From Pseudomonadota bacterium (GTDB lineage Bacteria; UBA10199; 2-02-FULL-44-16; JAAZCA01), in NCBI GenBank assembly GCA_016927275.1, contig JAFGMW010000116.1, forward strand, positions 1,456-65,455: 64,000 bases of DNA. The letters run 5' to 3'. The notes beneath the pieces are model-generated. The model worked only from the letters and a program-made list of their open reading frames with translations. It did no database searches and was not told the DNA's origin. Positions within the stretch are counted from its first letter, which is position 1. Each line of letters begins with the position of its first letter. Both the position numbers and the translations under genes were made by a program. Shown in pieces: positions 1-64,000 of the stretch.

Positions 1-30
1 GTGTGCAGCGATACGAGCATTGAAATCCCC

Positions 31-543
31 CTACAGCAGAATCAGGGCCGTGATGGTCCCGCTCACGAAGAAGCACAGCACCGCGATCCAGCTCGAGACC
101 GCGAGCTGGAAGAAGCCGCTTATCCCGTGGCCGCTGGTGCACCCCCCTGCCCAGCGGGCGCCTATCCCCATGATCGTCCCGCCCACCAGCGCCCAGAAGA
201 GGCGGACCGCCGGGGCGGCGCCGAACTTGAGCGCCCAGCGCTGAGGGACCCACGTGATGCCATAGTCCCCTGAGATGAGGGCCGCGATTGCCGCGCCGAT
301 GACGATGCCGAGCACCAGCATCCACTGCCAGTCGACCTGCGGCTCCACCTCCCGGAAGAAGCGGTTTCTCTCGACCTTCTCCGCGTGGAACACCTTGAGT
401 ATCATCCCCGTGGTGCGCGCGAAGGAGGTGGAGGCGCCGAGCGGCTTGTCCGATATCAGAAACGATATCCAGGAGAGCACGCCGATCCCTGCGCCCACCG
501 CGTACGGCGACCACCTGTGCATCGAGAGCCACTCCACCCTCAA
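31..543 (-). CDS. YeeE/YedE-family membrane protein (putative sulfur-compound transporter), half-size 170 aa form
   Basis: Translation contains the GCTSGHG motif typical of YeeE/YedE repeats and is hydrophobic throughout. Full-length proteins are ~350 aa, so this may be one half of a split pair. Confidence 0.6.
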   Translation of the reverse strand: MRVEWLSMHRWSPYAVGAGIGVLSWISFLISDKPLGASTSFARTTGMILKVFHAEKVERNRFFREVEPQVDWQWMLVLGIVIGAAIAALISGDYGITWVPQRWALKFGAAPAVRLFWALVGGTIMGIGARWAGGCTSGHGISGFFQLAVSSWIAVLCFFVSGTITALILL

Positions 544-888
544 CCTCCGCTCAAATCTTGCCTAAGATAAATGATCCGTTGATATGACACAAGGTTATCA
601 AGATGCTTGAACCTGCTTCGGGTGGCGCCGGGTCGGGGGCCCCCATTTGACGCCAGCAGCCGCTTTCGATATTTGCCGATATTAGGTGATTGATGCGGCG
701 ATGCCGCAAATGGGGTTGACCCGGCGACAGGACCCGAAGCCACAAAAGCCATTGATATCATTAGGTTATTTATTGAGTCCGCATTGTTAATAAAAAAATG
801 AGGTTTCACGCAACCTCTCCCTTTTTCAGCCGATAACTATGGAGAAAGGGGAGGCCGGCGCACGGGAGTCCGCGCGCCGCCTATAGGG

Positions 889-3111
889 GTGATGAAAATA
901 GGTGTTCAGACAACTCTTCTTTCCTCCGTCTTTTCCTCCACTTCGATGGTGGGCGCGTCGCTCGCCGGCTCGCAGCTGGCCCTCGGTTCAGCGGGCATCT
1001 TCCTTGGGCCGAGCAGGAACCTGGCAGCGATCACCGCCTCACAGAGAGATCCAGGCCGCTGCCCTGCTGCTGTCTTTGCCAGGGCCAGCGCCACTGAGAC
1101 GCCGGCGTTCGGATATTCACAGGTCGCGCCCAGGGCAGCCATTGTGTCAAAGGCCGGGGCGGTCGCCTCAAAAAAGAATCCAGTCCAGACCGCGGCGGTC
1201 GGGGCCGCATCGAAGACGGAGGTGGCCGGCGAGAGGGGTTCGCCTCTTCTCCATGCGCCCTCTGAGGAGCGCGTTTCCGAGACGGGCGGTTCGGCCGATG
1301 CGCCGGATGAATCGGGCGTCATGGGCTGCTCGTCAGAGGGGTGCGCCGAGCGGTTCGAGTGTCCGGCGGAGTCGGTTGCCTTGTTCGCCCAGGCAGCTGT
1401 GATCGGCTTTGTTATCGGCGTGGAGTTCGCGATATCGGGCGGAGACGATGATGGGCTTTCGGTGTCCGGCGGCAGCGGAAAGGGCGCCGTCACTCCCTCC
1501 CAGCGCTTGACGCCGGAGCAGGGGGGCGCCATTCGCGGCCTTTCGGCCCGGCCCGCACTTGCGCAGGAGGAGACTTTGCGCCCTGTCTCCGATCTCGAGC
1601 CGTCGGCGCAGATGCGGTTCCCCGGTGCTGACGCTTCCTCCATAAGGTATATCGCGAAAGAAGCGGCCGAGGCCGATCGCGCGATCGACGCTTTTGCGAA
1701 GGGGCTGGCCGGCTCGGTCGCGGTCCTAACTGCCGCGGGACGTGGCGACAGGCCCAGGCTGATCTCGAATAAAATATTCCAGGAGCTCGCCAGGATGGGT
1801 TCCTTCAAGGGCGGGCCGTCGATCGCCGATTCGGAGGCGTTTACAGAGACGCTTGACGGCGCAGCGCTCGATCTCGAGATGGGCGGCCGCAGGATCGAGG
1901 CGATCTTCGCCAGGCACGACGGCAGGCTCGTATTCGCCGGATGGCGTGAGGCGGGGGACAGGGCCTTCGTGGCGCAGCCGGATGTCGCCCGCGAAGAGGC
2001 AGGCAGGATAGAGGCGCGCTTCGACGGGATGAGGGTCATGGGCCTCGGCCAGGCCGGCGGCGAGTCCTCTTTCGGCAAGGAACCGCTCGAGATAGACGAC
2101 CCCGAAGTCGTCGAGAGGCTCCTGGGCCTCATCCTCGCGCAGCTTGCGGCGGGGCCCGGGTCCCTTGCGCAGGGCGACATGCTCAGGCAGTTCAACGCCT
2201 TTGTCCGCGCCAGGCTCTCCAACGGATCGAGCGCGCCGCACACCCCGGAGCAGTGGGAGGCGTATCTCAAGGAGGCGCTGGTCTCGGCGGTCAGGCTCTC
2301 CATGCCATTCGACGAGAGGGGCGCTCGCTCCATAGAGCAGATCGAGTCGGACGCGGCGCGCATCCTGGGAATCGATCTCGTCAGGGTCTCGGAGTGGGAG
2401 GAGCACCTGGGCGCCGAGTTCATATCGGAGCAGCTCTTCGAGACCGCCGGGAGCCTGTCCATGGAGTTCGACCGGTCGTCGCCCAAGGCCAGGCTGGCCG
2501 CTGAATTCACAGGCTCGATAGAGTCCATGGCGAAGAGGGCCACGGGCGCGTCGCCCGATCCCGCGGTCCCGTTCGCCGACGAGGCCTCGGTCCAGTGGGG
2601 CGTGGCCCGCGCCGGCATGATGGAAGGGATCACCGCGAAGGCCGATCAGGCGGCAGGGCTCATGAGGGAGCTTCGCCTCTCCGGCAAAAGGGGCATGGCG
2701 TCGAGGGCGCTCGCCATAATCTTCAGGTCCTCCGATGCGAGCGAGGCGGGTGCGCGCGAGGACGGGATAGTCCCGCGCTGGTCCGAGGCCGAGGTCGCGG
2801 CGGTGGTCAAGAGGCTCATGACCGACGAGACCTGGGACGTGGCGAGCCACCGGTCGTTCCGCATGCACCTCACGCCGGCCGAGAACGCGTTCGCCAACCG
2901 CCTGGTGGAGATGGCCAACCTGCACAACGTCGTGGACGTGGTGCGCTCCTTAGACCTCGCCTCTGAGCGCGACATCGACGAGGTCTGGGAAGCGATCGAC
3001 TCTTCGGGGCAGGGCGAGGCCATCATGTCGATGGTCGTCGGGAAGATGACCGACATCCTGAGGCTGAGCCCCGGGATAATAGACGCTTCGATGAGCGAAG
3101 AGTTGAACTGA
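889..3111 (+). CDS. hypothetical protein, 740 aa
   Basis: Longest ORF in the region with balanced D/E/K/R composition. Overlapping minus-strand ORFs are S/P/R-rich, typical of antisense artefacts. No recognisable motif. Confidence 0.45.
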   Translation: MMKIGVQTTLLSSVFSSTSMVGASLAGSQLALGSAGIFLGPSRNLAAITASQRDPGRCPAAVFARASATETPAFGYSQVAPRAAIVSKAGAVASKKNPVQTAAVGAASKTEVAGERGSPLLHAPSEERVSETGGSADAPDESGVMGCSSEGCAERFECPAESVALFAQAAVIGFVIGVEFAISGGDDDGLSVSGGSGKGAVTPSQRLTPEQGGAIRGLSARPALAQEETLRPVSDLEPSAQMRFPGADASSIRYIAKEAAEADRAIDAFAKGLAGSVAVLTAAGRGDRPRLISNKIFQELARMGSFKGGPSIADSEAFTETLDGAALDLEMGGRRIEAIFARHDGRLVFAGWREAGDRAFVAQPDVAREEAGRIEARFDGMRVMGLGQAGGESSFGKEPLEIDDPEVVERLLGLILAQLAAGPGSLAQGDMLRQFNAFVRARLSNGSSAPHTPEQWEAYLKEALVSAVRLSMPFDERGARSIEQIESDAARILGIDLVRVSEWEEHLGAEFISEQLFETAGSLSMEFDRSSPKARLAAEFTGSIESMAKRATGASPDPAVPFADEASVQWGVARAGMMEGITAKADQAAGLMRELRLSGKRGMASRALAIIFRSSDASEAGAREDGIVPRWSEAEVAAVVKRLMTDETWDVASHRSFRMHLTPAENAFANRLVEMANLHNVVDVVRSLDLASERDIDEVWEAIDSSGQGEAIMSMVVGKMTDILRLSPGIIDASMSEELN

Positions 3112-3119
3112 TCGCCTCT

Positions 3120-4499
3120 TCAGTATCCCTTTGCGATCTCCCTTATCTTCATGATGCAATCCAGCACGTTTTCCGTCTTCGTGCCGCCGGGCTGCGACCT
3201 TCGCTCGACCGCGCTCTCGAAAGATATGCGTTCGGCGAGCTCCGTGTTCGGGACGGGGAGCGCCTCCCTGGACCCTTTGCGCGTGACCTCGTGGACCTGC
3301 ACGCCCATGCGCTCCGCCCGCTCCACCATGCTCGCGGTGGCCGCGTAGGCCTCCCTGAACGGCATGCCCTGCGAGGCGAGAGCGTCCGCCATCTCGGTCG
3401 CCAGTATGTGGCCGCGGCCGAGGAGCTCCCTCGCGCGTTCCCTGTTAAGCGCCAGCCCCCTGATCAGCGGTGTCAGCGCCGACAGGACCTCCCTCGTCTC
3501 GTCGAACGCCCTGATGAAGGTCTTCTTGAGCTCGTGAAGATCGCTCGCGTAGCTGGTTGGCAGAGACTTGGCGATCGAGTGCGCCTCGTTGGAGAGGGAG
3601 ACGATCCTGGCAGCCCTCGCCCTTGCGCACTCGGCGACGTCGGGGTTCCGCTTGTTCGGCATGATGGAGCTTCCGGTGGAGTGCTCCGCGGGCAGATCGA
3701 TAAGCCCAACGGCTGTCGAGGACCAGATGACGATGTCCTCGCTGAGCCTGCCTGTGTGGACAGCGACCGAGGCGAAGGCGTCCATGAGCTCGATCATGAA
3801 GTCGCGGTCCCCGACCGCGTCGTAGCTATTCATGGGGGGTGAGCAAAAGCCCAGCTCCTCGGCGCAGGCAACAAGATCAACTCTAAGCGGGGTGCCAGAA
3901 AGCGCAGCCGAGCCGAGAGGCATACGATCGAGGCATGCATCCCTCGCCGAGCGAAGTCTCCTCAAATCCCGCACGAAGGCCAGCGCGTGAGCAGAGGCGA
4001 TATGGCCGAACGAGACCGGCTGCGCGTGCTGCAGGTGCGTGGTGCCGGGTACGATCGCGTCCGCGCAACGCTCACCCAGGTCGCAGAGCGCCGCCGAGAG
4101 CGACGAGGCGCGTGATGCCGTATCTTCGGCGCATTTCGCCGCGAAGAGCCTGAGGGTCGTCGCCACGAGATCGTTCCTGGAGCGGCCCATGTGCATCTTC
4201 CTGCCGAGATCGCCCGCCTCCCCGGTCACGAACCGCTCCAGGTTCATGTGTATGTCCTCGTCCTCCACCCTCCAGTCAAAGGTGTTGTCCGATATCTTCC
4301 CGAGCGCTCGCTCGAGCAGCCCCAGGACCGCTTCGGTCTCCTCCGGGTCGAGATATCCGCCCCCGCCCAGGGCCCGAGCCCACGCCCTCTGCACGCGGAT
4401 CTCGTGCTGGGCGAGCCTGAGGTCGAACTCGATGCCTCCGGTGAACTCGTACAGCGCCCGCTCGCCGCCCCTGTTGCGATCCGTAATCAGTACGCCCAT
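3120..4499 (-). CDS. argH: argininosuccinate lyase
   Basis: Fumarate-lyase signature GSSIMPNKRNPD. Length (459 aa) and N-terminal layout match ArgH. Confidence 0.95.
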   Translation of the reverse strand: MGVLITDRNRGGERALYEFTGGIEFDLRLAQHEIRVQRAWARALGGGGYLDPEETEAVLGLLERALGKISDNTFDWRVEDEDIHMNLERFVTGEAGDLGRKMHMGRSRNDLVATTLRLFAAKCAEDTASRASSLSAALCDLGERCADAIVPGTTHLQHAQPVSFGHIASAHALAFVRDLRRLRSARDACLDRMPLGSAALSGTPLRVDLVACAEELGFCSPPMNSYDAVGDRDFMIELMDAFASVAVHTGRLSEDIVIWSSTAVGLIDLPAEHSTGSSIMPNKRNPDVAECARARAARIVSLSNEAHSIAKSLPTSYASDLHELKKTFIRAFDETREVLSALTPLIRGLALNRERARELLGRGHILATEMADALASQGMPFREAYAATASMVERAERMGVQVHEVTRKGSREALPVPNTELAERISFESAVERRSQPGGTKTENVLDCIMKIREIAKGY

Positions 4500-4520
4500 C
4501 TTGCCTCCGTATTCTGATTT

Positions 4521-5732
4521 CTAGCCCAGAGCCTCAGGCTTTCTCCTCCCCGCCTGCCACTGCCTGTAGGAGAGGGTGCGGCAGAACCCGTGCGAGGCCT
4601 TGTTGAGCCCGAACTCATCGTGTTCAAAGCTCACCAGGGCCTTCCCGTAAAGGGAAAAAGGCGATGTCCTACCGGTTATGAACATGTGGCCGTTCTGGAT
4701 CTTGAGGCTGATCGTCCCGGTGAGCACACGGCTCGCCTCGGCGAAGTAGGCTTCTATCGCCTTCCTGGCGTCCGAGTGCCACAGCCCGTCGTAGACCAGC
4801 TCGGCATACCTCCTGCCCAGCTGGGATGATATTCCAAGGACGTTGCGGTCCCAGCACATGTGTTTGAGCACCTTGCAGGCGTAGTGGAGGATCGTTCCCC
4901 CGGGCGTCTCGTAGATGCCGCGGCACTTGATCCCGTTGGTCCGTTCCTCCACCATGTCCGCCACACCTATCCCGTGCTCTCCGCCGATCCCGTTGAGCGC
5001 CTGGAGCAGTCGCGCCGCCGACAGCCTTTCACCGTCGAGGCCGACTGGGATCCCCTCCTTGAACTCGATCGCAACCTCGGTCGGCATGTTTACGCAATGT
5101 GTGTGCGGCCTCGTCCACTCGTATATCCTCCCGGGGTCGAACTCCTTTTCCACCTCCTCGAGTATCTCTCCCTCGCACGATCTGTGGAGGAGGTTCACGT
5201 CGACGCTGTAGACGCTCGAGGCGCCGCCGGCGTCGAAGCCCCTGGACTCGAGGAAGCCGACCAGGTCGCTGCGGCCCTTGTAGTCCCAGATCTTCCACGG
5301 GGCGATGATCTCCATCTCCGGGACGAGATAGGCCCACGCCAGCTCGAAGCGGATCTGATCGTTGCCCTTTCCCGTGCATCCGTGCGCGATTGCGCGGGCG
5401 CCCTTCGCCTTTGCAATCTTCGCCACCCTCTCGGCTATCAATGGCCTGCCGAGCGCCGTGCCCAGCAGGTAGTCGTCCTGGTAGATCGCGCCGGCCCTCA
5501 CCGCCGGGAAGACGTAGTCGCGCGTGAGCTCCTCCTTGAGGTCCTCGAAGATGAACTCCGCTGCGCCGAGCTCCTTCGCCCTGCGCGCGAGCCAACCCTC
5601 GTCGGGCGCGTTGCCGAGGTCGGAGCAGTACGCGATCACCTCCGCGTCGTATTTCTCTACGAGCCACGGGATTATTGCCGATGTGTCCAGTCCGCCCGAA
5701 TATGCCAGCACGATCAGTTTTTTCTCCATCAC
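4521..5732 (-). CDS. argG: argininosuccinate synthase
   Basis: N-terminal AYSGGLDTS PP-loop motif. 403 aa, colinear with ArgG. Located upstream of argH. Confidence 0.95.
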   Translation of the reverse strand: MMEKKLIVLAYSGGLDTSAIIPWLVEKYDAEVIAYCSDLGNAPDEGWLARRAKELGAAEFIFEDLKEELTRDYVFPAVRAGAIYQDDYLLGTALGRPLIAERVAKIAKAKGARAIAHGCTGKGNDQIRFELAWAYLVPEMEIIAPWKIWDYKGRSDLVGFLESRGFDAGGASSVYSVDVNLLHRSCEGEILEEVEKEFDPGRIYEWTRPHTHCVNMPTEVAIEFKEGIPVGLDGERLSAARLLQALNGIGGEHGIGVADMVEERTNGIKCRGIYETPGGTILHYACKVLKHMCWDRNVLGISSQLGRRYAELVYDGLWHSDARKAIEAYFAEASRVLTGTISLKIQNGHMFITGRTSPFSLYGKALVSFEHDEFGLNKASHGFCRTLSYRQWQAGRRKPEALG

Positions 5733-5813
5733 CCCTCCTTTACATTAATATGCGCGACTAAGCATAAATAGTCACATTATACAAGTAAAAATGGGTTAAT
5801 TTATGATTTCATC

Positions 5814-5825
5814 GCATAATTATGC
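5814..5825. promoter_or_regulatory. perfect 12-bp palindrome GCATAATTATGC (ARG-box-like) in the argG upstream region
   Basis: tcGCATAATTATGCac lies in the AT-rich region 5733-5890, immediately upstream of the argG start. It resembles ArgR/AhrC operators (TGnAT-wwww-ATnCA). A related GCATAAATAG lies at ~5762. Confidence 0.4.
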
Positions 5826-5890
5826 ACTAATTGAACAGGGGAGTTCCGGCAGGGAACGGGGTGGATCCGCGTCCGGATGGATCATCCGGC

Positions 5891-8800
5891 CTATGAGCGC
5901 ATCGCTATCACCTGCAGCGCGGCATCGGTGCGGTATTTTTCAAGGGCCGCGACGGCGGCATTGCGGACGACCTCGTCCGGGTCGCGGGTGAGCTCTACCG
6001 CGCGCCTGGCCGATTCGGCGCAGTCGAAATGGGGGAGGGCCTGCGCCATCCGCAGCCGCACGACGGGATTCTCGTCGGTGCTCCTGGCTATGATCCAGGG
6101 CAGGATGCGCTCGTCCTCCGTGATGCTGAGCGCAGTGGCGACGACTGACCGCACCTCGTCATCGTTCGTGTGCAGGTAATGAGCCAGCCTGGGCACGTAT
6201 GGCGCCGTGTCCAGGCCGGTCCTCTTTAAAGCCGCGACAGCGCTTGCCGCTATTATAATGAGCTTCTGCGGCGCTTTCTCGGTCTCCAGCATGTCGAATA
6301 TGCTGTTCAGCCCATCTGCGGGCTTCAGCGCAAGGAGCGACTGCGCGGTGAACAATATCACCGTCGAGTCCTTTTCGGTCCTCAGCATCTCCTCCAGCAT
6401 CGGTGCGGCGCTCATAGGCTGGCGGAACATGCTTATCGCCTGCAGGGCGAGGAGCTTCAGGGTTGGAGAGTTCTCCGCCGAGCCCTCCTTGCCTGCGACG
6501 AGCGGCATGTCCATCATCGCCATGTGAAGGAGATCGCTGTCCGTGCAGTTATCAGGCATCTCCAGCGGATTCAGGATGGGCTTGCCGGTTGACTCCAGCG
6601 GGCTCTGCGTGATCCTGTCCATCATGGCGATCCAGTCCCTTTGATTGCGCCTCGGCGGTTCAAAGACCATGTCCCTCTTTCCGCGAGGCGAATTCGAGGC
6701 GCGCCCGACCCTCTTCGCTGTATTGTGGTAGCGCTCCAGGTCCCTGGCCAGCAGAGCGGCCACGTCCGGCGCATTCCACTTCATGAGAGCGTGCACTGCC
6801 AGGTATTTCACGCGAAGGTCCCTGTCGCCGGCCAAGTTTACGATCGATCTGATGAGCTCGATGCTCGGCCTCTCGATCTCCCTGTGGGAGGGGGTGCCCT
6901 TCCTCGGATCCGGCGGACCCTCGATCTCCGCCTCCGGCTGAGCGCCGCTCGCTTCCGGCTGCATATCCGTGATCATGGCCCTCAACGCCGCGATCCTCAC
7001 GTCGGGGTTTTCGTGATTCGAGAGGTTCTTCAGGTGACTCATCTTCTCCGCATCGTCCAGCAGTACGGCAGCCATTGCGGAGGCGATTTTGAAATGCGGT
7101 GAGCTGCGCTCCATGCCCAGCGTCTTCTTGACCCATGCGATCGCCTCATCCGACCTGTCCCCTTTCTTGAAGCAGGCGACAAGCAGCGCAGGGTGAGCCG
7201 CCGGATATCTCTCGAGGCTCTCTATGAGCATCGGGATGTCCGGTATCTGCGACGATCCCGTCGCCTTTTGAACCAGGCGGGTGATGATCGGGATGTACAC
7301 TTCGAAGCGGAGGTCCATGCCCGCAGGGGTTCTGCCGTTGGCTGCGGCGGCCTTGCCCGCAAGGTGGGCGATGATCCCGGCGGTGTGAACGGGATCGTCC
7401 AGCAGATCGTCAAATCTCTGGAATATCGCCTTGTAGCTTGCGGCGTCGAGCCCCCTGCCGTTCAATGATTTTTTATTGTTGAGCTTCTCCTGCAGATCTA
7501 TCGCCCAATCGACAAACGAGAGGGGGGAGATCGTTGCGTAGCGTCTGGCCAGGATCCTGGCCTTGATCCCCTGGAGCCTCAGCCTGTTGGCTTCCGCCCT
7601 CTTCCATTGGTTGCCCACGTGGTCCCCGGGAGCCCCTGTGTTCAGCGGATTGTTTCTCGTGAGAGTCATTATCGGGCTGACGACCGTTTGTTCGAGCATC
7701 AGGCCCACGGTTTCAGGATCGTAGAGCATGTCCGGATGGCTTTCGGTGTCAAAGTGACCGCCGTTCATGATCCTGGCCAGGAAGGCGTCGTCGCTTTCGG
7801 CCCACTTCTCTATGAGGGGGATGGAGTCTATGGACCTCAGTTTCTTAAGATGCTCGAGGGTGCTGCCGAATCTTAGGGCCGCCTCGGCTTCGAAGCCGTC
7901 CTCCGGGATCGTTGCGCGCGCCCTAGCGAGGGCGGCTCTGGATTCGGGAAAGTCGTCCACGAGCGGGTTGGCTTTGAAGTGGGCGGCCAGCTCCCTGCCC
8001 AGACCGGGTATTGCGCTGAGGATGTCGGGGTTGCGCATTATCTCCGAGTGGATGCGGTCTTCGCCCGACCGCTCGGTTCGGCCGCCCGCGCTCCATCTCG
8101 GTTCTTCCGGCTCTTCCCGGCCCGGGCCGAAGTCGTCTATGAAGATGTCATCTCCAGCCTTGTCGCGCGTCAGGTGCTCGAACAGCGGGGCGTTTTGTGA
8201 TATGAGCTTCGTCGCTATCTCGATCAGGAAGGGATGTTCGTCGAGAGACTCCGGCCGCCCCTTTATCCTCTTAACCGCCGCAGAGACCATCTTGGGATAC
8301 GCCTCGCTCTCGGCCCTCTCCTCCGCCTTCTTGGCCTCACGCTTCAAGATAATTTCTGTTGGAAGTGAAAGAAGCCCGTCGGATGGATCATCGATATCAA
8401 GCCTTTCCAGCAGGGCTGAGCCGCTCACCATCCTGTCGATGTTCATTTCAAGGCTGGACACGTCCATCGCGGACCAGAGCCTCAAGAAGGCCTCCTTAAG
8501 CTCCGACTCCTTGATCTCCCCGAGAGCGTAGGCGTAGAGATACTCCCCGATGTTCTCGCTGCTTCCGCGTTTGACGTCCATGATCACGTTGGCCCTGAGC
8601 TTGAGCCTCTCTTCGTCCGGGTCGCTTTCGTCGACGCTGAATGGCGCGTATATCTCGTGAAAGGGGACGGCCAGCACAGACCCGCCGAAAACATGGCCGG
8701 CCTTGAGCCATCGCATGCGCTCCCCTGAGTCGCTCCTGTCTCCGAAGAACCAGTCGTCGCTACCTTCCAGCACCATGACCATGTCCTCGTTCATCTGATT

Positions 8801-9433
8801 CTTTTTCGGCTCATGGTGCAGGGTCTGAAAGATGTGGTTCGAAGGGTCGGATTCGGCGTAGTCGATGCATTTTTCGGCCATGGCCATGGCGGATTGCATG
8901 CAGGTCGTCGAATGATCCTGCGAGCCATAGAGACGCTCGCATTGCTGCGCTTCCTTCGCGAAGTTGACGGCGCAAATATTAATCAGATCGTAACGGCTCA
9001 GAGGTTTCGAGGAGAGTGTGAACCGGGCACCTGCTGATCTGCCGGGCATTGCCGTCCCGTCAGGCCTATTTCTCTTTCCGGTCGTCGCCATGTGCAGAAA
9101 GAACTGGGGAGAATAATACAGGGCGTCGGAGTCAGATATGTAAGAGGCCGTGTCCGTTGAGAAAATTGAGATGAAAGAGCCGTCCGAGAGCCCCATCTCC
9201 ACCTGTTCGGCAAGGCATGTCTCGTCGGAGGGAGGCCCGTCGCCGCGGCACTCCATCCTGATCCTGTCGGCGAGACCGTCGCCGTTGAGATCGGCCTCGA
9301 TGGTGCGCCTTATCGCCTTGCCCTGGCTGTCGTTTTTCACCACGCCCATATCGAATCCCCTTCCGGGAGGCTCGTCGTCGGCCGTCACCGTTCGAGATTG
9401 GAACCCGCGACCCCGTTCTTCAGCCTGTTGCAC
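5891..9433 (-). CDS. large hypothetical protein (1180 aa) with C-terminal HEAT/PBS-lyase-type repeats
   Basis: C-terminal repeats of the form ENPDVRIAALRAM, DRDLRVKYLAVHAL, DENPVVRLRMAQAL and DPDEVVRNAAVAAL. The N-terminal region has a DLNGDGLAD motif and no other recognisable domain. GC content is lower than the flanking genes. Confidence 0.6.
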   Translation of the reverse strand: MQQAEERGRGFQSRTVTADDEPPGRGFDMGVVKNDSQGKAIRRTIEADLNGDGLADRIRMECRGDGPPSDETCLAEQVEMGLSDGSFISIFSTDTASYISDSDALYYSPQFFLHMATTGKRNRPDGTAMPGRSAGARFTLSSKPLSRYDLINICAVNFAKEAQQCERLYGSQDHSTTCMQSAMAMAEKCIDYAESDPSNHIFQTLHHEPKKNQMNEDMVMVLEGSDDWFFGDRSDSGERMRWLKAGHVFGGSVLAVPFHEIYAPFSVDESDPDEERLKLRANVIMDVKRGSSENIGEYLYAYALGEIKESELKEAFLRLWSAMDVSSLEMNIDRMVSGSALLERLDIDDPSDGLLSLPTEIILKREAKKAEERAESEAYPKMVSAAVKRIKGRPESLDEHPFLIEIATKLISQNAPLFEHLTRDKAGDDIFIDDFGPGREEPEEPRWSAGGRTERSGEDRIHSEIMRNPDILSAIPGLGRELAAHFKANPLVDDFPESRAALARARATIPEDGFEAEAALRFGSTLEHLKKLRSIDSIPLIEKWAESDDAFLARIMNGGHFDTESHPDMLYDPETVGLMLEQTVVSPIMTLTRNNPLNTGAPGDHVGNQWKRAEANRLRLQGIKARILARRYATISPLSFVDWAIDLQEKLNNKKSLNGRGLDAASYKAIFQRFDDLLDDPVHTAGIIAHLAGKAAAANGRTPAGMDLRFEVYIPIITRLVQKATGSSQIPDIPMLIESLERYPAAHPALLVACFKKGDRSDEAIAWVKKTLGMERSSPHFKIASAMAAVLLDDAEKMSHLKNLSNHENPDVRIAALRAMITDMQPEASGAQPEAEIEGPPDPRKGTPSHREIERPSIELIRSIVNLAGDRDLRVKYLAVHALMKWNAPDVAALLARDLERYHNTAKRVGRASNSPRGKRDMVFEPPRRNQRDWIAMMDRITQSPLESTGKPILNPLEMPDNCTDSDLLHMAMMDMPLVAGKEGSAENSPTLKLLALQAISMFRQPMSAAPMLEEMLRTEKDSTVILFTAQSLLALKPADGLNSIFDMLETEKAPQKLIIIAASAVAALKRTGLDTAPYVPRLAHYLHTNDDEVRSVVATALSITEDERILPWIIARSTDENPVVRLRMAQALPHFDCAESARRAVELTRDPDEVVRNAAVAALEKYRTDAALQVIAMRS

Positions 9434-10863
9434 CTGTCGTCCACCGTCCCGTCGTACCCGTCGCAGTTGAGCTGATCCAGCTCCTGCCTCCAGTTCCTGA
9501 AGTGCCCCTTGGGGTCCAGGATCATGCTTATCAGCGTGCCGACGCCAGGGAAGTGGCGCATGAATCCGGCGACATCCTGCTTCGTGACATCATTTCCGCC
9601 CGCGCCCCTGGAGTCGTTGCGATAACTGGTGCTGTCCGGCTGACTCGAGCGGCTGTGCGTTTCTTCGCCGCTATCGTCCAGCATCGCACTCCTGATGAGG
9701 ACCACGCTCTTGTCCTCCATTATCCTGAAGAACAGCTTGGTGATCGAAAATTCATGGGTGACGGAGTCTATTCCGAACGCGCTCACGGTGTCGCCTATAG
9801 CCGCGGGTATCCTGACCCTCACCGTCCCGTCGGGGCCGGCGGCGTTGCTGCTGCCCGCTCTCGATCTCAGATTCTCGAGGCTGGCTATGAAATAGGGCCA
9901 GTCCGCCACGCATCGAAGATCAGCCCTCGACCTCACGTAGCATCCGTAGAGGTCGAAGATGAAGTGCTTGCCGTCAAAAGACGCCCTGTAATTGACGCGG
10001 TCTTTTCTCAGAGGGCCGGGGAGGTCTATCTGCGGAGACGCCCCTGCGTTGCCCACGTATTTTTCCAGGAGATCGTCAAACGAGGGTATGCTGGCGTATC
10101 TTGATGAGCCGTCATTTTTGAACCGAGGGTCCTCCTCGTACGGCACCGGATCGTCCAGCCACTTCGGGTAATCGGGGCTGAAGGCGGAGAGGTCGGGCGC
10201 CTTTTTGGGGGCCTTTGCGGTCCTGCCGGGCCTTGTTTTCTTTGGCGCAGGGATGTCCGGCAGCGACGGCTCGTCCGGCGCGACGCATACGCCCCCTGCC
10301 TCAGGGTCGCTTTTCAGGTTGCGCGCGTCGAGGCACAGCTCGGTGCACCTCTGGCTGTCTATGTACTGCCTTATGTAACTCTTGAACTGCTTGAAGTCCT
10401 TGAACCGCATGAGGTCGGCTTCGACCCTCTTCACGTCGTTGAACTCCTTTTCGGAAAGCTGCCCGTCCGTCTTGCCCTCATTCGCCACGGCGTCGATCTT
10501 CGTGAGGATCGAATAGAGAGAGATGCCGCCGAGCATCACGCACCTGGGGACGCTCCTGATGTCGAGCGGGGACTCGTTCACCGCTATGCCCGACTCCTCC
10601 TGACAGATGGGGTTGAAGCGGTTGTTCTCGATGTAACTTTCGACATAATCCCTGAACCGAAAGAAGCCTTCGAACGCTGAGAGGTCCCTCCAGCCGACGA
10701 GCCTCAGGCGCAGGGCATCGTCGTAGTTCGCGCGGGTGAACTTGCCGTCAGGGGCATTTCCCCTCGCCTTGTCCGCTTCGCGGTCCAGCCCCCTCACGAA
10801 GTCCTTGAGGTCCGCAAGGCAATTCGGGATGCTGCCCACCGATATGTGATCAAAAGCGCTCAT
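9385..10863 (-). CDS. hypothetical protein, 492 aa
   Basis: Long ORF with balanced composition, same strand as its neighbours, and stop 10 nt after the upstream gene. No recognisable motif. Confidence 0.55.
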   Translation of the reverse strand: MSAFDHISVGSIPNCLADLKDFVRGLDREADKARGNAPDGKFTRANYDDALRLRLVGWRDLSAFEGFFRFRDYVESYIENNRFNPICQEESGIAVNESPLDIRSVPRCVMLGGISLYSILTKIDAVANEGKTDGQLSEKEFNDVKRVEADLMRFKDFKQFKSYIRQYIDSQRCTELCLDARNLKSDPEAGGVCVAPDEPSLPDIPAPKKTRPGRTAKAPKKAPDLSAFSPDYPKWLDDPVPYEEDPRFKNDGSSRYASIPSFDDLLEKYVGNAGASPQIDLPGPLRKDRVNYRASFDGKHFIFDLYGCYVRSRADLRCVADWPYFIASLENLRSRAGSSNAAGPDGTVRVRIPAAIGDTVSAFGIDSVTHEFSITKLFFRIMEDKSVVLIRSAMLDDSGEETHSRSSQPDSTSYRNDSRGAGGNDVTKQDVAGFMRHFPGVGTLISMILDPKGHFRNWRQELDQLNCDGYDGTVDDRCNRLKNGVAGSNLER

Positions 10864-10872
10864 TTATCGCGT

Positions 10873-11535
10873 TCACTCCGCTTTTTTTGGCGGCGCATAG
10901 ATCTCGGGAAACGCGCTTCGGTCTTCGACCGACTTGATGTCGGCCATGCGGATTACTTTTGTGTCATCCTGGGACAGCTCCTTGCCGTTGCGCGCCTGGA
11001 CGAGTTTCGCCTTGGATATGACCTGGAGCTTGATCCCGTCGTAGTTCACGGTCATGTTCCTGCCGTCCCAGCGGACCGCGTCGGTTATCACGATGCGGAC
11101 CACAAAGTAGGTCCCCTTGGATCCCTTGATAGTCACCGGGTCATCCTCCTGCACGCTCTTCTTGAGGTGTTTGATCGGAAAAGGGGTCTGGTTCTTCAAC
11201 GGGAAGATGGGCATGGCGAGGTGGGTCTTCACCTTCGTCATGTTATCCGAGACCGAGTACTCCGCATTCCAGAAGGGCCCGGTCAATTTGCCGCCTTCGG
11301 CCGTATCTGTGTGCGAATCCTGTTTCCCGAAAAGGGCTGTGACCTGATTGAAGAGCGCCTCCTTCGGCATCTCCCCGCAGAGCGTCAGGATCTTTCTGGT
11401 GACGGTGAAGTACTCCTCCTTTTTCCCGTCCAGATTCAGGTCCGCGGGCACCATATCCACTATCGATTCCTGCTTCGCGACCGTGATGCCCTTCATCTGC
11501 GGCATGCTGCATACTTTGGGCGTCTTCTCGCTCAT
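10873..11535 (-). CDS. hypothetical protein, 220 aa, Lys-rich
   Basis: First gene of the three-gene minus-strand operon. No recognisable motif. GC ~55%. Confidence 0.55.
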   Translation of the reverse strand: MSEKTPKVCSMPQMKGITVAKQESIVDMVPADLNLDGKKEEYFTVTRKILTLCGEMPKEALFNQVTALFGKQDSHTDTAEGGKLTGPFWNAEYSVSDNMTKVKTHLAMPIFPLKNQTPFPIKHLKKSVQEDDPVTIKGSKGTYFVVRIVITDAVRWDGRNMTVNYDGIKLQVISKAKLVQARNGKELSQDDTKVIRMADIKSVEDRSAFPEIYAPPKKAE

Positions 11536-11661
11536 AAAATCTCCTTTAATTTCAACATATTGAATTAATGTCCTATATAGATTATCGGTTGAGAAGGGCG
11601 CTGAGTTGCTTCATCTTTTCAATTTATGAAAAGAAAAAAGATTGATAACGGGCCCGCATCT

Positions 11662-11673
11662 GCATATTTATGC
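11662..11673. promoter_or_regulatory. ARG-box-like near-palindrome GCATATTTATGC upstream of argR
   Basis: Closely resembles the argG-upstream palindrome. It lies 16 nt upstream of the argR ATG at 11689. Confidence 0.3.
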
Positions 11674-11688
11674 TTATCAGGAGGGCAC

Positions 11689-12141
11689 ATGGACCATCTG
11701 AGGAGGCAGGAGATGATAGAGGCCTTGAGAAAGCTCCTCTCCGAGGGGTTTGAGGGGACGCAGGAGGAGATCTGCGAGGAGCTGGCAGGACAGGGGTTCG
11801 AGGTCAACCAGTCCACAGTCTCCCGGGCCCTGAGGAGGGTGGGCGCCGTCAAGTCCATGGCGGCCGGCAGGATCGCCTATCGGCTTGGCGAGGCCCGCTC
11901 GGCAGGGTTCACAGGGTCGGTCAGCGACCTGGTACAGACCATTGACGCAAACGACACGATGATCGCCATCAGGACGGTCGCCGGCTCCGCCTCGTTCGTG
12001 GCAGAGTTCCTGGACAGGGCGGGGCTCAGGAATGTGCTCGGGATAGTCGCGGGAGACGACACGATATTCGTTGCCCCGAGGCATACCGGGGAAATCGCCA
12101 CGACGCTGGAGGAGCTCCGCCAGGCGGTCAGGGGCGCTTAG
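11689..12141 (+). CDS. argR: arginine repressor
   Basis: N-terminal winged-helix with QSTVSRALRR and C-terminal GIVAGDDTIFV (ArgR GTIAGDDT motif). Start chosen at MDHLRRQE, which is preceded by AGGAGGG. Confidence 0.85.
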   Translation: MDHLRRQEMIEALRKLLSEGFEGTQEEICEELAGQGFEVNQSTVSRALRRVGAVKSMAAGRIAYRLGEARSAGFTGSVSDLVQTIDANDTMIAIRTVAGSASFVAEFLDRAGLRNVLGIVAGDDTIFVAPRHTGEIATTLEELRQAVRGA

Positions 12142-12249
12142 TCCTCCTCATCCGTCCGCCGGGCCGTTTTCGATCAAATTCAAAAAAACCAGGCAACTTT
12201 GGGCGGCATCCGGCGATAAAACTCCCTGAAGGAGGGGTCCCACATTACC

Positions 12250-13800
12250 ATGACCATGGCATCGACCAGCCCTGTTAGGTGGCCTTTCCCAAACGGGATG
12301 AGCGCGTTCTCCCCGGCCTTTTCAGGGGTGAGGCCTGAGATGCTCTCGAACATAAGGCCAGTTTCCGCGGAGCGGCCGTCGCCCGCGGGCGGAGTTTTCG
12401 AAGGGGCCGCCGGCCTCACCGAGGCGCGCGCGCGCGTCATGCTGTGCGGCGGATTTCCGTTGAGGGACGGCCGCGGCTGGACCTTCAGCGAGGCGGGCCA
12501 CCGCGAGATAGCGAGGGACTACTACAGGCGGTCGCGCGGGATGATCTTCGAGGGGAGCCGCTTCGACCAGAGGAGCGACTACCTCTTCACGAACGAAATC
12601 GACTACCACTCAGCGTTGTCGGCGATCAGCGGCAGGGGGGGTGCCTACGCCGGCGTGGGCCACATGCTCTCGTTCACCTATCCCGCATGGCAGGGCGCTG
12701 CTGACGCATACGCAGTGGACGCGAACGCGAGGGTCCCTTTCATCACCATCCCGCTGTACGGGCTCATGCTCGCAATGGCTGCCGACCGGATCGATCTCAT
12801 CTCGCTGCTCACCGGCAAGCTCGTCCCGAGATCGGCGAAATGGCGAGATCTCGTCGACGGGCCTCCGTGGCTGCTCATCGAGAACCTGATCGCGCTCCCG
12901 GGCAACCCTTCGTTCGCTGCGGCGGTGAAGCGGGAGCTGACCGAGACCCTGGTCGGCGCCGCGCCTTACCTCGACGCCGGATCGCTCGAGCACGAGGCCT
13001 CAGGCCTCGTCGACCGCATCAGGAATTCGATCCTCCGATCCAACGCCTCGTTTTACAGCCTGTTCAACCCGGTGGCGCTCATGAAGGCGAAGGACTCGGC
13101 CGGCCGCGGAGGGCCGCTGACTAGCGAGGAGCAGCTCCGGAGGGAGAGGTCGCTCTTCATAGAGGGCAGGATCACGGGGGTCGCCTCCCCGATACAGGCC
13201 GCGGGGCTCGATGCGGTGATGTCCCGCGTCTCGGAGTCCGGCGACCGCCTTGGCGTGATGTATCTGTCCAACCTCGAGGACTGGCTCTTCGACGACGTGG
13301 AGGAGGACGAGGAGGGCAGGCGCGACGGCGCGAAGGCCCAGAGGTTCGCAGAGGGGGTGGCCGCTCTTTACGGCAGGCTGCGCGGCTTCGACTATCCCGA
13401 GGAGTCGCTGCTCGTATCCGCGAAGGGCTGTTACCCCACCTCGGTCCACGGCCTCGTCGGATATCTCGGCGACTCAATGCCTCCCGACATGCCGCCCGCC
13501 GATGCCGGGCGTTCCGCGCGCCTGGTCTACAGGCTGCGCAGGGAGGCGGCCAGGGCGGGCCGCGAGCCGATCCGCCAGAGGCTCAAGTTCCTCGAGGGGC
13601 ATCTTGCAAAGAGGCCCGATCTGGCCGAGATCCCGGCCGCGCTGAGGAGGGGATGGAGGGGGAGCCCCTACGGGCAGAAAGAGGCGTGCCGTGCGCTGCT
13701 TGACAGGTCAGGGTATTTCAGGGGACTTACGGATTGGGAGCGTTCATCCGTGATCAGGATACTCATCGGGATGGGAGTCGTAAAAGGGGCGGGCGAATGA
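12250..13800 (+). CDS. hypothetical protein, 516 aa, paralog 1 of a tandem pair
   Basis: Shares long conserved blocks with the next gene, e.g. LFTNEIDYHSA..GGAYAGVGH..TYPAWQGAADAYAVD and ERSLFIEGRITGV..GERLG.MYLSNLEDWLF. No known family recognised. Confidence 0.6.
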   Translation: MTMASTSPVRWPFPNGMSAFSPAFSGVRPEMLSNIRPVSAERPSPAGGVFEGAAGLTEARARVMLCGGFPLRDGRGWTFSEAGHREIARDYYRRSRGMIFEGSRFDQRSDYLFTNEIDYHSALSAISGRGGAYAGVGHMLSFTYPAWQGAADAYAVDANARVPFITIPLYGLMLAMAADRIDLISLLTGKLVPRSAKWRDLVDGPPWLLIENLIALPGNPSFAAAVKRELTETLVGAAPYLDAGSLEHEASGLVDRIRNSILRSNASFYSLFNPVALMKAKDSAGRGGPLTSEEQLRRERSLFIEGRITGVASPIQAAGLDAVMSRVSESGDRLGVMYLSNLEDWLFDDVEEDEEGRRDGAKAQRFAEGVAALYGRLRGFDYPEESLLVSAKGCYPTSVHGLVGYLGDSMPPDMPPADAGRSARLVYRLRREAARAGREPIRQRLKFLEGHLAKRPDLAEIPAALRRGWRGSPYGQKEACRALLDRSGYFRGLTDWERSSVIRILIGMGVVKGAGE

Positions 13801-15290
13801 ACAGGTTCAACCCTCAGATCCCGGCTGCCGCGCCTTTGTCACAGCCGACCCTCGGCTTCGGGCCCATTCCCTCCATGCCGTTACTCAGGTCTCCGCACAT
13901 CCTGGATTCGACTGCGCATGCGGAAAGGCTGCGCGAGCAGGGGGCGTATCCCGAGCGCGCGTTCGGACGGTGGCGCGCGGACGCGCAGTCTCTGAAACAC
14001 GTGATGGAGGGGTATTTCGACAGGTCGAAACCGATGATCTCCGCGGGCAGCGACTCCAGCTCAAAGGTCGATTTTTTCCTCACCAACGAGCGGGGTTACA
14101 CTTCGGCCATAGGCAGCATCAAAGACAATGGAGGCGCTTTCGTGGGTGTGGGCAGGTGCGTGCCGGTCACCTATGCGGCATGGCAGAACGCGTCGCATGC
14201 CTATGTCGTGGACAGGAAGGCGGCCATACCGCTGGGCTTCACCCCCATCTACGGCGCATGGCTCTGCATGGCAGGGTCCCGCATCGAGTTTCTGTCGCTC
14301 ATACTGGGCAGGCCGCTGCAGAGGACGATCAACGCGGAGGGCTTTTCCGCAGAGGACATAGTCGACATAGTGCAGTCGATGCCCTTCGACGCATCGTTTG
14401 CGCGCTCCGTCGTGTCCGCCATAGCGTCCACCTTCACGATAAGCGCCAGGACCTCGGGCGTCCATTCCCTCAAGGGCGTGCTCATGGAATGGATGGCGAA
14501 GCTGGACAAGGCCTTTTATCGGCATCGCAGGTCAACGGGCGAGGAGATGAATCCGGCCGCAGCCCTCATGAGGCACGACCCGCAGGGACGCGGAGGCGCG
14601 CTGTCCAGCGATGCATCGTTCATGAGGCAGAGGGATGTCTTTCTGGAGGGGAGGATCACGGGCGTGTCCGGCGACATGATCGAAGGGGGCCTCGATATCG
14701 TGGAAGCGGATATGAGGAGAAGGGGGGAGAGGCTGGGGGCGCTGTACATCTCGAACATCGAAGACCTGCTTCTCTTCAACTACCTGTTCGACGAGAGGAA
14801 GCCCGATGTCTACACGAGGGTCCTCAGGGTGCAGAGGTACTACGACTTTTACCGCAGGATTGCGGCCGTGCCCGATGCGGAGGACGCCTTCGTGATATCC
14901 GCCAAGAAGAGGCGCGTGACGAGCGTGGACAGGGTGGCAAGATATGTCCGACGCAGCATCCCGCTCGAGCTGGGCGTCGATCAGGCCACCAACGCGGCCA
15001 AGGACTTCTATCGTCTTCGCGTGGACGTTGAGTTTCTAAAGGGCTTTCCTCTCATGGAGCGGCTCGAGCGGATTTCGAAGAGCTGCAGGAGCAGGCATCG
15101 GTTCAACATCGCGCTGTCTGTCCTCAGGTCGATCTTCCGCGGGAGCGCGGTGAACCGGGAGGCGTTCGAGGCGAGGCTGGCGAAAGAGTTCGATCGCAAA
15201 GGATTGGAGAGGAGCGGGTGGTGGGAGCGGATGTTCGTTGAAAATCTCGAGGAGCTGGGCCTTGTGACGAGGAGGCTCAGTCCTTCCTGA
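13797..15290 (+). CDS. hypothetical protein, ~497 aa, paralog 2 of a tandem pair
   Basis: Its ATG at 13797 overlaps the TGA of paralog 1 (ATGA), indicating translational coupling. Conserved blocks include FFLTNERGYTSA..GGAFVGVGR..TYAAWQNASHAYVVD and QRDVFLEGRITGV..GERLGALYISNIEDLLLF. Confidence 0.6.
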   Translation: MNRFNPQIPAAAPLSQPTLGFGPIPSMPLLRSPHILDSTAHAERLREQGAYPERAFGRWRADAQSLKHVMEGYFDRSKPMISAGSDSSSKVDFFLTNERGYTSAIGSIKDNGGAFVGVGRCVPVTYAAWQNASHAYVVDRKAAIPLGFTPIYGAWLCMAGSRIEFLSLILGRPLQRTINAEGFSAEDIVDIVQSMPFDASFARSVVSAIASTFTISARTSGVHSLKGVLMEWMAKLDKAFYRHRRSTGEEMNPAAALMRHDPQGRGGALSSDASFMRQRDVFLEGRITGVSGDMIEGGLDIVEADMRRRGERLGALYISNIEDLLLFNYLFDERKPDVYTRVLRVQRYYDFYRRIAAVPDAEDAFVISAKKRRVTSVDRVARYVRRSIPLELGVDQATNAAKDFYRLRVDVEFLKGFPLMERLERISKSCRSRHRFNIALSVLRSIFRGSAVNREAFEARLAKEFDRKGLERSGWWERMFVENLEELGLVTRRLSPS

Positions 15291-15474
15291 ACAGTATGGA
15301 AGCCAGGTAGAACATGCCGCCGCGCGACACCTTGGCGCCCGGCATCTGGGTCACCTCGGTCTTGACGTCCTGCACCGCGAACCCCCGCACGTCCGGCGAG
15401 TTGATAGCGTCGTTTATGCGCTCCTCGAGGTCGTACGGGCTCGTCGCCTCGACTATCTTCACTGTGAATTTCAT
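15277..15474 (-). CDS. small protein, 65 aa, possibly dodecin-like
   Basis: Size and sequence pattern (KIVEATSP..., beta-rich) resemble dodecin flavin-binding proteins. Located downstream of serS on the same strand. Weak call. Confidence 0.4.
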   Translation of the reverse strand: MKFTVKIVEATSPYDLEERINDAINSPDVRGFAVQDVKTEVTQMPGAKVSRGGMFYLASILFRKD

Positions 15475-15568
15475 CTGAGAACCCCTTGAGAAGCTAGAAG
15501 CCAGACGCTAGAAGCCAGATAAAAACAGGTGTCTTAGGCTCTGGCATCTCAATTCTAGCATCTAGCCT

Positions 15569-16852
15569 CTAGCTTCTGCATATCTTCTTCACACCCGCCA
15601 TATGCGGCACAAGCGCCTCGGGCACGGTCACCGAGCCGTCGGCCTCCTGATAGTTCTCGAGTATGGCGATGAGGGCGCGGCTTATCGCGACCGCGGTGCC
15701 GTTGACCATGTGCACGTGAATCGGCCTCTTCTCCCCCTCTCGCCTGAAGCGGATGCCGAGCCTGCGGGCCTGGTAGTCGGTGCAGTTGGAGGTGGATGTC
15801 ACCTCGCCGAACTCCCCGCCCTCGCCGCGTCCGGGCATCCACGCCTCCAGGTCGTATTTGCGGTACGCCGGCCCGCCGAGGTCGCCGGTGCAGATGTCCA
15901 TGACGCGGTAGGGGATGCCCATCGCCTGGAAGAGGTCCTCCTCCATCCGCACGAACTCCTCGTGCGTGCGTTCCGATTCCTCCGGTGTCGTGAAGGCGAA
16001 CATCTCGACCTTGGAGAACTGGTGCACGCGGTAGAGCCCCTTGGACTCGCGGCCCGCGGCGCCGGCCTCGGTGCGGAAGCAGTGCGAGACCCCCGCGTAG
16101 CGGAGCGGGAGATTCGCCTCGTCGAGCACCGTGTCGGAGAGCATCCCGCCGAGGGTGATCTCCGCGGTGGCGATGAGGCAGAGGTCGGTGTTCGCCACCG
16201 AGTAGATCTGGGTCTCCTCGCCGCGCGGGTTGAAGCCTATGCCGTCGAGGATCGACTCGCGCGCCATGTCCGGCGTCGCCACCGGCACGAAGCCGGCCTT
16301 GACAAGCCTCTGGAGCGAGAAGTTGATGAGCGCCTGCTCCAGCAGCACCGCCTCGTTCTTCAGGTAGTAGAACTTCTGGCCCGCGACCTTGGCGCCGGTC
16401 TCGAAGTCGATGAGATCCAGCCTTGCGCCGAGCTCGAGGTGGTCGAGAGGCCTGAAGCCGAACTTTCGGGGCTCCCCGTGCCTGCGGATCTCGCGGTTGC
16501 CCTCTTCGGTTGCGGCCACAGGCGCGTCCGGGTGCGTCATGTTGGGGATCGATCGCATGAGCGAGTCGAACTCCGCTTCGATCTGCGCGACCTGCGCCTC
16601 CGCGTCCTGGATCTCGGCCTTCTGCGATTTGCCCTCCGCGATGAGCCTCTCGCGCTCGGGCTTCTCCATCCCGCCCTTCATTCTGGACGAGAGGTCGTTG
16701 AGCGCTCGACGCATCTCCTCGAGGCGCGTGATCGCCTGCCTGCGCCCCTCGTCGAGCGAGGTGAAGCGGTCCAGATCGACCCTCGCGTTTCTCGCCAGGC
16801 AGTTGGCCCTGACGGCGTCGAGGTTCTCGCGTATGAATTTGGGATCGAGCAT
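15569..16852 (-). CDS. serS: seryl-tRNA synthetase
   Basis: N-terminal coiled coil followed by class II aaRS core motifs (FRTEAG..., GIPYRVMDICTGDLG, NGTAVAISRALIAILENYQ). 427 aa. Confidence 0.95.
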   Translation of the reverse strand: MLDPKFIRENLDAVRANCLARNARVDLDRFTSLDEGRRQAITRLEEMRRALNDLSSRMKGGMEKPERERLIAEGKSQKAEIQDAEAQVAQIEAEFDSLMRSIPNMTHPDAPVAATEEGNREIRRHGEPRKFGFRPLDHLELGARLDLIDFETGAKVAGQKFYYLKNEAVLLEQALINFSLQRLVKAGFVPVATPDMARESILDGIGFNPRGEETQIYSVANTDLCLIATAEITLGGMLSDTVLDEANLPLRYAGVSHCFRTEAGAAGRESKGLYRVHQFSKVEMFAFTTPEESERTHEEFVRMEEDLFQAMGIPYRVMDICTGDLGGPAYRKYDLEAWMPGRGEGGEFGEVTSTSNCTDYQARRLGIRFRREGEKRPIHVHMVNGTAVAISRALIAILENYQEADGSVTVPEALVPHMAGVKKICRS

Positions 16853-16864
16853 AAAATAAAACCA

Positions 16865-16937
16865 GGCTGAGGCTGAGGTTTAGGTTGAGTGACCTTATAA
16901 CTTAACCTAAACCTTAACCTAAACCTAAACCTAAACC
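16865..16937. repeat. hexanucleotide tandem-repeat hairpin element, (GGCTGA/GGTTTA)n facing (TAAACC/TTAACC)n
   Basis: Left arm ggctgaggctgaggtttaggttgag and right arm cttaacctaaaccttaacctaaacctaaacctaaacc are mutually near-complementary hexamer arrays. Located between the DsbA-like gene and serS. Confidence 0.7.
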
Positions 16938-16942
16938 TTCAA

Positions 16943-17941
16943 TTATCGACTCAACTCTGTTTCAATTATCTCCTTGAACGATCCGTAGGGCTGGGCTCCG
17001 GACAGAAGTATACCGTTGATGAAGAAGGTCGGCGTCCCGTTCACTCCGGCCTGCATGCCCTGCGCGACCGATTTCTCCACCTCGGCCGCGTGCGCTCCGC
17101 TTTCGAGGCACTCGCCGAAGGCGCCGGCGTCGAGCCCGAGGTCCTTCGCGAGGCTCTTCATGTCCGCCACGGACATCCTGCTCTGGTTGTCGAATATCTT
17201 TTTGTTGAAGTCGAAGTATTTGCCCTGATCCCCCGCGCAGCGGGCGGCCTCGTGGGCCTTCTTCGCGTCCTTGTGAAATGAGAGAGGGAAGTCCATGAAG
17301 ACGTACCTGATCTTGCCGTCGTACTCCTCGAGCAGTTTCCAGACGGTGGGCCTCACCCTCTGCGAGAACGGGCACTGGTAGTCGGAGAACTCCACGATGG
17401 TGATCTTGCCGCTGCCCGTCTCGGGGGCGCCGGCGAACTCCACCTCCACCCTGGGCGGGCTGAGCAGCACCTTCACGTTCGCGTCGGAGCGCAGCCTCGC
17501 GAGAAGCTCCGCGCGGGCGCGCGCCATTCGGTTGCCTACGAGGTAGTCGCGTATCTGGTCCTTCACCTCGTCGAACGGCTGTTTCATGGCGCCCTTGCGG
17601 GCGTCGTAGAGGGCCTTCACCTCCTCGTCGGTCGGGCGGTTCACCTTGGCCTCTATCTCCTGCCTTATGAACTCGTCGGCTGAAAGCCCCTTCTTCTTGG
17701 CCTCCAGGGCGATGATCTTCTCCTCGATCAGGCTGTCGAGCACCGTCTTCTTGATCTGGAATATCTGCGTCTCGACCCTCATGAGCTGGTCCTTCGAGGC
17801 GGTGTTCAGCTCTCCCATGGTGATGGTCTCGCCGTTTATCGTCGCTGCGGGCGACCTGTCGCTCTGAGGCTGCGGGCCGGTACCGGAGCAAGCGGAAAGC
17901 GCTAGGCATGCCGCCAACGCAAACAACAGAAATCTCTTCAT
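16943..17941 (-). CDS. DsbA-family thioredoxin-fold lipoprotein with SurA-like N-terminal domain and CxxS (CPFS) active site
   Basis: Signal peptide with lipobox LALSAC. The thioredoxin domain (FSDYQCPFSQ, with CPFS checked against the DNA) precedes a GTPTFFING tail. The N-terminal region resembles a SurA/PpiD chaperone domain. Confidence 0.7.
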   Translation of the reverse strand: MKRFLLFALAACLALSACSGTGPQPQSDRSPAATINGETITMGELNTASKDQLMRVETQIFQIKKTVLDSLIEEKIIALEAKKKGLSADEFIRQEIEAKVNRPTDEEVKALYDARKGAMKQPFDEVKDQIRDYLVGNRMARARAELLARLRSDANVKVLLSPPRVEVEFAGAPETGSGKITIVEFSDYQCPFSQRVRPTVWKLLEEYDGKIRYVFMDFPLSFHKDAKKAHEAARCAGDQGKYFDFNKKIFDNQSRMSVADMKSLAKDLGLDAGAFGECLESGAHAAEVEKSVAQGMQAGVNGTPTFFINGILLSGAQPYGSFKEIIETELSR

Positions 17942-18117
17942 GATTTTCCTCCCCAGCGTTTCGGGCGAATGATTTGTTCAAAGATCGCGGAAGGTTAGAC
18001 CATGCCGGCGCCGCTTGCAACGGAAATTGAGCGATTCCCCGGGCGAGGCTATTGACACGAAACCCGGCGAAATATAACAGTTGCCGCCCAAATCCGGACC
18101 CCTACGCTGAAAGGAGC

Positions 18118-19449
18118 ATGCAGATGGAAAAGAGGAGATGGCTCGTGGTGGTCGGCGCCATGCTGGTGCAGCTGTGCCTGGGAGCGATCTACGCGTGGTC
18201 GGCATTTACCAAGCACCTGACGCTTCCGCCTTACGATTTCAACAGGACCCAGACGCAGGCGATCTTCTCGCTGGGGCTGCTCTCGTTCGCGGTCGTCATG
18301 GCCCTGATCGCCGGGAAGTGGCAGGCGAAGGTAGGCCCCCGCAGGGTGGCGCTGGTCGGAGGCCTCGTCCTGGGCGCAGGCTACGTCATGGCCGGGCTTT
18401 CGGGGGCAAGCTTCTACGGGATGCTCATTGGGATCGGCCTCCTCGGCGGCGCCGGAATAGGCCTGGGCTATGTCTGCCCGATCGCCGCGCTCGTGAAGTG
18501 GTTCCCTGACAAGAAGGGGCTCATCACCGGGCTTGCGGTCGCGGGTTTCGGGTTCGGCGCCCTGATCTGGATCAAGCTCACGAGCGGTTTCGAGTTCGGG
18601 CCGCTGAACCTCACGCCCGGATGGGCGGGGCTGTTCGGTGACGGCCTTTCGGTCAATCAGATATTCATCCTCTACGGCATACTCTTTGCGGCGATCGTGG
18701 CGCTCGGATCGACGATGCTCGTCAATCCCCCCGATGGGTTCAGGCCCGAAGGCTGGACGCCGCCGACCGATTCAAGGGCCGCGCTGACCGGCGGGATAGA
18801 CTTCACCGTCTCCGAGATGGTCCGCACCTCGCAGTTCTGGGGTCTGTTCTTCATCTTTGCGGTGGGTGCCACTGCAGGCCTCATGGTGATAGGGGTGATC
18901 AAGCTATTCGGAATGGAAGCGCTCGCAGCGAGAGGGGTGGACGATCTCCGCGCCGGTGTGATCACCGGCACGGCGATGGGCCTGTTCTACGCCCTGATGA
19001 ACGGCCTCGGCCGTGTGGCATGGGGCTTCATCTCAGACAAGATCGGGCGCAGGGCGTCTATCGCGGCCATGAGCCTTTTGCAGGGCGTCACGATGATCGC
19101 TTTCTATTACACCGGCGGCACGGAGACGGGGCTCTACATAGGCTCTGCGATCGTCGGCTTCAACTTCGGCGGCAACTTCGCACTCTTCCCTGCGGCGACC
19201 GCCGACTTCTTCGGCAACAGGAGCGTGGGCACGAACTACCCTTGGATATTCATGTCCTACGGCCTTGGGGGGCTTGTCGGGCCGCTGCTCGGCGGCGCGA
19301 TGGGCGACGCCAGGGTCTGGATGTGGGCGTTCATACCTGCTGGGGTAGCGTGCCTGGCCGCCGGCGTGGTCGCGCTGAGGCTGCGCTCGCCCCATCACAA
19401 GGCCGTGATGGCAAAGGGCGGCGCGGCTTTGTCGGCACAGCCCTCCTGA
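18118..19449 (+). CDS. MFS transporter, oxalate/formate antiporter (OFA) family-like
   Basis: ~12 predicted TM segments and the OFA-type N-terminal motif LGAIYAWSAF. Start taken at MQMEKRRW. Confidence 0.8.
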   Translation: MQMEKRRWLVVVGAMLVQLCLGAIYAWSAFTKHLTLPPYDFNRTQTQAIFSLGLLSFAVVMALIAGKWQAKVGPRRVALVGGLVLGAGYVMAGLSGASFYGMLIGIGLLGGAGIGLGYVCPIAALVKWFPDKKGLITGLAVAGFGFGALIWIKLTSGFEFGPLNLTPGWAGLFGDGLSVNQIFILYGILFAAIVALGSTMLVNPPDGFRPEGWTPPTDSRAALTGGIDFTVSEMVRTSQFWGLFFIFAVGATAGLMVIGVIKLFGMEALAARGVDDLRAGVITGTAMGLFYALMNGLGRVAWGFISDKIGRRASIAAMSLLQGVTMIAFYYTGGTETGLYIGSAIVGFNFGGNFALFPAATADFFGNRSVGTNYPWIFMSYGLGGLVGPLLGGAMGDARVWMWAFIPAGVACLAAGVVALRLRSPHHKAVMAKGGAALSAQPS

Positions 19450-19571
19450 AAGGTGTCTTTGGCGCCTGAGAGGCCCCCAGGAACCATGTGTATTTACGGG
19501 CGTTTTTTATTTTTTTAGAAAACAGAATTTTCAGGGCAACAAATCCCTGCGCCTGCCGATAAAGAAATTGA

Positions 19572-21731
19572 GTGGGGGAGAGAATCGGGGTCCTGGTGAT
19601 AAGGCGTGCTTTTTCAGCCGCAGCGCTTCTGTTCGTGGTCCTCTCGGCATCGGCGCTCCACGCAAACCCCAAGATAGACCCCTATCTGGACAGCTCGTCC
19701 GCCGATCCCGATTTCAAGGCGCTTTCCATAAGCGCCCCCCTTCCGAAGCCCGCCGATGATCCGCCGGTGGAGGTCTTTGTAAAGGCCTCCGATGTCGGCG
19801 CGGCGGCGGATCTGATATCTTCGCTCGGCGGCAGCGTCCGCGTGACCTCCGGTTCCGTGATCACCGCTTCCATTCAGGCGTCGGGCCTTGAGGACCTCGC
19901 AGGATCGGAAGACGTGGTCTTCATCGAGGCGGCCAAGCCGGTCGGTTTATCGAGCGACCTCGCGGGCGCCGAGATAGGCCTGCCGGAGGTGAGCGCCGGC
20001 ATGGGGCTGCCGGCCGGATACACCGGCGAAGGGATCGTCATCGGCATCGTGGACACGGGCGTCGATTATTCTCACCCGGATTTTCTGGATTCCGAGGGGC
20101 GCAGCCGCGTGCTCGCCATATGGGACCAGGGCCGCAGCGGCGGCCCCCCGCCGGCGGAGATAGCGAACAGCTACGGCAGCGAGTGCGAGCATGAGAAGAT
20201 TTCCAGCGGCACCTGCGCCCTCACCGACGCGGACGGCCACGGCACGCACGTGGCGGGGATCGCGGCGGGCAGGCACGGCCAGTATCGGGGCGTGGCCCCC
20301 GACGCCAACATCGTCGTGGTGAAGTACGACGCGAAGCTCGACCTCGAGTCGGGCTACGCCGACACCCTGTTCTCCACCAAGATCTGCGAGGCGGCATACT
20401 ACGTCTTCGCCAAGGCGGCGAAGTACGGCGTTCCGGCGGTCGTCAACATGAGCCTCGGCACGCACCTGGGCGCGCACGACGGGACGTCGCTCTTCGAGCA
20501 GTGCCTCGCAGGCCTTGCACAGGGCCAGGCTGGCCGCGCCCTCGTGGCGGCCGCCGGCAACGAGCACAACTCGGACCGCAGCTACACCGGGATACACGCC
20601 GGGTTCGACCCTGCCGGCAGGGAACTCGCGTCGAATTTCGTGATAAGGCAGAAGACCGGCGACCGCCTCTACTACATCGACCTGTGGGGTGCCAAGGGCT
20701 CCGACATTGCGGTGGGGCTCGCGATACACAACGGCACCCCTTCCAGAGACCCGGCGCAGCGCTCCTATATGGCGAGACCGGGCGACAAGATCTCCGGCTC
20801 GTTCTACAGCGGGAAGATAAAGTATCTCATCAACGCGACGGAGAAGAGCTCGCCGCTAAACGGCAAGCCGCACGTGGGGATAAGGATTCAGCTGTCCACT
20901 GAGGTGGAGAACCCGCTGGCATACTCGTTCGACCTGGTGGTCAAGGGAACAGGCGGATTCGACGCCTGGCTCTTCCCCGACAAGCCGGCGCGGACGATGG
21001 AGTTCACCGCGATCGAGGGGAACAAGGGCGGCGCCTACGACTACGTCCCCGGCGACCGCATCAAGAGCATCGCGATACCTGCCACATCCCCTGAGGTCAT
21101 AGCGGTCGCGGCGTACGCCACCCGGACGCGCTGGGAGGCGGACTCCCTGACATGGGTATTCAACGGCCAGGAGCTCGGCGACATACTCAACTTCTCTAGC
21201 TCGGGCCCCACCGCGGACCCGGCGTTCACGGGGCAGAAGCCCGAGCTGGCCGCCCCGGGCGGCATGGTGGCGTCCGCGCTCTCCGCGAGCGCCGGCGTCT
21301 CGAGCCAGGTCATCACCGCGGACGGGAAACATTATATGCAGGCCGGGACCTCCATGGCCGCGCCGTTCGTGAGCGGCGCCGTCGCGCTCATGTTCCAGCA
21401 CAACCCGAACTTCACGCAAACGGACGTGGAGGCGTTCCTCACGCAGGGAGCGTACGCCGACTCATTCACCGGGGGCGTGCCCAACGACAGGTGGGGGGCC
21501 GGCAAGCTCGACCTGCTCAAGTCCATGGAGCTTGCGGTCAACGGGACCGCCTCGGGCAGCTTCGCGGCGCAGGGATCGGTCTCCATCCCCTCCGGAGACG
21601 GGGGAAGCGGCGGATGCGAGATGATCGCCTCGGCCTCGGGCGCGGGAAGCCCTGCGGCATTGGTTATCGCAGCGGCGCTTGCGCTGTGCGCCATGGCTTG
21701 GAGGAAAAGGACCGAGACATCGATTCGGTGA
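19572..21731 (+). CDS. secreted subtilisin-like serine peptidase (S8) with a C-terminal GG-Cys-TM-RKR sorting-signal-like tail
   Basis: Signal peptide plus the S8 catalytic triad: GIVDTGVD (Asp), HGTHVAGIAAG (His), GTSMAAPFVSGAVAL (Ser). C-terminus is GGSGGCEMIASASGAGSPAALVIAAALALCAMAWRKR. Confidence 0.9.
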   Translation: MGERIGVLVIRRAFSAAALLFVVLSASALHANPKIDPYLDSSSADPDFKALSISAPLPKPADDPPVEVFVKASDVGAAADLISSLGGSVRVTSGSVITASIQASGLEDLAGSEDVVFIEAAKPVGLSSDLAGAEIGLPEVSAGMGLPAGYTGEGIVIGIVDTGVDYSHPDFLDSEGRSRVLAIWDQGRSGGPPPAEIANSYGSECEHEKISSGTCALTDADGHGTHVAGIAAGRHGQYRGVAPDANIVVVKYDAKLDLESGYADTLFSTKICEAAYYVFAKAAKYGVPAVVNMSLGTHLGAHDGTSLFEQCLAGLAQGQAGRALVAAAGNEHNSDRSYTGIHAGFDPAGRELASNFVIRQKTGDRLYYIDLWGAKGSDIAVGLAIHNGTPSRDPAQRSYMARPGDKISGSFYSGKIKYLINATEKSSPLNGKPHVGIRIQLSTEVENPLAYSFDLVVKGTGGFDAWLFPDKPARTMEFTAIEGNKGGAYDYVPGDRIKSIAIPATSPEVIAVAAYATRTRWEADSLTWVFNGQELGDILNFSSSGPTADPAFTGQKPELAAPGGMVASALSASAGVSSQVITADGKHYMQAGTSMAAPFVSGAVALMFQHNPNFTQTDVEAFLTQGAYADSFTGGVPNDRWGAGKLDLLKSMELAVNGTASGSFAAQGSVSIPSGDGGSGGCEMIASASGAGSPAALVIAAALALCAMAWRKRTETSIR

Positions 21732-21793
21732 AGCCTTATTTCACCGACCCCGAAAAAGGGCCCCGGCTCCTTGCGGAACCGGGGCCCGATTCT

Positions 21794-21846
21794 ATGTACA
21801 ACAAGGCTGAGGTTAAGGCTTAGGCTAAGTGGTGCTCAACCTCAAC
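21794..21846. repeat. hexamer tandem-repeat hairpin, (GGCTGA/GGTTAA/GGCTAA)n facing (CAACCT)3, between convergent genes
   Basis: ggctgaggttaaggcttaggctaag ... ctcaacctcaacctcaacctg. Sits between the protease stop (21731) and the glnA stop (21858) and likely acts as a bidirectional terminator. Confidence 0.65.
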
Positions 21847-21857
21847 CTCAACCTGAT

Positions 21858-23270
21858 TTATATATCGTAATACAGACTGAACTCCATGGGCACGGGCCGA
21901 AGCCTCATCTGGTTCACCTCGTGCTCGCGCTTGTAGGAGATCCAGGTGTCGATGGCGTCCTGCGTGAACACGTCGCCCGCGAGCAGGAACGCGTGGTCCT
22001 GTTCCAGCGCGTCCAGCGCCTCCTCGAGCGAGGCCGGCGCGCGGCCCACGTCCTTGAGCTCCTCTGGGGAGAGCTTGTAGATGTTCTTGTCGAGCGGCTT
22101 TCCCGGGTCCACGCGGTTCTGTATCCCGTCCAGCCCCGCCATGAGGATGGCGGCGAACGCGAGGTAGCCGTTGCACGACGGATCGGGGGTTCGGTACTCG
22201 ATCCGCTTGGCCTTGGGGCTGGAGGAGTACATGGGGATCCTGAACGAGGCGGAGCGGTTGCGGCTCGAATAGGCCAGGTTGATCGGCGCCTCGAAGCCGG
22301 GGACCAGGCGGCGGTAGGAGTTGGTCGTCGGGTTGCAGATCGCCGAGAGCGCCCTGGCGTGCTTCAGCATCCCGCCCATGAAGTGCATTGCGGTCTCGGA
22401 GAGCCCGCCGTAGCGGTCGCCGGCGAACAGCGGCTTGCCCCCCTTCCAGAGGGATACGTGGATGTGCATGCCGCTGCCGTTGTCCTCGAAGAGCGGCTTG
22501 GGCATGAATGTCACTGTCTTCTGGTTCCTGCGGGCCACGTTTTTCACGATGTACTTGAACCACAGCAGCTTGTCGCCCATCTCCACCAGCGGGGCGAACC
22601 GCATATCGATCTCGGCCTGGCCCGCGGTGGCCACCTCGTGGTGCTGGCATTCGACCTGGATCCCCACCTTCTCCATCTCCAGCACCATCTCGGTGCGCAG
22701 GTCGTGCTGGCTGTCGGTGGGGGAAACAGGGAAGTAGCCCTCCTTGTAGCGGGGCTTGTAGCCCAGGTTTTTCTCGTGGTCGGTCCCGCTGTTCCAGCGC
22801 CCCTCCTCCGAGTCGATGCGGTAGAAGCCCTCGTTGGTGGTCTGGTCGAACGCTATGTGGTCGAAGATGAAGAACTCGGCCTCGGGCCCGAAGAACGATG
22901 TGTCCGCGATGCCCGTGGAGCGGAGGTACGCCTCTGCCTTCCGGGCTATGTGCCTCGGATCGCGGGTGTACGGCTCCTTTGTTATGGGGTCCACGATGTT
23001 GCAGATCATCGACAGGGTGGAGTGGTTCATGAACGGGTCCATGACAGCGGTCGCAGGGTCCGGGATGATGAGCATGTCCGAGGCGTGGATCGGCTGCCAG
23101 CCCCTCATCGAGGAGCCGTCGAAGCCGAAGCCGTCATCGAACGAGTTCTCGTCCAGCTCGGTGACCGGCACCGAGAAGTGCTGCCAGACCCCCGGGAAGT
23201 CCACGAACTTGAAGTCCACCATCTTCGCCCTGTTCTCCTCGATCATCTTCAGCGTCCTGGATATAGGCAT
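21858..23270 (-). CDS. glnA: glutamine synthetase type I
   Basis: GS signature regions ([35 protein letters not shown], adenylylation-region NIYKLSPEE). 470 aa. Confidence 0.95.
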
Positions 23271-23326
23271 CTGCCCTCCTGAGAAAGGTTATAAAGAACG
23301 TCCGGTTTTTTAGAAAAAAAAAAGGA

Positions 23327-23677
<351 letters not shown>

Positions 23678-23726
23678 CTATCATGCGGAAAAATCACTGT
23701 CCATGAAAAATAAAAACATCTCCCCT

Positions 23727-23805
23727 TGGTCGGGGTGAGAGGATTTGAACCTCCGACCTCACGGTCCCGAACCGTGCGCTCTAAACCAAGCTGAGCTACA
23801 CCCCG
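23727..23805 (-). tRNA. tRNA-Pro (anticodon CGG)
   Basis: The reverse complement cggggtgtagctcagcttggtttagagcgcacggttcgggaccgtgaggtcggaggttcaaatcctctcaccccgacca folds as a cloverleaf. Acceptor stem CGGGGUG/CACCCCG, anticodon loop UUCGGGA, 3' CCA encoded. Confidence 0.85.
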
Positions 23806-23930
23806 ACAAAAGAGAGACGCATCTTTTCAAGTGCGTGAGGTCTAGTTTAAACGGCAGGTACTGTCAACGGCGCTTTGCCCTGCCCGATCGTCTTGTATTT
23901 ATAAGAATATTATAATAGAAGGACTATTCA

Positions 23931-24947
23931 ATGGCCATGGGGGGTAAAAAAATCAAGGTTAAGGTTAAGGCTAAGGCTAAGGCTAAGGCTAAGGTTAAGC
24001 CTAAGCCTAAGCCTAAGCCTAAACTTAAGCCTAAACCTAAGCCTAAACCTAAGCCTAAACCTAAACCTCAAGTTAAGGCCAAATTGCCTGAGTGGCCGCC
24101 CCCCCTTGAGATCTACTCTTCAACGGATCCGCTCTCTCTGATGCGCAAGGTGCTGGCCCGCTGCGACCAGGCTTTTCTATCGCGCCAGGTCTCATATTCG
24201 CTCTCCACCTCAGAGGGGCTGGGGGAGGTGTGGGTGGACGAGGAGGGGATATCCTCTGCGATGGACACCCTTCTCATGCACCTTGTTTCGCGTTCCCCTC
24301 GCAAATCGGTGATCTCCGTGCAGCTTTGCCCGTTCGCCATGCACAGCGGCTCAGGCGTTCAGATCGCCTTTGAGGCCATCGACAGGTTGATCAGGGACGT
24401 GGACCACAAGGCGTTCATGGCCTCGATCTTCGACGGGGGGGCGGACCAGGAGACCGGCGTCTCGCTCGCCGCCCTGAGGGAGAGGGTGATGGCGCAGCAC
24501 GGAAGGCTCTGGGCGGAGCTGCCGGGCGGGAACAGGACCCTGTTCAAGATAGTGCTCCCCTCGACGAGGGACGTGGCCAGGCAGGCCCTTCTCGGCCAGC
24601 GCACCTTCAGGTGCGACATCGCCATCACCAACTACCCGCTCGTGAGAAAGCGCTTCGGCCTGATGAAGGGCAGGCACCTAGTGGAGCAGGTGGAGCGCTA
24701 CGTGAAATCGCTGGTGAGGTTCCCTATCGACATGGTGACCGCGGACCTCGACGCAGGCAGCATCACCGCGATCTACGAGGCCCAGCCGGGGGCCGCGGAG
24801 TCGGTCTACTCCCGCATATCCAAGAGGCTGGGGCAGGAGACCTTCCACATCGGCAAAAGACCGGTGGAGCTCCTCTTCAGGTACGAGCTCAAGGGCGGCG
24901 CCGGCCATTCTGCGCCATCGGCCGGCCGAAACCGGGGGAAAGGCTAG
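23931..24947 (+). CDS. hypothetical protein with Lys-rich (KV/KA/KP)n N-terminal tail and a degenerate histidine-kinase-like ATPase (HATPase_c-like) domain
   Basis: Residues 7-50 (KIKVKVKAKAKAKAKVKPKPKPKPKLKPKPKPKPKPKPKP) are encoded by GGTTAA/GGCTAA/GCCTAA hexamer repeats. Downstream, ETGVSLAALRERVMAQHGRLWAELPGGNRTLFKIVLP resembles the HATPase G2 box. Confidence 0.5.
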   Translation: MAMGGKKIKVKVKAKAKAKAKVKPKPKPKPKLKPKPKPKPKPKPKPQVKAKLPEWPPPLEIYSSTDPLSLMRKVLARCDQAFLSRQVSYSLSTSEGLGEVWVDEEGISSAMDTLLMHLVSRSPRKSVISVQLCPFAMHSGSGVQIAFEAIDRLIRDVDHKAFMASIFDGGADQETGVSLAALRERVMAQHGRLWAELPGGNRTLFKIVLPSTRDVARQALLGQRTFRCDIAITNYPLVRKRFGLMKGRHLVEQVERYVKSLVRFPIDMVTADLDAGSITAIYEAQPGAAESVYSRISKRLGQETFHIGKRPVELLFRYELKGGAGHSAPSAGRNRGKG

Positions 24948-24950
24948 GGC

Positions 24951-26660
24951 ATGGACTGGCAGGGTGCGGCAGAGGCGTTGTGGCGCGTGCGATGGTGGTT
25001 CGTGCCGGTGTTTGCGGCGCTCTATCTCGTGCCGCTTTTTCGTGTGGCGGGAATGGCCTTCGAGGGCGGCGGCAGCGCCCTCATGCGCGTCAACCGCCTC
25101 TTCGGCCTGTGGGAGCACGCGGTCTTCATCCCGAGGGACACGTTGGCGACCGCGTATCTCGCGGGCGGGTTCCTCTGGCACCTGTTCCTGGCGCTGGAGC
25201 TGGCGAGCCCGGAGCACGCCGCTGTCGCGGCCGCGGCCCTGGCGCTCATGTCGGCGGGCTGGGCCCAGCGCCACTTCCGCAGGCAGGGGCACATGGCCCT
25301 GGCCGAGTTCGCGAGCCGAAACCCGACGGTCCACCCGCAGGAGTTCTTCGACCACCTCTTTTGCGTGTCGGGCGCGATCAGGCACAGGCTGCCCCAATCC
25401 CCGGCCAGGGTGATAGACCCCGCGCACCTCGATTTCCGAAACCACGGAAAGGGAGCGAGGCTCCGGTGGCCGACGCTCGCGTGCGGCGCGTGGAGCACCG
25501 CGTGGCTGGCGAAACTCCTCGTGTCGTGCGGCGACATGAAGAACCAAAGGTGGCTCGCCAGGTTCGCGGACGCGATGGCGCTCGTCTGGGCCTCGAGGCT
25601 CGCACAGCTCATGCGCGCCGAGGTCTCGGTCGAGGGCGCGGACAGGCTCGCCGCGCACGCCGGGCCGCAGATGCTTCTCTACACACACGCGAGCTTCGTG
25701 GATTTCGCGCTGGCCCCGCTGGTGCCGGCGTCCATGGCCGCTCAGCCCGGCGGCCCAAGAAAGGGCTGTGTCCCGTCGTTTCTCATTGCGAAGGACCACT
25801 TCCGCGACAACCCCCTCTACTACCGGCTACTTGGCATCGGCAGGGCCGCGGAGGCGCTCGGCATGATCTTCGTTGAGCGGAGAGGGCGTTCATCGCCCGC
25901 AAGGGCCAGGGGCGTGGTGTGGCAGGCGACCGGGAAGATGGTGGACGAGGGGGCGATGCTCGGCATCTATCCCCAGGGCACGCGCGCAACGCCTTGCACG
26001 GGGGTCGAGGGCGAGAGGCTCGACTCCGCGTATTACACCGTGGGCGAGCCGGAGAGGATAAAGCGCGACGGGGCGCACCTGAAAAGGGGCGCGGCATTCA
26101 TCGCGGTCGAGGCGGCGATGGGGCTTGCTGCCGCAGGGGAGCGGGAGGGGGTCCGCATCGTCCCGGTCGCCATAAAGGGGAGCGGGATCGCCTGCCCGAG
26201 GGGGAGCGCCAGGATCATGTCTGACGTCCGCATGAGGCTCGTCATCGGCGAGCCGATCCGCATCCTGGCCAGTGATGTCGCGGGGCTCAAGTCGCCCGAT
26301 GAGGGCGGCCCGCATAACAAGGGCGAGGAGCGCTACTTCGAGTTCGCGGACCATCTGCACCGGAGGATAGACGTCTCGCTAAAGGAGGCGTACGGGGTGC
26401 ACGCGGTTCTGGAGAGGCGGTTCTTCGAGGACGTAAGGGGCCTGCTGGACCACAACGAGATCGAGGAGGTGGCGCTCGCGGTCAAGCCGTGGCGCGGTGA
26501 CGACTTCCTCTTCCACGCGGTGCTCGACGCGATCTACTGTGCGCCCCCTTCCAAGTGGCGCAGGTTTCTTGGGGAGCTGGTGCACCTCATGCTCAACTTC
26601 GCCACGCGCGAGGAGATGCTCGCATTCAAGGGGCGCGTGGTGGACGGGATGTCGATGTGA
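24951..26660 (+). CDS. membrane acyltransferase, lysophospholipid acyltransferase (PlsC-like) family, with long N-terminal membrane domain
   Basis: HX4D motif (YTHASFVDF) and an FPEGTR-like motif (IYPQGTR). Hydrophobic N-terminal ~200 aa. Starts 4 nt after the previous gene. Confidence 0.65.
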   Translation: MDWQGAAEALWRVRWWFVPVFAALYLVPLFRVAGMAFEGGGSALMRVNRLFGLWEHAVFIPRDTLATAYLAGGFLWHLFLALELASPEHAAVAAAALALMSAGWAQRHFRRQGHMALAEFASRNPTVHPQEFFDHLFCVSGAIRHRLPQSPARVIDPAHLDFRNHGKGARLRWPTLACGAWSTAWLAKLLVSCGDMKNQRWLARFADAMALVWASRLAQLMRAEVSVEGADRLAAHAGPQMLLYTHASFVDFALAPLVPASMAAQPGGPRKGCVPSFLIAKDHFRDNPLYYRLLGIGRAAEALGMIFVERRGRSSPARARGVVWQATGKMVDEGAMLGIYPQGTRATPCTGVEGERLDSAYYTVGEPERIKRDGAHLKRGAAFIAVEAAMGLAAAGEREGVRIVPVAIKGSGIACPRGSARIMSDVRMRLVIGEPIRILASDVAGLKSPDEGGPHNKGEERYFEFADHLHRRIDVSLKEAYGVHAVLERRFFEDVRGLLDHNEIEEVALAVKPWRGDDFLFHAVLDAIYCAPPSKWRRFLGELVHLMLNFATREEMLAFKGRVVDGMSM

Positions 26661-26675
26661 GGAACCTTTCCTGAC

Positions 26676-28250
26676 CTATCTCAGCGGTCCCCGCAGGCCC
26701 ATCATCAACGAGGCCCCTCCGTTGAGCGGGGGGATGAACGGACCCCGGTTTGCGACTGCGCCGAGAGGGCTCAATGCGGGCGCGAAGGGCAGGTTCGACG
26801 GGCGGACCGGCGGTGCGGCATCCCGTCCTTCGGGGTCGCGGTTGTCGTCGCCCGACGGGATCTCGATCACCATCGACCCGTGACGATACTCTATCTTTCC
26901 GCCGACCCTCGCAGCGAGCGTGTCCAGCTCCGCCCTGCCGTGGCTGGCCGGTCCCAGCGCCGCAAAGGCGCTGCGGCCTTCGGTCAGATCGGTCACCACG
27001 AGAGTCCTCCGGTCAGGCCTCCAGTCCACGTCCACGCGGGCAGGCGTCACGGGCCGCAACGACGAGGCAGGCGCGGACCCGTCGTACGCATACGATGCAC
27101 CCATGAGGAAGACGAGCCTGGCGGCCAGCCGCTTAAGATGCCTGTTGTTCCTCGCGGTTATCAGGGCGTCATGGGGGGCGCTCACCCTGACGTCGAGCCA
27201 TGGCCGCGCCTCGCGTTCCGCGCCGAAGCTCCTCATGAGCGAGAGCGGGCAGAATATCCCGCGGCAGCTGTCTGCCGTCTCGGCGTTCCTGAAGATGTTG
27301 ACCAGCGCAGTCAAGGCGGACGGATTCCCGGCGAGGTCAATCCAGGGGAGCCTGTCCAGGAAGTGGTCCATGAGCCCGGCGACGAATGCGCTCTCCCACC
27401 TGCCGCCGAGCGCCTCGTTTTTTCGAAATCCCTTGAATGCGCCGAAGAGCGCTTTCAGCGGCATGGCGTCCAAGCCCACTGACCTCGCCGTCGAGGCATT
27501 GTCGATCCCCTCCGGCCTCAGGAATGCGCGCTCCAGCCTGAACAACAGTTTCTCCGCCATGAGATATAGGTCGGAGGAGAGGCTCTCCCATGCCTGGAGG
27601 TAGTCCGCCGCGTTTGTGGTGGCCGCCACCCTCCTGCTGAACTGCTCGATCAGCGAAACGGACCACAGCTTGCTGCCATAGCCCTCGATCATCACCTCGT
27701 AGTTGTTGACGCGCTCCACCCTCAACGCGCCGTCGGCGGTGGTCGCCTCGTCGTCGAAGGGGAACTCATCGCCTTCGACGACGGCCTTGAAGTCGAGATG
27801 GGCGAGCAGCGGCGCATTGGTGCGCATGGCCGATGAAACTGTGAACACCGCGAGCGCGGCGGAGTCGATCTCGTCCTCTTCGAGCTGGTGCCTGTCGGCG
27901 CCGATGATCATGCGGCCGTGCGGGGTGTGGGCCACGAATCCGCCGGTCGGGAGGTCCTCGAGCCACAGGAGGTCGCGGTCTGCCCTGAGGATGTCTTCAA
28001 ACGATCTGGTTATCGCCTCGGCGGATATGCCGTCTGAAAACAGCAGCGGGAAGATCGAGCGCCCGGCGCCCGCCCCGCTGGGGAAGATGTCATTGAAGAG
28101 GGCGCTCACGGCGTTGTCGTAGGAATCCTCGTTCCCGCGCGCGAGGGCGACCACATTGCGCCACTTGTCCTCGAGCGGCTCTATCTCCCTGAGCAGGTCG
28201 AGCACCGTCGCTTTTCTCATTTCCACCGGGTGCGCCAATTTTCCCTCCAT
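26676..28250 (-). CDS. hypothetical protein, 524 aa
   Basis: Long ORF with balanced composition, downstream of the PilZ gene on the same strand. No recognisable motif. Confidence 0.5.
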   Translation of the reverse strand: MEGKLAHPVEMRKATVLDLLREIEPLEDKWRNVVALARGNEDSYDNAVSALFNDIFPSGAGAGRSIFPLLFSDGISAEAITRSFEDILRADRDLLWLEDLPTGGFVAHTPHGRMIIGADRHQLEEDEIDSAALAVFTVSSAMRTNAPLLAHLDFKAVVEGDEFPFDDEATTADGALRVERVNNYEVMIEGYGSKLWSVSLIEQFSRRVAATTNAADYLQAWESLSSDLYLMAEKLLFRLERAFLRPEGIDNASTARSVGLDAMPLKALFGAFKGFRKNEALGGRWESAFVAGLMDHFLDRLPWIDLAGNPSALTALVNIFRNAETADSCRGIFCPLSLMRSFGAEREARPWLDVRVSAPHDALITARNNRHLKRLAARLVFLMGASYAYDGSAPASSLRPVTPARVDVDWRPDRRTLVVTDLTEGRSAFAALGPASHGRAELDTLAARVGGKIEYRHGSMVIEIPSGDDNRDPEGRDAAPPVRPSNLPFAPALSPLGAVANRGPFIPPLNGGASLMMGLRGPLR

Positions 28251-28376
28251 CCATCAGAAAGCGCCGACAAGCTTTTATCGGCAGGAGGGGAAATTAGTTG
28301 CTATATATTATGCTTTTTACCGGGCTGATGGATAAGGGGCGGTCTGATGTCTAACAGTTTGTAATAAAAGGACAAA

Positions 28377-28763
28377 TCAATTGGAACGGGTCTTGAGGAA
28401 TCGCTCGATCGCCTTGTGCGAGAGGGAGAAGAGGTTCGTGAACCGGATCCCGATGCCGGTCTCGGTTCCGCTCTCCTCCACGCGGGTTATGTTGCCGCGC
28501 ATGGCGACGTCGCGGTCCTTGTCTGAGAGGTCGAAGATCACCTCGATCGGCCTGTTGTTGGAGATGCACTGCTGATCCGCCCTGATGTACATGCCGCCGC
28601 AGCTTATGTTGAGGGCCGTGGCAGGGATGATCCGGCCCCTGTGCCTGAGTATCACCGGGAGCTCGATCCCCAATCTCTGATGGCGGCGTCTCTCTTCCAT
28701 TTGGCCCTCATTATCGGCGAAGGTATTTTTGGGTGCAACCGTTTTCACCCCATGTATCGGCAT
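28377..28763 (-). CDS. PilZ-domain (c-di-GMP-binding) protein
   Basis: RRxxxR motif (ERRRHQRL) and D/NxSxxG motif (NISCGGMYI) at the spacing characteristic of PilZ. 128 aa. Confidence 0.7.
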   Translation of the reverse strand: MPIHGVKTVAPKNTFADNEGQMEERRRHQRLGIELPVILRHRGRIIPATALNISCGGMYIRADQQCISNNRPIEVIFDLSDKDRDVAMRGNITRVEESGTETGIGIRFTNLFSLSHKAIERFLKTRSN

Positions 28764-28799
28764 GCCTCCAAATAAGTTGCGTGACTTCTTCGACCAGAA

Positions 28800-28857
28800 A
28801 CTATCAGCTTGTTACTGGTATTCTTTTACCAGAAACTATCAGCTTGTTTCTGGTAAT
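28800..28857. repeat. 27-nt palindromic element ACCAGAAACTATCAGCTTGTTTCTGGT with an adjacent degenerate copy, each followed by a T-rich tract
   Basis: The same 27-mer recurs at 35484-35510. 9-bp arms ACCAGAAAC/GTTTCTGGT with a 9-nt loop. On the plus strand it looks like an intrinsic terminator, though no plus-strand gene lies upstream. Confidence 0.6.
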
Positions 28858-28898
28858 TTGCGGTTGCAAAGGCTGTAAAAACCGATATTTACGGCACC

Positions 28899-29918
28899 AT
28901 GGGTGAAAGGGTAACGGTCATCGGCGCAGGCTCCTGGGGGACGGCCCTGGCGAAGTTGCTCGCTGAGAAGGGCCTCGATGTCGCGCTCTGGGCGCACGAG
29001 CCCGAGGTCGCGGAGGGGATAAACCGAAAGCGCCGAAACCCCCTCTATCTCGCAGAGGTGACGCTGCCCGAGGGCATCGCAGCCACCGACCGACTGGAGG
29101 GCGCTGTGGCAGGCGCCTCTGTGGTCGTCTCGGCGGTGCCCTCGCACGCGCTGCGCAGGATCTGGCAGGCCCTTGCCTCCGAGCTGCCGGATGACGCCCT
29201 GGTGGTAAGCTGCACCAAGGGCATCGAGGCGGAGGGACTGAAGCTCATGAGCCAGGTGCTCGCCGACTGCCTTCCGTCGCATCCGGCGAAAAACCGCGTG
29301 GTGCTCTCGGGCCCGTCGTTCGCCGCCGAGGTCGCGAGGGGCCTTCCCACCTCGGTGGTCGTCGCGGGGACCGACGCGGGCGTCACGGCGCGCGTCCAGG
29401 AGATCTTCCGCACGCACGCGTTCCTCACATTCACCGGCGACGACGTGATAGGCGTGGAGGTGGGCGGCGCGGTCAAGAACGTCATCGCCATCGCGGCCGG
29501 GGTCTCAGACGGACTCGCCCTCGGCCACAACACTCGCGCCGCGATCATCACGCGCGGCCTCTACGAGATGATAAAGATCGGGCAAGCGCTCGGCGCCAAT
29601 CCCATCACCTTCGCGGGGCTCTCCGGCATCGGAGACCTCGTGCTCACCTGCACCGCGAACCTCTCGCGCAACCACACCCTCGGCTTCGACCTCGGCCGGG
29701 GCAGGGCGCTTTCCGACCTCAGGCGCGGCATGCGCATGGCCGTGGAGGGGCTGCCCACCGCTGAGGCGGTCCACAGGCTCGCCGCGAAGCACGGCCTCAA
29801 CATCCCCATCTGCGACGCGATGTATCGAATCCTCTACGAGGGGCTGGAGCCGAGGATGGCGGTCGAGGAGCTCTGCAGCATGCCGCTCGCCCTCGAACTC
29901 GGCGCACTTTTACACTGA
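28899..29918 (+). CDS. gpsA: NAD(P)H-dependent glycerol-3-phosphate dehydrogenase
   Basis: N-terminal GAGSWGTALA Rossmann motif. Colinear with GpsA over 339 aa. Confidence 0.95.
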   Translation: MGERVTVIGAGSWGTALAKLLAEKGLDVALWAHEPEVAEGINRKRRNPLYLAEVTLPEGIAATDRLEGAVAGASVVVSAVPSHALRRIWQALASELPDDALVVSCTKGIEAEGLKLMSQVLADCLPSHPAKNRVVLSGPSFAAEVARGLPTSVVVAGTDAGVTARVQEIFRTHAFLTFTGDDVIGVEVGGAVKNVIAIAAGVSDGLALGHNTRAAIITRGLYEMIKIGQALGANPITFAGLSGIGDLVLTCTANLSRNHTLGFDLGRGRALSDLRRGMRMAVEGLPTAEAVHRLAAKHGLNIPICDAMYRILYEGLEPRMAVEELCSMPLALELGALLH

Positions 29919-29939
29919 GTGAGGCAGACGGAGCGGGAC

Positions 29940-30360
29940 GGGGTGCAGCGCTTCCGGCCCTTTCCTCGTCGACTGGCGCGCTCGCCTCGCTACTCGTCGC
30001 GAAAAGATCGCTGGTTTCCTGGCATTTTAGCCCATGCTGTCGGTACGAGTTAGGTGTCTTCCCCTGTCAGCCTCTAACTCGTGAAACCAGCGATCTTTTC
30101 GCATCCTCATACGCTCGGTCTCGCATCCCGAGCACTCAATGCCTTGAGTGCTCGGGAGGAGCGCCTTGATGTCTCCTCCGGAAAGGGCCGGAATCGCTGC
30201 CGAACGCATGAGAGGCTGAATAGTGCCGATTTGACGGAGCGGATCGGTGCGCTCTTCGCAGCGGGGCTCACGGAGGCCGGGTGCCGTAGCCTGTTATGAT
30301 CCGGCCGACGTGGCCCAGCGAGGAGCCGGCGCTTGAGGCGACGAGCGTAGCGAGAAGAGC
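29940..30360. repeat. ~420-nt non-coding region made of nested and serial perfect palindromes (structured RNA or MITE-like element)
   Basis: 20-bp perfect inverted repeat cgcgaaaagatcgctggtttc / gaaaccagcgatcttttcgc enclosing an inner cgagttag/ctaactcg hairpin. 13-bp hairpin cccgagcactcaa-tgcc-ttgagtgctcggg. Outer imperfect IR ctcgcctcgctactcgtcgc / gcgacgagcgtagcgag. IR gcgctcttcgc / gcgagaagagcgc. Confidence 0.55.
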
Positions 30361-30418
30361 GCACCGATCCGCTCTGTCTGCAGAGCTCTTTATGGCAAAT
30401 CGGCGCAGGGGATAAGAC

Positions 30419-30724
30419 GTGTTGACCGGGGGGCGGATTGGTTATAAAGGCGGGGGCATGGCGAAGAAGAAGGCCAGGGGGCGCAGGAAACCGGCGGGCG
30501 GTTTCGATCTCGAGTTCTCGATCGAGGAGGACGGCCTGCTCCGCGGGCTCATGGACTCCAAGGGCAAGAAGGTCGAGGTCATAGCCTTCGGCATCGTCTA
30601 CTCGGGGGTCTTGGAGAGCGTGGACCTCGACGGCGGCCAGATCGTGATCGCCGACGGAGAGGACCGCGCGATGATCGAGATCGAGCGCATAGAGTCGCTC
30701 ACCCCCCTCGAAAACTACCTATGA
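30419..30724 (+). CDS. small hypothetical protein (101 aa, or 88 aa from MAKKKARG)
   Basis: ORF with basic N-terminus. Its stop overlaps the next start (ATGA at 30721-30724). Confidence 0.35.
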   Translation: MLTGGRIGYKGGGMAKKKARGRRKPAGGFDLEFSIEEDGLLRGLMDSKGKKVEVIAFGIVYSGVLESVDLDGGQIVIADGEDRAMIEIERIESLTPLENYL

Positions 30725-31092
30725 AGCGGGCCGCGGCGGTCTCACTTGCACTGTTTGTCATCGCATCCTCTCTCTGCGCGCTGGCGGGGGAGCAAGGAGG
30801 GGCCGCATCCGCGCGGGCGGAGGAGTCGGGGTTCGCGATCATTATCCTCGGCACGCGCAGCGCGGCCGACGTGAGGGTCATCGAGAAGAACCTGCGCTCG
30901 CTCCCGTACGTATCGCTCATGGTGCCCACGGTCATGAGCCAGCAGCACCTCGAGTTCCAGGGCAGGATGAGCGCCTCCGACGAGGCCATGGTCGCGGACG
31001 TGGCAGGGCTTGCGCAGGACCGCTACGAAGTGAAGGCCCGCCGCGAGCACAGGCGGGGGCTGGTGATAACGCTGAGAAAAATCAAGGGATGA
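30721..31092 (+). CDS. small secreted hypothetical protein, 123 aa
   Basis: N-terminal signal peptide MKRAAAVSLALFVIASSLCALA. Translationally coupled to the preceding ORF. Confidence 0.4.
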   Translation: MKRAAAVSLALFVIASSLCALAGEQGGAASARAEESGFAIIILGTRSAADVRVIEKNLRSLPYVSLMVPTVMSQQHLEFQGRMSASDEAMVADVAGLAQDRYEVKARREHRRGLVITLRKIKG

Positions 31093-31160
31093 GAGGCTGA
31101 GAGGCTGAGAAGCTGAGAGGCTGAGAAGCTGAGAGGCTGAGAAGCTGAGAAGCTGAGAAG
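31088..31160. repeat. (GAGARGCT)9 octamer tandem repeat
   Basis: gagaggctgagaggctgagaagctgag... begins at the stop codon of the upstream small gene. Every unit contains TGA, so stops occur in all three frames. Confidence 0.7.
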
Positions 31161-31172
31161 CAAAGAAAAGGC

Positions 31173-31200
31173 CCTGCTGAGCAGGGCCTTGTTTTTTGCT
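31173..31200. terminator. bidirectional Rho-independent terminator between convergent genes
   Basis: aaaaggccctgc-tgag-cagggcctt-gttttttg: GC-rich 9-bp stem with an A-tract upstream and a T-tract downstream. Confidence 0.7.
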
Positions 31201-31210
31201 CCTCATCGGC

Positions 31211-33433
31211 TCACCATACTCCGCCCATGGTTAAAGTGAGCGCGGAGAAGGCGTCTCCAGGGCCGTATGCCCGCAGCAGCTCGTCGCCGATGTCGAAGAC
31301 GTATATCGCGGCGCCCATTTCGAGCAGACGGCTGCCGCTTCGGACAGCTGCGATGAGCAGTTCAGGCTGTCCGTCGTTGAACATGTCCCCTGGCGTGAAC
31401 ATGAGGGCGCCCAGCATCTGGTCGTTTTCGAACAGCTTTGGCGATGCGGCGCCTGTGAAGATCGCGTTGGCCTGTTCCGCGCCCCTGTCGTCCCATAATT
31501 TGCTCGATCCCATCCCTTCCTCGCCCAGGTAGAGGTAGACCTTTCCGCGGTAGATTCTGTAGATGTCGTCCCCGACCTCCACCGTAGCCGGGAGCATCAT
31601 CGGGGCGCCCACGACGAGATCTGCGCGGCCGTCGTTGTTGTAGTCGTCGGCGATGATGTTGAACATGTTGAATATTGCGTATCCGTCCCCGGTCCTCTCG
31701 GCTGAAATCTTCGCGTGCAGGTCCTCCTCCGCTTCGCTGAGCGGCACTAGCGAGAGGCTGGCCGGCCAGGGGCTGCGGCCTGACAATATGTGCACCTCGG
31801 CCGGGTCGTACTCCGGGAGTATCGCCTTTACAGGCACCGAGGGGTTGACCTCGTTGGTAATGCCCACGATCAGGTCGTCGAGCGCCATGGCCGTGTCCTC
31901 GCGGGCGTCGCCGTCGAGGTTCGCGATGAAGACGGTCTGGATCATGTCTGGATAGAGCCCGCTGCTGCCCACGGCGGTGATAACCGAATCGGGATTGTCG
32001 ATCACGCCGCCCTCGACGGTGCCCTTGAATATCTTCACCACGTTCTTCTCGAGCGAGCTGTCGTAGATGACGACCGCTATGTCGTTCAGCGGCTTGCCTG
32101 TCTCAGGGTTCATGTCGCCGTCGAGGTTGCCCCACCCGATCGACGGGTAGTAGGGGAATTGCATCAGTCCCAGGGGCAGGTCGAGGCCCTCGGTCCACTG
32201 CCGGTAAATCGCCTGCGACATGGGGAATCCCTGGATCGGTATCACCACGTCCGCGTCCGCCGTGGAGATCCTGCCGGCGAATTTGCCCGGCCCGCCGAAG
32301 AATATCGTTATGTAGGTGTAGTAAGAGAAAATCAGAGAGGAGCCGGCCTCAATCTTGCCGGCATCGAGGTCGGGCTGCTCCATGGTGGTCATGACAAACG
32401 GGAGATCGGCCTCGCCGTCGCCGTTGAAGTCGAAGACCCTGCCCTCGGGGCGGATGAGCGGGAACGCGATCACGAGGCTTGAGTCCAGCTCGCCGTCGTC
32501 GTCGTCATCTGCCACGAATTCAGCCACAGGGCCGGCGGCCGGGTCCTCGAAGTATAGATAGCTCCAGCGCGTGTCCTTGATCTCCGACCCGCCGGGATCC
32601 GGGACTGGAACCGGAACCCCACCCCCGCCTCCGGAAGTTTTCCCGACCGAGACCGCTTCCGCAGGGGGAGGTTTTACAGGTTTCGCGGTGAAGATGTCCT
32701 GGCAGGCGTCCGGAGTTCCCACGCGGCCAACCAGGTATTTCTGATAATCCACCTGCTGGAACTGAGGGATGGTGATGCTGAAGGCAGGGGAGCCGACTTT
32801 GCATCCCTCAGCGTCAAAGGGGTCCATGTAGAACCGCCCGGACTCCGCTCCAGTGAGCGCGATCTGCTCCAGCATGCCCATCAGGTCGATGATGTTGTCC
32901 TCTTCGGAAGGCGGTATGAGCGATTCTTCGCCTATTATGAAGCTCATTCCCATAAGGGCCAGGAGGAAGTCGGCGTTTTTGCCGTCCACGAGCGACATCG
33001 GATTGGGCGGAGAATCCACTGCATACTCGCCGTCCGGGACTGCGGCGCCGTCCGCGAACGCAAGCCCGCTCCAGGCCACCCTGTATCTTATGCTGTGCCT
33101 GGTCCTGCCGAAGAACTTCGCCCAGGTGCCGTCGCTTGCCATTATCATGCGGTTTATGGCGACCGGGATTCCGGTCAGATCCTCCGCGATGGAGAAATTG
33201 GAGGCGTCAACGGCCCTGGATGGCGAGGTCGTCAGCGATACAGGGGCGTCGAAGCGGAGTATGACGGCCTTTCCGTCGAACTCGGCGTACGTGCCGGCCG
33301 GGGTCGTGTCGTCGCCTCCGTCTCCGCCGCCGTTATCGGTATCGACCGAACCCAGCTCGCCGCCGCCGCAGGCAGCGAACAGCGTCAGGGCGAATGCCGC
33401 TCCGACCACGCAAGCGAGTCTTGATATCTTCAT
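31211..33433 (-). CDS. FG-GAP/integrin-alpha-like repeat lipoprotein
   Basis: Lipoprotein signal MKISRLACVVGAAFALTLFAAC. Repeated Ca-binding DxDxDG-type motifs (FNGDGEADL, NLDGDARED, NNDGRADLVVGAP). Confidence 0.7.
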   Translation of the reverse strand: MKISRLACVVGAAFALTLFAACGGGELGSVDTDNGGGDGGDDTTPAGTYAEFDGKAVILRFDAPVSLTTSPSRAVDASNFSIAEDLTGIPVAINRMIMASDGTWAKFFGRTRHSIRYRVAWSGLAFADGAAVPDGEYAVDSPPNPMSLVDGKNADFLLALMGMSFIIGEESLIPPSEEDNIIDLMGMLEQIALTGAESGRFYMDPFDAEGCKVGSPAFSITIPQFQQVDYQKYLVGRVGTPDACQDIFTAKPVKPPPAEAVSVGKTSGGGGGVPVPVPDPGGSEIKDTRWSYLYFEDPAAGPVAEFVADDDDDGELDSSLVIAFPLIRPEGRVFDFNGDGEADLPFVMTTMEQPDLDAGKIEAGSSLIFSYYTYITIFFGGPGKFAGRISTADADVVIPIQGFPMSQAIYRQWTEGLDLPLGLMQFPYYPSIGWGNLDGDMNPETGKPLNDIAVVIYDSSLEKNVVKIFKGTVEGGVIDNPDSVITAVGSSGLYPDMIQTVFIANLDGDAREDTAMALDDLIVGITNEVNPSVPVKAILPEYDPAEVHILSGRSPWPASLSLVPLSEAEEDLHAKISAERTGDGYAIFNMFNIIADDYNNDGRADLVVGAPMMLPATVEVGDDIYRIYRGKVYLYLGEEGMGSSKLWDDRGAEQANAIFTGAASPKLFENDQMLGALMFTPGDMFNDGQPELLIAAVRSGSRLLEMGAAIYVFDIGDELLRAYGPGDAFSALTLTMGGVW

Positions 33434-33478
33434 GACCGCCTCCTGTCCTCTCATCCAACCGTTCCGATTTCAAAAATC

Positions 33479-35305
33479 CTACTTCGTAGCGTCATAGACG
33501 ATATTGCCGAGCATCTTGAAGCCGCCCGTGCTCCCGGCTGATATCTCATCCACACTTGCTCCCGGGCCGCCGCCCAGTATTGCGAGGTAATATACGGTAC
33601 CCAAATCAGTTACGCTCAGCCAGACGCCTGTGTCGTCATATCCGTCGTTGTCGACGTCTCCCAATGAGGTTATATCTTCGCATGAGGCGCCGGTCAGCGC
33701 CTCGGCACAATCGACGGCCAGGCCCTGCGCATCGATCGCAGCGTCCCACTGCGCCCTGCCGCTGATGCCGACGATCCTGCTCGTCTGCTTACCGACGATC
33801 GGGTCATAATCCTGGATTAAAAGGATCACGTCCTCGAATCCGTCTTCGTCGATATAGCCGAGGTTTTCCGCCTTCAGTTCCGTTGCAGTGCCGAGCTTGA
33901 TATCCACGTCCACGTCGGCGGGCACTGCCATATCGGAGCGGACGCCCTTCTTGCCGAAGAATATGAGCGCCCCGCTTTCAGTGCTTGCCGGCGCCTTCGA
34001 GCTGCCTGCAACCTCGAGATAAGGGGTGATCAGATCATCTATCGTGTCTCCGTTGAGGTCCGCTGCGATCACGCCGGTCAGGGATAGACCGGTCTTAGCC
34101 GGGACATTGGTGATGGCAGGACCTGCGAGCGGATCGCCGGGAAGAGAGGCCGCGTCTGCGCCGAAATATCTGATCACGGTCTGAGTTATCTCATTCTCGA
34201 CTCCCATTTGATAGCAGGCGGACACGTCGCCAAACCCGTCTCCGTCAAGATCGCCCACCCCTATGGTCACAGATTTTGAGCAATTTCCGACAGCACCCGC
34301 CTCCATCCGGGCAGATACGGCATAGAGATTTTCATCGGTCGCCGGCTTTTCGCCCAGATCGGAGAAGAACGTGGCGTTCCCCAGGATAAGAGCGGAGACG
34401 GCGGTCGTGTCATCGATGGCAGCCTGGATGGCCAAGTCCTGATAGCCGTCGGCATTGAGATCGCCGGCTGTCTGGAACCCGATCACTTTGGGCAGGTCGC
34501 TGCCGATTATCGTCAGAGGGTCTGAGGCATCGTGTGAGAAGAGGTTGAGATAGCCGTCTACTCTGGCCCCCACTATGGCGCTGCCGTCATCCAGCCTGCC
34601 CAGCATCCTGAATATCTTTTGTATATCCAGAAGTTCGCTGGAATAATGCCAGAGGCCTTCCTCTTTGAGATTTATTTCTCTCAGGTTGACCATCATGTTC
34701 GCCGGGTTCGTAATAAGCCGCAGTATCTCCTGCTGGCTCAGCACGAGAAGAGTGGGCAGCGGGTTTCCCATCCCGTCCGTTACGAAACCGTCGTAGACAT
34801 GGATATCGGCCGTGTCGCCTTCGTCGCCGTCGAAGTTGAGCTGATTGAGGCCCACTCGGGCGACAGCCACGATTCTCTCAGCGATGTTTGTCCCGGCCTC
34901 CGATTTGGCGCCGGCGTCGAGTATGAGCGTGTATGCGTGGGAGTAGCGCGCAGGCCATTTCACGCTCACGCTCTTGTGATCAGGGGCCCATATATAGGAT
35001 TTGACGTCGATCTCATCCCCGTCATCCACCGCCTTGGAGATGCCGGCGCTCGCGGAGAAGTCCCCCTGCACGATGTACAGGTTGCCCTCCACGGACGCAG
35101 CATCCATGGGTTCTGAGAACTCCAGGGTCACGCCGTTGCGTGCGCTGGCAGAAGTCGCAAATTCGGCCGCAAGCGTGATCTCGGTGCCATCGCCCCCGCC
35201 TTCGTCTTCGGAGACCACCTCTCCGCTGTGGCATCCGGCCATCGGTATGATCAGCGCAAGGACGAGGCCGATCAGCCAAACACTGCTCAAGTATCTGGGA
35301 AACAT
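33479..35305 (-). CDS. FG-GAP repeat lipoprotein, paralogous to the preceding gene
   Basis: Signal peptide with lipobox (LALIIPMAGC) at the start chosen at MFPRYL, which has a GGAGGTG SD. Motifs DLNADGYQDL, GDLDGDGFGDV, DLNGDTIDDL, GDVDNDGYDDT. Confidence 0.7.
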   Translation of the reverse strand: MFPRYLSSVWLIGLVLALIIPMAGCHSGEVVSEDEGGGDGTEITLAAEFATSASARNGVTLEFSEPMDAASVEGNLYIVQGDFSASAGISKAVDDGDEIDVKSYIWAPDHKSVSVKWPARYSHAYTLILDAGAKSEAGTNIAERIVAVARVGLNQLNFDGDEGDTADIHVYDGFVTDGMGNPLPTLLVLSQQEILRLITNPANMMVNLREINLKEEGLWHYSSELLDIQKIFRMLGRLDDGSAIVGARVDGYLNLFSHDASDPLTIIGSDLPKVIGFQTAGDLNADGYQDLAIQAAIDDTTAVSALILGNATFFSDLGEKPATDENLYAVSARMEAGAVGNCSKSVTIGVGDLDGDGFGDVSACYQMGVENEITQTVIRYFGADAASLPGDPLAGPAITNVPAKTGLSLTGVIAADLNGDTIDDLITPYLEVAGSSKAPASTESGALIFFGKKGVRSDMAVPADVDVDIKLGTATELKAENLGYIDEDGFEDVILLIQDYDPIVGKQTSRIVGISGRAQWDAAIDAQGLAVDCAEALTGASCEDITSLGDVDNDGYDDTGVWLSVTDLGTVYYLAILGGGPGASVDEISAGSTGGFKMLGNIVYDATK

Positions 35306-35483
35306 ATCCACCTCCCTGTGCCAGGGGCAGTTTCCATCAATATTGATTAACAGCATAAAGCGTGCCATCCCCTGTATCGGGAGCTGCCTTTCAAGTTATT
35401 GTAAATAATATGGTTTAAAGCTCAGGCAATAAGGGGCATGGATCAAAAGGGTAAAAACATACCGGCTTGTGTCAGGAATCCGA

Positions 35484-35510
35484 CATGCAGTCGACTACCA
35501 GAAACTATCA
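35484..35510. repeat. second copy of the 27-nt palindrome ACCAGAAACTATCAGCTTGTTTCTGGT
   Basis: Identical to the copy at 28831-28857. Followed by ttattggtttgtatttg (T-rich). Lies between the cstA stop and the start of FG-GAP lipoprotein 2. Confidence 0.6.
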
Positions 35511-35522
35511 GCTTGTTTCTGG

Positions 35523-37136
35523 TTATTGGTTTGTATTTGCGCGTCGGACGGAGCGGATCGATTCCCACACCAGCGTGACAGCGAGCGCGAGCAGCGCTGC
35601 GCTGATTGAGGCCAGCGCGAAGTTGCCGGCAGAGAGGTCCTTGTGGATGATCACACCGAGCGCCGAGAGGGTGATGGCGAACATCGCGAACATGGGGATC
35701 CTGAGGAACGCGCTCTTTCCGCCCGCCCTCTTGAGCCAGATGGAGACGGCGAGGAGGGCGATGGCGGCGAGCAGCTGGTTCGCCGCCCCGAAGATGGGCC
35801 AAATCATCTTCCACTTGCCCGAATAAGCCAGGGCGCCCGCTGCGGCCACGGTGAGGATGGTGGCCACGTAGCGGTTGCCCGAGACGATGTTGTGCGCAGC
35901 GCCCTTGCGCGGGGCGAAGAGCTCCTGCAGGGCGAAGCGGCCGAGCCTCGTGGCGGTGTCTAGCGTGGTGAGCACGAACGCGGAGACCGCCAGCGCTGCG
36001 AACTCCGCGCCGCGCGCCTGCGGCACGCCCAGCGCCCCAAGCATCGCGCCGATGCCGTCGGAGAAGATCGCGACCGGGCCCGCGGCGGAGATCCGATCGA
36101 GATAGTCCGCCCGTCCCATGCGCATCACCACGATCAGCGCGATCAAGGCGAGCAGCGACTCCAGGAGCATGGCGCCGTATCCTACGGGCCTCGCCTCCGA
36201 TTCGCGGTCGAGCTGCTTTGCGGTGGTGCCCGACGCCACTATCGAGTGGAAGCCCGATATCGCGCCGCAGGCGACGGTGACGAAGAGTATGGGGAAGAGG
36301 GCGCCGAGCTTCGGGTCGAACCACGCGACGTACGCCGGATAGCTCGCCACGCCCCCTGCCGCAAGGACCCCGACCGCTCCGGCGGCGATCAGCGCGTACA
36401 GGAGGAACGAGTTGAGGAAGTCGCGGGGCTGCAAAAGGAGCCACACGGGCAGCACTGCGGCCAGCACAATGTAGGCGATGAGCAGCGATATCCACGTGCG
36501 CTCCGCGAGCGCGAGCGGCCAGGCCCAGCCGGCGGCCATGCACGCGGCGAGCACCGCGACTCCGGCGACCGTGGCGACGCCGAGCGGCAGGCGGAACCTG
36601 TAGATCGCCAGCCCGAAGGCGCAGGCGAGTCCGATGAAGAGAGTCGACGCCGTGGAGGCGGACGGGGCAGACTCGAAGGTCTTGGAGACCACGACGAGGA
36701 AGACCGCCATGAGCAGCACGAGCGTCGCCCACAGGAAGAAGAGGAAGATCCTGCTGCCGAAGCGGCCCACGTAGCGACCGATGATCTCGCCTATGGAGAG
36801 CCCCCTGTGGTGCACGCTCGCCACGAGCGCCGCGAAGTCGTGGACCGATCCCAGGAATATACCGCCGAGGACTATCCAGAGGAGCACCGGCAGCCAGCCG
36901 TAGGTTGCCGCCACTATTGGGCCGACTATGGGAGCGGCGCCGGCGATGGATGCGAAGTGGTGGCCGAAGAGGACCGGCGCCTTCGCCGGGCAGTAATCCA
37001 CGTCGTCGCGCATGGTGTGCGCGGGGGTCGGCCGGTGCGGCTGCACTCCAAGTCGGCGCGAGATCCACGGGCTGTGGTATCTATAGGCGAGCGCGAAGAG
37101 GGCGACGCTCGCGCCGAGTATGATCGCGGTGTTCAT
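35523..37136 (-). CDS. cstA: carbon starvation protein A
   Basis: Colinear with CstA (peptide/pyruvate transporter family) over 537 aa. Many TM segments and conserved N-terminal blocks (VLFGHHFASIAGAAPIVGP). Confidence 0.9.
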   Translation of the reverse strand: MNTAIILGASVALFALAYRYHSPWISRRLGVQPHRPTPAHTMRDDVDYCPAKAPVLFGHHFASIAGAAPIVGPIVAATYGWLPVLLWIVLGGIFLGSVHDFAALVASVHHRGLSIGEIIGRYVGRFGSRIFLFFLWATLVLLMAVFLVVVSKTFESAPSASTASTLFIGLACAFGLAIYRFRLPLGVATVAGVAVLAACMAAGWAWPLALAERTWISLLIAYIVLAAVLPVWLLLQPRDFLNSFLLYALIAAGAVGVLAAGGVASYPAYVAWFDPKLGALFPILFVTVACGAISGFHSIVASGTTAKQLDRESEARPVGYGAMLLESLLALIALIVVMRMGRADYLDRISAAGPVAIFSDGIGAMLGALGVPQARGAEFAALAVSAFVLTTLDTATRLGRFALQELFAPRKGAAHNIVSGNRYVATILTVAAAGALAYSGKWKMIWPIFGAANQLLAAIALLAVSIWLKRAGGKSAFLRIPMFAMFAITLSALGVIIHKDLSAGNFALASISAALLALAVTLVWESIRSVRRANTNQ

Positions 37137-37140
37137 AATG

Positions 37141-37617
37141 CTATTCGTTCACGTTCACGATCTTCTCGCCGCGGGTCATGGCGTCCAGCGTGCTGTACGG
37201 GTACGCGGTGAGCTGCGTCTCCTTCCCGTCGTTCGTGACGAGGTAGAATGCCACCCCGCCCTCGAAGCTCTGGTTGAGCTGCATGGCCCGGTTGAACGCC
37301 TCGGTGTTGATCGCCACCCAGTGGTACTTGGCTTGGTCCTTGTTCGGCTCGTAGATCGCGCACCAGAGGTAGGCATGCCGGCCGTCCAGGAGGTAGGTGC
37401 CGTTGGTCGCGTGCCAGTATGCGGTGTCGTTCCTGCCCAGCTTCCTGATCTTTATGGCCCGGTCGTATGACTTCACCACCTCCACGTCCGCCGGCTGCGT
37501 CGCGACGATCGTGTGCACCGCCGCCCCCTTGCCCACCGGGACGTCCTTGGCCGATGCAGCTGATGCGAAGAGCGCCAGCGCCGCGACTGCCGTTGCGATT
37601 GCTTTGACCTTCTTCAT
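37141..37617 (-). CDS. secreted hypothetical protein (~158 aa from MKKVKAIA)
   Basis: Signal peptide MKKVKAIATAVAALALFASAASA. Lies immediately upstream of cstA on the same strand. Confidence 0.5.
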   Translation of the reverse strand: MKKVKAIATAVAALALFASAASAKDVPVGKGAAVHTIVATQPADVEVVKSYDRAIKIRKLGRNDTAYWHATNGTYLLDGRHAYLWCAIYEPNKDQAKYHWVAINTEAFNRAMQLNQSFEGGVAFYLVTNDGKETQLTAYPYSTLDAMTRGEKIVNVNE

Positions 37618-37670
37618 GAAACCCTCCTTTTGGGATGTGGGACTTATATCACACGCGGAGGCGATGGCAA

Positions 37671-39521
37671 TCATATCCCCATGCCTTCCATGGCATCGTC
37701 TCTCGCTTTGCCGATCCGGCTGCGGTAGGCACGGATAATGTCGCCGTGGGTGATGAGGCCGATGATCCTGCCCGGGTCGTCGGGGTCCACGACCGGCAGC
37801 CTGTCCACGTCGCTTATCTCCAGCCTCTCGGCTATCTGCGCGATGCTCTCGTCCGGAAAGGCCACCGGCGGAGGGGCGAGCATCAGCTCCCCTGCGACCA
37901 CCATCTCCCCGAGCTCGCCTATCAGCGACAGCGCCGCCCTGACCTGCGCGAAGGTGATAAGCCCCGCGAGCTTTCCCTGGCCGTCCACGACCGGGAAGCC
38001 GTGCTGGGCCCCGCGCTGGATCCTGTCGATGAGATCCACCAGCTTCGTGTCCTCGCCTATGCTCTCAAATTTTTCGCGCATGACGTCGCGCACCGCCATC
38101 ATCGCCAGTGCGTCCTCCTTTGGGGCTCCGAGCCTTATGCCGCGCCTGATGAGTTTAAGCGTGTATATGGTCTCCTCGCTGAGCAGGCGCGAGACGAGCG
38201 TGGCGATGACGACGGCGGTCATCACAGGGAGGATGATCTCGTAGTCGTTGGTCATCTCGAATACGATGATGATCGCGGTGATGGGGGCGCGGGTGGCGCC
38301 TGCGAAGAGGGCGCCCATGCCCACCAGCGCGTAGGCACCGGGTGAGCCGACTATCCCTGGCAGCACGACCGAGAAGGCCCGCCCCGTGAAGCCGCCGAGC
38401 ATTGCGCCGATGAAGAGCGATGGCGAGAATACCCCGCCGGAGCCACCGGAGCCGAGGGTGAGAGACGTCGCCAATATCTTCGCTGCGGACAGCACTATGA
38501 GGGAAAGTGCGCCCAGATGGCCGAGCATCGCAGCCTCCGTGGCCTCGTGGCCCGTGCCCAGGACCTGCGGCATGGCGATCCCCATGGCCCCGAGGAGGAG
38601 GCCGCCGAGCGCGGGTTTGAGCCACTCGGGCATGCGGATTCCGTCGAACACATCCTCGATCTTGTAGAGAATCTTCACGAAGGCGCGGGCGTAGAGCGCT
38701 GCGATCGCTCCCAGGGCCGCGAACAGGAAGAGCTCCCAGTGGCTCACCAGGTCGTACACGGGCACGTGGAAGAAGAAACCCTCGCCTAGTATGAGCCTGG
38801 AGACGGCGGATGCGGTGACCGATGAGATGACGACCATGGAGAACGCGCTGGCTGCGAACTCCTGGAGTATCACCTCCATGGCGAAGAGCACGCCGGCGAT
38901 CGGCGTGGCGAATGTGGCGGAGATGCCGCCGGCTGCGCCGCATGCGACGAGCATCTTGGTCATGCCGCCGGGCATGCGGAAGAGCTGGCCGACCGACGAA
39001 CCGAACGCGGAGCCGATCTGCACGATCGGCCCCTCCTTCCCGGCGGAGCCGCCGCTGCCTATGCAGATCGCGCTGGCCAGCGCCTTGACGACGCCGACTA
39101 CAGGCCTGATCTTCCCCCCCCTTCGCGCCACGGCCAGCATCACCTCGGGCACGCCGTGTCCCCTCGCTTCACGCGCGAAACGCGTGACAAGCAGGCCCAC
39201 GAGCAGACCTCCAAGCGCCGGTATGAACAGGACAGCCCAGCGCCACGGCCCTGTGAATATGGAGCCCTGTGCGCCGTATGCTATGCCGGCGATGGCGTCG
39301 ATGAGCCACTGGAAGACGCAGGAGACGAGCCCGGTGATGAGGCCGACCAGGAGGGCGAGCGCCAGCAGCTTGCGGGTGGCACCGGGCATCGAGAGCGCCC
39401 AGAAGATCCTGCCCGGATATGCCTTGATCCTTGCGAGGAGGGATCTTCTTTTGTCTGTTTGTTCGGTTTCGTCCATCTGTAGTCCGGGTCGGGTTCGCAG
39501 GTATGATGAAAGGCGGCTCAA
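37671..39521 (-). CDS. ClC-family chloride channel / H+-Cl- antiporter with C-terminal CBS pair
   Basis: Selectivity-filter motifs GSGGSAGKEGP and GGVFSPSLFIGA. C-terminal CBS domains (VRDVM..., ERLEISDVDRLPVV). Confidence 0.9.
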   Translation of the reverse strand: MSRLSSYLRTRPGLQMDETEQTDKRRSLLARIKAYPGRIFWALSMPGATRKLLALALLVGLITGLVSCVFQWLIDAIAGIAYGAQGSIFTGPWRWAVLFIPALGGLLVGLLVTRFAREARGHGVPEVMLAVARRGGKIRPVVGVVKALASAICIGSGGSAGKEGPIVQIGSAFGSSVGQLFRMPGGMTKMLVACGAAGGISATFATPIAGVLFAMEVILQEFAASAFSMVVISSVTASAVSRLILGEGFFFHVPVYDLVSHWELFLFAALGAIAALYARAFVKILYKIEDVFDGIRMPEWLKPALGGLLLGAMGIAMPQVLGTGHEATEAAMLGHLGALSLIVLSAAKILATSLTLGSGGSGGVFSPSLFIGAMLGGFTGRAFSVVLPGIVGSPGAYALVGMGALFAGATRAPITAIIIVFEMTNDYEIILPVMTAVVIATLVSRLLSEETIYTLKLIRRGIRLGAPKEDALAMMAVRDVMREKFESIGEDTKLVDLIDRIQRGAQHGFPVVDGQGKLAGLITFAQVRAALSLIGELGEMVVAGELMLAPPPVAFPDESIAQIAERLEISDVDRLPVVDPDDPGRIIGLITHGDIIRAYRSRIGKARDDAMEGMGI

Positions 39522-39554
39522 ATGTCAACATTGTGACATGATGCGCAGGCGGGT

Positions 39555-40199
39555 TCAGATCTTTCCCTCGATTTCACGGTTGAACCTCGCGAAGAACTCC
39601 AGCATGAACGCGTGCCGCTCCCCGGCGAGGCGCCTGCCCTCTTTGGTCAGCATCCTCTCGCGGACGTGGCGGAGCTTGTGCAGGAACTCGCGAAATGCGG
39701 TGTCCTCGGGGCCGTACGCGGGCGCCTTGAGCGGATCGGTGCCGGGCGGGTTGTGGAGCCTGGCCCCGTTCTCGCCGGCGAAGAGGAATGCGCGGCCTAT
39801 GCCGACCGCGCCGATGGAGTCGAGTTTGTCCGCGTCGAAGAGGGACCGCGCCTCAAGCGTGTCGGGCCGGGATTCGCCGCGGAAGCGGTGGTGCTCGATG
39901 CAGTGCACGACGGCGTCCGCTATGCGGGCCTCCACTTCGTGCCTTTCTAAGATGGACCGGGCGAGCCTCGCCCCCTCCTTCGCGTGGCACACCTCGCCGA
40001 GCGACTCGTCCTCCCTGTGCCTGCCGATGTCGTGCAGGAGTGCCGCCATCTCCAGTATTTCAAGGTCCGCACCCTCTCTTCTGCCTATGTGCAGGGCGAG
40101 CGAGCGGACCCTCTCGGTGTGGTCCCAGCCGTGGCTGCCCCTGGAGCGGGTGAAATGGGCCCTGGCCTCCTCCGTTACGGCCTCAATCGCCTTTCGCAT
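39555..40199 (-). CDS. HD-domain phosphohydrolase
   Basis: H...HD motif (GWDHTERV...LLHDIGR) and downstream conserved His/Asp residues. Confidence 0.75.
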   Translation of the reverse strand: MRKAIEAVTEEARAHFTRSRGSHGWDHTERVRSLALHIGRREGADLEILEMAALLHDIGRHREDESLGEVCHAKEGARLARSILERHEVEARIADAVVHCIEHHRFRGESRPDTLEARSLFDADKLDSIGAVGIGRAFLFAGENGARLHNPPGTDPLKAPAYGPEDTAFREFLHKLRHVRERMLTKEGRRLAGERHAFMLEFFARFNREIEGKI

Positions 40200-40291
40200 G
40201 ACTGATATCTCCCTTTTGCGCCCCTGGCCGCTAGGCGGTTGTCATTTGCGGCGAAAATGCTAAACTGCCGCACAAAGTCAAGGGGGCCGAT

Positions 40292-41269
40292 ATGCGCATG
40301 TTCATCGCCGTGTCTTTTGCCGCAGCCGCAGTGCTCGTCTGTGCGCCCCTGTGGGCGCAGACCCAGGTCACGGGCCAGGGGGGCCAGACCATAACCGAGA
40401 GCACCGAGCCGCCGCCGCGCACGATAATACCCGAGAAGAAGGCGCCCTCGGCGCAGCCCAGGCCCTATCAGGAGAGGAGCTACTCCGGGCCCTCGTATCA
40501 GCCGCAGTACCAGCCGATGCCCTACGGACATGGCTACCACGGCGCCGGCTCGACCAAGTGCGACCTCCCCGGCGGGTGCGATACTGCGGTGCCCGAGGGC
40601 GCGGTGACGCTCGAGCAGCTGGATGCGCGCAGGTCCGGCGCCGCTGCCCCCGCGCCGGTCCCGGCGCAGCGATACACCCCTCCGCCCCCGGCGCCGATGC
40701 CGCCGCCGCAGTACTCGACTCCGGCCCCTGCGCCTGCCCCTGCGCAGAGGTATGTCGCTCCGGCTCCGCAGAAAACGCCTGCCCCGGCTTATGAGGAGCC
40801 GATCTACGAGTCGTCGAAAGACAAGCCGGTGGTGCTCAGGCACTACATACCAGGGGTCTCCGATACGATGCCTGTCTATCCCGGAGCAGCCCCTTCGCCT
40901 GCACAGCGATACGCCCCACCGCCCCCTGCGCCGGCCCCGATGCCGTCACCGGCCCCGAAATATGCGGCGCCTGCCCCTGCGCCGGCCCCGATGCCGGCAC
41001 CGGCGCCCTCCTACGGGCCGGTGAAGAGCGATCTGCCGGGGTATTCGCCCGAGCCGCTCCCGCCGGGCACGATCCGGCTGGAGGACGTGAAGTCGCCGCA
41101 GTCCGGCTATGTGCCGCCGCCAAAGGGGGCAGGGCCTGCGCCCGCACCGGCTTACGACACAGCCCCTGCAAGGCAGATGGACCAGTACGAGGAGATACCC
41201 GCCCGGGCCGCACCTGACAGCGATCTCGAGGTGCAGAGGCCGGCCTCCCGCTGGAAGCAGGGGAAGTGA
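40292..41269 (+). CDS. secreted Pro/Ala-rich low-complexity protein
   Basis: Signal peptide MRMFIAVSFAAAAVLVCAPLWAQ followed by repeated PAPAPAQRY(A/V)PP motifs. Confidence 0.5.
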   Translation: MRMFIAVSFAAAAVLVCAPLWAQTQVTGQGGQTITESTEPPPRTIIPEKKAPSAQPRPYQERSYSGPSYQPQYQPMPYGHGYHGAGSTKCDLPGGCDTAVPEGAVTLEQLDARRSGAAAPAPVPAQRYTPPPPAPMPPPQYSTPAPAPAPAQRYVAPAPQKTPAPAYEEPIYESSKDKPVVLRHYIPGVSDTMPVYPGAAPSPAQRYAPPPPAPAPMPSPAPKYAAPAPAPAPMPAPAPSYGPVKSDLPGYSPEPLPPGTIRLEDVKSPQSGYVPPPKGAGPAPAPAYDTAPARQMDQYEEIPARAAPDSDLEVQRPASRWKQGK

Positions 41270-41297
41270 GGGTTGCAGCGAAGGCTGCGATGTGAAT

Positions 41298-41330
41298 AAA
41301 AGGCCCGCTCGAGCGGGCCTTTTGGTCTGG
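41298..41330 (+). terminator. Rho-independent terminator after the Pro/Ala-rich gene
   Basis: aaaaggcccgc-tcga-gcgggcc-ttttggtc. Confidence 0.6.
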
Positions 41331-41355
41331 ATCGATCGTTTGAGTTCTCTGGAAT

Positions 41356-41442
41356 GGAGGGGTGCGTGAGTGGCCGAAACGGGCGGTCTTGAAAACCGCT
41401 GTGGCTGAAAAGCCACCGTGGGTTCGAATCCCACCCCCTCCG
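41356..41442 (+). tRNA. tRNA-Ser (anticodon UGA)
   Basis: ggaggggtgcgtgagtggccgaaacgggcggtcttgaaaaccgctgtggctgaaaagccaccgtgggttcgaatcccaccccctccg. Acceptor GGAGGGG/CCCCUCC, anticodon stem GCGGU/ACCGC with loop CUUGAAA, long variable arm, T-loop GGUUCGAAUCC. CCA not encoded. Confidence 0.85.
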
Positions 41443-41462
41443 CATTTTTTACGGGAAGCGCG

Positions 41463-43877
41463 ATGTCGCCATACTACAGACGAGACAGGAGCCAGGCCAA
41501 CCGCCAGCGCCAGATGCAGGAGCGCAAGCGCGCGCTCGCCAGGCGCGGCGGGGGCAGGTCAAAAGGGCCGGGCGTGCTGCGCAGGGCGGCGAGGCTCTTC
41601 AAGGTCCTCGTGGTGCTCGCGATCGTGGGCGGCGTGGCGCTCTTGTACCACTTCCATCACCTCGACGGGATGATCGAGGAGAAGTTCGACAGGCCGCGCA
41701 AATGGGACCTCCCCTCGCGAGTCTTCTCGGACGCCGAATACCTCTATCCGGGGCTGGACATAAAGGCGCGCAGCATCGCCTCCAAGCTCGACCGGCTCGA
41801 CTACCGCAACACCGGCCAGGAGATAAAGGGACCGGGCGAGTACTCGCTCACCGACTCGCGCCTGCTCATCCACCTGCACGACTTCGACTACCCGGACGAT
41901 CCGTTCAAGGGGTTCCCGCTAGAGGTCGGCATAGAGGGCGGCACCATCAGGCAGATGAAGAGGATGGACACCGGCGAGGCGCTGGAGATCGCGAGGCTGG
42001 AGCCGGAGCAGGTCGCCTCGATATTCAACGAGAAGATGGAGGACCGCACCCCCGTGGCCCTCTCCGACGTGCCGGAGAATCTCGTCCGGGCGATAATCCT
42101 GATCGAGGACGAGCGGTTCTTCGAGCATGGCGGCGTGGACCCGGTCGGCATCGCGCGCGCCGCGCTCGCGAACCTCAAGGCCCTGCGCATAGTGCAGGGC
42201 GGCTCCACTCTCACCCAGCAGCTCGTGAAGAACTTCTTCCTCTATCCGAAGAGGTCTTTCGCGCGAAAGCTCAACGAGATGCTCATAGCCTGGCGGATCG
42301 AGAAGAAGCACTCCAAGGGCGAGATACTCGAGGCGTATCTCAACGAGATATATCTCGGCCAGCGCGGCTCCGCCTCGGTCTCCGGCGTGGAGGAGGCCAG
42401 CCGCCTCTACTTCGGCAAGGCCGCGAGCCAGCTCACCGCAGGCGAGTGCGCGATGATAGCGGGCATGATCAAGTCGCCGAGCCTGTACAACCCGATCGCC
42501 AACCCCGAGAAGGCGAGGGAGCGGCGGGACTTCGTGCTGGCGGGCATGCGCGACAAGGGCTTCATCACCGCCGAGGAGCAGGGGAAGGCGAAGAAGGAGA
42601 AGATCGTGACCCCCAGGGTCAGGACGCGCACGGTCGTGGCGCCTTACTTCATAGACTTTTTGAAGCGGCAGCTCGCGGACCTGTACCCGCCCGACGTTCT
42701 CAAGACCGAGGGGCTGCGCATCTTCACCACGCTGGACATGTTCATGCAGCTGGCGGCCGAGCGGGCGGTTTCGCAGGGGATCGCCTCGCTGGAGAGGGAC
42801 TACGCGACGAGGCTGCCCAGGGAGCACGAGGGAGGGCTGCAGGCGTGTCTGGTTGCGGTCCAGCCGTCCACCGGCTACCTTCGCGCGCTCGTCGGCGGGC
42901 GCGACTACGCCGACACCCAGTTCGACCGGTGCACCCAGGCCATGCGCCAGCCGGGCTCGGTCTTCAAGCCGTTCGTGTACCTCACGGCCATGGACCCCGC
43001 GCGCAGCAGGGCGCTGTTCACACCGGCGTCGCTCGTGGACGACACCTCGTTCAGCGTGAGATCAGGCGGCAAGGATTGGAGCCCGGCCAACTACGACAAG
43101 AAGGAGCACGGTCCGGTGACTCTGAGAAGGGCGCTCGAGCAGAGCTACAACATAGCCAGCGCGAAGCTGGCGATCGAGGCGGGGCTCGAAAACGTCGTGA
43201 AGACCGCCAGGGACGCGGGCATCGAGAGCGAGCTGATGGCGGTCCCGTCCATGGCGCTCGGCGCCTTCGAGGTCACCCCCATGGAGATGGCCAGCGCATA
43301 CACGATCTTCCCCAACGGCGGCATCAGGGCGGACCCGGTCTCGATCATCAACGTGGTCACCAAGGAGGGTGAGGTCCTCGAGAAGAAGTCGCTCGTGATG
43401 AAGCGCGAGTTCGAGGCGGGGCCGGTCTTCCTCACCACGAGCGTCATGAAGGGCGTGCTCGACAGCGGGACGGGTGCCGGCGCGCGCAGCAGGGGCTTCA
43501 CCGCGATCGCGGCCGGCAAGACCGGCACGACCTCGAGCTACCGCGACGCATGGTTCGTCGGGTTCACTCCCAAGCTGCTGGCGCTTTCGTGGGTGGGCTA
43601 CGACGACAACGCCACGATGAACCTGAGCGGAGCCTCGGGCGCGCTGCCGATCTGGACGAAATTCATGAACGAGGTGCGGCCCAACGGCGACGGCGATTTC
43701 TCTGGTCCGTCCGGCGTCATTCTGGTAAAGATCGACCCTGTGACCGGCGGGCTTTCAGATTCCTCCTGTCCGGGCGGGAGATTCGAGGTCTTCATCAAGG
43801 GAACGGAGCCCGAAAAGACATGCAGCGAGATAGGGACCGACGCATCGGCACGGGAGACCGCTCCCATGGAGTTCTAG
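41463..43877 (+). CDS. class A penicillin-binding protein (PBP1A family; bifunctional glycosyltransferase/transpeptidase)
   Basis: GT51 motifs (RAIILIEDERFFEHGGVD, GGSTLTQQLVKN) and transpeptidase SxxK (SVFKPF), SxN, KTGTT. The N-terminal TM anchor starts after the tRNA-Ser. Confidence 0.9.
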   Translation: MSPYYRRDRSQANRQRQMQERKRALARRGGGRSKGPGVLRRAARLFKVLVVLAIVGGVALLYHFHHLDGMIEEKFDRPRKWDLPSRVFSDAEYLYPGLDIKARSIASKLDRLDYRNTGQEIKGPGEYSLTDSRLLIHLHDFDYPDDPFKGFPLEVGIEGGTIRQMKRMDTGEALEIARLEPEQVASIFNEKMEDRTPVALSDVPENLVRAIILIEDERFFEHGGVDPVGIARAALANLKALRIVQGGSTLTQQLVKNFFLYPKRSFARKLNEMLIAWRIEKKHSKGEILEAYLNEIYLGQRGSASVSGVEEASRLYFGKAASQLTAGECAMIAGMIKSPSLYNPIANPEKARERRDFVLAGMRDKGFITAEEQGKAKKEKIVTPRVRTRTVVAPYFIDFLKRQLADLYPPDVLKTEGLRIFTTLDMFMQLAAERAVSQGIASLERDYATRLPREHEGGLQACLVAVQPSTGYLRALVGGRDYADTQFDRCTQAMRQPGSVFKPFVYLTAMDPARSRALFTPASLVDDTSFSVRSGGKDWSPANYDKKEHGPVTLRRALEQSYNIASAKLAIEAGLENVVKTARDAGIESELMAVPSMALGAFEVTPMEMASAYTIFPNGGIRADPVSIINVVTKEGEVLEKKSLVMKREFEAGPVFLTTSVMKGVLDSGTGAGARSRGFTAIAAGKTGTTSSYRDAWFVGFTPKLLALSWVGYDDNATMNLSGASGALPIWTKFMNEVRPNGDGDFSGPSGVILVKIDPVTGGLSDSSCPGGRFEVFIKGTEPEKTCSEIGTDASARETAPMEF

Positions 43878-44332
43878 GGATCGCACTGGCCCTGATCGCC
43901 GCGCTCTCGCTGACCGCTTGCCCCAGAAAACCCCCTCACAAGAAACTCCCGCCCGGCGCGCGCGTTCCGCCGAGGGAGGTCCGCGAGCCGGCGACCGCAC
44001 CTCAGATGGAGGTGGGGCCCGAGCGCCAGGCCTCGGAGAGGCTGGTCGAGAAGGGCAGGGCGCTCATGGAGAACGGGCAGTGCGAGCGCGCAGCGGCGTT
44101 GTTCAGGGACGCGGTGGGCGTGGACACGACCAACGGGCACGCCTACTACTACCTCGCCGTGGCTCAGGCGGAGCTGGGCCACCCCGACGTAGCCCTTGGG
44201 TTGCTCGACAAGGCGGAGGCGCTGCTGGCGCACGAAGAGCTCTGGGCGGAAAAAATCGACGAGTTGCGCCGGGAGCTGGGTTCGCGCGGGCCGGGCGAGA
44301 TCGTCCCGTCGCCGATAGATCAGGCTTTTTAA
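43820..44332 (+). CDS. small TPR-like lipoprotein (170 aa) overlapping the 3' end of the PBP1A gene
   Basis: ATG at 43820, 58 nt before the PBP stop, in another frame. Signal peptide with lipobox: MQRDRDRRIGTGDRSHGVLGIALALIAALSLTAC. TPR-like helices (GHAYYYLAVAQAELGHPDVALGLLDKAEALL). Confidence 0.5.
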   Translation: MQRDRDRRIGTGDRSHGVLGIALALIAALSLTACPRKPPHKKLPPGARVPPREVREPATAPQMEVGPERQASERLVEKGRALMENGQCERAAALFRDAVGVDTTNGHAYYYLAVAQAELGHPDVALGLLDKAEALLAHEELWAEKIDELRRELGSRGPGEIVPSPIDQAF

Positions 44333-44401
44333 ATCCGTGACTCGTGACTGGCGCAAGCACGCTAGTCACTAGTCACTAGTCACGAGTTGCCAGTCACGGC
44401 T
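44333..44401. repeat. inverted tandem-repeat hairpin built from GTGACT units between convergent genes
   Basis: cgtgactcgtgactggcgcaagcacgctagtcactagtcactagtcacgagttgccagtcacgg. Left GTGACTCGTGACTGG is complementary to right CCAGTCACG. Central (TAGTCAC)3. Confidence 0.6.
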
Positions 44402-44890
44402 TTATCCTTTGTATCGTTTGAACTGCGGAAACCAGCGTGGGACCGCCTTGCGGTATCTCTCGTATTCGTGGCCCAATCCATCCTTCAGCGCGGGCTCCTC
44501 GTAGAAGAGGACCCAGAAGTGTATGGCCCACGTGATTATCAGCGCGTAGGCCAACATGGCTATCCGGGACATGATGAGCGCCTCGCCCCACATGGTGAGC
44601 AGCACGCCGAGCATGAACGGATTGCGCACGTACCTGTACGGGCCGGCCACGGTGAAGACGCCGCCAGCGTCGTAGGGCGCGGGCCTGGAGGCGCCGGGCA
44701 GCAGCAGGACCGCCCCGCAGTAGAGGGTCAGCGGAGCGCCGACGGCGATGAGCGCGACGCCCGCGTAGCGGAACATGCCGATGTCCAGCATCGGGAAACT
44801 TGCGTCGAAGCGGGTCGCGAGCCACGGCCCCACGAAGAGCGACAGCACCATGAAGACCATGCCCCAGATGATCGTGCGGAATACGAACAT
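44402..44890 (-). CDS. isoprenylcysteine carboxyl methyltransferase (ICMT)/phospholipid methyltransferase-family membrane protein
   Basis: C-terminal VRNPFMLG....YEEPAL..GHEYERYRKAVPRW matches the ICMT-family RHPxY...EE motif. Start chosen at MFVFRTIIW (AAGGGG SD). The upstream part of the long ORF overlaps the convergent PduO gene and was discarded. Confidence 0.65.
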   Translation of the reverse strand: MFVFRTIIWGMVFMVLSLFVGPWLATRFDASFPMLDIGMFRYAGVALIAVGAPLTLYCGAVLLLPGASRPAPYDAGGVFTVAGPYRYVRNPFMLGVLLTMWGEALIMSRIAMLAYALIITWAIHFWVLFYEEPALKDGLGHEYERYRKAVPRWFPQFKRYKG

Positions 44891-44992
44891 GGAAAACCCC
44901 TTGATTTCCGGATGATATTTGCACGGGAGGGACATGTCAACCAGGGCTTTTAGCAGGTTTACAAAATCGCGCGCATTACTTAGATTGACGGC

Positions 44993-45556
44993 ATGGGCAT
45001 AGTGACGGGGGCAGGCGATCGGCGCAGGACGAGGCTCATATCGGGCGAGGAGGTAGCAAAGTCGGATCCCCGCATCGAGGCGGTGGGCGCCATCGACGAG
45101 CTCAACTCCCACATGGGGCTCGCGCGCGCCATGGCCGAAAAATACGGCGGACGATTGAGCGGACAGGCCCGGGAGATGCGCGAGCTGCAGCTGGAGCTCT
45201 TCCGCATGGCGGGCGAGCTTTGCTGCGCCGACATCTCGAAGCAGGGCTGGGTCGAGCCCACCTCGGTGCGCCATGTCGAGAGCATCGAGGCAAGGATCGC
45301 GGCGCTCGAGCGCTCGATCGAGCTCCCCCGCTCATTCATCGTCCCGGGCGCGTGCGATGCCTCGGCGGCCCTGGACATGGCGCGCGCCGTGGCGCGTAGG
45401 CTGGAGAGGCACGCGGTGAGGATGTCCGAGGACGGCCTGTACGACAACGAGCAGGGGCTGGTCTACCTCAACAGGCTCTCCGACTACCTCTTTCTTCTCG
45501 CGCGCGCGATCGAGAAGGCGGCGGGCGTCCCCTTCTCCACGAAGGAGGGCCAGTGA
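44993..45556 (+). CDS. PduO-type ATP:cob(I)alamin adenosyltransferase
   Basis: N-terminal GDRRRTRLISGEEVAKSDPRIEAVGAIDELNS matches the PduO/MMAB family. 187 aa. Confidence 0.8.
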   Translation: MGIVTGAGDRRRTRLISGEEVAKSDPRIEAVGAIDELNSHMGLARAMAEKYGGRLSGQAREMRELQLELFRMAGELCCADISKQGWVEPTSVRHVESIEARIAALERSIELPRSFIVPGACDASAALDMARAVARRLERHAVRMSEDGLYDNEQGLVYLNRLSDYLFLLARAIEKAAGVPFSTKEGQ

Positions 45557-45870
45557 GGGAGCCGGTCTTCGCAATGACCACCACGAACAGGGCGGACGAG
45601 GCGCGCTCCATCGCCGAGCTCGTCGTCAAGGAGGGGCTCGCCGCCTGCGTGCAGATAGTGCCGAAGATCGAGTCGATCTACGAGTGGGATGGGAAGATTC
45701 ACGCGGACCAGGAGCACCTGCTGCTCATCAAGACGTTCGAGGACCGGATCGGCGCGATCAAGAAGATGATCGAGGAGAAGCACAGCTACGAGGTCCCGGA
45801 GTTCCTCGTGGTCCCTGTGATCGACGGCGCTAAGGATTACCTCAAGTGGATGGAAGAGGGCACCAAATAA
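45553..45870 (+). CDS. cutA: divalent-cation tolerance protein CutA
   Basis: 105 aa. Conserved CutA1 blocks (ACVQIVPKIESIYEWDGKI...EHLLLIKT). ATGA overlap with the upstream gene. Confidence 0.85.
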   Translation: MREPVFAMTTTNRADEARSIAELVVKEGLAACVQIVPKIESIYEWDGKIHADQEHLLLIKTFEDRIGAIKKMIEEKHSYEVPEFLVVPVIDGAKDYLKWMEEGTK

Positions 45871-45876
45871 GCACCA

Positions 45877-45925
45877 ATGACCAAATTCCGAACTGAGCCT
45901 TTGTTCGGTCATTGGTTATTTGGAA
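45877..45925. terminator. hairpin plus T-rich tract after cutA (likely bidirectional with the convergent peptidase gene)
   Basis: ccaatgacc-aaat-tccgaac...gttcgg-tcattgg followed by ttatttggaatttgttatttgg. Confidence 0.55.
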
Positions 45926-45953
45926 TTTGTTATTTGGTGCTTGGAGTTTGCGG

Positions 45954-46676
45954 TTATCCGGCGCCGATTATTCTCCCCACCTTGGGGCCAGTCCCGTCCC
46001 TGGAAGCGAATATCCTCTTCGCTGTCTTCATGGCGCGCTTCTCCGCCTCGAAGGCCTCCCGGAGTATCGCTGCGCGCGTGGCGAAGTTGTGGTACTTGTG
46101 GCAGGGGAGCCTCTTCTCCTTCTTGCGCCTGTCGATCTTCTCCAGGAAGCCGATCATCGGCTCCACCGAATAGCCCATGAGGAACATGACGCGCCCGGAG
46201 AAGGCATCCGCGTCCCCCTCCTCCTCGCGCCTGATCGCGTGCAGCCGGTCCCAGGAGAGGTGCGACCAGTCGACCCCCTTCGGCAGATCGCTCATCATGT
46301 GGCCCCACTCGTGGGCCACTATCCCGGCGATCAGCTCCTCGTCCCCGCCGTGCTGGGCGAGGAAGTCCACGCCCACGTAGAGGTTGTCGTCCTCGTCGAC
46401 CGAGGCGATCGTGTTCCTCGCCGGTATGATCTTCCCGCCCTTCTTGCGGGAGAAGAGGGAGAGCTTCTTGCGGAGACGCTCGAGCAGCCCCTTGGGCGCG
46501 AAAAACGCCGCCACCTCGGGGGGGAGGGTCTCCGGGTCCACGATCTCGGGTATGGGCTCGCCGAGCAGCTTCTTTATCTCGGTGGCGTTGGCGATCGTGC
46601 CGCCGCGCGACACGGCGCGGCTGATCCACGCGGGCGGCATCTCCGCGAGCTTTGCATGTATCTTCTCTATGCCCAT
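45954..46676 (-). CDS. putative zinc metallopeptidase (HExxH motif)
   Basis: IAGIVAHEWGHMMSD contains the HEWGH zincin motif. Start chosen at MGIEKIHAKL (GAGGGACAGGA upstream). Family not assigned. Confidence 0.55.
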   Translation of the reverse strand: MGIEKIHAKLAEMPPAWISRAVSRGGTIANATEIKKLLGEPIPEIVDPETLPPEVAAFFAPKGLLERLRKKLSLFSRKKGGKIIPARNTIASVDEDDNLYVGVDFLAQHGGDEELIAGIVAHEWGHMMSDLPKGVDWSHLSWDRLHAIRREEEGDADAFSGRVMFLMGYSVEPMIGFLEKIDRRKKEKRLPCHKYHNFATRAAILREAFEAEKRAMKTAKRIFASRDGTGPKVGRIIGAG

Positions 46677-46794
46677 GGGGTATCCTGTCCCTCTATTGTA
46701 CATTATCGGCATGAAAATCAAAATGTTTCGCGATATTAATGATTAGCAGCATTGACATTGATAATTGTTGCCTGTTCCTTTTCAAAAGGGCCTT

Positions 46795-46978
46795 ATAACT
46801 CGTGGCTTCGGGGCCTGTCAGCGGGTCGGGGGACACTGTCTCGCTACGGCTCGTTCGCTCAGGCGCCGCTCACTCGCCTGCGTCTCTTCGCCGCGGTCAT
46901 CGCAGGGCTCTTGATTCGCGGCGAATTCACACGCCGCTCAACAGGGTCCCCCGACCCGCTGACACCCGAAGCCTCCAA
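46795..46978. repeat. MITE-like element upstream of queG: ~33-nt near-identical terminal inverted repeats flanking ~95 nt
   Basis: Left arm ggcttcggggcctgtcagcgggtcgggggacactgtc. Right arm acagggtcccccgacccgctgacacccgaagcc. The interior contains ctcgctac/ctcgttcgc motifs resembling the 29940-30360 element. Confidence 0.55.
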
Positions 46979-46990
46979 GGTAATAGAGTG

Positions 46991-47830
46991 ATGAAGGAGC
47001 TGATAAAGAAGAGGGCGATCGAGGTCGGTTTTGCGCTGTGCGGGGTGACCACGGCCGAGCCGGTCGATGAGCTTGCGCATCTGCAGGGGGCGATTGCAAA
47101 CGGCAGGGTCGCCTCGATGAACTATCTGGCGCGCGACCCTGCGGCGCGCTGCGACCCGCGTTCGCTCCTCGCCGGCGCGCGCTCGGTGATATGCTGTGCG
47201 CTTGCGTACGGCGAATCGGGGATCGGCGACCGGGGATCGGGGACCATGGATCGGGAAAGCTCTTTCAGGTCCCGGGTCCCGGGTCCCGGGTCCCGAGTTT
47301 TGAGGGCCAGGTTCGCGCGCGGGGCCGAGTATCACGCGGAGGTGGGGCGGAGGCTTACGCTACTGTGGGATGCGATTCGAGAGCGGGCGCCCGGCGCCAG
47401 CGCGAAGGCCTGCTGCGACACGAGCCCGATTCTCGAGAAGGCCCTGGCACAGCGCGCTGGGCTGGGCTGGATCGGCAGGCACACGGTGCTGGTGAACCGC
47501 GAGCTGGGCTCGTGGTTCGTGCTGGGCGAGATCGTGACCGATCTCGAGCTCGAGCCGGACTCCCCGCACGATGATCTCTGCGGCGACTGCACAAAGTGCC
47601 TGGACGCCTGCCCTGCGCGCGCGATCCTCTCGCCGCGCACGCTCGACGCCCAGAAGTGCATCTCCTATCTCACCATAGAAGCCCCGCGCCTTGAGATTGG
47701 GATCGGGGATCAGGGATCAGGAACCGGGAGAACCCTTCCATGTCCCGGGTCCCGGGTCCCGGGTCCCGGGTACGGCTGCGACCTCTGCCAGGAGGCATGC
47801 CCTTATAACAATAGAGGATGCGCCCAATAG
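46991..47830 (+). CDS. queG: epoxyqueuosine reductase (QueG)-like, carrying two in-frame repeat insertions and an apparently short C-terminus
   Basis: DUF1730-like N-terminal region, then two 4Fe-4S motifs CGDCTKCLDACP and CDLCQEACPYN. Insertions at 47213-47300 and 47700-47785 are both in frame. The ORF stops 6 codons after the second cluster, whereas QueG proteins are usually ~100 aa longer. Confidence 0.7.
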   Translation: MKELIKKRAIEVGFALCGVTTAEPVDELAHLQGAIANGRVASMNYLARDPAARCDPRSLLAGARSVICCALAYGESGIGDRGSGTMDRESSFRSRVPGPGSRVLRARFARGAEYHAEVGRRLTLLWDAIRERAPGASAKACCDTSPILEKALAQRAGLGWIGRHTVLVNRELGSWFVLGEIVTDLELEPDSPHDDLCGDCTKCLDACPARAILSPRTLDAQKCISYLTIEAPRLEIGIGDQGSGTGRTLPCPGSRVPGPGYGCDLCQEACPYNNRGCAQ

Positions 47831-48136
47831 CGCCCACTCTGCCGCTTTGATGAAACGGTTCAGGGTGCTTTTCGCAGCGTGGCTCGAGCCTGCCTGCCGG
47901 CAGGCAGGGAGGCCGGATTCAGCAGCCTATAAGTACCGGCCGACGAAAGCCCCCGATGACCTTCAGACAGTCTGGTTCATCTAATGATGAAATGCCGGGG
48001 CGTGGGGACTGCGCCCCGGCCGAGACGGCGTTTGAGGCGAGGAGGGATAGCGAGAAAAGCACCTTGAACCGTTTCGTCTGCTGAGTCAGCCTTCCCAGGT
48101 TGACATGTGAACGGGGAAGGGCCTAGCGCGTGGGAC

Positions 48137-49447
48137 ATGGCCTCGCCCATCACGCTCCACAGTTGGCCGCGCGGCATCGCGCACATCGACGCGGACGCGT
48201 TCTTCGCGTCGGTCGAGCAGGCTATCCACCCTGAGCTGCGCGGCAGGCCCGTCATCACCGGCGCGGAGCGCGGGATCGTGGCCGCGGCCTCCTACGAGGC
48301 AAAAGCGCGCGGGGTGAAGCGCGGCGTGCCGCTGTGGGAGGTGAAAAAGGTCTGCCCCGACTGCGTGATCCTGCCGTCCGACTACGAGACCTATTCGATC
48401 TTCTCGAAGCGAATGTTCTCGATCATGCGCCGCTTCACCCCTACGGTGGAGGAGTACTCGATCGACGAGGGGTTCCTCGATCTCACCGGGCTGCGCCGCC
48501 TCCATCGCACCGGGTACGCCGGCATCGCCGCTAAGATACAGGACGCGATCCACAGAGAGCTCGGCATCACCGTCTCGGCCGGCGTGTCGCTCTCGAAATC
48601 TCTCTGCAAACTGTGCTCCAGGCTCCGAAAGCCCGCCGGGCTTGTGGAATGCGGCGGCAGGAGGATACACCTGCTGCTCGCGCGCACCGGGCTTGCGCAG
48701 GTCTGGGGCTTCGGGCCCTCCACCGTTGCGCTGCTTCAGAAGCACGGCATAAAGAGCGCGCTGGACTTTGTGCAGAGGCCGGAGGCTTTTGCGTCGAAGC
48801 TGCTGGGCAAGGTCGGCCGCGAGCTGTGGGCGGAGCTGCGGGGTGAGTGCGTCTACGAGGTCTCGGCGGAGGGGCCTGCGCCGCGTGCCTCCATCTCGAA
48901 GACAAAGACCTTCACCCCTCCATCCTCCGACCGCGCGCACGTCTGGGCGCGCGGACTCAGGAACCTCGAGTCAGCGTGCATTAAGGCGCGCCGCCACCGC
49001 CTCGCGGCCCGCGGGCTCGCGCTCTTTCTGCGCACGCAGGGGTACGACGGAGAGGGCGCAGAGGCGAAGGTGGAGCGGCCCACCGCATCCACAGGCGAGC
49101 TGGTGCCGCTGCTGCGCGGGCTCTTCGACGGGATATACAGAGAGGGTGTTCTGTATCGCGCCACAGGCGTTGTGCTCATGGACCTGACCGCAGATATGCC
49201 CTCCCAGTTTGTCCTGTTCGATGAGCCGGCGCATGTCCTCGCCGGGGAGCGTGCATTCGCGGCGGTGGACGAGGCGGCCGCCAGATTCGGCAAGCACGCC
49301 GTATTCTTCGCAGACTGTGCGGCGCTCGGCGGGCAGCACGGGGGTGCGCGCGGCCTCGTTGCCGAGCGCAAGTCATTGAAATTGAAGGGTGAAACTGAGA
49401 GACAGAGGCTTGCGATCCCGCTGCTCAGAAACAAGGCAACATCTTGA
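48137..49447 (+). CDS. dinB: Y-family DNA polymerase IV
   Basis: N-terminal IAHIDADAFFASVE with catalytic Asp/Glu and SIDEGFLD. Colinear with DinB/UmuC family. Confidence 0.85.
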   Translation: MASPITLHSWPRGIAHIDADAFFASVEQAIHPELRGRPVITGAERGIVAAASYEAKARGVKRGVPLWEVKKVCPDCVILPSDYETYSIFSKRMFSIMRRFTPTVEEYSIDEGFLDLTGLRRLHRTGYAGIAAKIQDAIHRELGITVSAGVSLSKSLCKLCSRLRKPAGLVECGGRRIHLLLARTGLAQVWGFGPSTVALLQKHGIKSALDFVQRPEAFASKLLGKVGRELWAELRGECVYEVSAEGPAPRASISKTKTFTPPSSDRAHVWARGLRNLESACIKARRHRLAARGLALFLRTQGYDGEGAEAKVERPTASTGELVPLLRGLFDGIYREGVLYRATGVVLMDLTADMPSQFVLFDEPAHVLAGERAFAAVDEAAARFGKHAVFFADCAALGGQHGGARGLVAERKSLKLKGETERQRLAIPLLRNKATS

Positions 49448-49517
49448 GCCAAAGCGCGATAAGGTCCCTGCAGGAGGTAGGGTGTCGAAAAAGGTTCCCA
49501 CATGGCTGGGGTGGAGG

Positions 49518-50483
49518 ATGCCTGAGCGGTCGTTCTGCTACAGCCTGAAGGCAGAGGACGCGCATGCGGCAAAGCTGTGCGAGCTGATGCAGGGGCGCGG
49601 CGTTGCCAGGGAGCTCATAGACACCGGGCTCTCCGCCAGGATCTTCCGGCCGCCCGCGGATTCCCTCGTGCCGGACGGGACGATCGAGCCGGCAGAGGTC
49701 TACGCGCTGGCGATAGAGATCATCGAGGACGAGTACTTCCGCTCGGGCGAGACGACATTCGAAGAGGAGCAGGGTTCGTTCGCAATTAAGGCGTGGGAGG
49801 CCGGCTTCAGGCTCCCGTGGATCGTGTACGACGGGAACCCCTACACGAAAAGCGATGTTGAGACGAGAGATGAGCTGAGCCGGATGGCGCGCTCGGTCCG
49901 CGGCGAGAGCGAGCTGGAGCTCGCGCGCGCGATCTACGACACGGCCTTCTCCAAGGAGGGGCTAGGCATGGAAGTGTGGAATTCGTTCCCCGTGGAATAC
50001 AATGCCGAGTACGCACTGAAGTTCCGCTGGGGCGACTGCACCGAGATAAGCTGGGTGCTCTATTCGCTGTACAAGTATGCAGGCTTCGATCCCAGGTTCG
50101 TGTGGGTCAGGGAGGAGTTCGACGGCAGCCCCCTCCTGCACATGGCGGTCGCGGTCTGGGCCGACGGCCGGGAGGTGATCGCGGACAGCCACTTCGGCTT
50201 CGATGCGGACCATCGAGTCGTCGTTGACCTGCCGCCGCTGGCCGCGCTCGCGTCGTACGTCAACAACGTGGCGGTCGGGCAGCAGGACAAGGTCGACGCT
50301 GCAGGCATGCTGGGGAGATCGCTCGGGTACGACCCCACATATTCCCTCACATACCTCTATATGGCCGGAGACAGGATGTCGGACATGTTTCAGATGGACC
50401 GCGACGAGTGCGTAGAAAAGGCGGCCGGATTGGATCCGGCCGCGCGGGAATACATGGATTTGCTCCTCAAATCCGGCGACTAG
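49518..50483 (+). CDS. transglutaminase-like cysteine peptidase superfamily protein
   Basis: Core motif RWGDCTEISWVLYSLYKYAGFDPRFVWV with downstream His (HMAVAVW) and Asp, arranged like the transglutaminase Cys-His-Asp triad. The start is uncertain: ATG 49518 has an abutting GGAGG; an alternative at 49389 overlaps dinB. Confidence 0.6.
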   Translation: MPERSFCYSLKAEDAHAAKLCELMQGRGVARELIDTGLSARIFRPPADSLVPDGTIEPAEVYALAIEIIEDEYFRSGETTFEEEQGSFAIKAWEAGFRLPWIVYDGNPYTKSDVETRDELSRMARSVRGESELELARAIYDTAFSKEGLGMEVWNSFPVEYNAEYALKFRWGDCTEISWVLYSLYKYAGFDPRFVWVREEFDGSPLLHMAVAVWADGREVIADSHFGFDADHRVVVDLPPLAALASYVNNVAVGQQDKVDAAGMLGRSLGYDPTYSLTYLYMAGDRMSDMFQMDRDECVEKAAGLDPAAREYMDLLLKSGD

Positions 50484-51511
50484 TCGCTCGGAAACCCCTC
50501 GAGATATTCAAGCGGGATGAATATGTCGCCCTCCGCCTTGAGGGCGGCACGGGGGAGCTTCACACCCCGGTACAGCTTTCCGTCGTGATCTATGTCGAAG
50601 ACGTTCTCGCCGCTCGGCTCCCGTCTCTTCTCCGCGATGGAGGCCCTGACGAGCCCGAGCGCCTTTGCAGCAAGGATGTCCGCTGCGTCGTCCTTGACCG
50701 ACTCGAAGCCGGTGCCCACGAACGACTCCTCGATCACCTCGGCAAGCATCACCGGGCTCCGGCTCCCGTCTTCGAGCACGACCGAACCGATCTTCATGTC
50801 CTCGCCTTCATGCTCAGCGCGCGCCTTTTCCACGAAGTAGGCCGCCTGCTCGGAGGTGAGCCTGCCGACCGCCGACAGGGCAGCCGCGTCGCGCGCGATA
50901 TGCGGGGCGTTTTCGGCGAACCGGCCGGCGCCGCTTATCCTCGTCTCCTCGGCAGGCGCGCCCGTCATTATGGTCTCGAACGCGTCGAGATTCGCGACCT
51001 CCGTCTCTATGCGCGCCTTCTCCAGGGACTTCGCGTAGTTCGGATGCTCCTCGGGCATCCTGTATATGCGTATGGAGCCGTCGGGAGCCCTGTCGTACAT
51101 GAGAAGATAGTGCACGGCCCCGCCGCTGTCGGTCACCCTGTAGAGGTTTTCGATGTGGACCCCGTAACTCTGCAAACCGTCATATCCTGGATCGCCCCTC
51201 GACCCTTTGTGCCTGACCTGCTCCGGCGTGAAATCGATGTAATCGGATTCGAATCGGATGTCCTGTCCCCGGCCCCCTTCGTCCCTCGCCGTGTGCGACA
51301 GGGCGAGGTTCGAGCCCGTGGTGCCGGAGAGCTTGCCGATTTCCGTGAGATGATCCCAGTTATGTACGATCAGGTTTTTCAACCCCTCCCATTTTTCCTC
51401 TTCCATCTTCTTTACGAGCGCCAGATCCTTGGCCCCCTGGACCCTGTCGATCACCATATGACCCTCCTTGCCCTGATAGCAGCGGTGAAACACCACAGAC
51501 AGAGTGAGCAA
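50480..51511 (-). CDS. hypothetical protein, 343 aa
   Basis: Balanced composition, whereas the overlapping plus-strand ORF is Arg-rich antisense junk. Convergent with the transglutaminase-like gene, with a 4-nt stop overlap. No motif recognised. Confidence 0.5.
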   Translation of the reverse strand: MLTLSVVFHRCYQGKEGHMVIDRVQGAKDLALVKKMEEEKWEGLKNLIVHNWDHLTEIGKLSGTTGSNLALSHTARDEGGRGQDIRFESDYIDFTPEQVRHKGSRGDPGYDGLQSYGVHIENLYRVTDSGGAVHYLLMYDRAPDGSIRIYRMPEEHPNYAKSLEKARIETEVANLDAFETIMTGAPAEETRISGAGRFAENAPHIARDAAALSAVGRLTSEQAAYFVEKARAEHEGEDMKIGSVVLEDGSRSPVMLAEVIEESFVGTGFESVKDDAADILAAKALGLVRASIAEKRREPSGENVFDIDHDGKLYRGVKLPRAALKAEGDIFIPLEYLEGFPSD

Positions 51512-51681
51512 GAATCGTGCCCGGAAAAGGGTGTCAGATATTTTATCGAGTTATATTGATATTTTGGGATTTTTTGAGAAGGCGAGGATTCAAAAATGCT
51601 TATCCGACATGAAGAACTATCAATATGACCATCCTATGACGTGCGCAGCGTCAAAAATTTGGCGCCACTTCGACAGGCGGC

Positions 51682-52338
51682 TCATCGCTGCTTTCCGCGG
51701 AGGCCCTTTATCGCGGCTGCGTAGTCCTTTGTCCCGAACACCGCCGAGCCGGCGACTATGATCTGGGCGCCGGCATTCAGCGCCTGCCCCACGGTCTCGG
51801 CGTTGATCCCGCCGTCGACCTCTATCAGAGTGGGCAATCCCTTCCTGTCGATGTGCCTTCTTATGACCGCGATCTTGTCGATGCACTCGGGGATCATCTT
51901 CTGGCCGCCGAATCCGGGGTTGACGGTCATCACCAGCACGAAGTCCGCGAGCTCCACGAATGGCAGGACCCTCTCGACCGGCGTGGGCGGATTTATGACC
52001 GCGCCGGCCTTGCAGCCGAGCTTTCGTATCGCCGGCAGGAGTTCGGAGAGGTCGCCCGTCTCCACGTGCACCGATATCCAGTCCGCGCCCGCCTTCGCGA
52101 AGTCGGCGACGTATCTCTTTGGGTTCTCGATCATGAGGTGGCAGTCGAGCGGCAGCTTCGTGACCGGCCTGATCTTCCGCACGACCGGCGCGCCGATGGT
52201 GATGTTGGGCACGAAGTGGCCGTCCATCACGTCCACGTGAATCACGTCCGCGCCCGCGGCCTCGACCTCGCGTATCTGATCGCCCAGCCTCGAGAAGTCG
52301 GCCGAGAGTATTGAAGGAGCGATGAGAGTCCTTGTCAT
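51682..52338 (-). CDS. rpe: ribulose-phosphate 3-epimerase
   Basis: MTRTLIAPSILSADF...HVDVMDGHFVPN...VNPGFGGQ. ATG overlaps the fmt stop (ATGA). The N-terminal extension of the long ORF was rejected. Confidence 0.9.
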   Translation of the reverse strand: MTRTLIAPSILSADFSRLGDQIREVEAAGADVIHVDVMDGHFVPNITIGAPVVRKIRPVTKLPLDCHLMIENPKRYVADFAKAGADWISVHVETGDLSELLPAIRKLGCKAGAVINPPTPVERVLPFVELADFVLVMTVNPGFGGQKMIPECIDKIAVIRRHIDRKGLPTLIEVDGGINAETVGQALNAGAQIIVAGSAVFGTKDYAAAIKGLRGKQR

Positions 52339-53255
52339 CCCAGTTTCTCCCCTCTTTCTATGGCGTGTCCGCGCATGAACTCCACCGCGGTCATCCTTTT
52401 GCCGCCCTCCATCTGTATCTCCACGAGCTTGAGCGCGCCCTCGCCGCACGCCACGCAGAGCCGGTCGCCGGCCTCTATCACCTCGCCGGGCCTGCCGCTC
52501 CCCTCGTAGAGCTCGGCGATGTGGATCCTCAATCCCCTGCCGCGCAGCGCGGTGAATGCGCCGGGCCACGGCGCAAATCCCCTGACGCGGTTGCGGATCG
52601 CGCGCGCCCCCATCGTCCAGTCTATGCGGCCGTCCTCCTTCTCGATCATCGGCGCGTATGTCGCCTTCGCGTGGTCCTGAGGGATGGGACGGAGCTTGCC
52701 GTCAGCCAGCTCCGACAGGGTCGCCTTGAGGAGGTCGGCCCCCATCGCGGCCAGCCGGTCGTGCAGCTCCGGCGCGGTCTCGCTCTCGCCGATGGGGGTC
52801 TTGGCCGCGAGCAGGACGTCGCCCGAGTCGAGCTCCTCGTTTATGAACATCGTGGTCACGCCGGTCTCCCTCTCGCCGTTGACTATCGCCCAGTTTATCG
52901 GCGCGGCGCCCCTGTACTTCGGGAGCAGCGATGCGTGCACGTTGATGCATCCGTGCGCGGGGATGTCGATGAGCTCGCGCGGCAGGATCTTGCCGTAGGC
53001 GATGACGACGATGAGGTCCGGCGCGAGGTTTCGGAAATGCTCGATCTCCTCCGGGTTCCGCACGCTCGCCGGGTGATTGAGCGGGATGCCGCGCTCGCCT
53101 GCGAAGGCGGCGGTAGGGCATGCCCGCACCTTCATGCCTCGTCCTGCCGGTTTGTCGGGCTGCGCGACCATCTCGAGGATGTTGTGATGAGAGTCGGCAA
53201 GCGCCCTGAGCGCTGGCAGTGCGAACGCAGCCGATCCCATGAAGACGATGTCCAT
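52335..53255 (-). CDS. fmt: methionyl-tRNA formyltransferase
   Basis: MDIVFMGSAAFALP...HASLLPKYRGAAPINWAI. 306 aa. Confidence 0.95.
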   Translation of the reverse strand: MDIVFMGSAAFALPALRALADSHHNILEMVAQPDKPAGRGMKVRACPTAAFAGERGIPLNHPASVRNPEEIEHFRNLAPDLIVVIAYGKILPRELIDIPAHGCINVHASLLPKYRGAAPINWAIVNGERETGVTTMFINEELDSGDVLLAAKTPIGESETAPELHDRLAAMGADLLKATLSELADGKLRPIPQDHAKATYAPMIEKEDGRIDWTMGARAIRNRVRGFAPWPGAFTALRGRGLRIHIAELYEGSGRPGEVIEAGDRLCVACGEGALKLVEIQMEGGKRMTAVEFMRGHAIERGEKLG

Positions 53256-53258
53256 TGG

Positions 53259-53777
53259 CTATAGGGCTGTGGGGTGGCCTTCTTCCTTCTTGCGCTTCTT
53301 GAGGTAGATGTCCCTCTTGAGCCTGCTCACCCTGTCGATGATGAGGACGCCGTCGAGGTGGTCGATCTCGTGCTGCACCGCGATCGCGAGCAGCCCGTCG
53401 GCGTCCATCTCCTCGCGGATACCGTTCTCGTCGAGGTAGCTGACCTTGACGCGGGCCGCGCGCTTTATCTTGACCAGCATGCCGGGCACGGAGAGGCATC
53501 CCTCCTCGTATTCGACCTCGCCCTCCCGCCCGACTATCTCGGGGTTGACCATCTTGATGAGCGCCTCGGACTCGGTCTTGCCGCCTCCGCTCACGTCCAT
53601 GACTATCGCGCGGACCGACTCGCCGATCTGGGGGGCGGCGAGCCCCACGCCGTCGGCCGCATACATGGTCTCCGCCATGTCGTCGAGCAGCACCCGCACC
53701 TCGTCGGTCACCTCTTGTATCGGCTCCGCGACCTTGAGCAGGACCGGGCTGGGGTATTTAACGATCTTCCGTATCAT
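53259..53777 (-). CDS. def: peptide deformylase
   Basis: Motifs GLAAPQIG, EGCLSVPG, QHEIDHLDG. Start at MIRKIVKYP. Confidence 0.95.
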   Translation of the reverse strand: MIRKIVKYPSPVLLKVAEPIQEVTDEVRVLLDDMAETMYAADGVGLAAPQIGESVRAIVMDVSGGGKTESEALIKMVNPEIVGREGEVEYEEGCLSVPGMLVKIKRAARVKVSYLDENGIREEMDADGLLAIAVQHEIDHLDGVLIIDRVSRLKRDIYLKKRKKEEGHPTAL

Positions 53778-54214
53778 GGCGCCACTATAGGCAAGCAGGG
53801 ACCTCAAGGCAAGCCCGGCCTTATCAATCCGGAACGCATGTTTGCTTGGTTCGGCGACGGATCGGGAAAGACTGCCGAGCGGCGTCAGGAGGCGTCGCTT
53901 TCAAAGCCTATGGTGCTGCGGCGCCGAGTGCGCAGGCGAGCGAACGGCGTATGAGTGAGCGAGCCGTAGCGAGGAGGCTTTCCCGATCCGTCGCCGTGCC
54001 CGAAGCAAAAAAAGGACCCTCCAACACTATCGCTGAAGGGCCCAAAGGGGGGGGTCGAACTTTGTGACTCCCGATTTCTCTCTTCGCTTCCACAGTAGTT
54101 ATCGGCAGGGAGGGGTACCCAAGTTGCGTGGGCCGCAAAAAATTCCCACAAAGAGGTAACCATTTGTTTTAATTAAGTTTTACTGCGAAAATGGGTTTTT
54201 TTCGGCAAAAAATT

Positions 54215-56242
54215 CTACATCAGGGTGGCCGGATCCACATCGAGGGAGACCCTGGCGGCCCTCGGCACCTCGGATTCGATCCTCGCCTGGGCCCTCGAGA
54301 GCACGAGCGCAAGCTCCCTTTGGTTTGCGGCCTTGACGAGCAGATGCCAGCGCCAGCGGTTCCTCTGCTTCTCCACGGGCGCAGGCGCAGGGCCGAGAAT
54401 GCTGATCCCCGGGCAGCCGGCCGCCTCCGCCCTGAGGATCGAGCCCACCTGCCCCGCGGCGTCGCGCGCCGCGTCCTGCCTTACGGCCGAGACCCTTGCG
54501 CAGGCGATCTTCGAAAACGGCGGGTATCCGGCCCTCTTCCTGTAGGCGAGCTCCGCGTCGAGGAACCCCTCGAAGTCGTTTTTCGCCGCCGCGGCGATGG
54601 ACGGGTGCTCGGGCTGCCACGTCTGGATTATCACCCGGCCCGGCTTTTTGCCCCGTCCCGCGCGTCCGGCGACCTGCGTGATCAGCTGGAGGGTGCGCTC
54701 GGCGGAGCGGAAGTCGGGCATGTGCAGCGAGTGATCGGCGCTCACCACGCCCACGAGCGTTATCCCCGGGAAGTCGTGTCCCTTCGTCACCATCTGTGTG
54801 CCCACGAGGATGTCGATCTCGCCCCTGCGCATGCCCCTGAATATGCGGTTGCGCTCCTTCTGGCCCCCGGCCATGTCGCTGTCTAGGCGCGCGACGCTCG
54901 CGCCCGGGAAGAAGTCCGCTATCTCCGCCTCGAGCCTCTGCGTCCCGTGGCCGGCCGGCACGAGCTCCAAGGAGCCGCACGAGGGGCACGATTCGGGATA
55001 CGGGGCGCGGAAGTCGCAGCAGTGGCAGGAGAGAAAATCGCCCCTTCGGTCCGAGTGGGCGCACAGCGATATGTCGCAGTTGGGACATCCGATCCTCTCG
55101 CCGCACGACTCGCAGATGAGCGCGCTGGCGAATCCGCGCCTGCCCACGAAGAGCAGCGCCTGCTCCCCTCGCTCGATCGTCTCGGAGATCGCGCGGTGGA
55201 GCGCAGGCGAGAGCGAGGAGAACCCCATCCCGTCGCCCGAGCGCCTCGCCGCGCGCATGTCGACGATCTCGACCGAGGGCATCGAGGCGTTGCCCGTGCG
55301 CGAGCCGAGGGAGAGCAGCCCGTACTTGCCCGACCTGGCGTTGGCAGCGCTCTCGAGGGACGGGGTTGCGCTGCCGAGCACGCAGAGCACCTTCTCGAGG
55401 TGCGCGCGCATCACCGCGCAGTCGCGGCCGTTGTAGGTGAACCCCTCGTCCTGCTTGTATGACCCGTCGTGCTCCTCGTCCACGACTATGGCGCCCAGCG
55501 AGGGGAGCGGCGCGAAGAGCGCGGAACGCGTTCCGATGACCACGTCGACCTCGCCCGACCTCATGCGCCGCCACTGGGCGTGGCGCTGGGCGTCGGTGAG
55601 CGCCGAGTGATAGACGGCAACGCGCTCGCCGAAGCGGGCCGCGGCGCGGCCCGCGAGCTGCGGGGTGAGGCCGATCTCCGGCACGAGAAGCAGCCCCTGC
55701 CTCCCCTCCGCAGCGAGCCTCTCGAAGAGCCTGAGATACACCTCGGTCTTGCCGCTGCCTGTCACGCCGTGGATGAGGCAGGTCGAGTGCGCGTTCGATC
55801 GGGCCCGGCCCGCGATCTCCTCTATGGCAAAGGACTGCTCCGCGGTGAGCAGAAAAGCGTCCTCGTGGAGGGCGGCGATCTCCGCGGGCGCAGAGGGCCT
55901 TGTGGTCCTGGGGGGGGCGGGGTCGAGCATCCTGGCCGGCAGCGCCGCGCGCACCGCCTCGCCTATCGGGGCGAAGTAGTACGATGACATCCACTGCATG
56001 AGCTCGAGCAGGGGGGCCGAGAGCGACGGCGACTCGTCCAGGACCTCCACGATCGGCTTGATTCGCCCGGGCGCCACGCCCTCCGGGAGGTTTTCCCGGA
56101 GCGACAGGACCACTCCGATCGCGGACTTCTTCCTGAACTCGACCAGCACGCGCATGCCCGGCTCGAGGGATGCCCCCTCGGGCACCGAGTAGGTGAAGGC
56201 GCTGCGGATCGGAGAGGGGATGGCGAGGTCGGCAAAGGACAT
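54215..56242 (-). CDS. priA: primosomal protein N' (replication restart helicase)
   Basis: Start at MSFADLAIPSPI within the longer ORF. Walker A GVTGSGKTEVY, DEEHD box, and Cys-rich zinc region CPNCDISLCAHS...CHCCDF. 675 aa. priA-def-fmt is a conserved arrangement. Confidence 0.9.
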   Translation of the reverse strand: MSFADLAIPSPIRSAFTYSVPEGASLEPGMRVLVEFRKKSAIGVVLSLRENLPEGVAPGRIKPIVEVLDESPSLSAPLLELMQWMSSYYFAPIGEAVRAALPARMLDPAPPRTTRPSAPAEIAALHEDAFLLTAEQSFAIEEIAGRARSNAHSTCLIHGVTGSGKTEVYLRLFERLAAEGRQGLLLVPEIGLTPQLAGRAAARFGERVAVYHSALTDAQRHAQWRRMRSGEVDVVIGTRSALFAPLPSLGAIVVDEEHDGSYKQDEGFTYNGRDCAVMRAHLEKVLCVLGSATPSLESAANARSGKYGLLSLGSRTGNASMPSVEIVDMRAARRSGDGMGFSSLSPALHRAISETIERGEQALLFVGRRGFASALICESCGERIGCPNCDISLCAHSDRRGDFLSCHCCDFRAPYPESCPSCGSLELVPAGHGTQRLEAEIADFFPGASVARLDSDMAGGQKERNRIFRGMRRGEIDILVGTQMVTKGHDFPGITLVGVVSADHSLHMPDFRSAERTLQLITQVAGRAGRGKKPGRVIIQTWQPEHPSIAAAAKNDFEGFLDAELAYRKRAGYPPFSKIACARVSAVRQDAARDAAGQVGSILRAEAAGCPGISILGPAPAPVEKQRNRWRWHLLVKAANQRELALVLSRAQARIESEVPRAARVSLDVDPATLM

Positions 56243-56282
56243 GGGAAGGGCTCTAGAACAGAAAGCGGACTTCCGCAAGGGA

Positions 56283-56330
56283 CTTGCGCAGCGGTTGAGG
56301 CTGAGGTTAAGGTTGAGGCTGAGGCTGAGG
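56283..56330. repeat. (GGTTGA/GGCTGA/GGTTAA)8 hexamer tandem repeat in the divergent priA/elbB promoter region
   Basis: ggttgaggctgaggttaaggttgaggctgaggctgaggctgaggcttg. Confidence 0.7.
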
Positions 56331-56354
56331 CTGAGGCTTGAAGGGGGGATGGGA

Positions 56355-57020
56355 ATGGGGAAGAAGAGAATAGGCGTGATATTGTGCGGGTGCGGCCACC
56401 GCGACGGCTCCGAGGTGCACGAGGCCACGCTCACGCTGCTGGCGATCGATCTGGCCGGGGCCGAGGCGCTCTGCTTCGCACCCGCGGGGGAGGCCAGATT
56501 CGTGCGGGACCACCTCAGCGGGGACGAGCTGCCCGAGCGGCGCAGCATGATCGTGGAGTCGGCCCGCATAGCGAGGGGGCGGATCGATCCCCTGGCGGAG
56601 GCAAGAGCGGCCGATCTCGACGCGCTCATAATACCCGGCGGCCAGGGCGCGGCGCTGAACCTCTCCTCGTATCTGGCCGACGGCGCCCGCTGCAGCGTGG
56701 AGCCGGAGACCGCGCGCCTGATCAGGGAGATGGCGGCGGCCGGCAAGCCCGTCGGCGCAATCTGCATCGCGCCTGCGACGCTCGCGAGGGCGCTTGAGGA
56801 GGCCGGGATCTCGGCGGTCCTCACCGCAGGGGACGACGAGGATGTGGCTCGCGACGTTGAGGCCATGGGGCATCGCCATGAGCGCTCGCTGCCCACCGAG
56901 TGCGTGATCGACAGGAAAAACAGGGTAGTGACGACCCCGGCCTACATGAACGCCCGATCGATCGGCGAGGTGTGGAAGGGCGTGGGCAAGCTCGTCGATG
57001 CGGTCATCGAAATGGCGTAG
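56355..57020 (+). CDS. elbB: ElbB-like DJ-1/PfpI-family (class I glutamine amidotransferase-like) protein
   Basis: MGKKRIGVILCGCGHRDGSEVHEATLTLLAIDLAGAEALCFAP... is colinear with E. coli ElbB (MKKIGVILSGCGVYDGSEIHEAVLTLLA...). Start 56355, preceded by AAGGGGGG. Confidence 0.8.
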   Translation: MGKKRIGVILCGCGHRDGSEVHEATLTLLAIDLAGAEALCFAPAGEARFVRDHLSGDELPERRSMIVESARIARGRIDPLAEARAADLDALIIPGGQGAALNLSSYLADGARCSVEPETARLIREMAAAGKPVGAICIAPATLARALEEAGISAVLTAGDDEDVARDVEAMGHRHERSLPTECVIDRKNRVVTTPAYMNARSIGEVWKGVGKLVDAVIEMA

Positions 57021-57033
57021 GAGCAAAGAAGCC

Positions 57034-57456
57034 ATGAAGATTCTCATATTGCCGATAGGCAGGATACGCGCGAGGCCGATCGCCGAGATCGCGGCCGACT
57101 ACGCGAAACGGATTTCCCACTACGCCCCCTTGCAGGTGTTGCCGTGCCGCGACGAGCCGGAGGCGATATCGAACCTCAAGCCCGGCGATCACATGGTCCT
57201 GCTCGACGCCGGGGGCAGGCAGCAGAGCTCCGAGGGGCTCTCCCGGATGATCTCCGGTCACCAGATGCGCGGGACCAGGAGGATGGTCTTCCTCATAGGG
57301 GGCCCCGGTGGGGCCGGCGAGCTGGCGAAAGACAGGGCGAGCTCGGTGCTCAGCCTGTCGCCCATGACATTCCCGCACGAGCTCGCGCAGGCGATCCTGC
57401 TCGAGCAGCTCTACCGCGCCTTCACCATCCTCAGGGGCGAGCCGTATCACAAGTGA
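57034..57456 (+). CDS. rlmH: 23S rRNA (pseudouridine1915-N3)-methyltransferase RlmH
   Basis: SPOUT-family C-terminal LSLSPMTFPHELAQAILLEQLYRAFTILRGEPYHK matches RlmH/YbeA. 140 aa. Confidence 0.85.
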   Translation: MKILILPIGRIRARPIAEIAADYAKRISHYAPLQVLPCRDEPEAISNLKPGDHMVLLDAGGRQQSSEGLSRMISGHQMRGTRRMVFLIGGPGGAGELAKDRASSVLSLSPMTFPHELAQAILLEQLYRAFTILRGEPYHK

Positions 57457-57570
57457 GACAGGCATGATCGGACATATGTATGATTTTGAGACGATTCCCT
57501 TGTTTCAGCGGCGCCTCATAAGTTATACTGTATGATAACAGGACAGAAGATGGGGCAGCAAAGGGGGGAT

Positions 57571-58938
57571 ATGAAGAAAAGGGGAGTGCTCCTATTAATC
57601 GATGATGATCGTGATTTTGCCTCCACCTTTGCCGATAGGCTGGGATCGCTGGGGTTTGAGGTGTCCGTCGCCGGCACCGCCTCAGAGGCCCTGGGTGCGC
57701 TCGATGAGGTTTCCGCCGATTGCGTGCTCGTCGACATAGGACTCCCGGACATGTCCGGAATGGAGCTCATCGGCAGGATCGCGGAGAGGGACGCGAAGCT
57801 CCCGATAGTCATGGTCACCGGCACGACGAAGATCGACACCGCGATCGAGGCGATCAAGAAGGGCGCGTACGACTACGTGGTAAAGCCCATCGATTTCGAC
57901 TCCCTGCTCATCAAGCTCGGAAACGCCGTGGAGTCGCGCCACGCGTTTCGAACCATAGCTCACTTCGAGCAGGAGGTTGCGAAGGAGCACGGCTTCGGCC
58001 GGTTCGTGTTCCGAAGCGAGCTCATGAATGGGACGGTGGAGCATCTGAAGCAGCTTGCCGAGACGGACGCCACTGTCCTCATCACGGGCGAGAGCGGAGT
58101 GGGCAAGGAGCTGGCGGCGAGGACGATACACTACAACGGTCCGCGCAGGCTCCGGCCGTTCGTGCCTGTGAGCTGCGCCGCGGTGCCCGAGACCCTCATC
58201 GAGAACGAGCTCTTCGGGCACGAGAAGGGCTCGTTCACCGACGCGTTCGAGAGGCAGCCGGGCAAGTTCGAGCACGCGGCCGGCGGCACCATATTCCTCG
58301 ACGAGATCGGGGACCTCTCCCCCGGCATACAGACCAAGCTTTTGCGGGTGCTCCAGGAGAAGAAATTCCACAGGATCGGCGGGGTCAACGAGGTGAGCGT
58401 CGACGTCCGGGTGATCGCAGCCACCAACAGGGACCTGGACGAGGCGGTGAGGAAGAACGAGTTCAGGTCGGACCTCTTCTACAGGCTCTCGGTGCTTCCC
58501 GTGCGCATGCCCTCTCTCAAGGAGAGGGGGGAGGACATCATCCCTCTCGCGCGCCACTTCCTGGGTATATTCTCCAGGAAAGTCGGCAAGCGCTTTGAGC
58601 GTTTCTCCAAAGAGGCGGAGGAGAGGCTCGCCGCATACCCCTGGCCGGGCAACGTGAGGGAGCTTCAGAACGCCATAGAGCGGGCCGCCGTCTTCGGCCG
58701 GCCGCCGGAGATCAGAGACGACGACCTCGCGCTGGGCAGGATCAACGGGATCGTCACGGCACCCGCCCCGGTCGAGGAGCCGCTGCCCGATTCGCTCGAT
58801 GAGCTGGAGGCGCTTCACATAGGGAGGACGCTGGGCAGATTCCAGGGCAACATATCCAAGGCCGCCGCGGCGCTCGGCATCGGTCGCGACACACTGTACC
58901 GGAAGATAAGGCAGTACGGAATCAAGCAAAACACGTGA
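57571..58938 (+). CDS. sigma-54-dependent response regulator (NtrC family)
   Basis: Receiver domain (LLIDDD...VLVDIGLPDMSG). AAA+ sigma-54 activator core (GESGVGKELAARTIH, GHEKGSFTDA resembling GAFTGA, ESELFGH-like). C-terminal Fis-type HTH. Confidence 0.9.
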   Translation: MKKRGVLLLIDDDRDFASTFADRLGSLGFEVSVAGTASEALGALDEVSADCVLVDIGLPDMSGMELIGRIAERDAKLPIVMVTGTTKIDTAIEAIKKGAYDYVVKPIDFDSLLIKLGNAVESRHAFRTIAHFEQEVAKEHGFGRFVFRSELMNGTVEHLKQLAETDATVLITGESGVGKELAARTIHYNGPRRLRPFVPVSCAAVPETLIENELFGHEKGSFTDAFERQPGKFEHAAGGTIFLDEIGDLSPGIQTKLLRVLQEKKFHRIGGVNEVSVDVRVIAATNRDLDEAVRKNEFRSDLFYRLSVLPVRMPSLKERGEDIIPLARHFLGIFSRKVGKRFERFSKEAEERLAAYPWPGNVRELQNAIERAAVFGRPPEIRDDDLALGRINGIVTAPAPVEEPLPDSLDELEALHIGRTLGRFQGNISKAAAALGIGRDTLYRKIRQYGIKQNT

Positions 58939-59015
58939 CACGTAACCTGTGACCTGTAACCGGTGGTAAATGACAGGATGTTAGACCGGTCACGGGTCAC
59001 GTGTTACGTGTAACG
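58930..59015. repeat. inverted tandem-repeat hairpin built from GTGAC/GTAAC units
   Basis: cacgtgacacgtaacctgtgacctgtaaccgg ... ccggtcacgggtcacgtgttacgtgtaacgg. Located between the sigma-54 regulator stop and the polX start. Confidence 0.6.
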
Positions 59016-59022
59016 GTTGCCA

Positions 59023-60747
59023 ATGGACAAATCCCAGATAGCCAACGCCCTCCACGAGATCGGCGTGCTCCTCGAGCTCACCGCGGCCAACCCCTTCAAG
59101 GTGCGCGCCTACCTCAACGCCTCCCGCACAGTCGACGGCCTCACCGACGACATAGGGGCCCTCATCGAGGGCGACCGCCTCGTGGAGATCAGGGGCATAG
59201 GCCGCCACCTCGCGGATCACATCGCCGAGCTCTACGAATGCGGCGAGGTCGCAGAGTACGCTGAGCTCAAAAAGTCGGTCCCGGAGGGGGTCCTCCAGAT
59301 GCTGTCCATCCCGGGGCTGGGCGCGAAGAAGGTCTCCCATCTCTGGCGGGACAGGGGGATAAAGAGCGTGGGGGAACTCGAGCTGCTCTGCCGCAGGCAC
59401 CTGCTCGCAGGGTCGCCCGGGTTCGGCGAGCGGACCGAGGAGAAGATCCTCGAGGGCATAGGGATGCTCAAGCGCTTCGCGGGCAAGCGCAGGCTCGACG
59501 AGGCGCTGGCGGAGGCGGAGGCGGTCGCGGCCGTCGTGCGCTCATGGCCCGGGGTCGAGCGCTGCGAGGTCGCCGGCTCTGTGCGGCGCAGGCGGGAGGT
59601 CGTGAAGGACATCGACGTCATAGCGGTCTCGGGGAGGCCGGCCGAGGTCATGCGGAGGTTCGTGTCGATGCCGGGCGTAGCCCGCGTGTTGCAGCACGGC
59701 GAGAAGAAGTCTGAGGTGGTCCTCGAGTCGGGGATCCAGTGCGACCTGAGGGTGGTGGCGGCCGCGCAGTTCGCCTTCGCCCTCCACTACTTCACCGGAT
59801 CGAAGGAGCACAACGTCCACATGCGCAGGGTGGCCAGGGAGAGGGGGCAGAAACTCAGCGAGTACGGCCTCTTCAGCGCAGGCTCCGCCAGGTCGGCCCG
59901 GTGCGCCGACGAGGCGGGCCTCTTCGCGAGGTTCGGCATGGACTACGTCGAGCCGGAGCTCCGCGAGGACACGGGCGAGATAGAGGCCGCATCGAGGCAC
60001 GAGCTCCCGAGGCTCCTCGAGGGGAAGGACGTGAGAGGCGTGCTCCACGCCCACTCAACCTATTCTGACGGGGAGGCCGGGATAGGGGAGATGGCGCGTG
60101 CCGCCCGGGGGCGAGGGTTCGAGTACATAGCCATCTGCGACCACAGCCGGTCGGTCACGGTCGCTGGGGGTATGGAGCCGGCCGACGTGAGGCGCCAGCA
60201 CAGGGAGATCGACGCGATAAACCGCAGGCTCAGGGGCTTTCGCGTGCTCAGGGGGATAGAGGTCGACATCCTCGCCGACGGCTCGCTCGACTTCGACGAC
60301 GGGCTGCTGGCGACCTTCGACCTGGTCATCGCGGCCATACACTCCCGCTTCAGCATGTCCGAGGGCGAGATGACGGAGCGGATCGTGAAGGGGATGAGCA
60401 ACCGCTTCGTGCACGCCCTGGCGCATCCGACCGGGAGGCTCCTCCTCGCGCGCGACCCGTACGCGGTGGACATGCGGCGCGTGATCGACGCCGCGGCAAA
60501 GCTCCGCGTAGCGATGGAGATCAACTCGCATCCGCAGAGGCTGGACCTCGACTGGCGCTGGTGCAGGTACGCGAAGGAGAAGGGCGTGAAATTCATCATC
60601 TGCCCCGACGCCCACTCGCCCCGGGAGATCGACGTCCTCCAGTACGGGGTCGCGGTCGCGCGCAAGGGGTGGCTCGAGAGGGCCGACGTGCTCAACTGCC
60701 TGTCGGCATCGGGGCTCCTCAAGGCGCTGGGCGGCATGCGCCGCTGA
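59023..60747 (+). CDS. polX: family X DNA polymerase with C-terminal PHP domain
   Basis: N-terminal helix-hairpin-helix and polymerase-beta-like fingers/palm (GSVRRRREVVKDIDVI). C-terminal PHP motifs GVLHAHSTYSDG and ICDHS. Confidence 0.85.
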   Translation: MDKSQIANALHEIGVLLELTAANPFKVRAYLNASRTVDGLTDDIGALIEGDRLVEIRGIGRHLADHIAELYECGEVAEYAELKKSVPEGVLQMLSIPGLGAKKVSHLWRDRGIKSVGELELLCRRHLLAGSPGFGERTEEKILEGIGMLKRFAGKRRLDEALAEAEAVAAVVRSWPGVERCEVAGSVRRRREVVKDIDVIAVSGRPAEVMRRFVSMPGVARVLQHGEKKSEVVLESGIQCDLRVVAAAQFAFALHYFTGSKEHNVHMRRVARERGQKLSEYGLFSAGSARSARCADEAGLFARFGMDYVEPELREDTGEIEAASRHELPRLLEGKDVRGVLHAHSTYSDGEAGIGEMARAARGRGFEYIAICDHSRSVTVAGGMEPADVRRQHREIDAINRRLRGFRVLRGIEVDILADGSLDFDDGLLATFDLVIAAIHSRFSMSEGEMTERIVKGMSNRFVHALAHPTGRLLLARDPYAVDMRRVIDAAAKLRVAMEINSHPQRLDLDWRWCRYAKEKGVKFIICPDAHSPREIDVLQYGVAVARKGWLERADVLNCLSASGLLKALGGMRR

Positions 60748-60837
60748 TCGCAGAAAGGCGCGCCGAGGAGCGCCCGAGCATGCCGCTTTACTTAATCCTG
60801 CGGCGGATGTAGTGAGGGCCACATCAAGGAGGCGAAG

Positions 60838-62985
60838 GTGCTATCAAAACTCTTCACACCACGATCGGTGGCGGTGGTGGGGGCGTCCCGCGAGGAGGGC
60901 AAGGTCGGGCATTCCATCATGAAGAACCTGGTCGGCCACGGATTCGCCGGCCCCATCTATCCGGTCAACCCCAAGGCGAAGGACGTGATGGGGCATCCCT
61001 GCTTCAAGGACCTGAGGGACGTGCCCGACGGCTGCGACCTGGCGGTGATCGCGGTGCCAGCGAGGCTCGTGCCGGGCATCGTAGAGGAGTGCGGGCGCAA
61101 GGGGATCGGCGCCGCGATAGTCATATCGGCGGGGTTCAAGGAGGTGGGCGGGGAGGGGGCGGATCTCGAGAAGAGGCTCTTCAACGCGGCCATGACCAGC
61201 GGCGTGAGGGTGCTGGGCCCCAACTGCCTCGGCCTCATCAACACCAGGCACCGCCTCGACGTCTCGTTCGCCGCCAGCCACCCCGAGGAGGGGGACATAG
61301 CGGTGATCTCCCAGTCCGGCGCGCTGTGCACCGCGATAATAGACTGGTCGGTCAGAAACCACATAGGATTTTCAAAGCTCATAAGCATCGGCAACAAGGT
61401 GGACATAGACGAGGAGGTGCTGATCGAGGAGCTGGGCGAGGACGACGACACGAAGGTGATCGTGGGTTACCTGGAGAACATAGTCAACGGACCGCACTTC
61501 ATGCGCTCGGCAGAGCGCGTGACCAAGCGCAAGCCGATCATACTCATCAAGGCCGGCAACACGGCGGCCGGCGCCGCGGCTGCGTCGTCCCACACCGGGA
61601 GCCTCGCCGGGGCGCGCATGGCCTACGAGTGCGCGTTCCGAACCAGCGGGATATTGCAGGCGTCCTCCCTCGAGTCGCTCTTCGACTACGCCCAGGCGTT
61701 CTCCTACCAGCCGCTGCCGCGCGGCAGGAGGGTCGCGGTGGTGACCAACGCCGGCGGGCCGGGGATCATGGCCGCAGACGCGGTCGAGAACTCCGGGCTG
61801 GCGTTCGCGAAACTCGGCGACGAGACCACGAAAGCCCTCTCCTCGTTTTTGCCGGCCGCGGCCAACATCCACAATCCGGTCGACATACTCGGCGACGCTC
61901 TGGCCGAGACCTACGGCAGGGCGCTCGAGGCGTTGCTGGCCGACGACGGCGTGGACGCCGCGGTCGTGCTGCTGACGCCCCAGGCGATGACCGACGCCGC
62001 CGAGGCCGCGCGCGTTGTGGCCGGGGTCTCGGGAAGACACGGGAAACCCGTGGTCGCCTCTTTCATCGGCGCGGACCGCGTCTCCCTGGGCATAGAGATA
62101 CTGCAGAGGAGCAGGGTGCCGCACTATCCGACCCCCGAGCGCGCGGTCGAGGCGCTGCAGGTCATGGCCGAGTTCGCGAAGTGGAAGGAGAGGCCTCCGA
62201 GGGTTATCCAGCGCTTCTCGGTCAACACCACTAAGGTGGACAGGGTGCTCAACCTCTGTCGCAAGCGTGGCCAGTTCAACGTGGGTGAGCAGGACTCGAA
62301 GGCGATACTCGCCGCCTACGGTTTCACGGTGCCGAAGGCCTCTCTCGCCAGGAGCGCCGACGAGGCGGCCTCCGCCTCGGCAGCGATAGGATTCCCCGTG
62401 GTCATGAAGATCGTCTCTCCAGACATAATCCACAAGTCGGACGTGGGAGGGGTGAAGGTCGGGCTGGCCGGATCCTCGGAGGTGAGGGACGCGTACGATC
62501 TCATGATTGCCAGGATACGCCTCCGAGAGCCCCGTGCGAGGCTCCAGGGCGTTCTCGTGCAGGAGATGGTGGGCGGGGGCCGCGAGATAATCGTCGGCAT
62601 GACGCGCGACCCCCAGTTCGGCCCCATGCTCATGTTCGGGCTGGGCGGGGTCTACGTGGAGGTCCTGCGCGACGTGTCGTTCCAGCTCGCACCCATCACC
62701 CGCGACGAGGCGTTCGAGATGCTCATCGGAACCAAGACATACAAGTTGCTCAAGGGCGTGCGCGGCGAGAAGTCCGTGGACATGGAGCTGGTCGCGGAGT
62801 GCATAAGGAGGATATCGCAGCTCTCGATGGACTTCCCCGCGATCGAGGAGCTGGACATAAACCCGCTCAACGTCTCGAGCGACAGGGCCGGCGCGGTCGC
62901 GGTGGATGCGCGCATTAAAATCCGGGACTCGGGACCCGGGATTCGGAACTCGAAACTTCAGGGGTGTGACCATGGCTCAGAATGA
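60838..62985 (+). CDS. acetyl-CoA synthetase (ADP-forming) / NDP-forming acyl-CoA synthetase, fused alpha+beta
   Basis: N-terminal CoA-binding domain (SVAVVGASREEGKVG), succinyl-CoA-synthetase-like ligase domain, and C-terminal ATP-grasp domain. 715 aa. Confidence 0.8.
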   Translation: MLSKLFTPRSVAVVGASREEGKVGHSIMKNLVGHGFAGPIYPVNPKAKDVMGHPCFKDLRDVPDGCDLAVIAVPARLVPGIVEECGRKGIGAAIVISAGFKEVGGEGADLEKRLFNAAMTSGVRVLGPNCLGLINTRHRLDVSFAASHPEEGDIAVISQSGALCTAIIDWSVRNHIGFSKLISIGNKVDIDEEVLIEELGEDDDTKVIVGYLENIVNGPHFMRSAERVTKRKPIILIKAGNTAAGAAAASSHTGSLAGARMAYECAFRTSGILQASSLESLFDYAQAFSYQPLPRGRRVAVVTNAGGPGIMAADAVENSGLAFAKLGDETTKALSSFLPAAANIHNPVDILGDALAETYGRALEALLADDGVDAAVVLLTPQAMTDAAEAARVVAGVSGRHGKPVVASFIGADRVSLGIEILQRSRVPHYPTPERAVEALQVMAEFAKWKERPPRVIQRFSVNTTKVDRVLNLCRKRGQFNVGEQDSKAILAAYGFTVPKASLARSADEAASASAAIGFPVVMKIVSPDIIHKSDVGGVKVGLAGSSEVRDAYDLMIARIRLREPRARLQGVLVQEMVGGGREIIVGMTRDPQFGPMLMFGLGGVYVEVLRDVSFQLAPITRDEAFEMLIGTKTYKLLKGVRGEKSVDMELVAECIRRISQLSMDFPAIEELDINPLNVSSDRAGAVAVDARIKIRDSGPGIRNSKLQGCDHGSE

Positions 62986-64000
62986 CTGGAAACAGACATA
63001 CTCGGGCAAGGTCGTCTCGGCCGCGGAGGCCATCTCGCACATTAAGCCCGGCAACAAGATCTTCATAGGCACAGGTTGCGCGGCGCCGCAGATGCTGATC
63101 GAGGCGCTCGCCGGGGACCGGCACGACGTCTCCGACGCGGAGATATACCACCTGCTGACCATGGGCGTCGCGCCGTACGCTCGGGAGCGCTTCTCGGAGA
63201 GATACCGCTTTAACAGCTTCTTCATCAGCGAGAACGTCCGAGATGCGGTGCAGCAGGGGTCCGGCGACTACACGCCGATATTCCTCTCCGAGCTGCCGAT
63301 GCTATTCGAGTCGGGCCGAATACCGCTGGACGTGGCCCTCATACAGGTTACGCCCCCCTCCCCCGACGGCATGGTGAGCCTCGGGGTCTCCGTGGACATC
63401 GTGAAGAGCGCCACCGAGAACGCGAGCCTGGTGATCGCCGAGATAAACGAGAACATGCCGTGGACCTGCGGCAACTCGCAGATACCGGCGGACTACATCG
63501 ACTTTATGGTCCCGTCCGATCGGCCGCTGCTCGAGTATCATCCGGTGGAGATCGACGAGACGATAGTCAAGATAGGCAGGCACGTTGCGTCGCTCATCGA
63601 GGACGGCTCGACCATCGAGCTCGGGATCGGCGCCATACCTCAGTGCATAATCGAGTTCCTCAAGGAGAAGAAGGATCTCGGCATACACACGGAGATGTTC
63701 ACCGACCAGCTGGTGGACCTCATAGAGGCCGGCGTGGTCACCGGATCCAAGAAGAACCTCGATCGCGGCAAGGTGGTGGCCTCTTTCCTCATGGGCACGG
63801 AGAAGCTCTACCGCTTTGTGCACAACAATCCGGTCGTCGAGATGCACCCGTCCCAGTACGTCAACGACCCGTTCGTGATAGCCAGGCAGCCCAGGATGGT
63901 CGCGATCAACATAGCCCTGGAGGTGGACCTCACCGGACAGGTCTGCGCCGATTCCCTCGGCACGAAGTTTTACAGCGGCATAGGGGGCCAGCTCGATTTC
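62972..64000 (+). CDS. acetyl-CoA hydrolase/transferase-family CoA-transferase (partial, runs off the window end)
   Basis: ATG at 62972 overlaps the upstream gene by 14 nt. MAQNDWKQTYSGKVVSAAEAISHIKPGNKIFIGTGCAAPQ... is colinear with 4-hydroxybutyrate/acetate CoA-transferases. No stop before position 64000. Confidence 0.75.
   Translation, partial: MAQNDWKQTYSGKVVSAAEAISHIKPGNKIFIGTGCAAPQMLIEALAGDRHDVSDAEIYHLLTMGVAPYARERFSERYRFNSFFISENVRDAVQQGSGDYTPIFLSELPMLFESGRIPLDVALIQVTPPSPDGMVSLGVSVDIVKSATENASLVIAEINENMPWTCGNSQIPADYIDFMVPSDRPLLEYHPVEIDETIVKIGRHVASLIEDGSTIELGIGAIPQCIIEFLKEKKDLGIHTEMFTDQLVDLIEAGVVTGSKKNLDRGKVVASFLMGTEKLYRFVHNNPVVEMHPSQYVNDPFVIARQPRMVAINIALEVDLTGQVCADSLGTKFYSGIGGQLDF

Follow-up and report, generated by a model that had tools for sequence, protein, structure and literature searches.

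Rickettsia palindromic elements (RPEs), which Ogata et al. are said to have described in 2000, reportedly lie in frame in protein-coding genes and add a peptide at the protein surface while the fold is kept. RPEs form unique-sequence families of 100–150 bp with many dispersed copies in Rickettsia genomes. A review of them is available (PMC10969869). Heptameric simple-sequence repeats (SSRs) of the GGGNATC type were reported from both Xanthomonas and Nostoc by Rehm et al. (2015, PMC4692102); these repeats show a preference for four units, lie mostly just after stop codons, are G4-capable and frequently form convergent inverted pairs (in Xcc/Xac, 70–75 of ∼185 heptameric repeats are paired), and a minority of 7–11% is intragenic. 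In Beggiatoaceae and cyanobacteria, direct repeats of the heptamer TAACTGA form arrays that are mostly intergenic; their stop-containing orientation is excluded from ORFs, and in an RpoC-like protein the stop-free orientation lies in frame within a surface loop that is variable (MacGregor 2015, PMC4679880). In Borg proteins, intrinsically disordered regions arise from tandem repeats (PMC9879509), and REP/REPIN elements are mobilised by RAYT transposases (PMC3116915, PMC3733652).

Here we compare with these systems two elements inside the queG gene of a ‘Proteobacteria bacterium’ MAG (63% G+C), found in a window of 64 kb, by which we mean the whole stretch of DNA analysed. The elements are inverted pairs of heptameric SSRs of the GGGNATC type, and hence of an already described class. 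We consider it probable, at about 60%, that they are passenger hairpins of heptamer repeats which were grown and homogenised in situ in two unconstrained loops of QueG.

Two heptamer hairpins in queG

The queG coding sequence (46991–47830, plus strand; 279 aa) encodes a short-form epoxyqueuosine reductase with Cbl-binding and 2×[4Fe-4S] domains. Its product matched TIGR00276 with 229.8 bits (cut-off 200) over profile positions 1–245 of 337, contained the Pfam domains QueG_DUF1730 and Fer4_16, and matched the QueG entries 5d08 and 5d6s in the PDB (E 1e-34); an AF2 model of it (pLDDT 86) had 5d0b, 5d08 and 5d6s as top Foldseek matches, with a TMq of 0.74 to 5d0b. By profile, PDB and Foldseek comparison, the protein has the Cbl-binding domain, both 4Fe-4S motifs and the loop with the catalytic Asp, and the frame and every invariant QueG residue, including the eight Cys, D143 and Y114/H115, are retained despite the elements. 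The C-terminal HEAT-like tRNA-binding domain is absent from this protein, as the profile match stops at 245/337 and the chain ends 6 aa past CPYN. Of the ∼97 best homologues, nearly all are likewise 200–320 aa long, and the absence of the HEAT-like domain is clade-wide; the possibility that the downstream inverted repeat had truncated queG was dismissed, as close homologues are nearly all equally short.

The two elements, at 47216–47296 (site 1) and 47697–47769 (site 2) of the plus strand, are in frame and follow a common plan, in which (GGGGAYC)n leads through a short tip to (GGTCCCG)4. At the elements the ORF reads ...CCALAYGESGIGDRGSGTMDRESSFRSRVPGPGSRVLRARFARGA... and ...YLTIEAPRLEIGIGDQGSGTGRTLPCPGSRVPGPGYGCDLCQEACPYN, and the hairpins encode roughly SGIGDRGSGTMDRESSFRSRVPGPGSR and IGIGDQGSGTGRTLPCPGSRVPGPG, respectively. 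The left arm at site 1 (47216–47257, plus strand) is made of degenerate GGGGAYC-type units (CGGGGAT, CGGCGAC, CGGGGAT, CGGGGAC, CATGGAT and CGGGAAA), for which TRF gave period 7, 5.9 copies and 70% matches at 47215–47255, and the right arm (47268–47295, plus strand) is a perfect (GGTCCCG)×4 (TRF, 4.0 copies, 100% matches). At site 2, the left arm (47699–47727, plus strand) has (GGGATCR)3 and then one degenerate unit, GGAACCG (TRF at 47699–47721: period 7, 3.3 copies, 93% matches), and the right arm (47742–47771, plus strand) is a perfect (GTCCCGG)×4.3 (TRF, 4.3 copies, 100% matches).

Re-reading of the ORF confirmed the sequence, coordinates and peptides of both elements as given in a preliminary description of this DNA, and its statement that they are palindromic and in frame and leave both Cys motifs intact agrees with folding, the ORF and the invariant columns. 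Its term ‘near-identical’ fits the right arms, which are the same in 28/28 nt, but not the left arms and tips, which have diverged, and the overall identity of the two sites is 75–83%. The sequence GTCCCGGGTCCCGG, allowing at most one mismatch, is present at eight places in the window, where 0.12 would be expected, and six of these eight lie inside the two sites.

Loop contents in orthologues and proposed growth of the repeats

Site 1 lies inside the Cbl-insert loop (Y73–E113 of the window QueG), which maps to Tyr77–Asp104 of B. subtilis QueG (28 aa), and site 2 lies inside the Fd-insert loop (I224–G262), which maps to Ile215–Gly239 (25 aa). Site 2 takes the place of a native 17-aa HKGxxPxxxxxFxxxGx segment, and the native loop is present in orthologues and distant homologues. 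In B. subtilis QueG, the HEAT-like tRNA-binding domain rests on these two loops. Hence the view that homologues are contiguous at the insertion points was mistaken: because canonical QueG has native loops at both, the elements enlarge or replace loops and do not split a continuous chain. In the AF2 model both elements fall in loops at the surface for which disorder is predicted, with pLDDT <50 at residues 85–87 and 90–97 of site 1 and at residues 242–246 and 248–253 of site 2, compared with >90 in the core.

Among syntenic orthologues (gene order DUF3467–queG–dinB), the segments at both positions are variable and are not conserved native sequence. The contents of the two loops range from complete deletion and non-repeat sequence to single-arm tracts, such as (CACGAGT)n, which gives HESRVTSH, and (GAGTCMC)n, and further to similar hairpins and unrelated palindromic elements; the loop peptides of different orthologues (HESRVTSH, PGSRVPG, PLLCKEG..., or none) are unrelated. 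One or both elements are missing in the close orthologues P0002, P0004, P0005 and P0008, and to this extent the earlier claim of insertion holds. However, orthologues at 55–75% identity already have heptamer tracts or hairpins at both positions, which indicates long-standing repeat evolution in situ and not two recent insertions. A neighbour-joining (NJ) tree of 60 QueGs, too weak for counting gains and losses, placed the repeat-free P0005 and P0008 between hairpin-bearing lineages.

A discrete, non-autonomous mobile palindrome (RPE-, MITE- or REP-like) that inserted twice in frame into queG would also give two related copies. Sites 1 and 2 are indeed the best dispersed repeat pair of the entire 64 kb (83% identical over 71 nt) and have the identical right arms noted above, and paralogous elements in one genome are closer (0.75–0.77 identical) than the orthologous site-1 pair (0.64), as would follow from recent double insertion or from conversion. 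Moreover, site 1 in other orthologues is occupied by the PLLCKEG element, a REP-like palindrome that is dispersed, with further copies elsewhere in related contigs. We nevertheless hold this explanation to be unlikely. Tandem heptamers make up the whole of each element, there is no third full copy within the 64-kb window, and the flanks GTACGGCGAA...GTTTTGAGGG and CGCCTTGAGA...GTACGGCTGC have no common direct repeat that could be a target-site duplication; a GTAG/CGTC head of the REP type was not visible in the element sequence, and both elements lie inside a gene. The site-1 loop is wholly absent from the closest orthologues, P0002 and P0004, which at first sight favours insertion, but they also lack the native YGxxGI...RA flanks, which points to a deletion and not to an empty site. 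At site 2, the left flank and left arm are common to the window and the L002 orthologue in 41/45 nt, hence this element is older than a divergence that corresponds to 74% protein identity, and more distant orthologues hold single-arm tracts at the same sites.

Under the preferred reading of passenger hairpins grown in place, units of the GGGNAYC type and their complement GRTCCCG, in inverted arrangement, would have expanded and become uniform in place, through replication slippage together with template-switching or conversion, whether from arm to arm or from one of the two sites to the other. This origin by slippage and template-switching is inferred, as is the neutrality of the repeats, whereas the make-up of the elements, their position in the loops, their variability among orthologues, the lack of constraint on the protein sequence and the presence of the pair in other genes are observed. 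The Cbl-insert and Fd-insert loops may be largely unconstrained in the HEAT-less clade, and the repeats could persist in them because the units are stop-free in every frame, because selection would remove length variants that are not a multiple of three, and because Gly/Pro/Ser/Arg-rich peptides would form disordered surface loops that leave the fold undisturbed. The elements would then act as nucleic-acid entities, namely stably folded hairpins of the sense mRNA, and would be passengers at the protein level.

All intragenic units were found to have zero stop codons in any frame. In the case of GAGTCAC, every frame of the complement contains stops, and orthologues with the GAGTCAC type carry one arm only; moreover, every intergenic hairpin of the window that was tested in both arms is interrupted by stops in one arm or both. 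TRF found 10 period-7 arrays in the window, four of them in queG, one in a C-terminal tail and the remainder intergenic. About eight further tandem-repeat hairpins or tracts lie in the window, mostly just 3′ of genes, and these other hairpins are built of unrelated units, the host also using AGAAGCY, GTGACTN and AAGGCT.... Across QueG-clade loci (535 kb), tandem repeats most often have a period of 7, with many inverted pairs and diverse units. A pattern match at 32592 proved to be a hexamer-coded Val-Pro linker (VPVPVPDPGG) and no heptamer tract, and was dropped.

Conservation and structure at the nucleic-acid level

In the gene core, identity to orthologues was far higher at codon positions 1+2 (0.81–0.92) than at position 3 (0.50–0.66), while inside the elements position 3 (0.62–0.81) was at least about as conserved as positions 1+2 (0.70–0.79). 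Third-position conservation was thus higher in the elements than in the core, significantly so for one orthologue (L002 versus the window elements, third-position excess p=0.005). This lack of a codon-position effect indicates that the elements evolve as nucleic acid and not as protein, and their third-position conservation could reflect constraint on RNA or DNA structure instead of neutral homogenisation.

The hairpins, or the G4s that their sequence may form, would in that case be functional cis-elements in queG mRNA or DNA, which might aid cofactor insertion by ribosome pausing, tune mRNA stability, or act as a 7-nt slippage switch for phase variation of Q modification. In agreement with this, the folds are very stable. 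As sense RNA, site 1 gave −56.2 kcal/mol (z −3.5; 0/200 shuffles as good) and site 2 gave −45.7 kcal/mol (z −1.4; 20/200 shuffles as good). When the strands were compared, the plus strand gave −55.4 and −45.4 kcal/mol, against −39.2 and −33.8 kcal/mol, respectively, for the minus strand; G.U pairs numbered 5 on the plus and 0 on the minus strand at site 1, and 6 and 1 at site 2. In a sliding-window MFE scan, which is dominated by G+C content and was used only to place site 1, the 110 nt at 47191–47300 are the plus-strand folding-energy minimum of the whole window. Variation among elements mostly interchanges GC, GU and AU pairs (13 G.U variants versus 4 A.C breaks). This pair-preserving variation and the sense-strand G.U bias fit selection for an mRNA hairpin or, equally, a transcription-linked C>T bias, and the sense-strand folding advantage is not universal, as the L002 hairpin gave −58.1 versus −62.4. 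Canonical G4 motifs are present in both right arms, against six in the entire window; the motif GGGACCCGGGACCCGGGACCCGGG is on the antisense strand at both sites, and the site-2 right arm has a motif on both strands, all of these being sequence motifs. The perfect four-unit arrays also agree with the published four-unit preference.

A function in cis is nonetheless doubtful. P0002, P0004, P0005 and P0008 manage without one or both elements, the units and the number of arms vary freely between orthologues, and many of these are one-armed and hence form no hairpin. Unrelated genes in other phyla contain the same heptamer pair, and no frameshifted queG allele was found among the 86 orthologue loci. 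A terminator scan found no terminator at either element, and the attenuator reading was therefore dropped. At the gathering threshold, Rfam gave two tRNAs and nothing else, and a relaxed search near queG gave a single, meaningless miRNA match (E 0.65).

The occurrence of the pair in other genes supports the reading of passenger hairpins, and could be taken further. A contig scan with (GTCCCGG)3 gave at least 120 stretches, which among the matches listed are mostly in Xanthomonadales, Actinobacteria and Acidobacteria and include +/− pairs; by blastn, no stretch among the matches listed was related to the window. Also among the matches listed, the same heptamer pair is in frame in an IcmF-like mutase, HrpA (twice), UvrD, PurL and MetH, and 18/149 (12%) of the tracts are intragenic. 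Stop-free heptamer hairpins might then be RPE-like in-frame colonisers of housekeeping enzymes across phyla (QueG, and HrpA, UvrD, PurL, MetH and IcmF in Xanthomonadales), and either an active process (for example a dedicated enzyme, or conversion templated by the hairpin) or selection on the structure of the sense mRNA would then maintain them as nucleotide sequence. We offer this as speculation that is probably wrong; if it were true, new disordered loops would be created repeatedly at the same permissive sites.

It is still harder to see the Gly/Pro/Ser/Arg-rich loops as an adaptive protein feature, for example one that binds tRNA in place of the absent HEAT-like domain. Their positions, which support the RNA-binding domain in canonical QueG, their occurrence in a clade that lacks this domain and the Arg in the peptides would suit such a role, but there is no codon-position signature of purifying selection, the peptides of orthologues are unrelated, site 1 is wholly deleted in P0002 and P0004, and the segments are predicted to be disordered. 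Finally, although the source is a MAG contig and palindromes can come from assembly or amplification errors, a chimeric palindrome is hardly credible, as the ORF is intact and homologous hairpins occur at the same sites in independent assemblies of other samples (L001, L002 (ENA) = L127 (JGI), and L138).

Heptameric SSR hairpins, usually seen as intergenic curiosities, can thus sit in conserved enzyme genes and be translated into segments predicted to be disordered loops. The filter for survival appears simple, namely that the units have no stop in whichever frame, that the length is a multiple of three and that the loop is unconstrained. In the large HEAT-less QueG clade, the two domain-cradling loops have turned into hypervariable landing pads for repeats, which are a useful marker for studying tRNA recognition by short QueGs. 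For annotation, Gly/Pro/Ser/Arg-rich segments with 7-aa periodicity in enzymes (PGSRVPG, HESRVTS and GPGTRDP) should be read with caution as repeat-derived and not as functional motifs.

Comparison with known systems

The resemblance to RPEs that had been proposed for the queG elements is sound for the effect on the protein: they are palindromic, hairpin-forming and in frame, keep the ORF and the catalytic residues, and lie at a position that modelling suggests is surface-tolerant. It does not extend to discrete, unique-sequence mobile elements, as they are arrays of 7-nt units without target-site duplication and without a third copy in 64 kb, orthologues of queG have single-arm precursors, and there is no evidence of transposition. 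The host of RPEs is Rickettsia, as opposed to the 63% G+C MAG studied here.

The 7-nt unit in queG gives a 7-aa periodic peptide from inverted-pair arrays, in contrast to the intragenic units in the Borg study, which are reportedly multiples of three in direct repeats. Likeness to the Borg repeats is in the creation of new disordered segments by fast-evolving perfect tandem repeats in ORFs (PMC9879509). The TAACTGA repeats differ in being direct only and AT-rich, with another unit and with inverted pairs essentially absent. REPs are extragenic, imperfect palindromes of 20–40 bp with GTAG/CGTC heads, and such a head is not visible here; the intergenic tandem-repeat hairpins of the window nevertheless share the niche of REP/REPIN elements as short, abundant hairpins 3′ of genes. 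The queG elements also differ from MITEs, in having no target-site duplication.

The closest known system is that of the GGGNATC SSRs, with which the cyanobacterial STRR heptanucleotides are grouped. The queG unit GGGGATC literally fits GGGNATC; the left arms have GGGGATC, GGGGACC or GGGATCA in at least two tandem units, as in arrays of GGGNATC- or GGGANTN-like heptamers, and the right arms are of the complement type GGTCCCG, their 4.0 and 4.3 perfect copies matching the four-unit preference. Both elements are close, convergent inverted pairs capable of forming stem-loops, and by motif they are G4-capable. What differs is that the host is an uncultured MAG with many other units, and that the members of the pair are mid-gene, in two separate loops of one conserved enzyme, and are translated, protein consequences having been outside the analysis of Rehm et al. 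2015 (PMC4692102).

Heptamer hairpins in the queG reading frame

The queG ORF (46991-47830, + strand) encodes a 279-aa product that begins MKELIKK and is the protein MBN1283698.1 of an NCBI MAG named 'Proteobacteria bacterium'. This product scored 229.8 bits against TIGR00276 (QueG, cut-off 200), and contains the Pfam domains QueG_DUF1730 and Fer4_16; among solved structures, the QueG entries 5d08 and 5d6s match it at E 1e-34. It keeps every invariant QueG residue. TRF showed that the reading frame traverses two period-7 segments, with arrays at 47215-47255 (5.9 copies, 70% matches) and 47268-47295 (4.0 copies, 100%) in site 1, and at 47699-47721 (3.3 copies, 93%) and 47742-47771 (4.3 copies, 100%) in site 2. 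In both elements a left arm rich in G (GGGGATC/GGGGACC) leads through a short palindromic tip to a right arm of four perfect GGTCCCG units. No dispersed repeat in the 64-kb window is stronger than this pair, which aligns over 71 nt at 83%; the window contains the 14-mer GTCCCGGGTCCCGG (at most one mismatch) eight times, where 0.12 occurrences are expected, and six of the eight fall within the two elements.

Sense-strand RNA of the elements folds into long hairpins, in which 6-bp blocks are separated by single G/G mismatches, with energies of -56.2 kcal/mol (z -3.5) for site 1, the plus-strand minimum of the entire window, and -45.7 kcal/mol (z -1.4) for site 2. The antisense strands are much weaker (-39.2 and -34.0, respectively), because 5-6 G.U pairs between left-arm GGGAUC and right-arm GGUCCC become A.C mismatches. 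Canonical G-quadruplex motifs, of which the whole window has only six, are present in both right arms. The arrays and folds confirm the palindromic repeat elements reported earlier in the queG frame, and the peptides given for them were correct. All units found inside queG genes (GGGGATC, GGGGACC, GGTCCCG, GAGTCAC and GAGTCCC) are stop-free in each of the three frames. In the complement of GAGTCAC every frame is interrupted by stops, and orthologues with this unit carry a single arm only. Of the window's intergenic hairpins, those for which both arms were examined contain stops in one arm or both. Such stop-codon reasoning has already been published for TAACTGA heptamers (PMC4679880).

Two loops of a HEAT-less QueG

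Dowling et al. reported that the HEAT-like RNA-binding domain of Bacillus subtilis QueG 'rests on two extended loops', namely residues Tyr77-Asp104 (Cbl-insert) and Ile215-Gly239 (Fd-insert) (PMC5175355). In the alignment to solved QueG, exactly 28 residues run from the Tyr in ALAYP to the Asp in GKDYH, and exactly 25 from the Ile in CISFL to the Gly in YGCD, which fits the ends and lengths of the two loops; site 1 (Y73-E113 of the window QueG) corresponds to the Cbl-insert and site 2 (I224-G262) to the Fd-insert. The HEAT-like tRNA-binding domain is wholly absent from a large QueG clade (∼100 best matches, 200-320 aa), and almost all of the ∼97 top-scoring homologues have this length; hence in this clade the loops are without their partner domain. 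An AlphaFold2 model from a 107-sequence alignment had a mean pLDDT of 86.4 and a core above 90, and its best PDB matches were QueG structures (TMq 0.74). In both segments pLDDT fell below 50 (residues 85-87, 90-97, 242-246 and 248-253), in keeping with predicted disorder.

Orthologue DNA was taken from independent metagenomes, in which the gene order DUF3467-queG-dinB is conserved, and the same two loops are deleted, non-repeat, or occupied by single arms, hairpins or another palindrome. The site-1 loop is absent from the homologues P0002 (loci L002/L127) and P0004, where the sequence reads CCATAY|RFSRGA without the native flanks, and therefore a deletion is indicated. P0005/L006 and P0008/L129 have non-repeat sequence at both sites, site 2 being HKGxLPxxMxRFxxxG. 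Direct heptamer tracts with a single arm lie at both sites in L003, (GAGTCCC)n, and in L004 and L005, (GAGTCAC)n, and are translated as PESRVPS and HESRVTSH. Hairpins like those of the window are present at both sites in L001 (GGGACCA/GGTTCCA and GGGACCR/GGTCCCG), and at site 2 in L002 and L138 (right arms GATCCCN and GGWTCCN). A palindromic element of three hairpins (core CCCCTCCTTTGTAAGGAGGGG), encoding PLLCKEGxGEVD...PPLTKGG, occupies site 1 in L005 (5540-5640, in frame), L131 (∼4230-4330, in frame), P0014, P0018, P0022, P0023 and P0035; in related contigs it is also found beyond queG (L135/L137 2716 and 3972; L136 868, 2124 and 5463). P0013 has another palindromic element at site 1 (VIARSEATKQS), which, like the PLLCKEG element, is unrelated to the window heptamers. 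The preliminary description held that homologues are contiguous at the insertion points, but distant QueGs, full-length ones included, keep a native 17-aa segment at site 2 ([HL][KR]Gx[IL]P...G.R[IV]); the site-2 element of the window therefore replaces this segment and interrupts no contiguous chain. Ahead of the repeat-free queG in L129, a perfect (TTAGGGA)x10.6 array (3923-3996) ends 5 nt before the start codon.

Identity of the gene core to orthologues was 0.81-0.92 at codon positions 1+2 and 0.50-0.66 at position 3, as in normal purifying selection on protein; the elements lack this signature (0.70-0.79 and 0.62-0.81), and compared with L002 their third-position identity (21/26) exceeded that of the core (69/138, p=0.005). 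Therefore these segments evolve as nucleic acid rather than peptide, and an adaptive role of the repeat-encoded loops is possible but less likely. RNAalifold of six elements kept 25 pairs, and variation was mostly GC/GU/AU exchange: G.U variants numbered 13 and A.C breaks 4, and a double compensatory change occurred once. The pattern hints at maintenance of the structure, but weakly so, because the alignment of tandem repeats is ambiguous and a bias towards C>T on the non-template strand would leave the same trace. An mRNA hairpin or G-quadruplex with a cis-acting function is likewise a possible but less likely explanation. Sites 1 and 2 within one genome are 0.75-0.77 identical and orthologous site-1 elements 0.64, which points to concerted evolution or to a genome-specific unit.

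Repeats elsewhere in the window and in other genomes

The window (63% G+C) is rich in tandem-repeat objects with other units. Intergenic hairpins lie at 15489-15581, (AGAAGCY)n/(AGCTTCT)n, 16864-16939 and 21803-21854, (AGGYTR)n, 44340-44395, (GTGACTN)/(NAGTCAC), 45860-45950, and 58940-59016, (GTRACCT)/(GGTYACG), and single arrays at 31090, 56293 and 62923. By a rough GC3-based gene map, most objects are directly 3' of genes, and five of six hairpins with unambiguous orientation are more stable as RNA from the strand that carries the adjacent gene; these intergenic hairpins of unrelated 6-7-nt units may act as REP-like 3'-end structures. ORF 23931-24947 reads in frame, at its N-terminus, through a hexamer hairpin at 23955-24077, (AAGGCT)n(AAGCCT)n, which encodes KVKVKAKAKAKAKVKPKPKPKPKLKPKP...; this hairpin folds at -68.8 kcal/mol on the minus strand, that of the adjacent tRNA-Pro (23727-23805), versus -52.3 on the plus strand. 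At 62920-62952, a single-arm CGGGACT-type heptamer tract encodes the C-terminal tail RDSGPGIRNSKLQGCDHGSE of gene 60838-62985 and stops just short of the next start codon (62972). Nine TGAGARGC octamers (31090-31161) directly follow the stop of gene 30721-31092, with a classic GC-rich hairpin and T-run 3' of them (∼31170-31200). Tandem repeats in 535 kb of QueG-clade loci most commonly had a period of 7; the 52 arrays with 2.8 or more copies often form inverted pairs, with diverse units.

Around queG itself, the upstream neighbour (45954-46721) is divergent, as is the DUF3467 gene in L002, L003, L004 and L005. Immediately 5' of the queG start is a 171-nt repeat (46805-46975, +; -97.4 kcal/mol, z -7.7, outer arms of 24 nt) without an Rfam family, with copies at ∼53860-54010 (-) and at the orthologous L002 4547-4700. 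The core is conserved in the three copies and the outer stem varies in a compensatory way; the repeat may represent either an ncRNA that lacks annotation or a MITE-like element. The 277-nt queG-dinB spacer contains a 25-nt inverted repeat around 180 nt (47849-48078; -128.9 kcal/mol, z -7.2), and in orthologues holds a 76-aa ORF (L003), an OmpA gene (L005) or almost nothing (L002).

The heptamer pair is specific neither to queG nor to the window lineage. Scanning genome contigs for (GTCCCGG)3 gave more than 120 stretches, mostly from Xanthomonadales among the matches listed and often as +/- pairs ∼170 nt apart. Among these listed matches, 18 of 149 tracts (12%) lay in long coding-like ORFs, in agreement with the intragenic 7-11% of GGGAATC repeats in Xanthomonas (PMC4692102). 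All six tract-bearing ORFs checked against Pfam were genuine enzymes. In-frame inverted pairs of (CGGGACC)n/(GGTCCCG)n, encoding GPGTRDPGP...GPGSRVPGP, occur in an IcmF-like fused mutase, between its B12 and MeaB domains, in HrpA of two genomes and in UvrD, and single tracts occur in PurL and MetH (L030 2624-2799, L058 1201-1392, L096 776-907, L117 ∼5940-6030, L072 5118 and L022 5830; hosts Rhodanobacteraceae, Lysobacterales and Xanthomonas).

Origin of the elements and known repeat classes

We favour, with a probability of roughly 0.6, that the queG elements are passenger heptamer simple-sequence-repeat (SSR) hairpins, lodged in two loops that are free of constraint in this HEAT-less QueG. 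The repeats would have grown and been homogenised in situ, and the protein would tolerate them because they contain no stops, keep the frame and are disordered. The chief value of these results is that the two sites fall in the Cbl- and Fd-insert loops, which repeats of no fewer than four kinds have colonised recurrently.

Rickettsia palindromic elements (RPEs) are families of unique sequence that are dispersed and multi-copy. The RPE-like reading proposed earlier holds for the effect on the protein, in which the queG elements are alike, but they are built of tandem heptamers and not of a unique sequence dispersed in many copies, with no third full copy in the 64 kb, and neither has a target-site duplication. 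A discrete mobile element inserted twice into queG is possible but less likely than homogenisation in situ. A truly RPE-like mobile element is better sought in the PLLCKEG palindrome. Among described classes, GGGNATC-type heptameric SSRs of Xanthomonas and Nostoc come closest, with arrays of 2-26 units (four preferred), of which 70-75 of ∼185 are convergent inverted pairs, mostly <50 bp from a stop codon (PMC4692102). The queG elements agree with this class in unit, in four-unit arrays and in inverted pairing, and belong to its intragenic minority.
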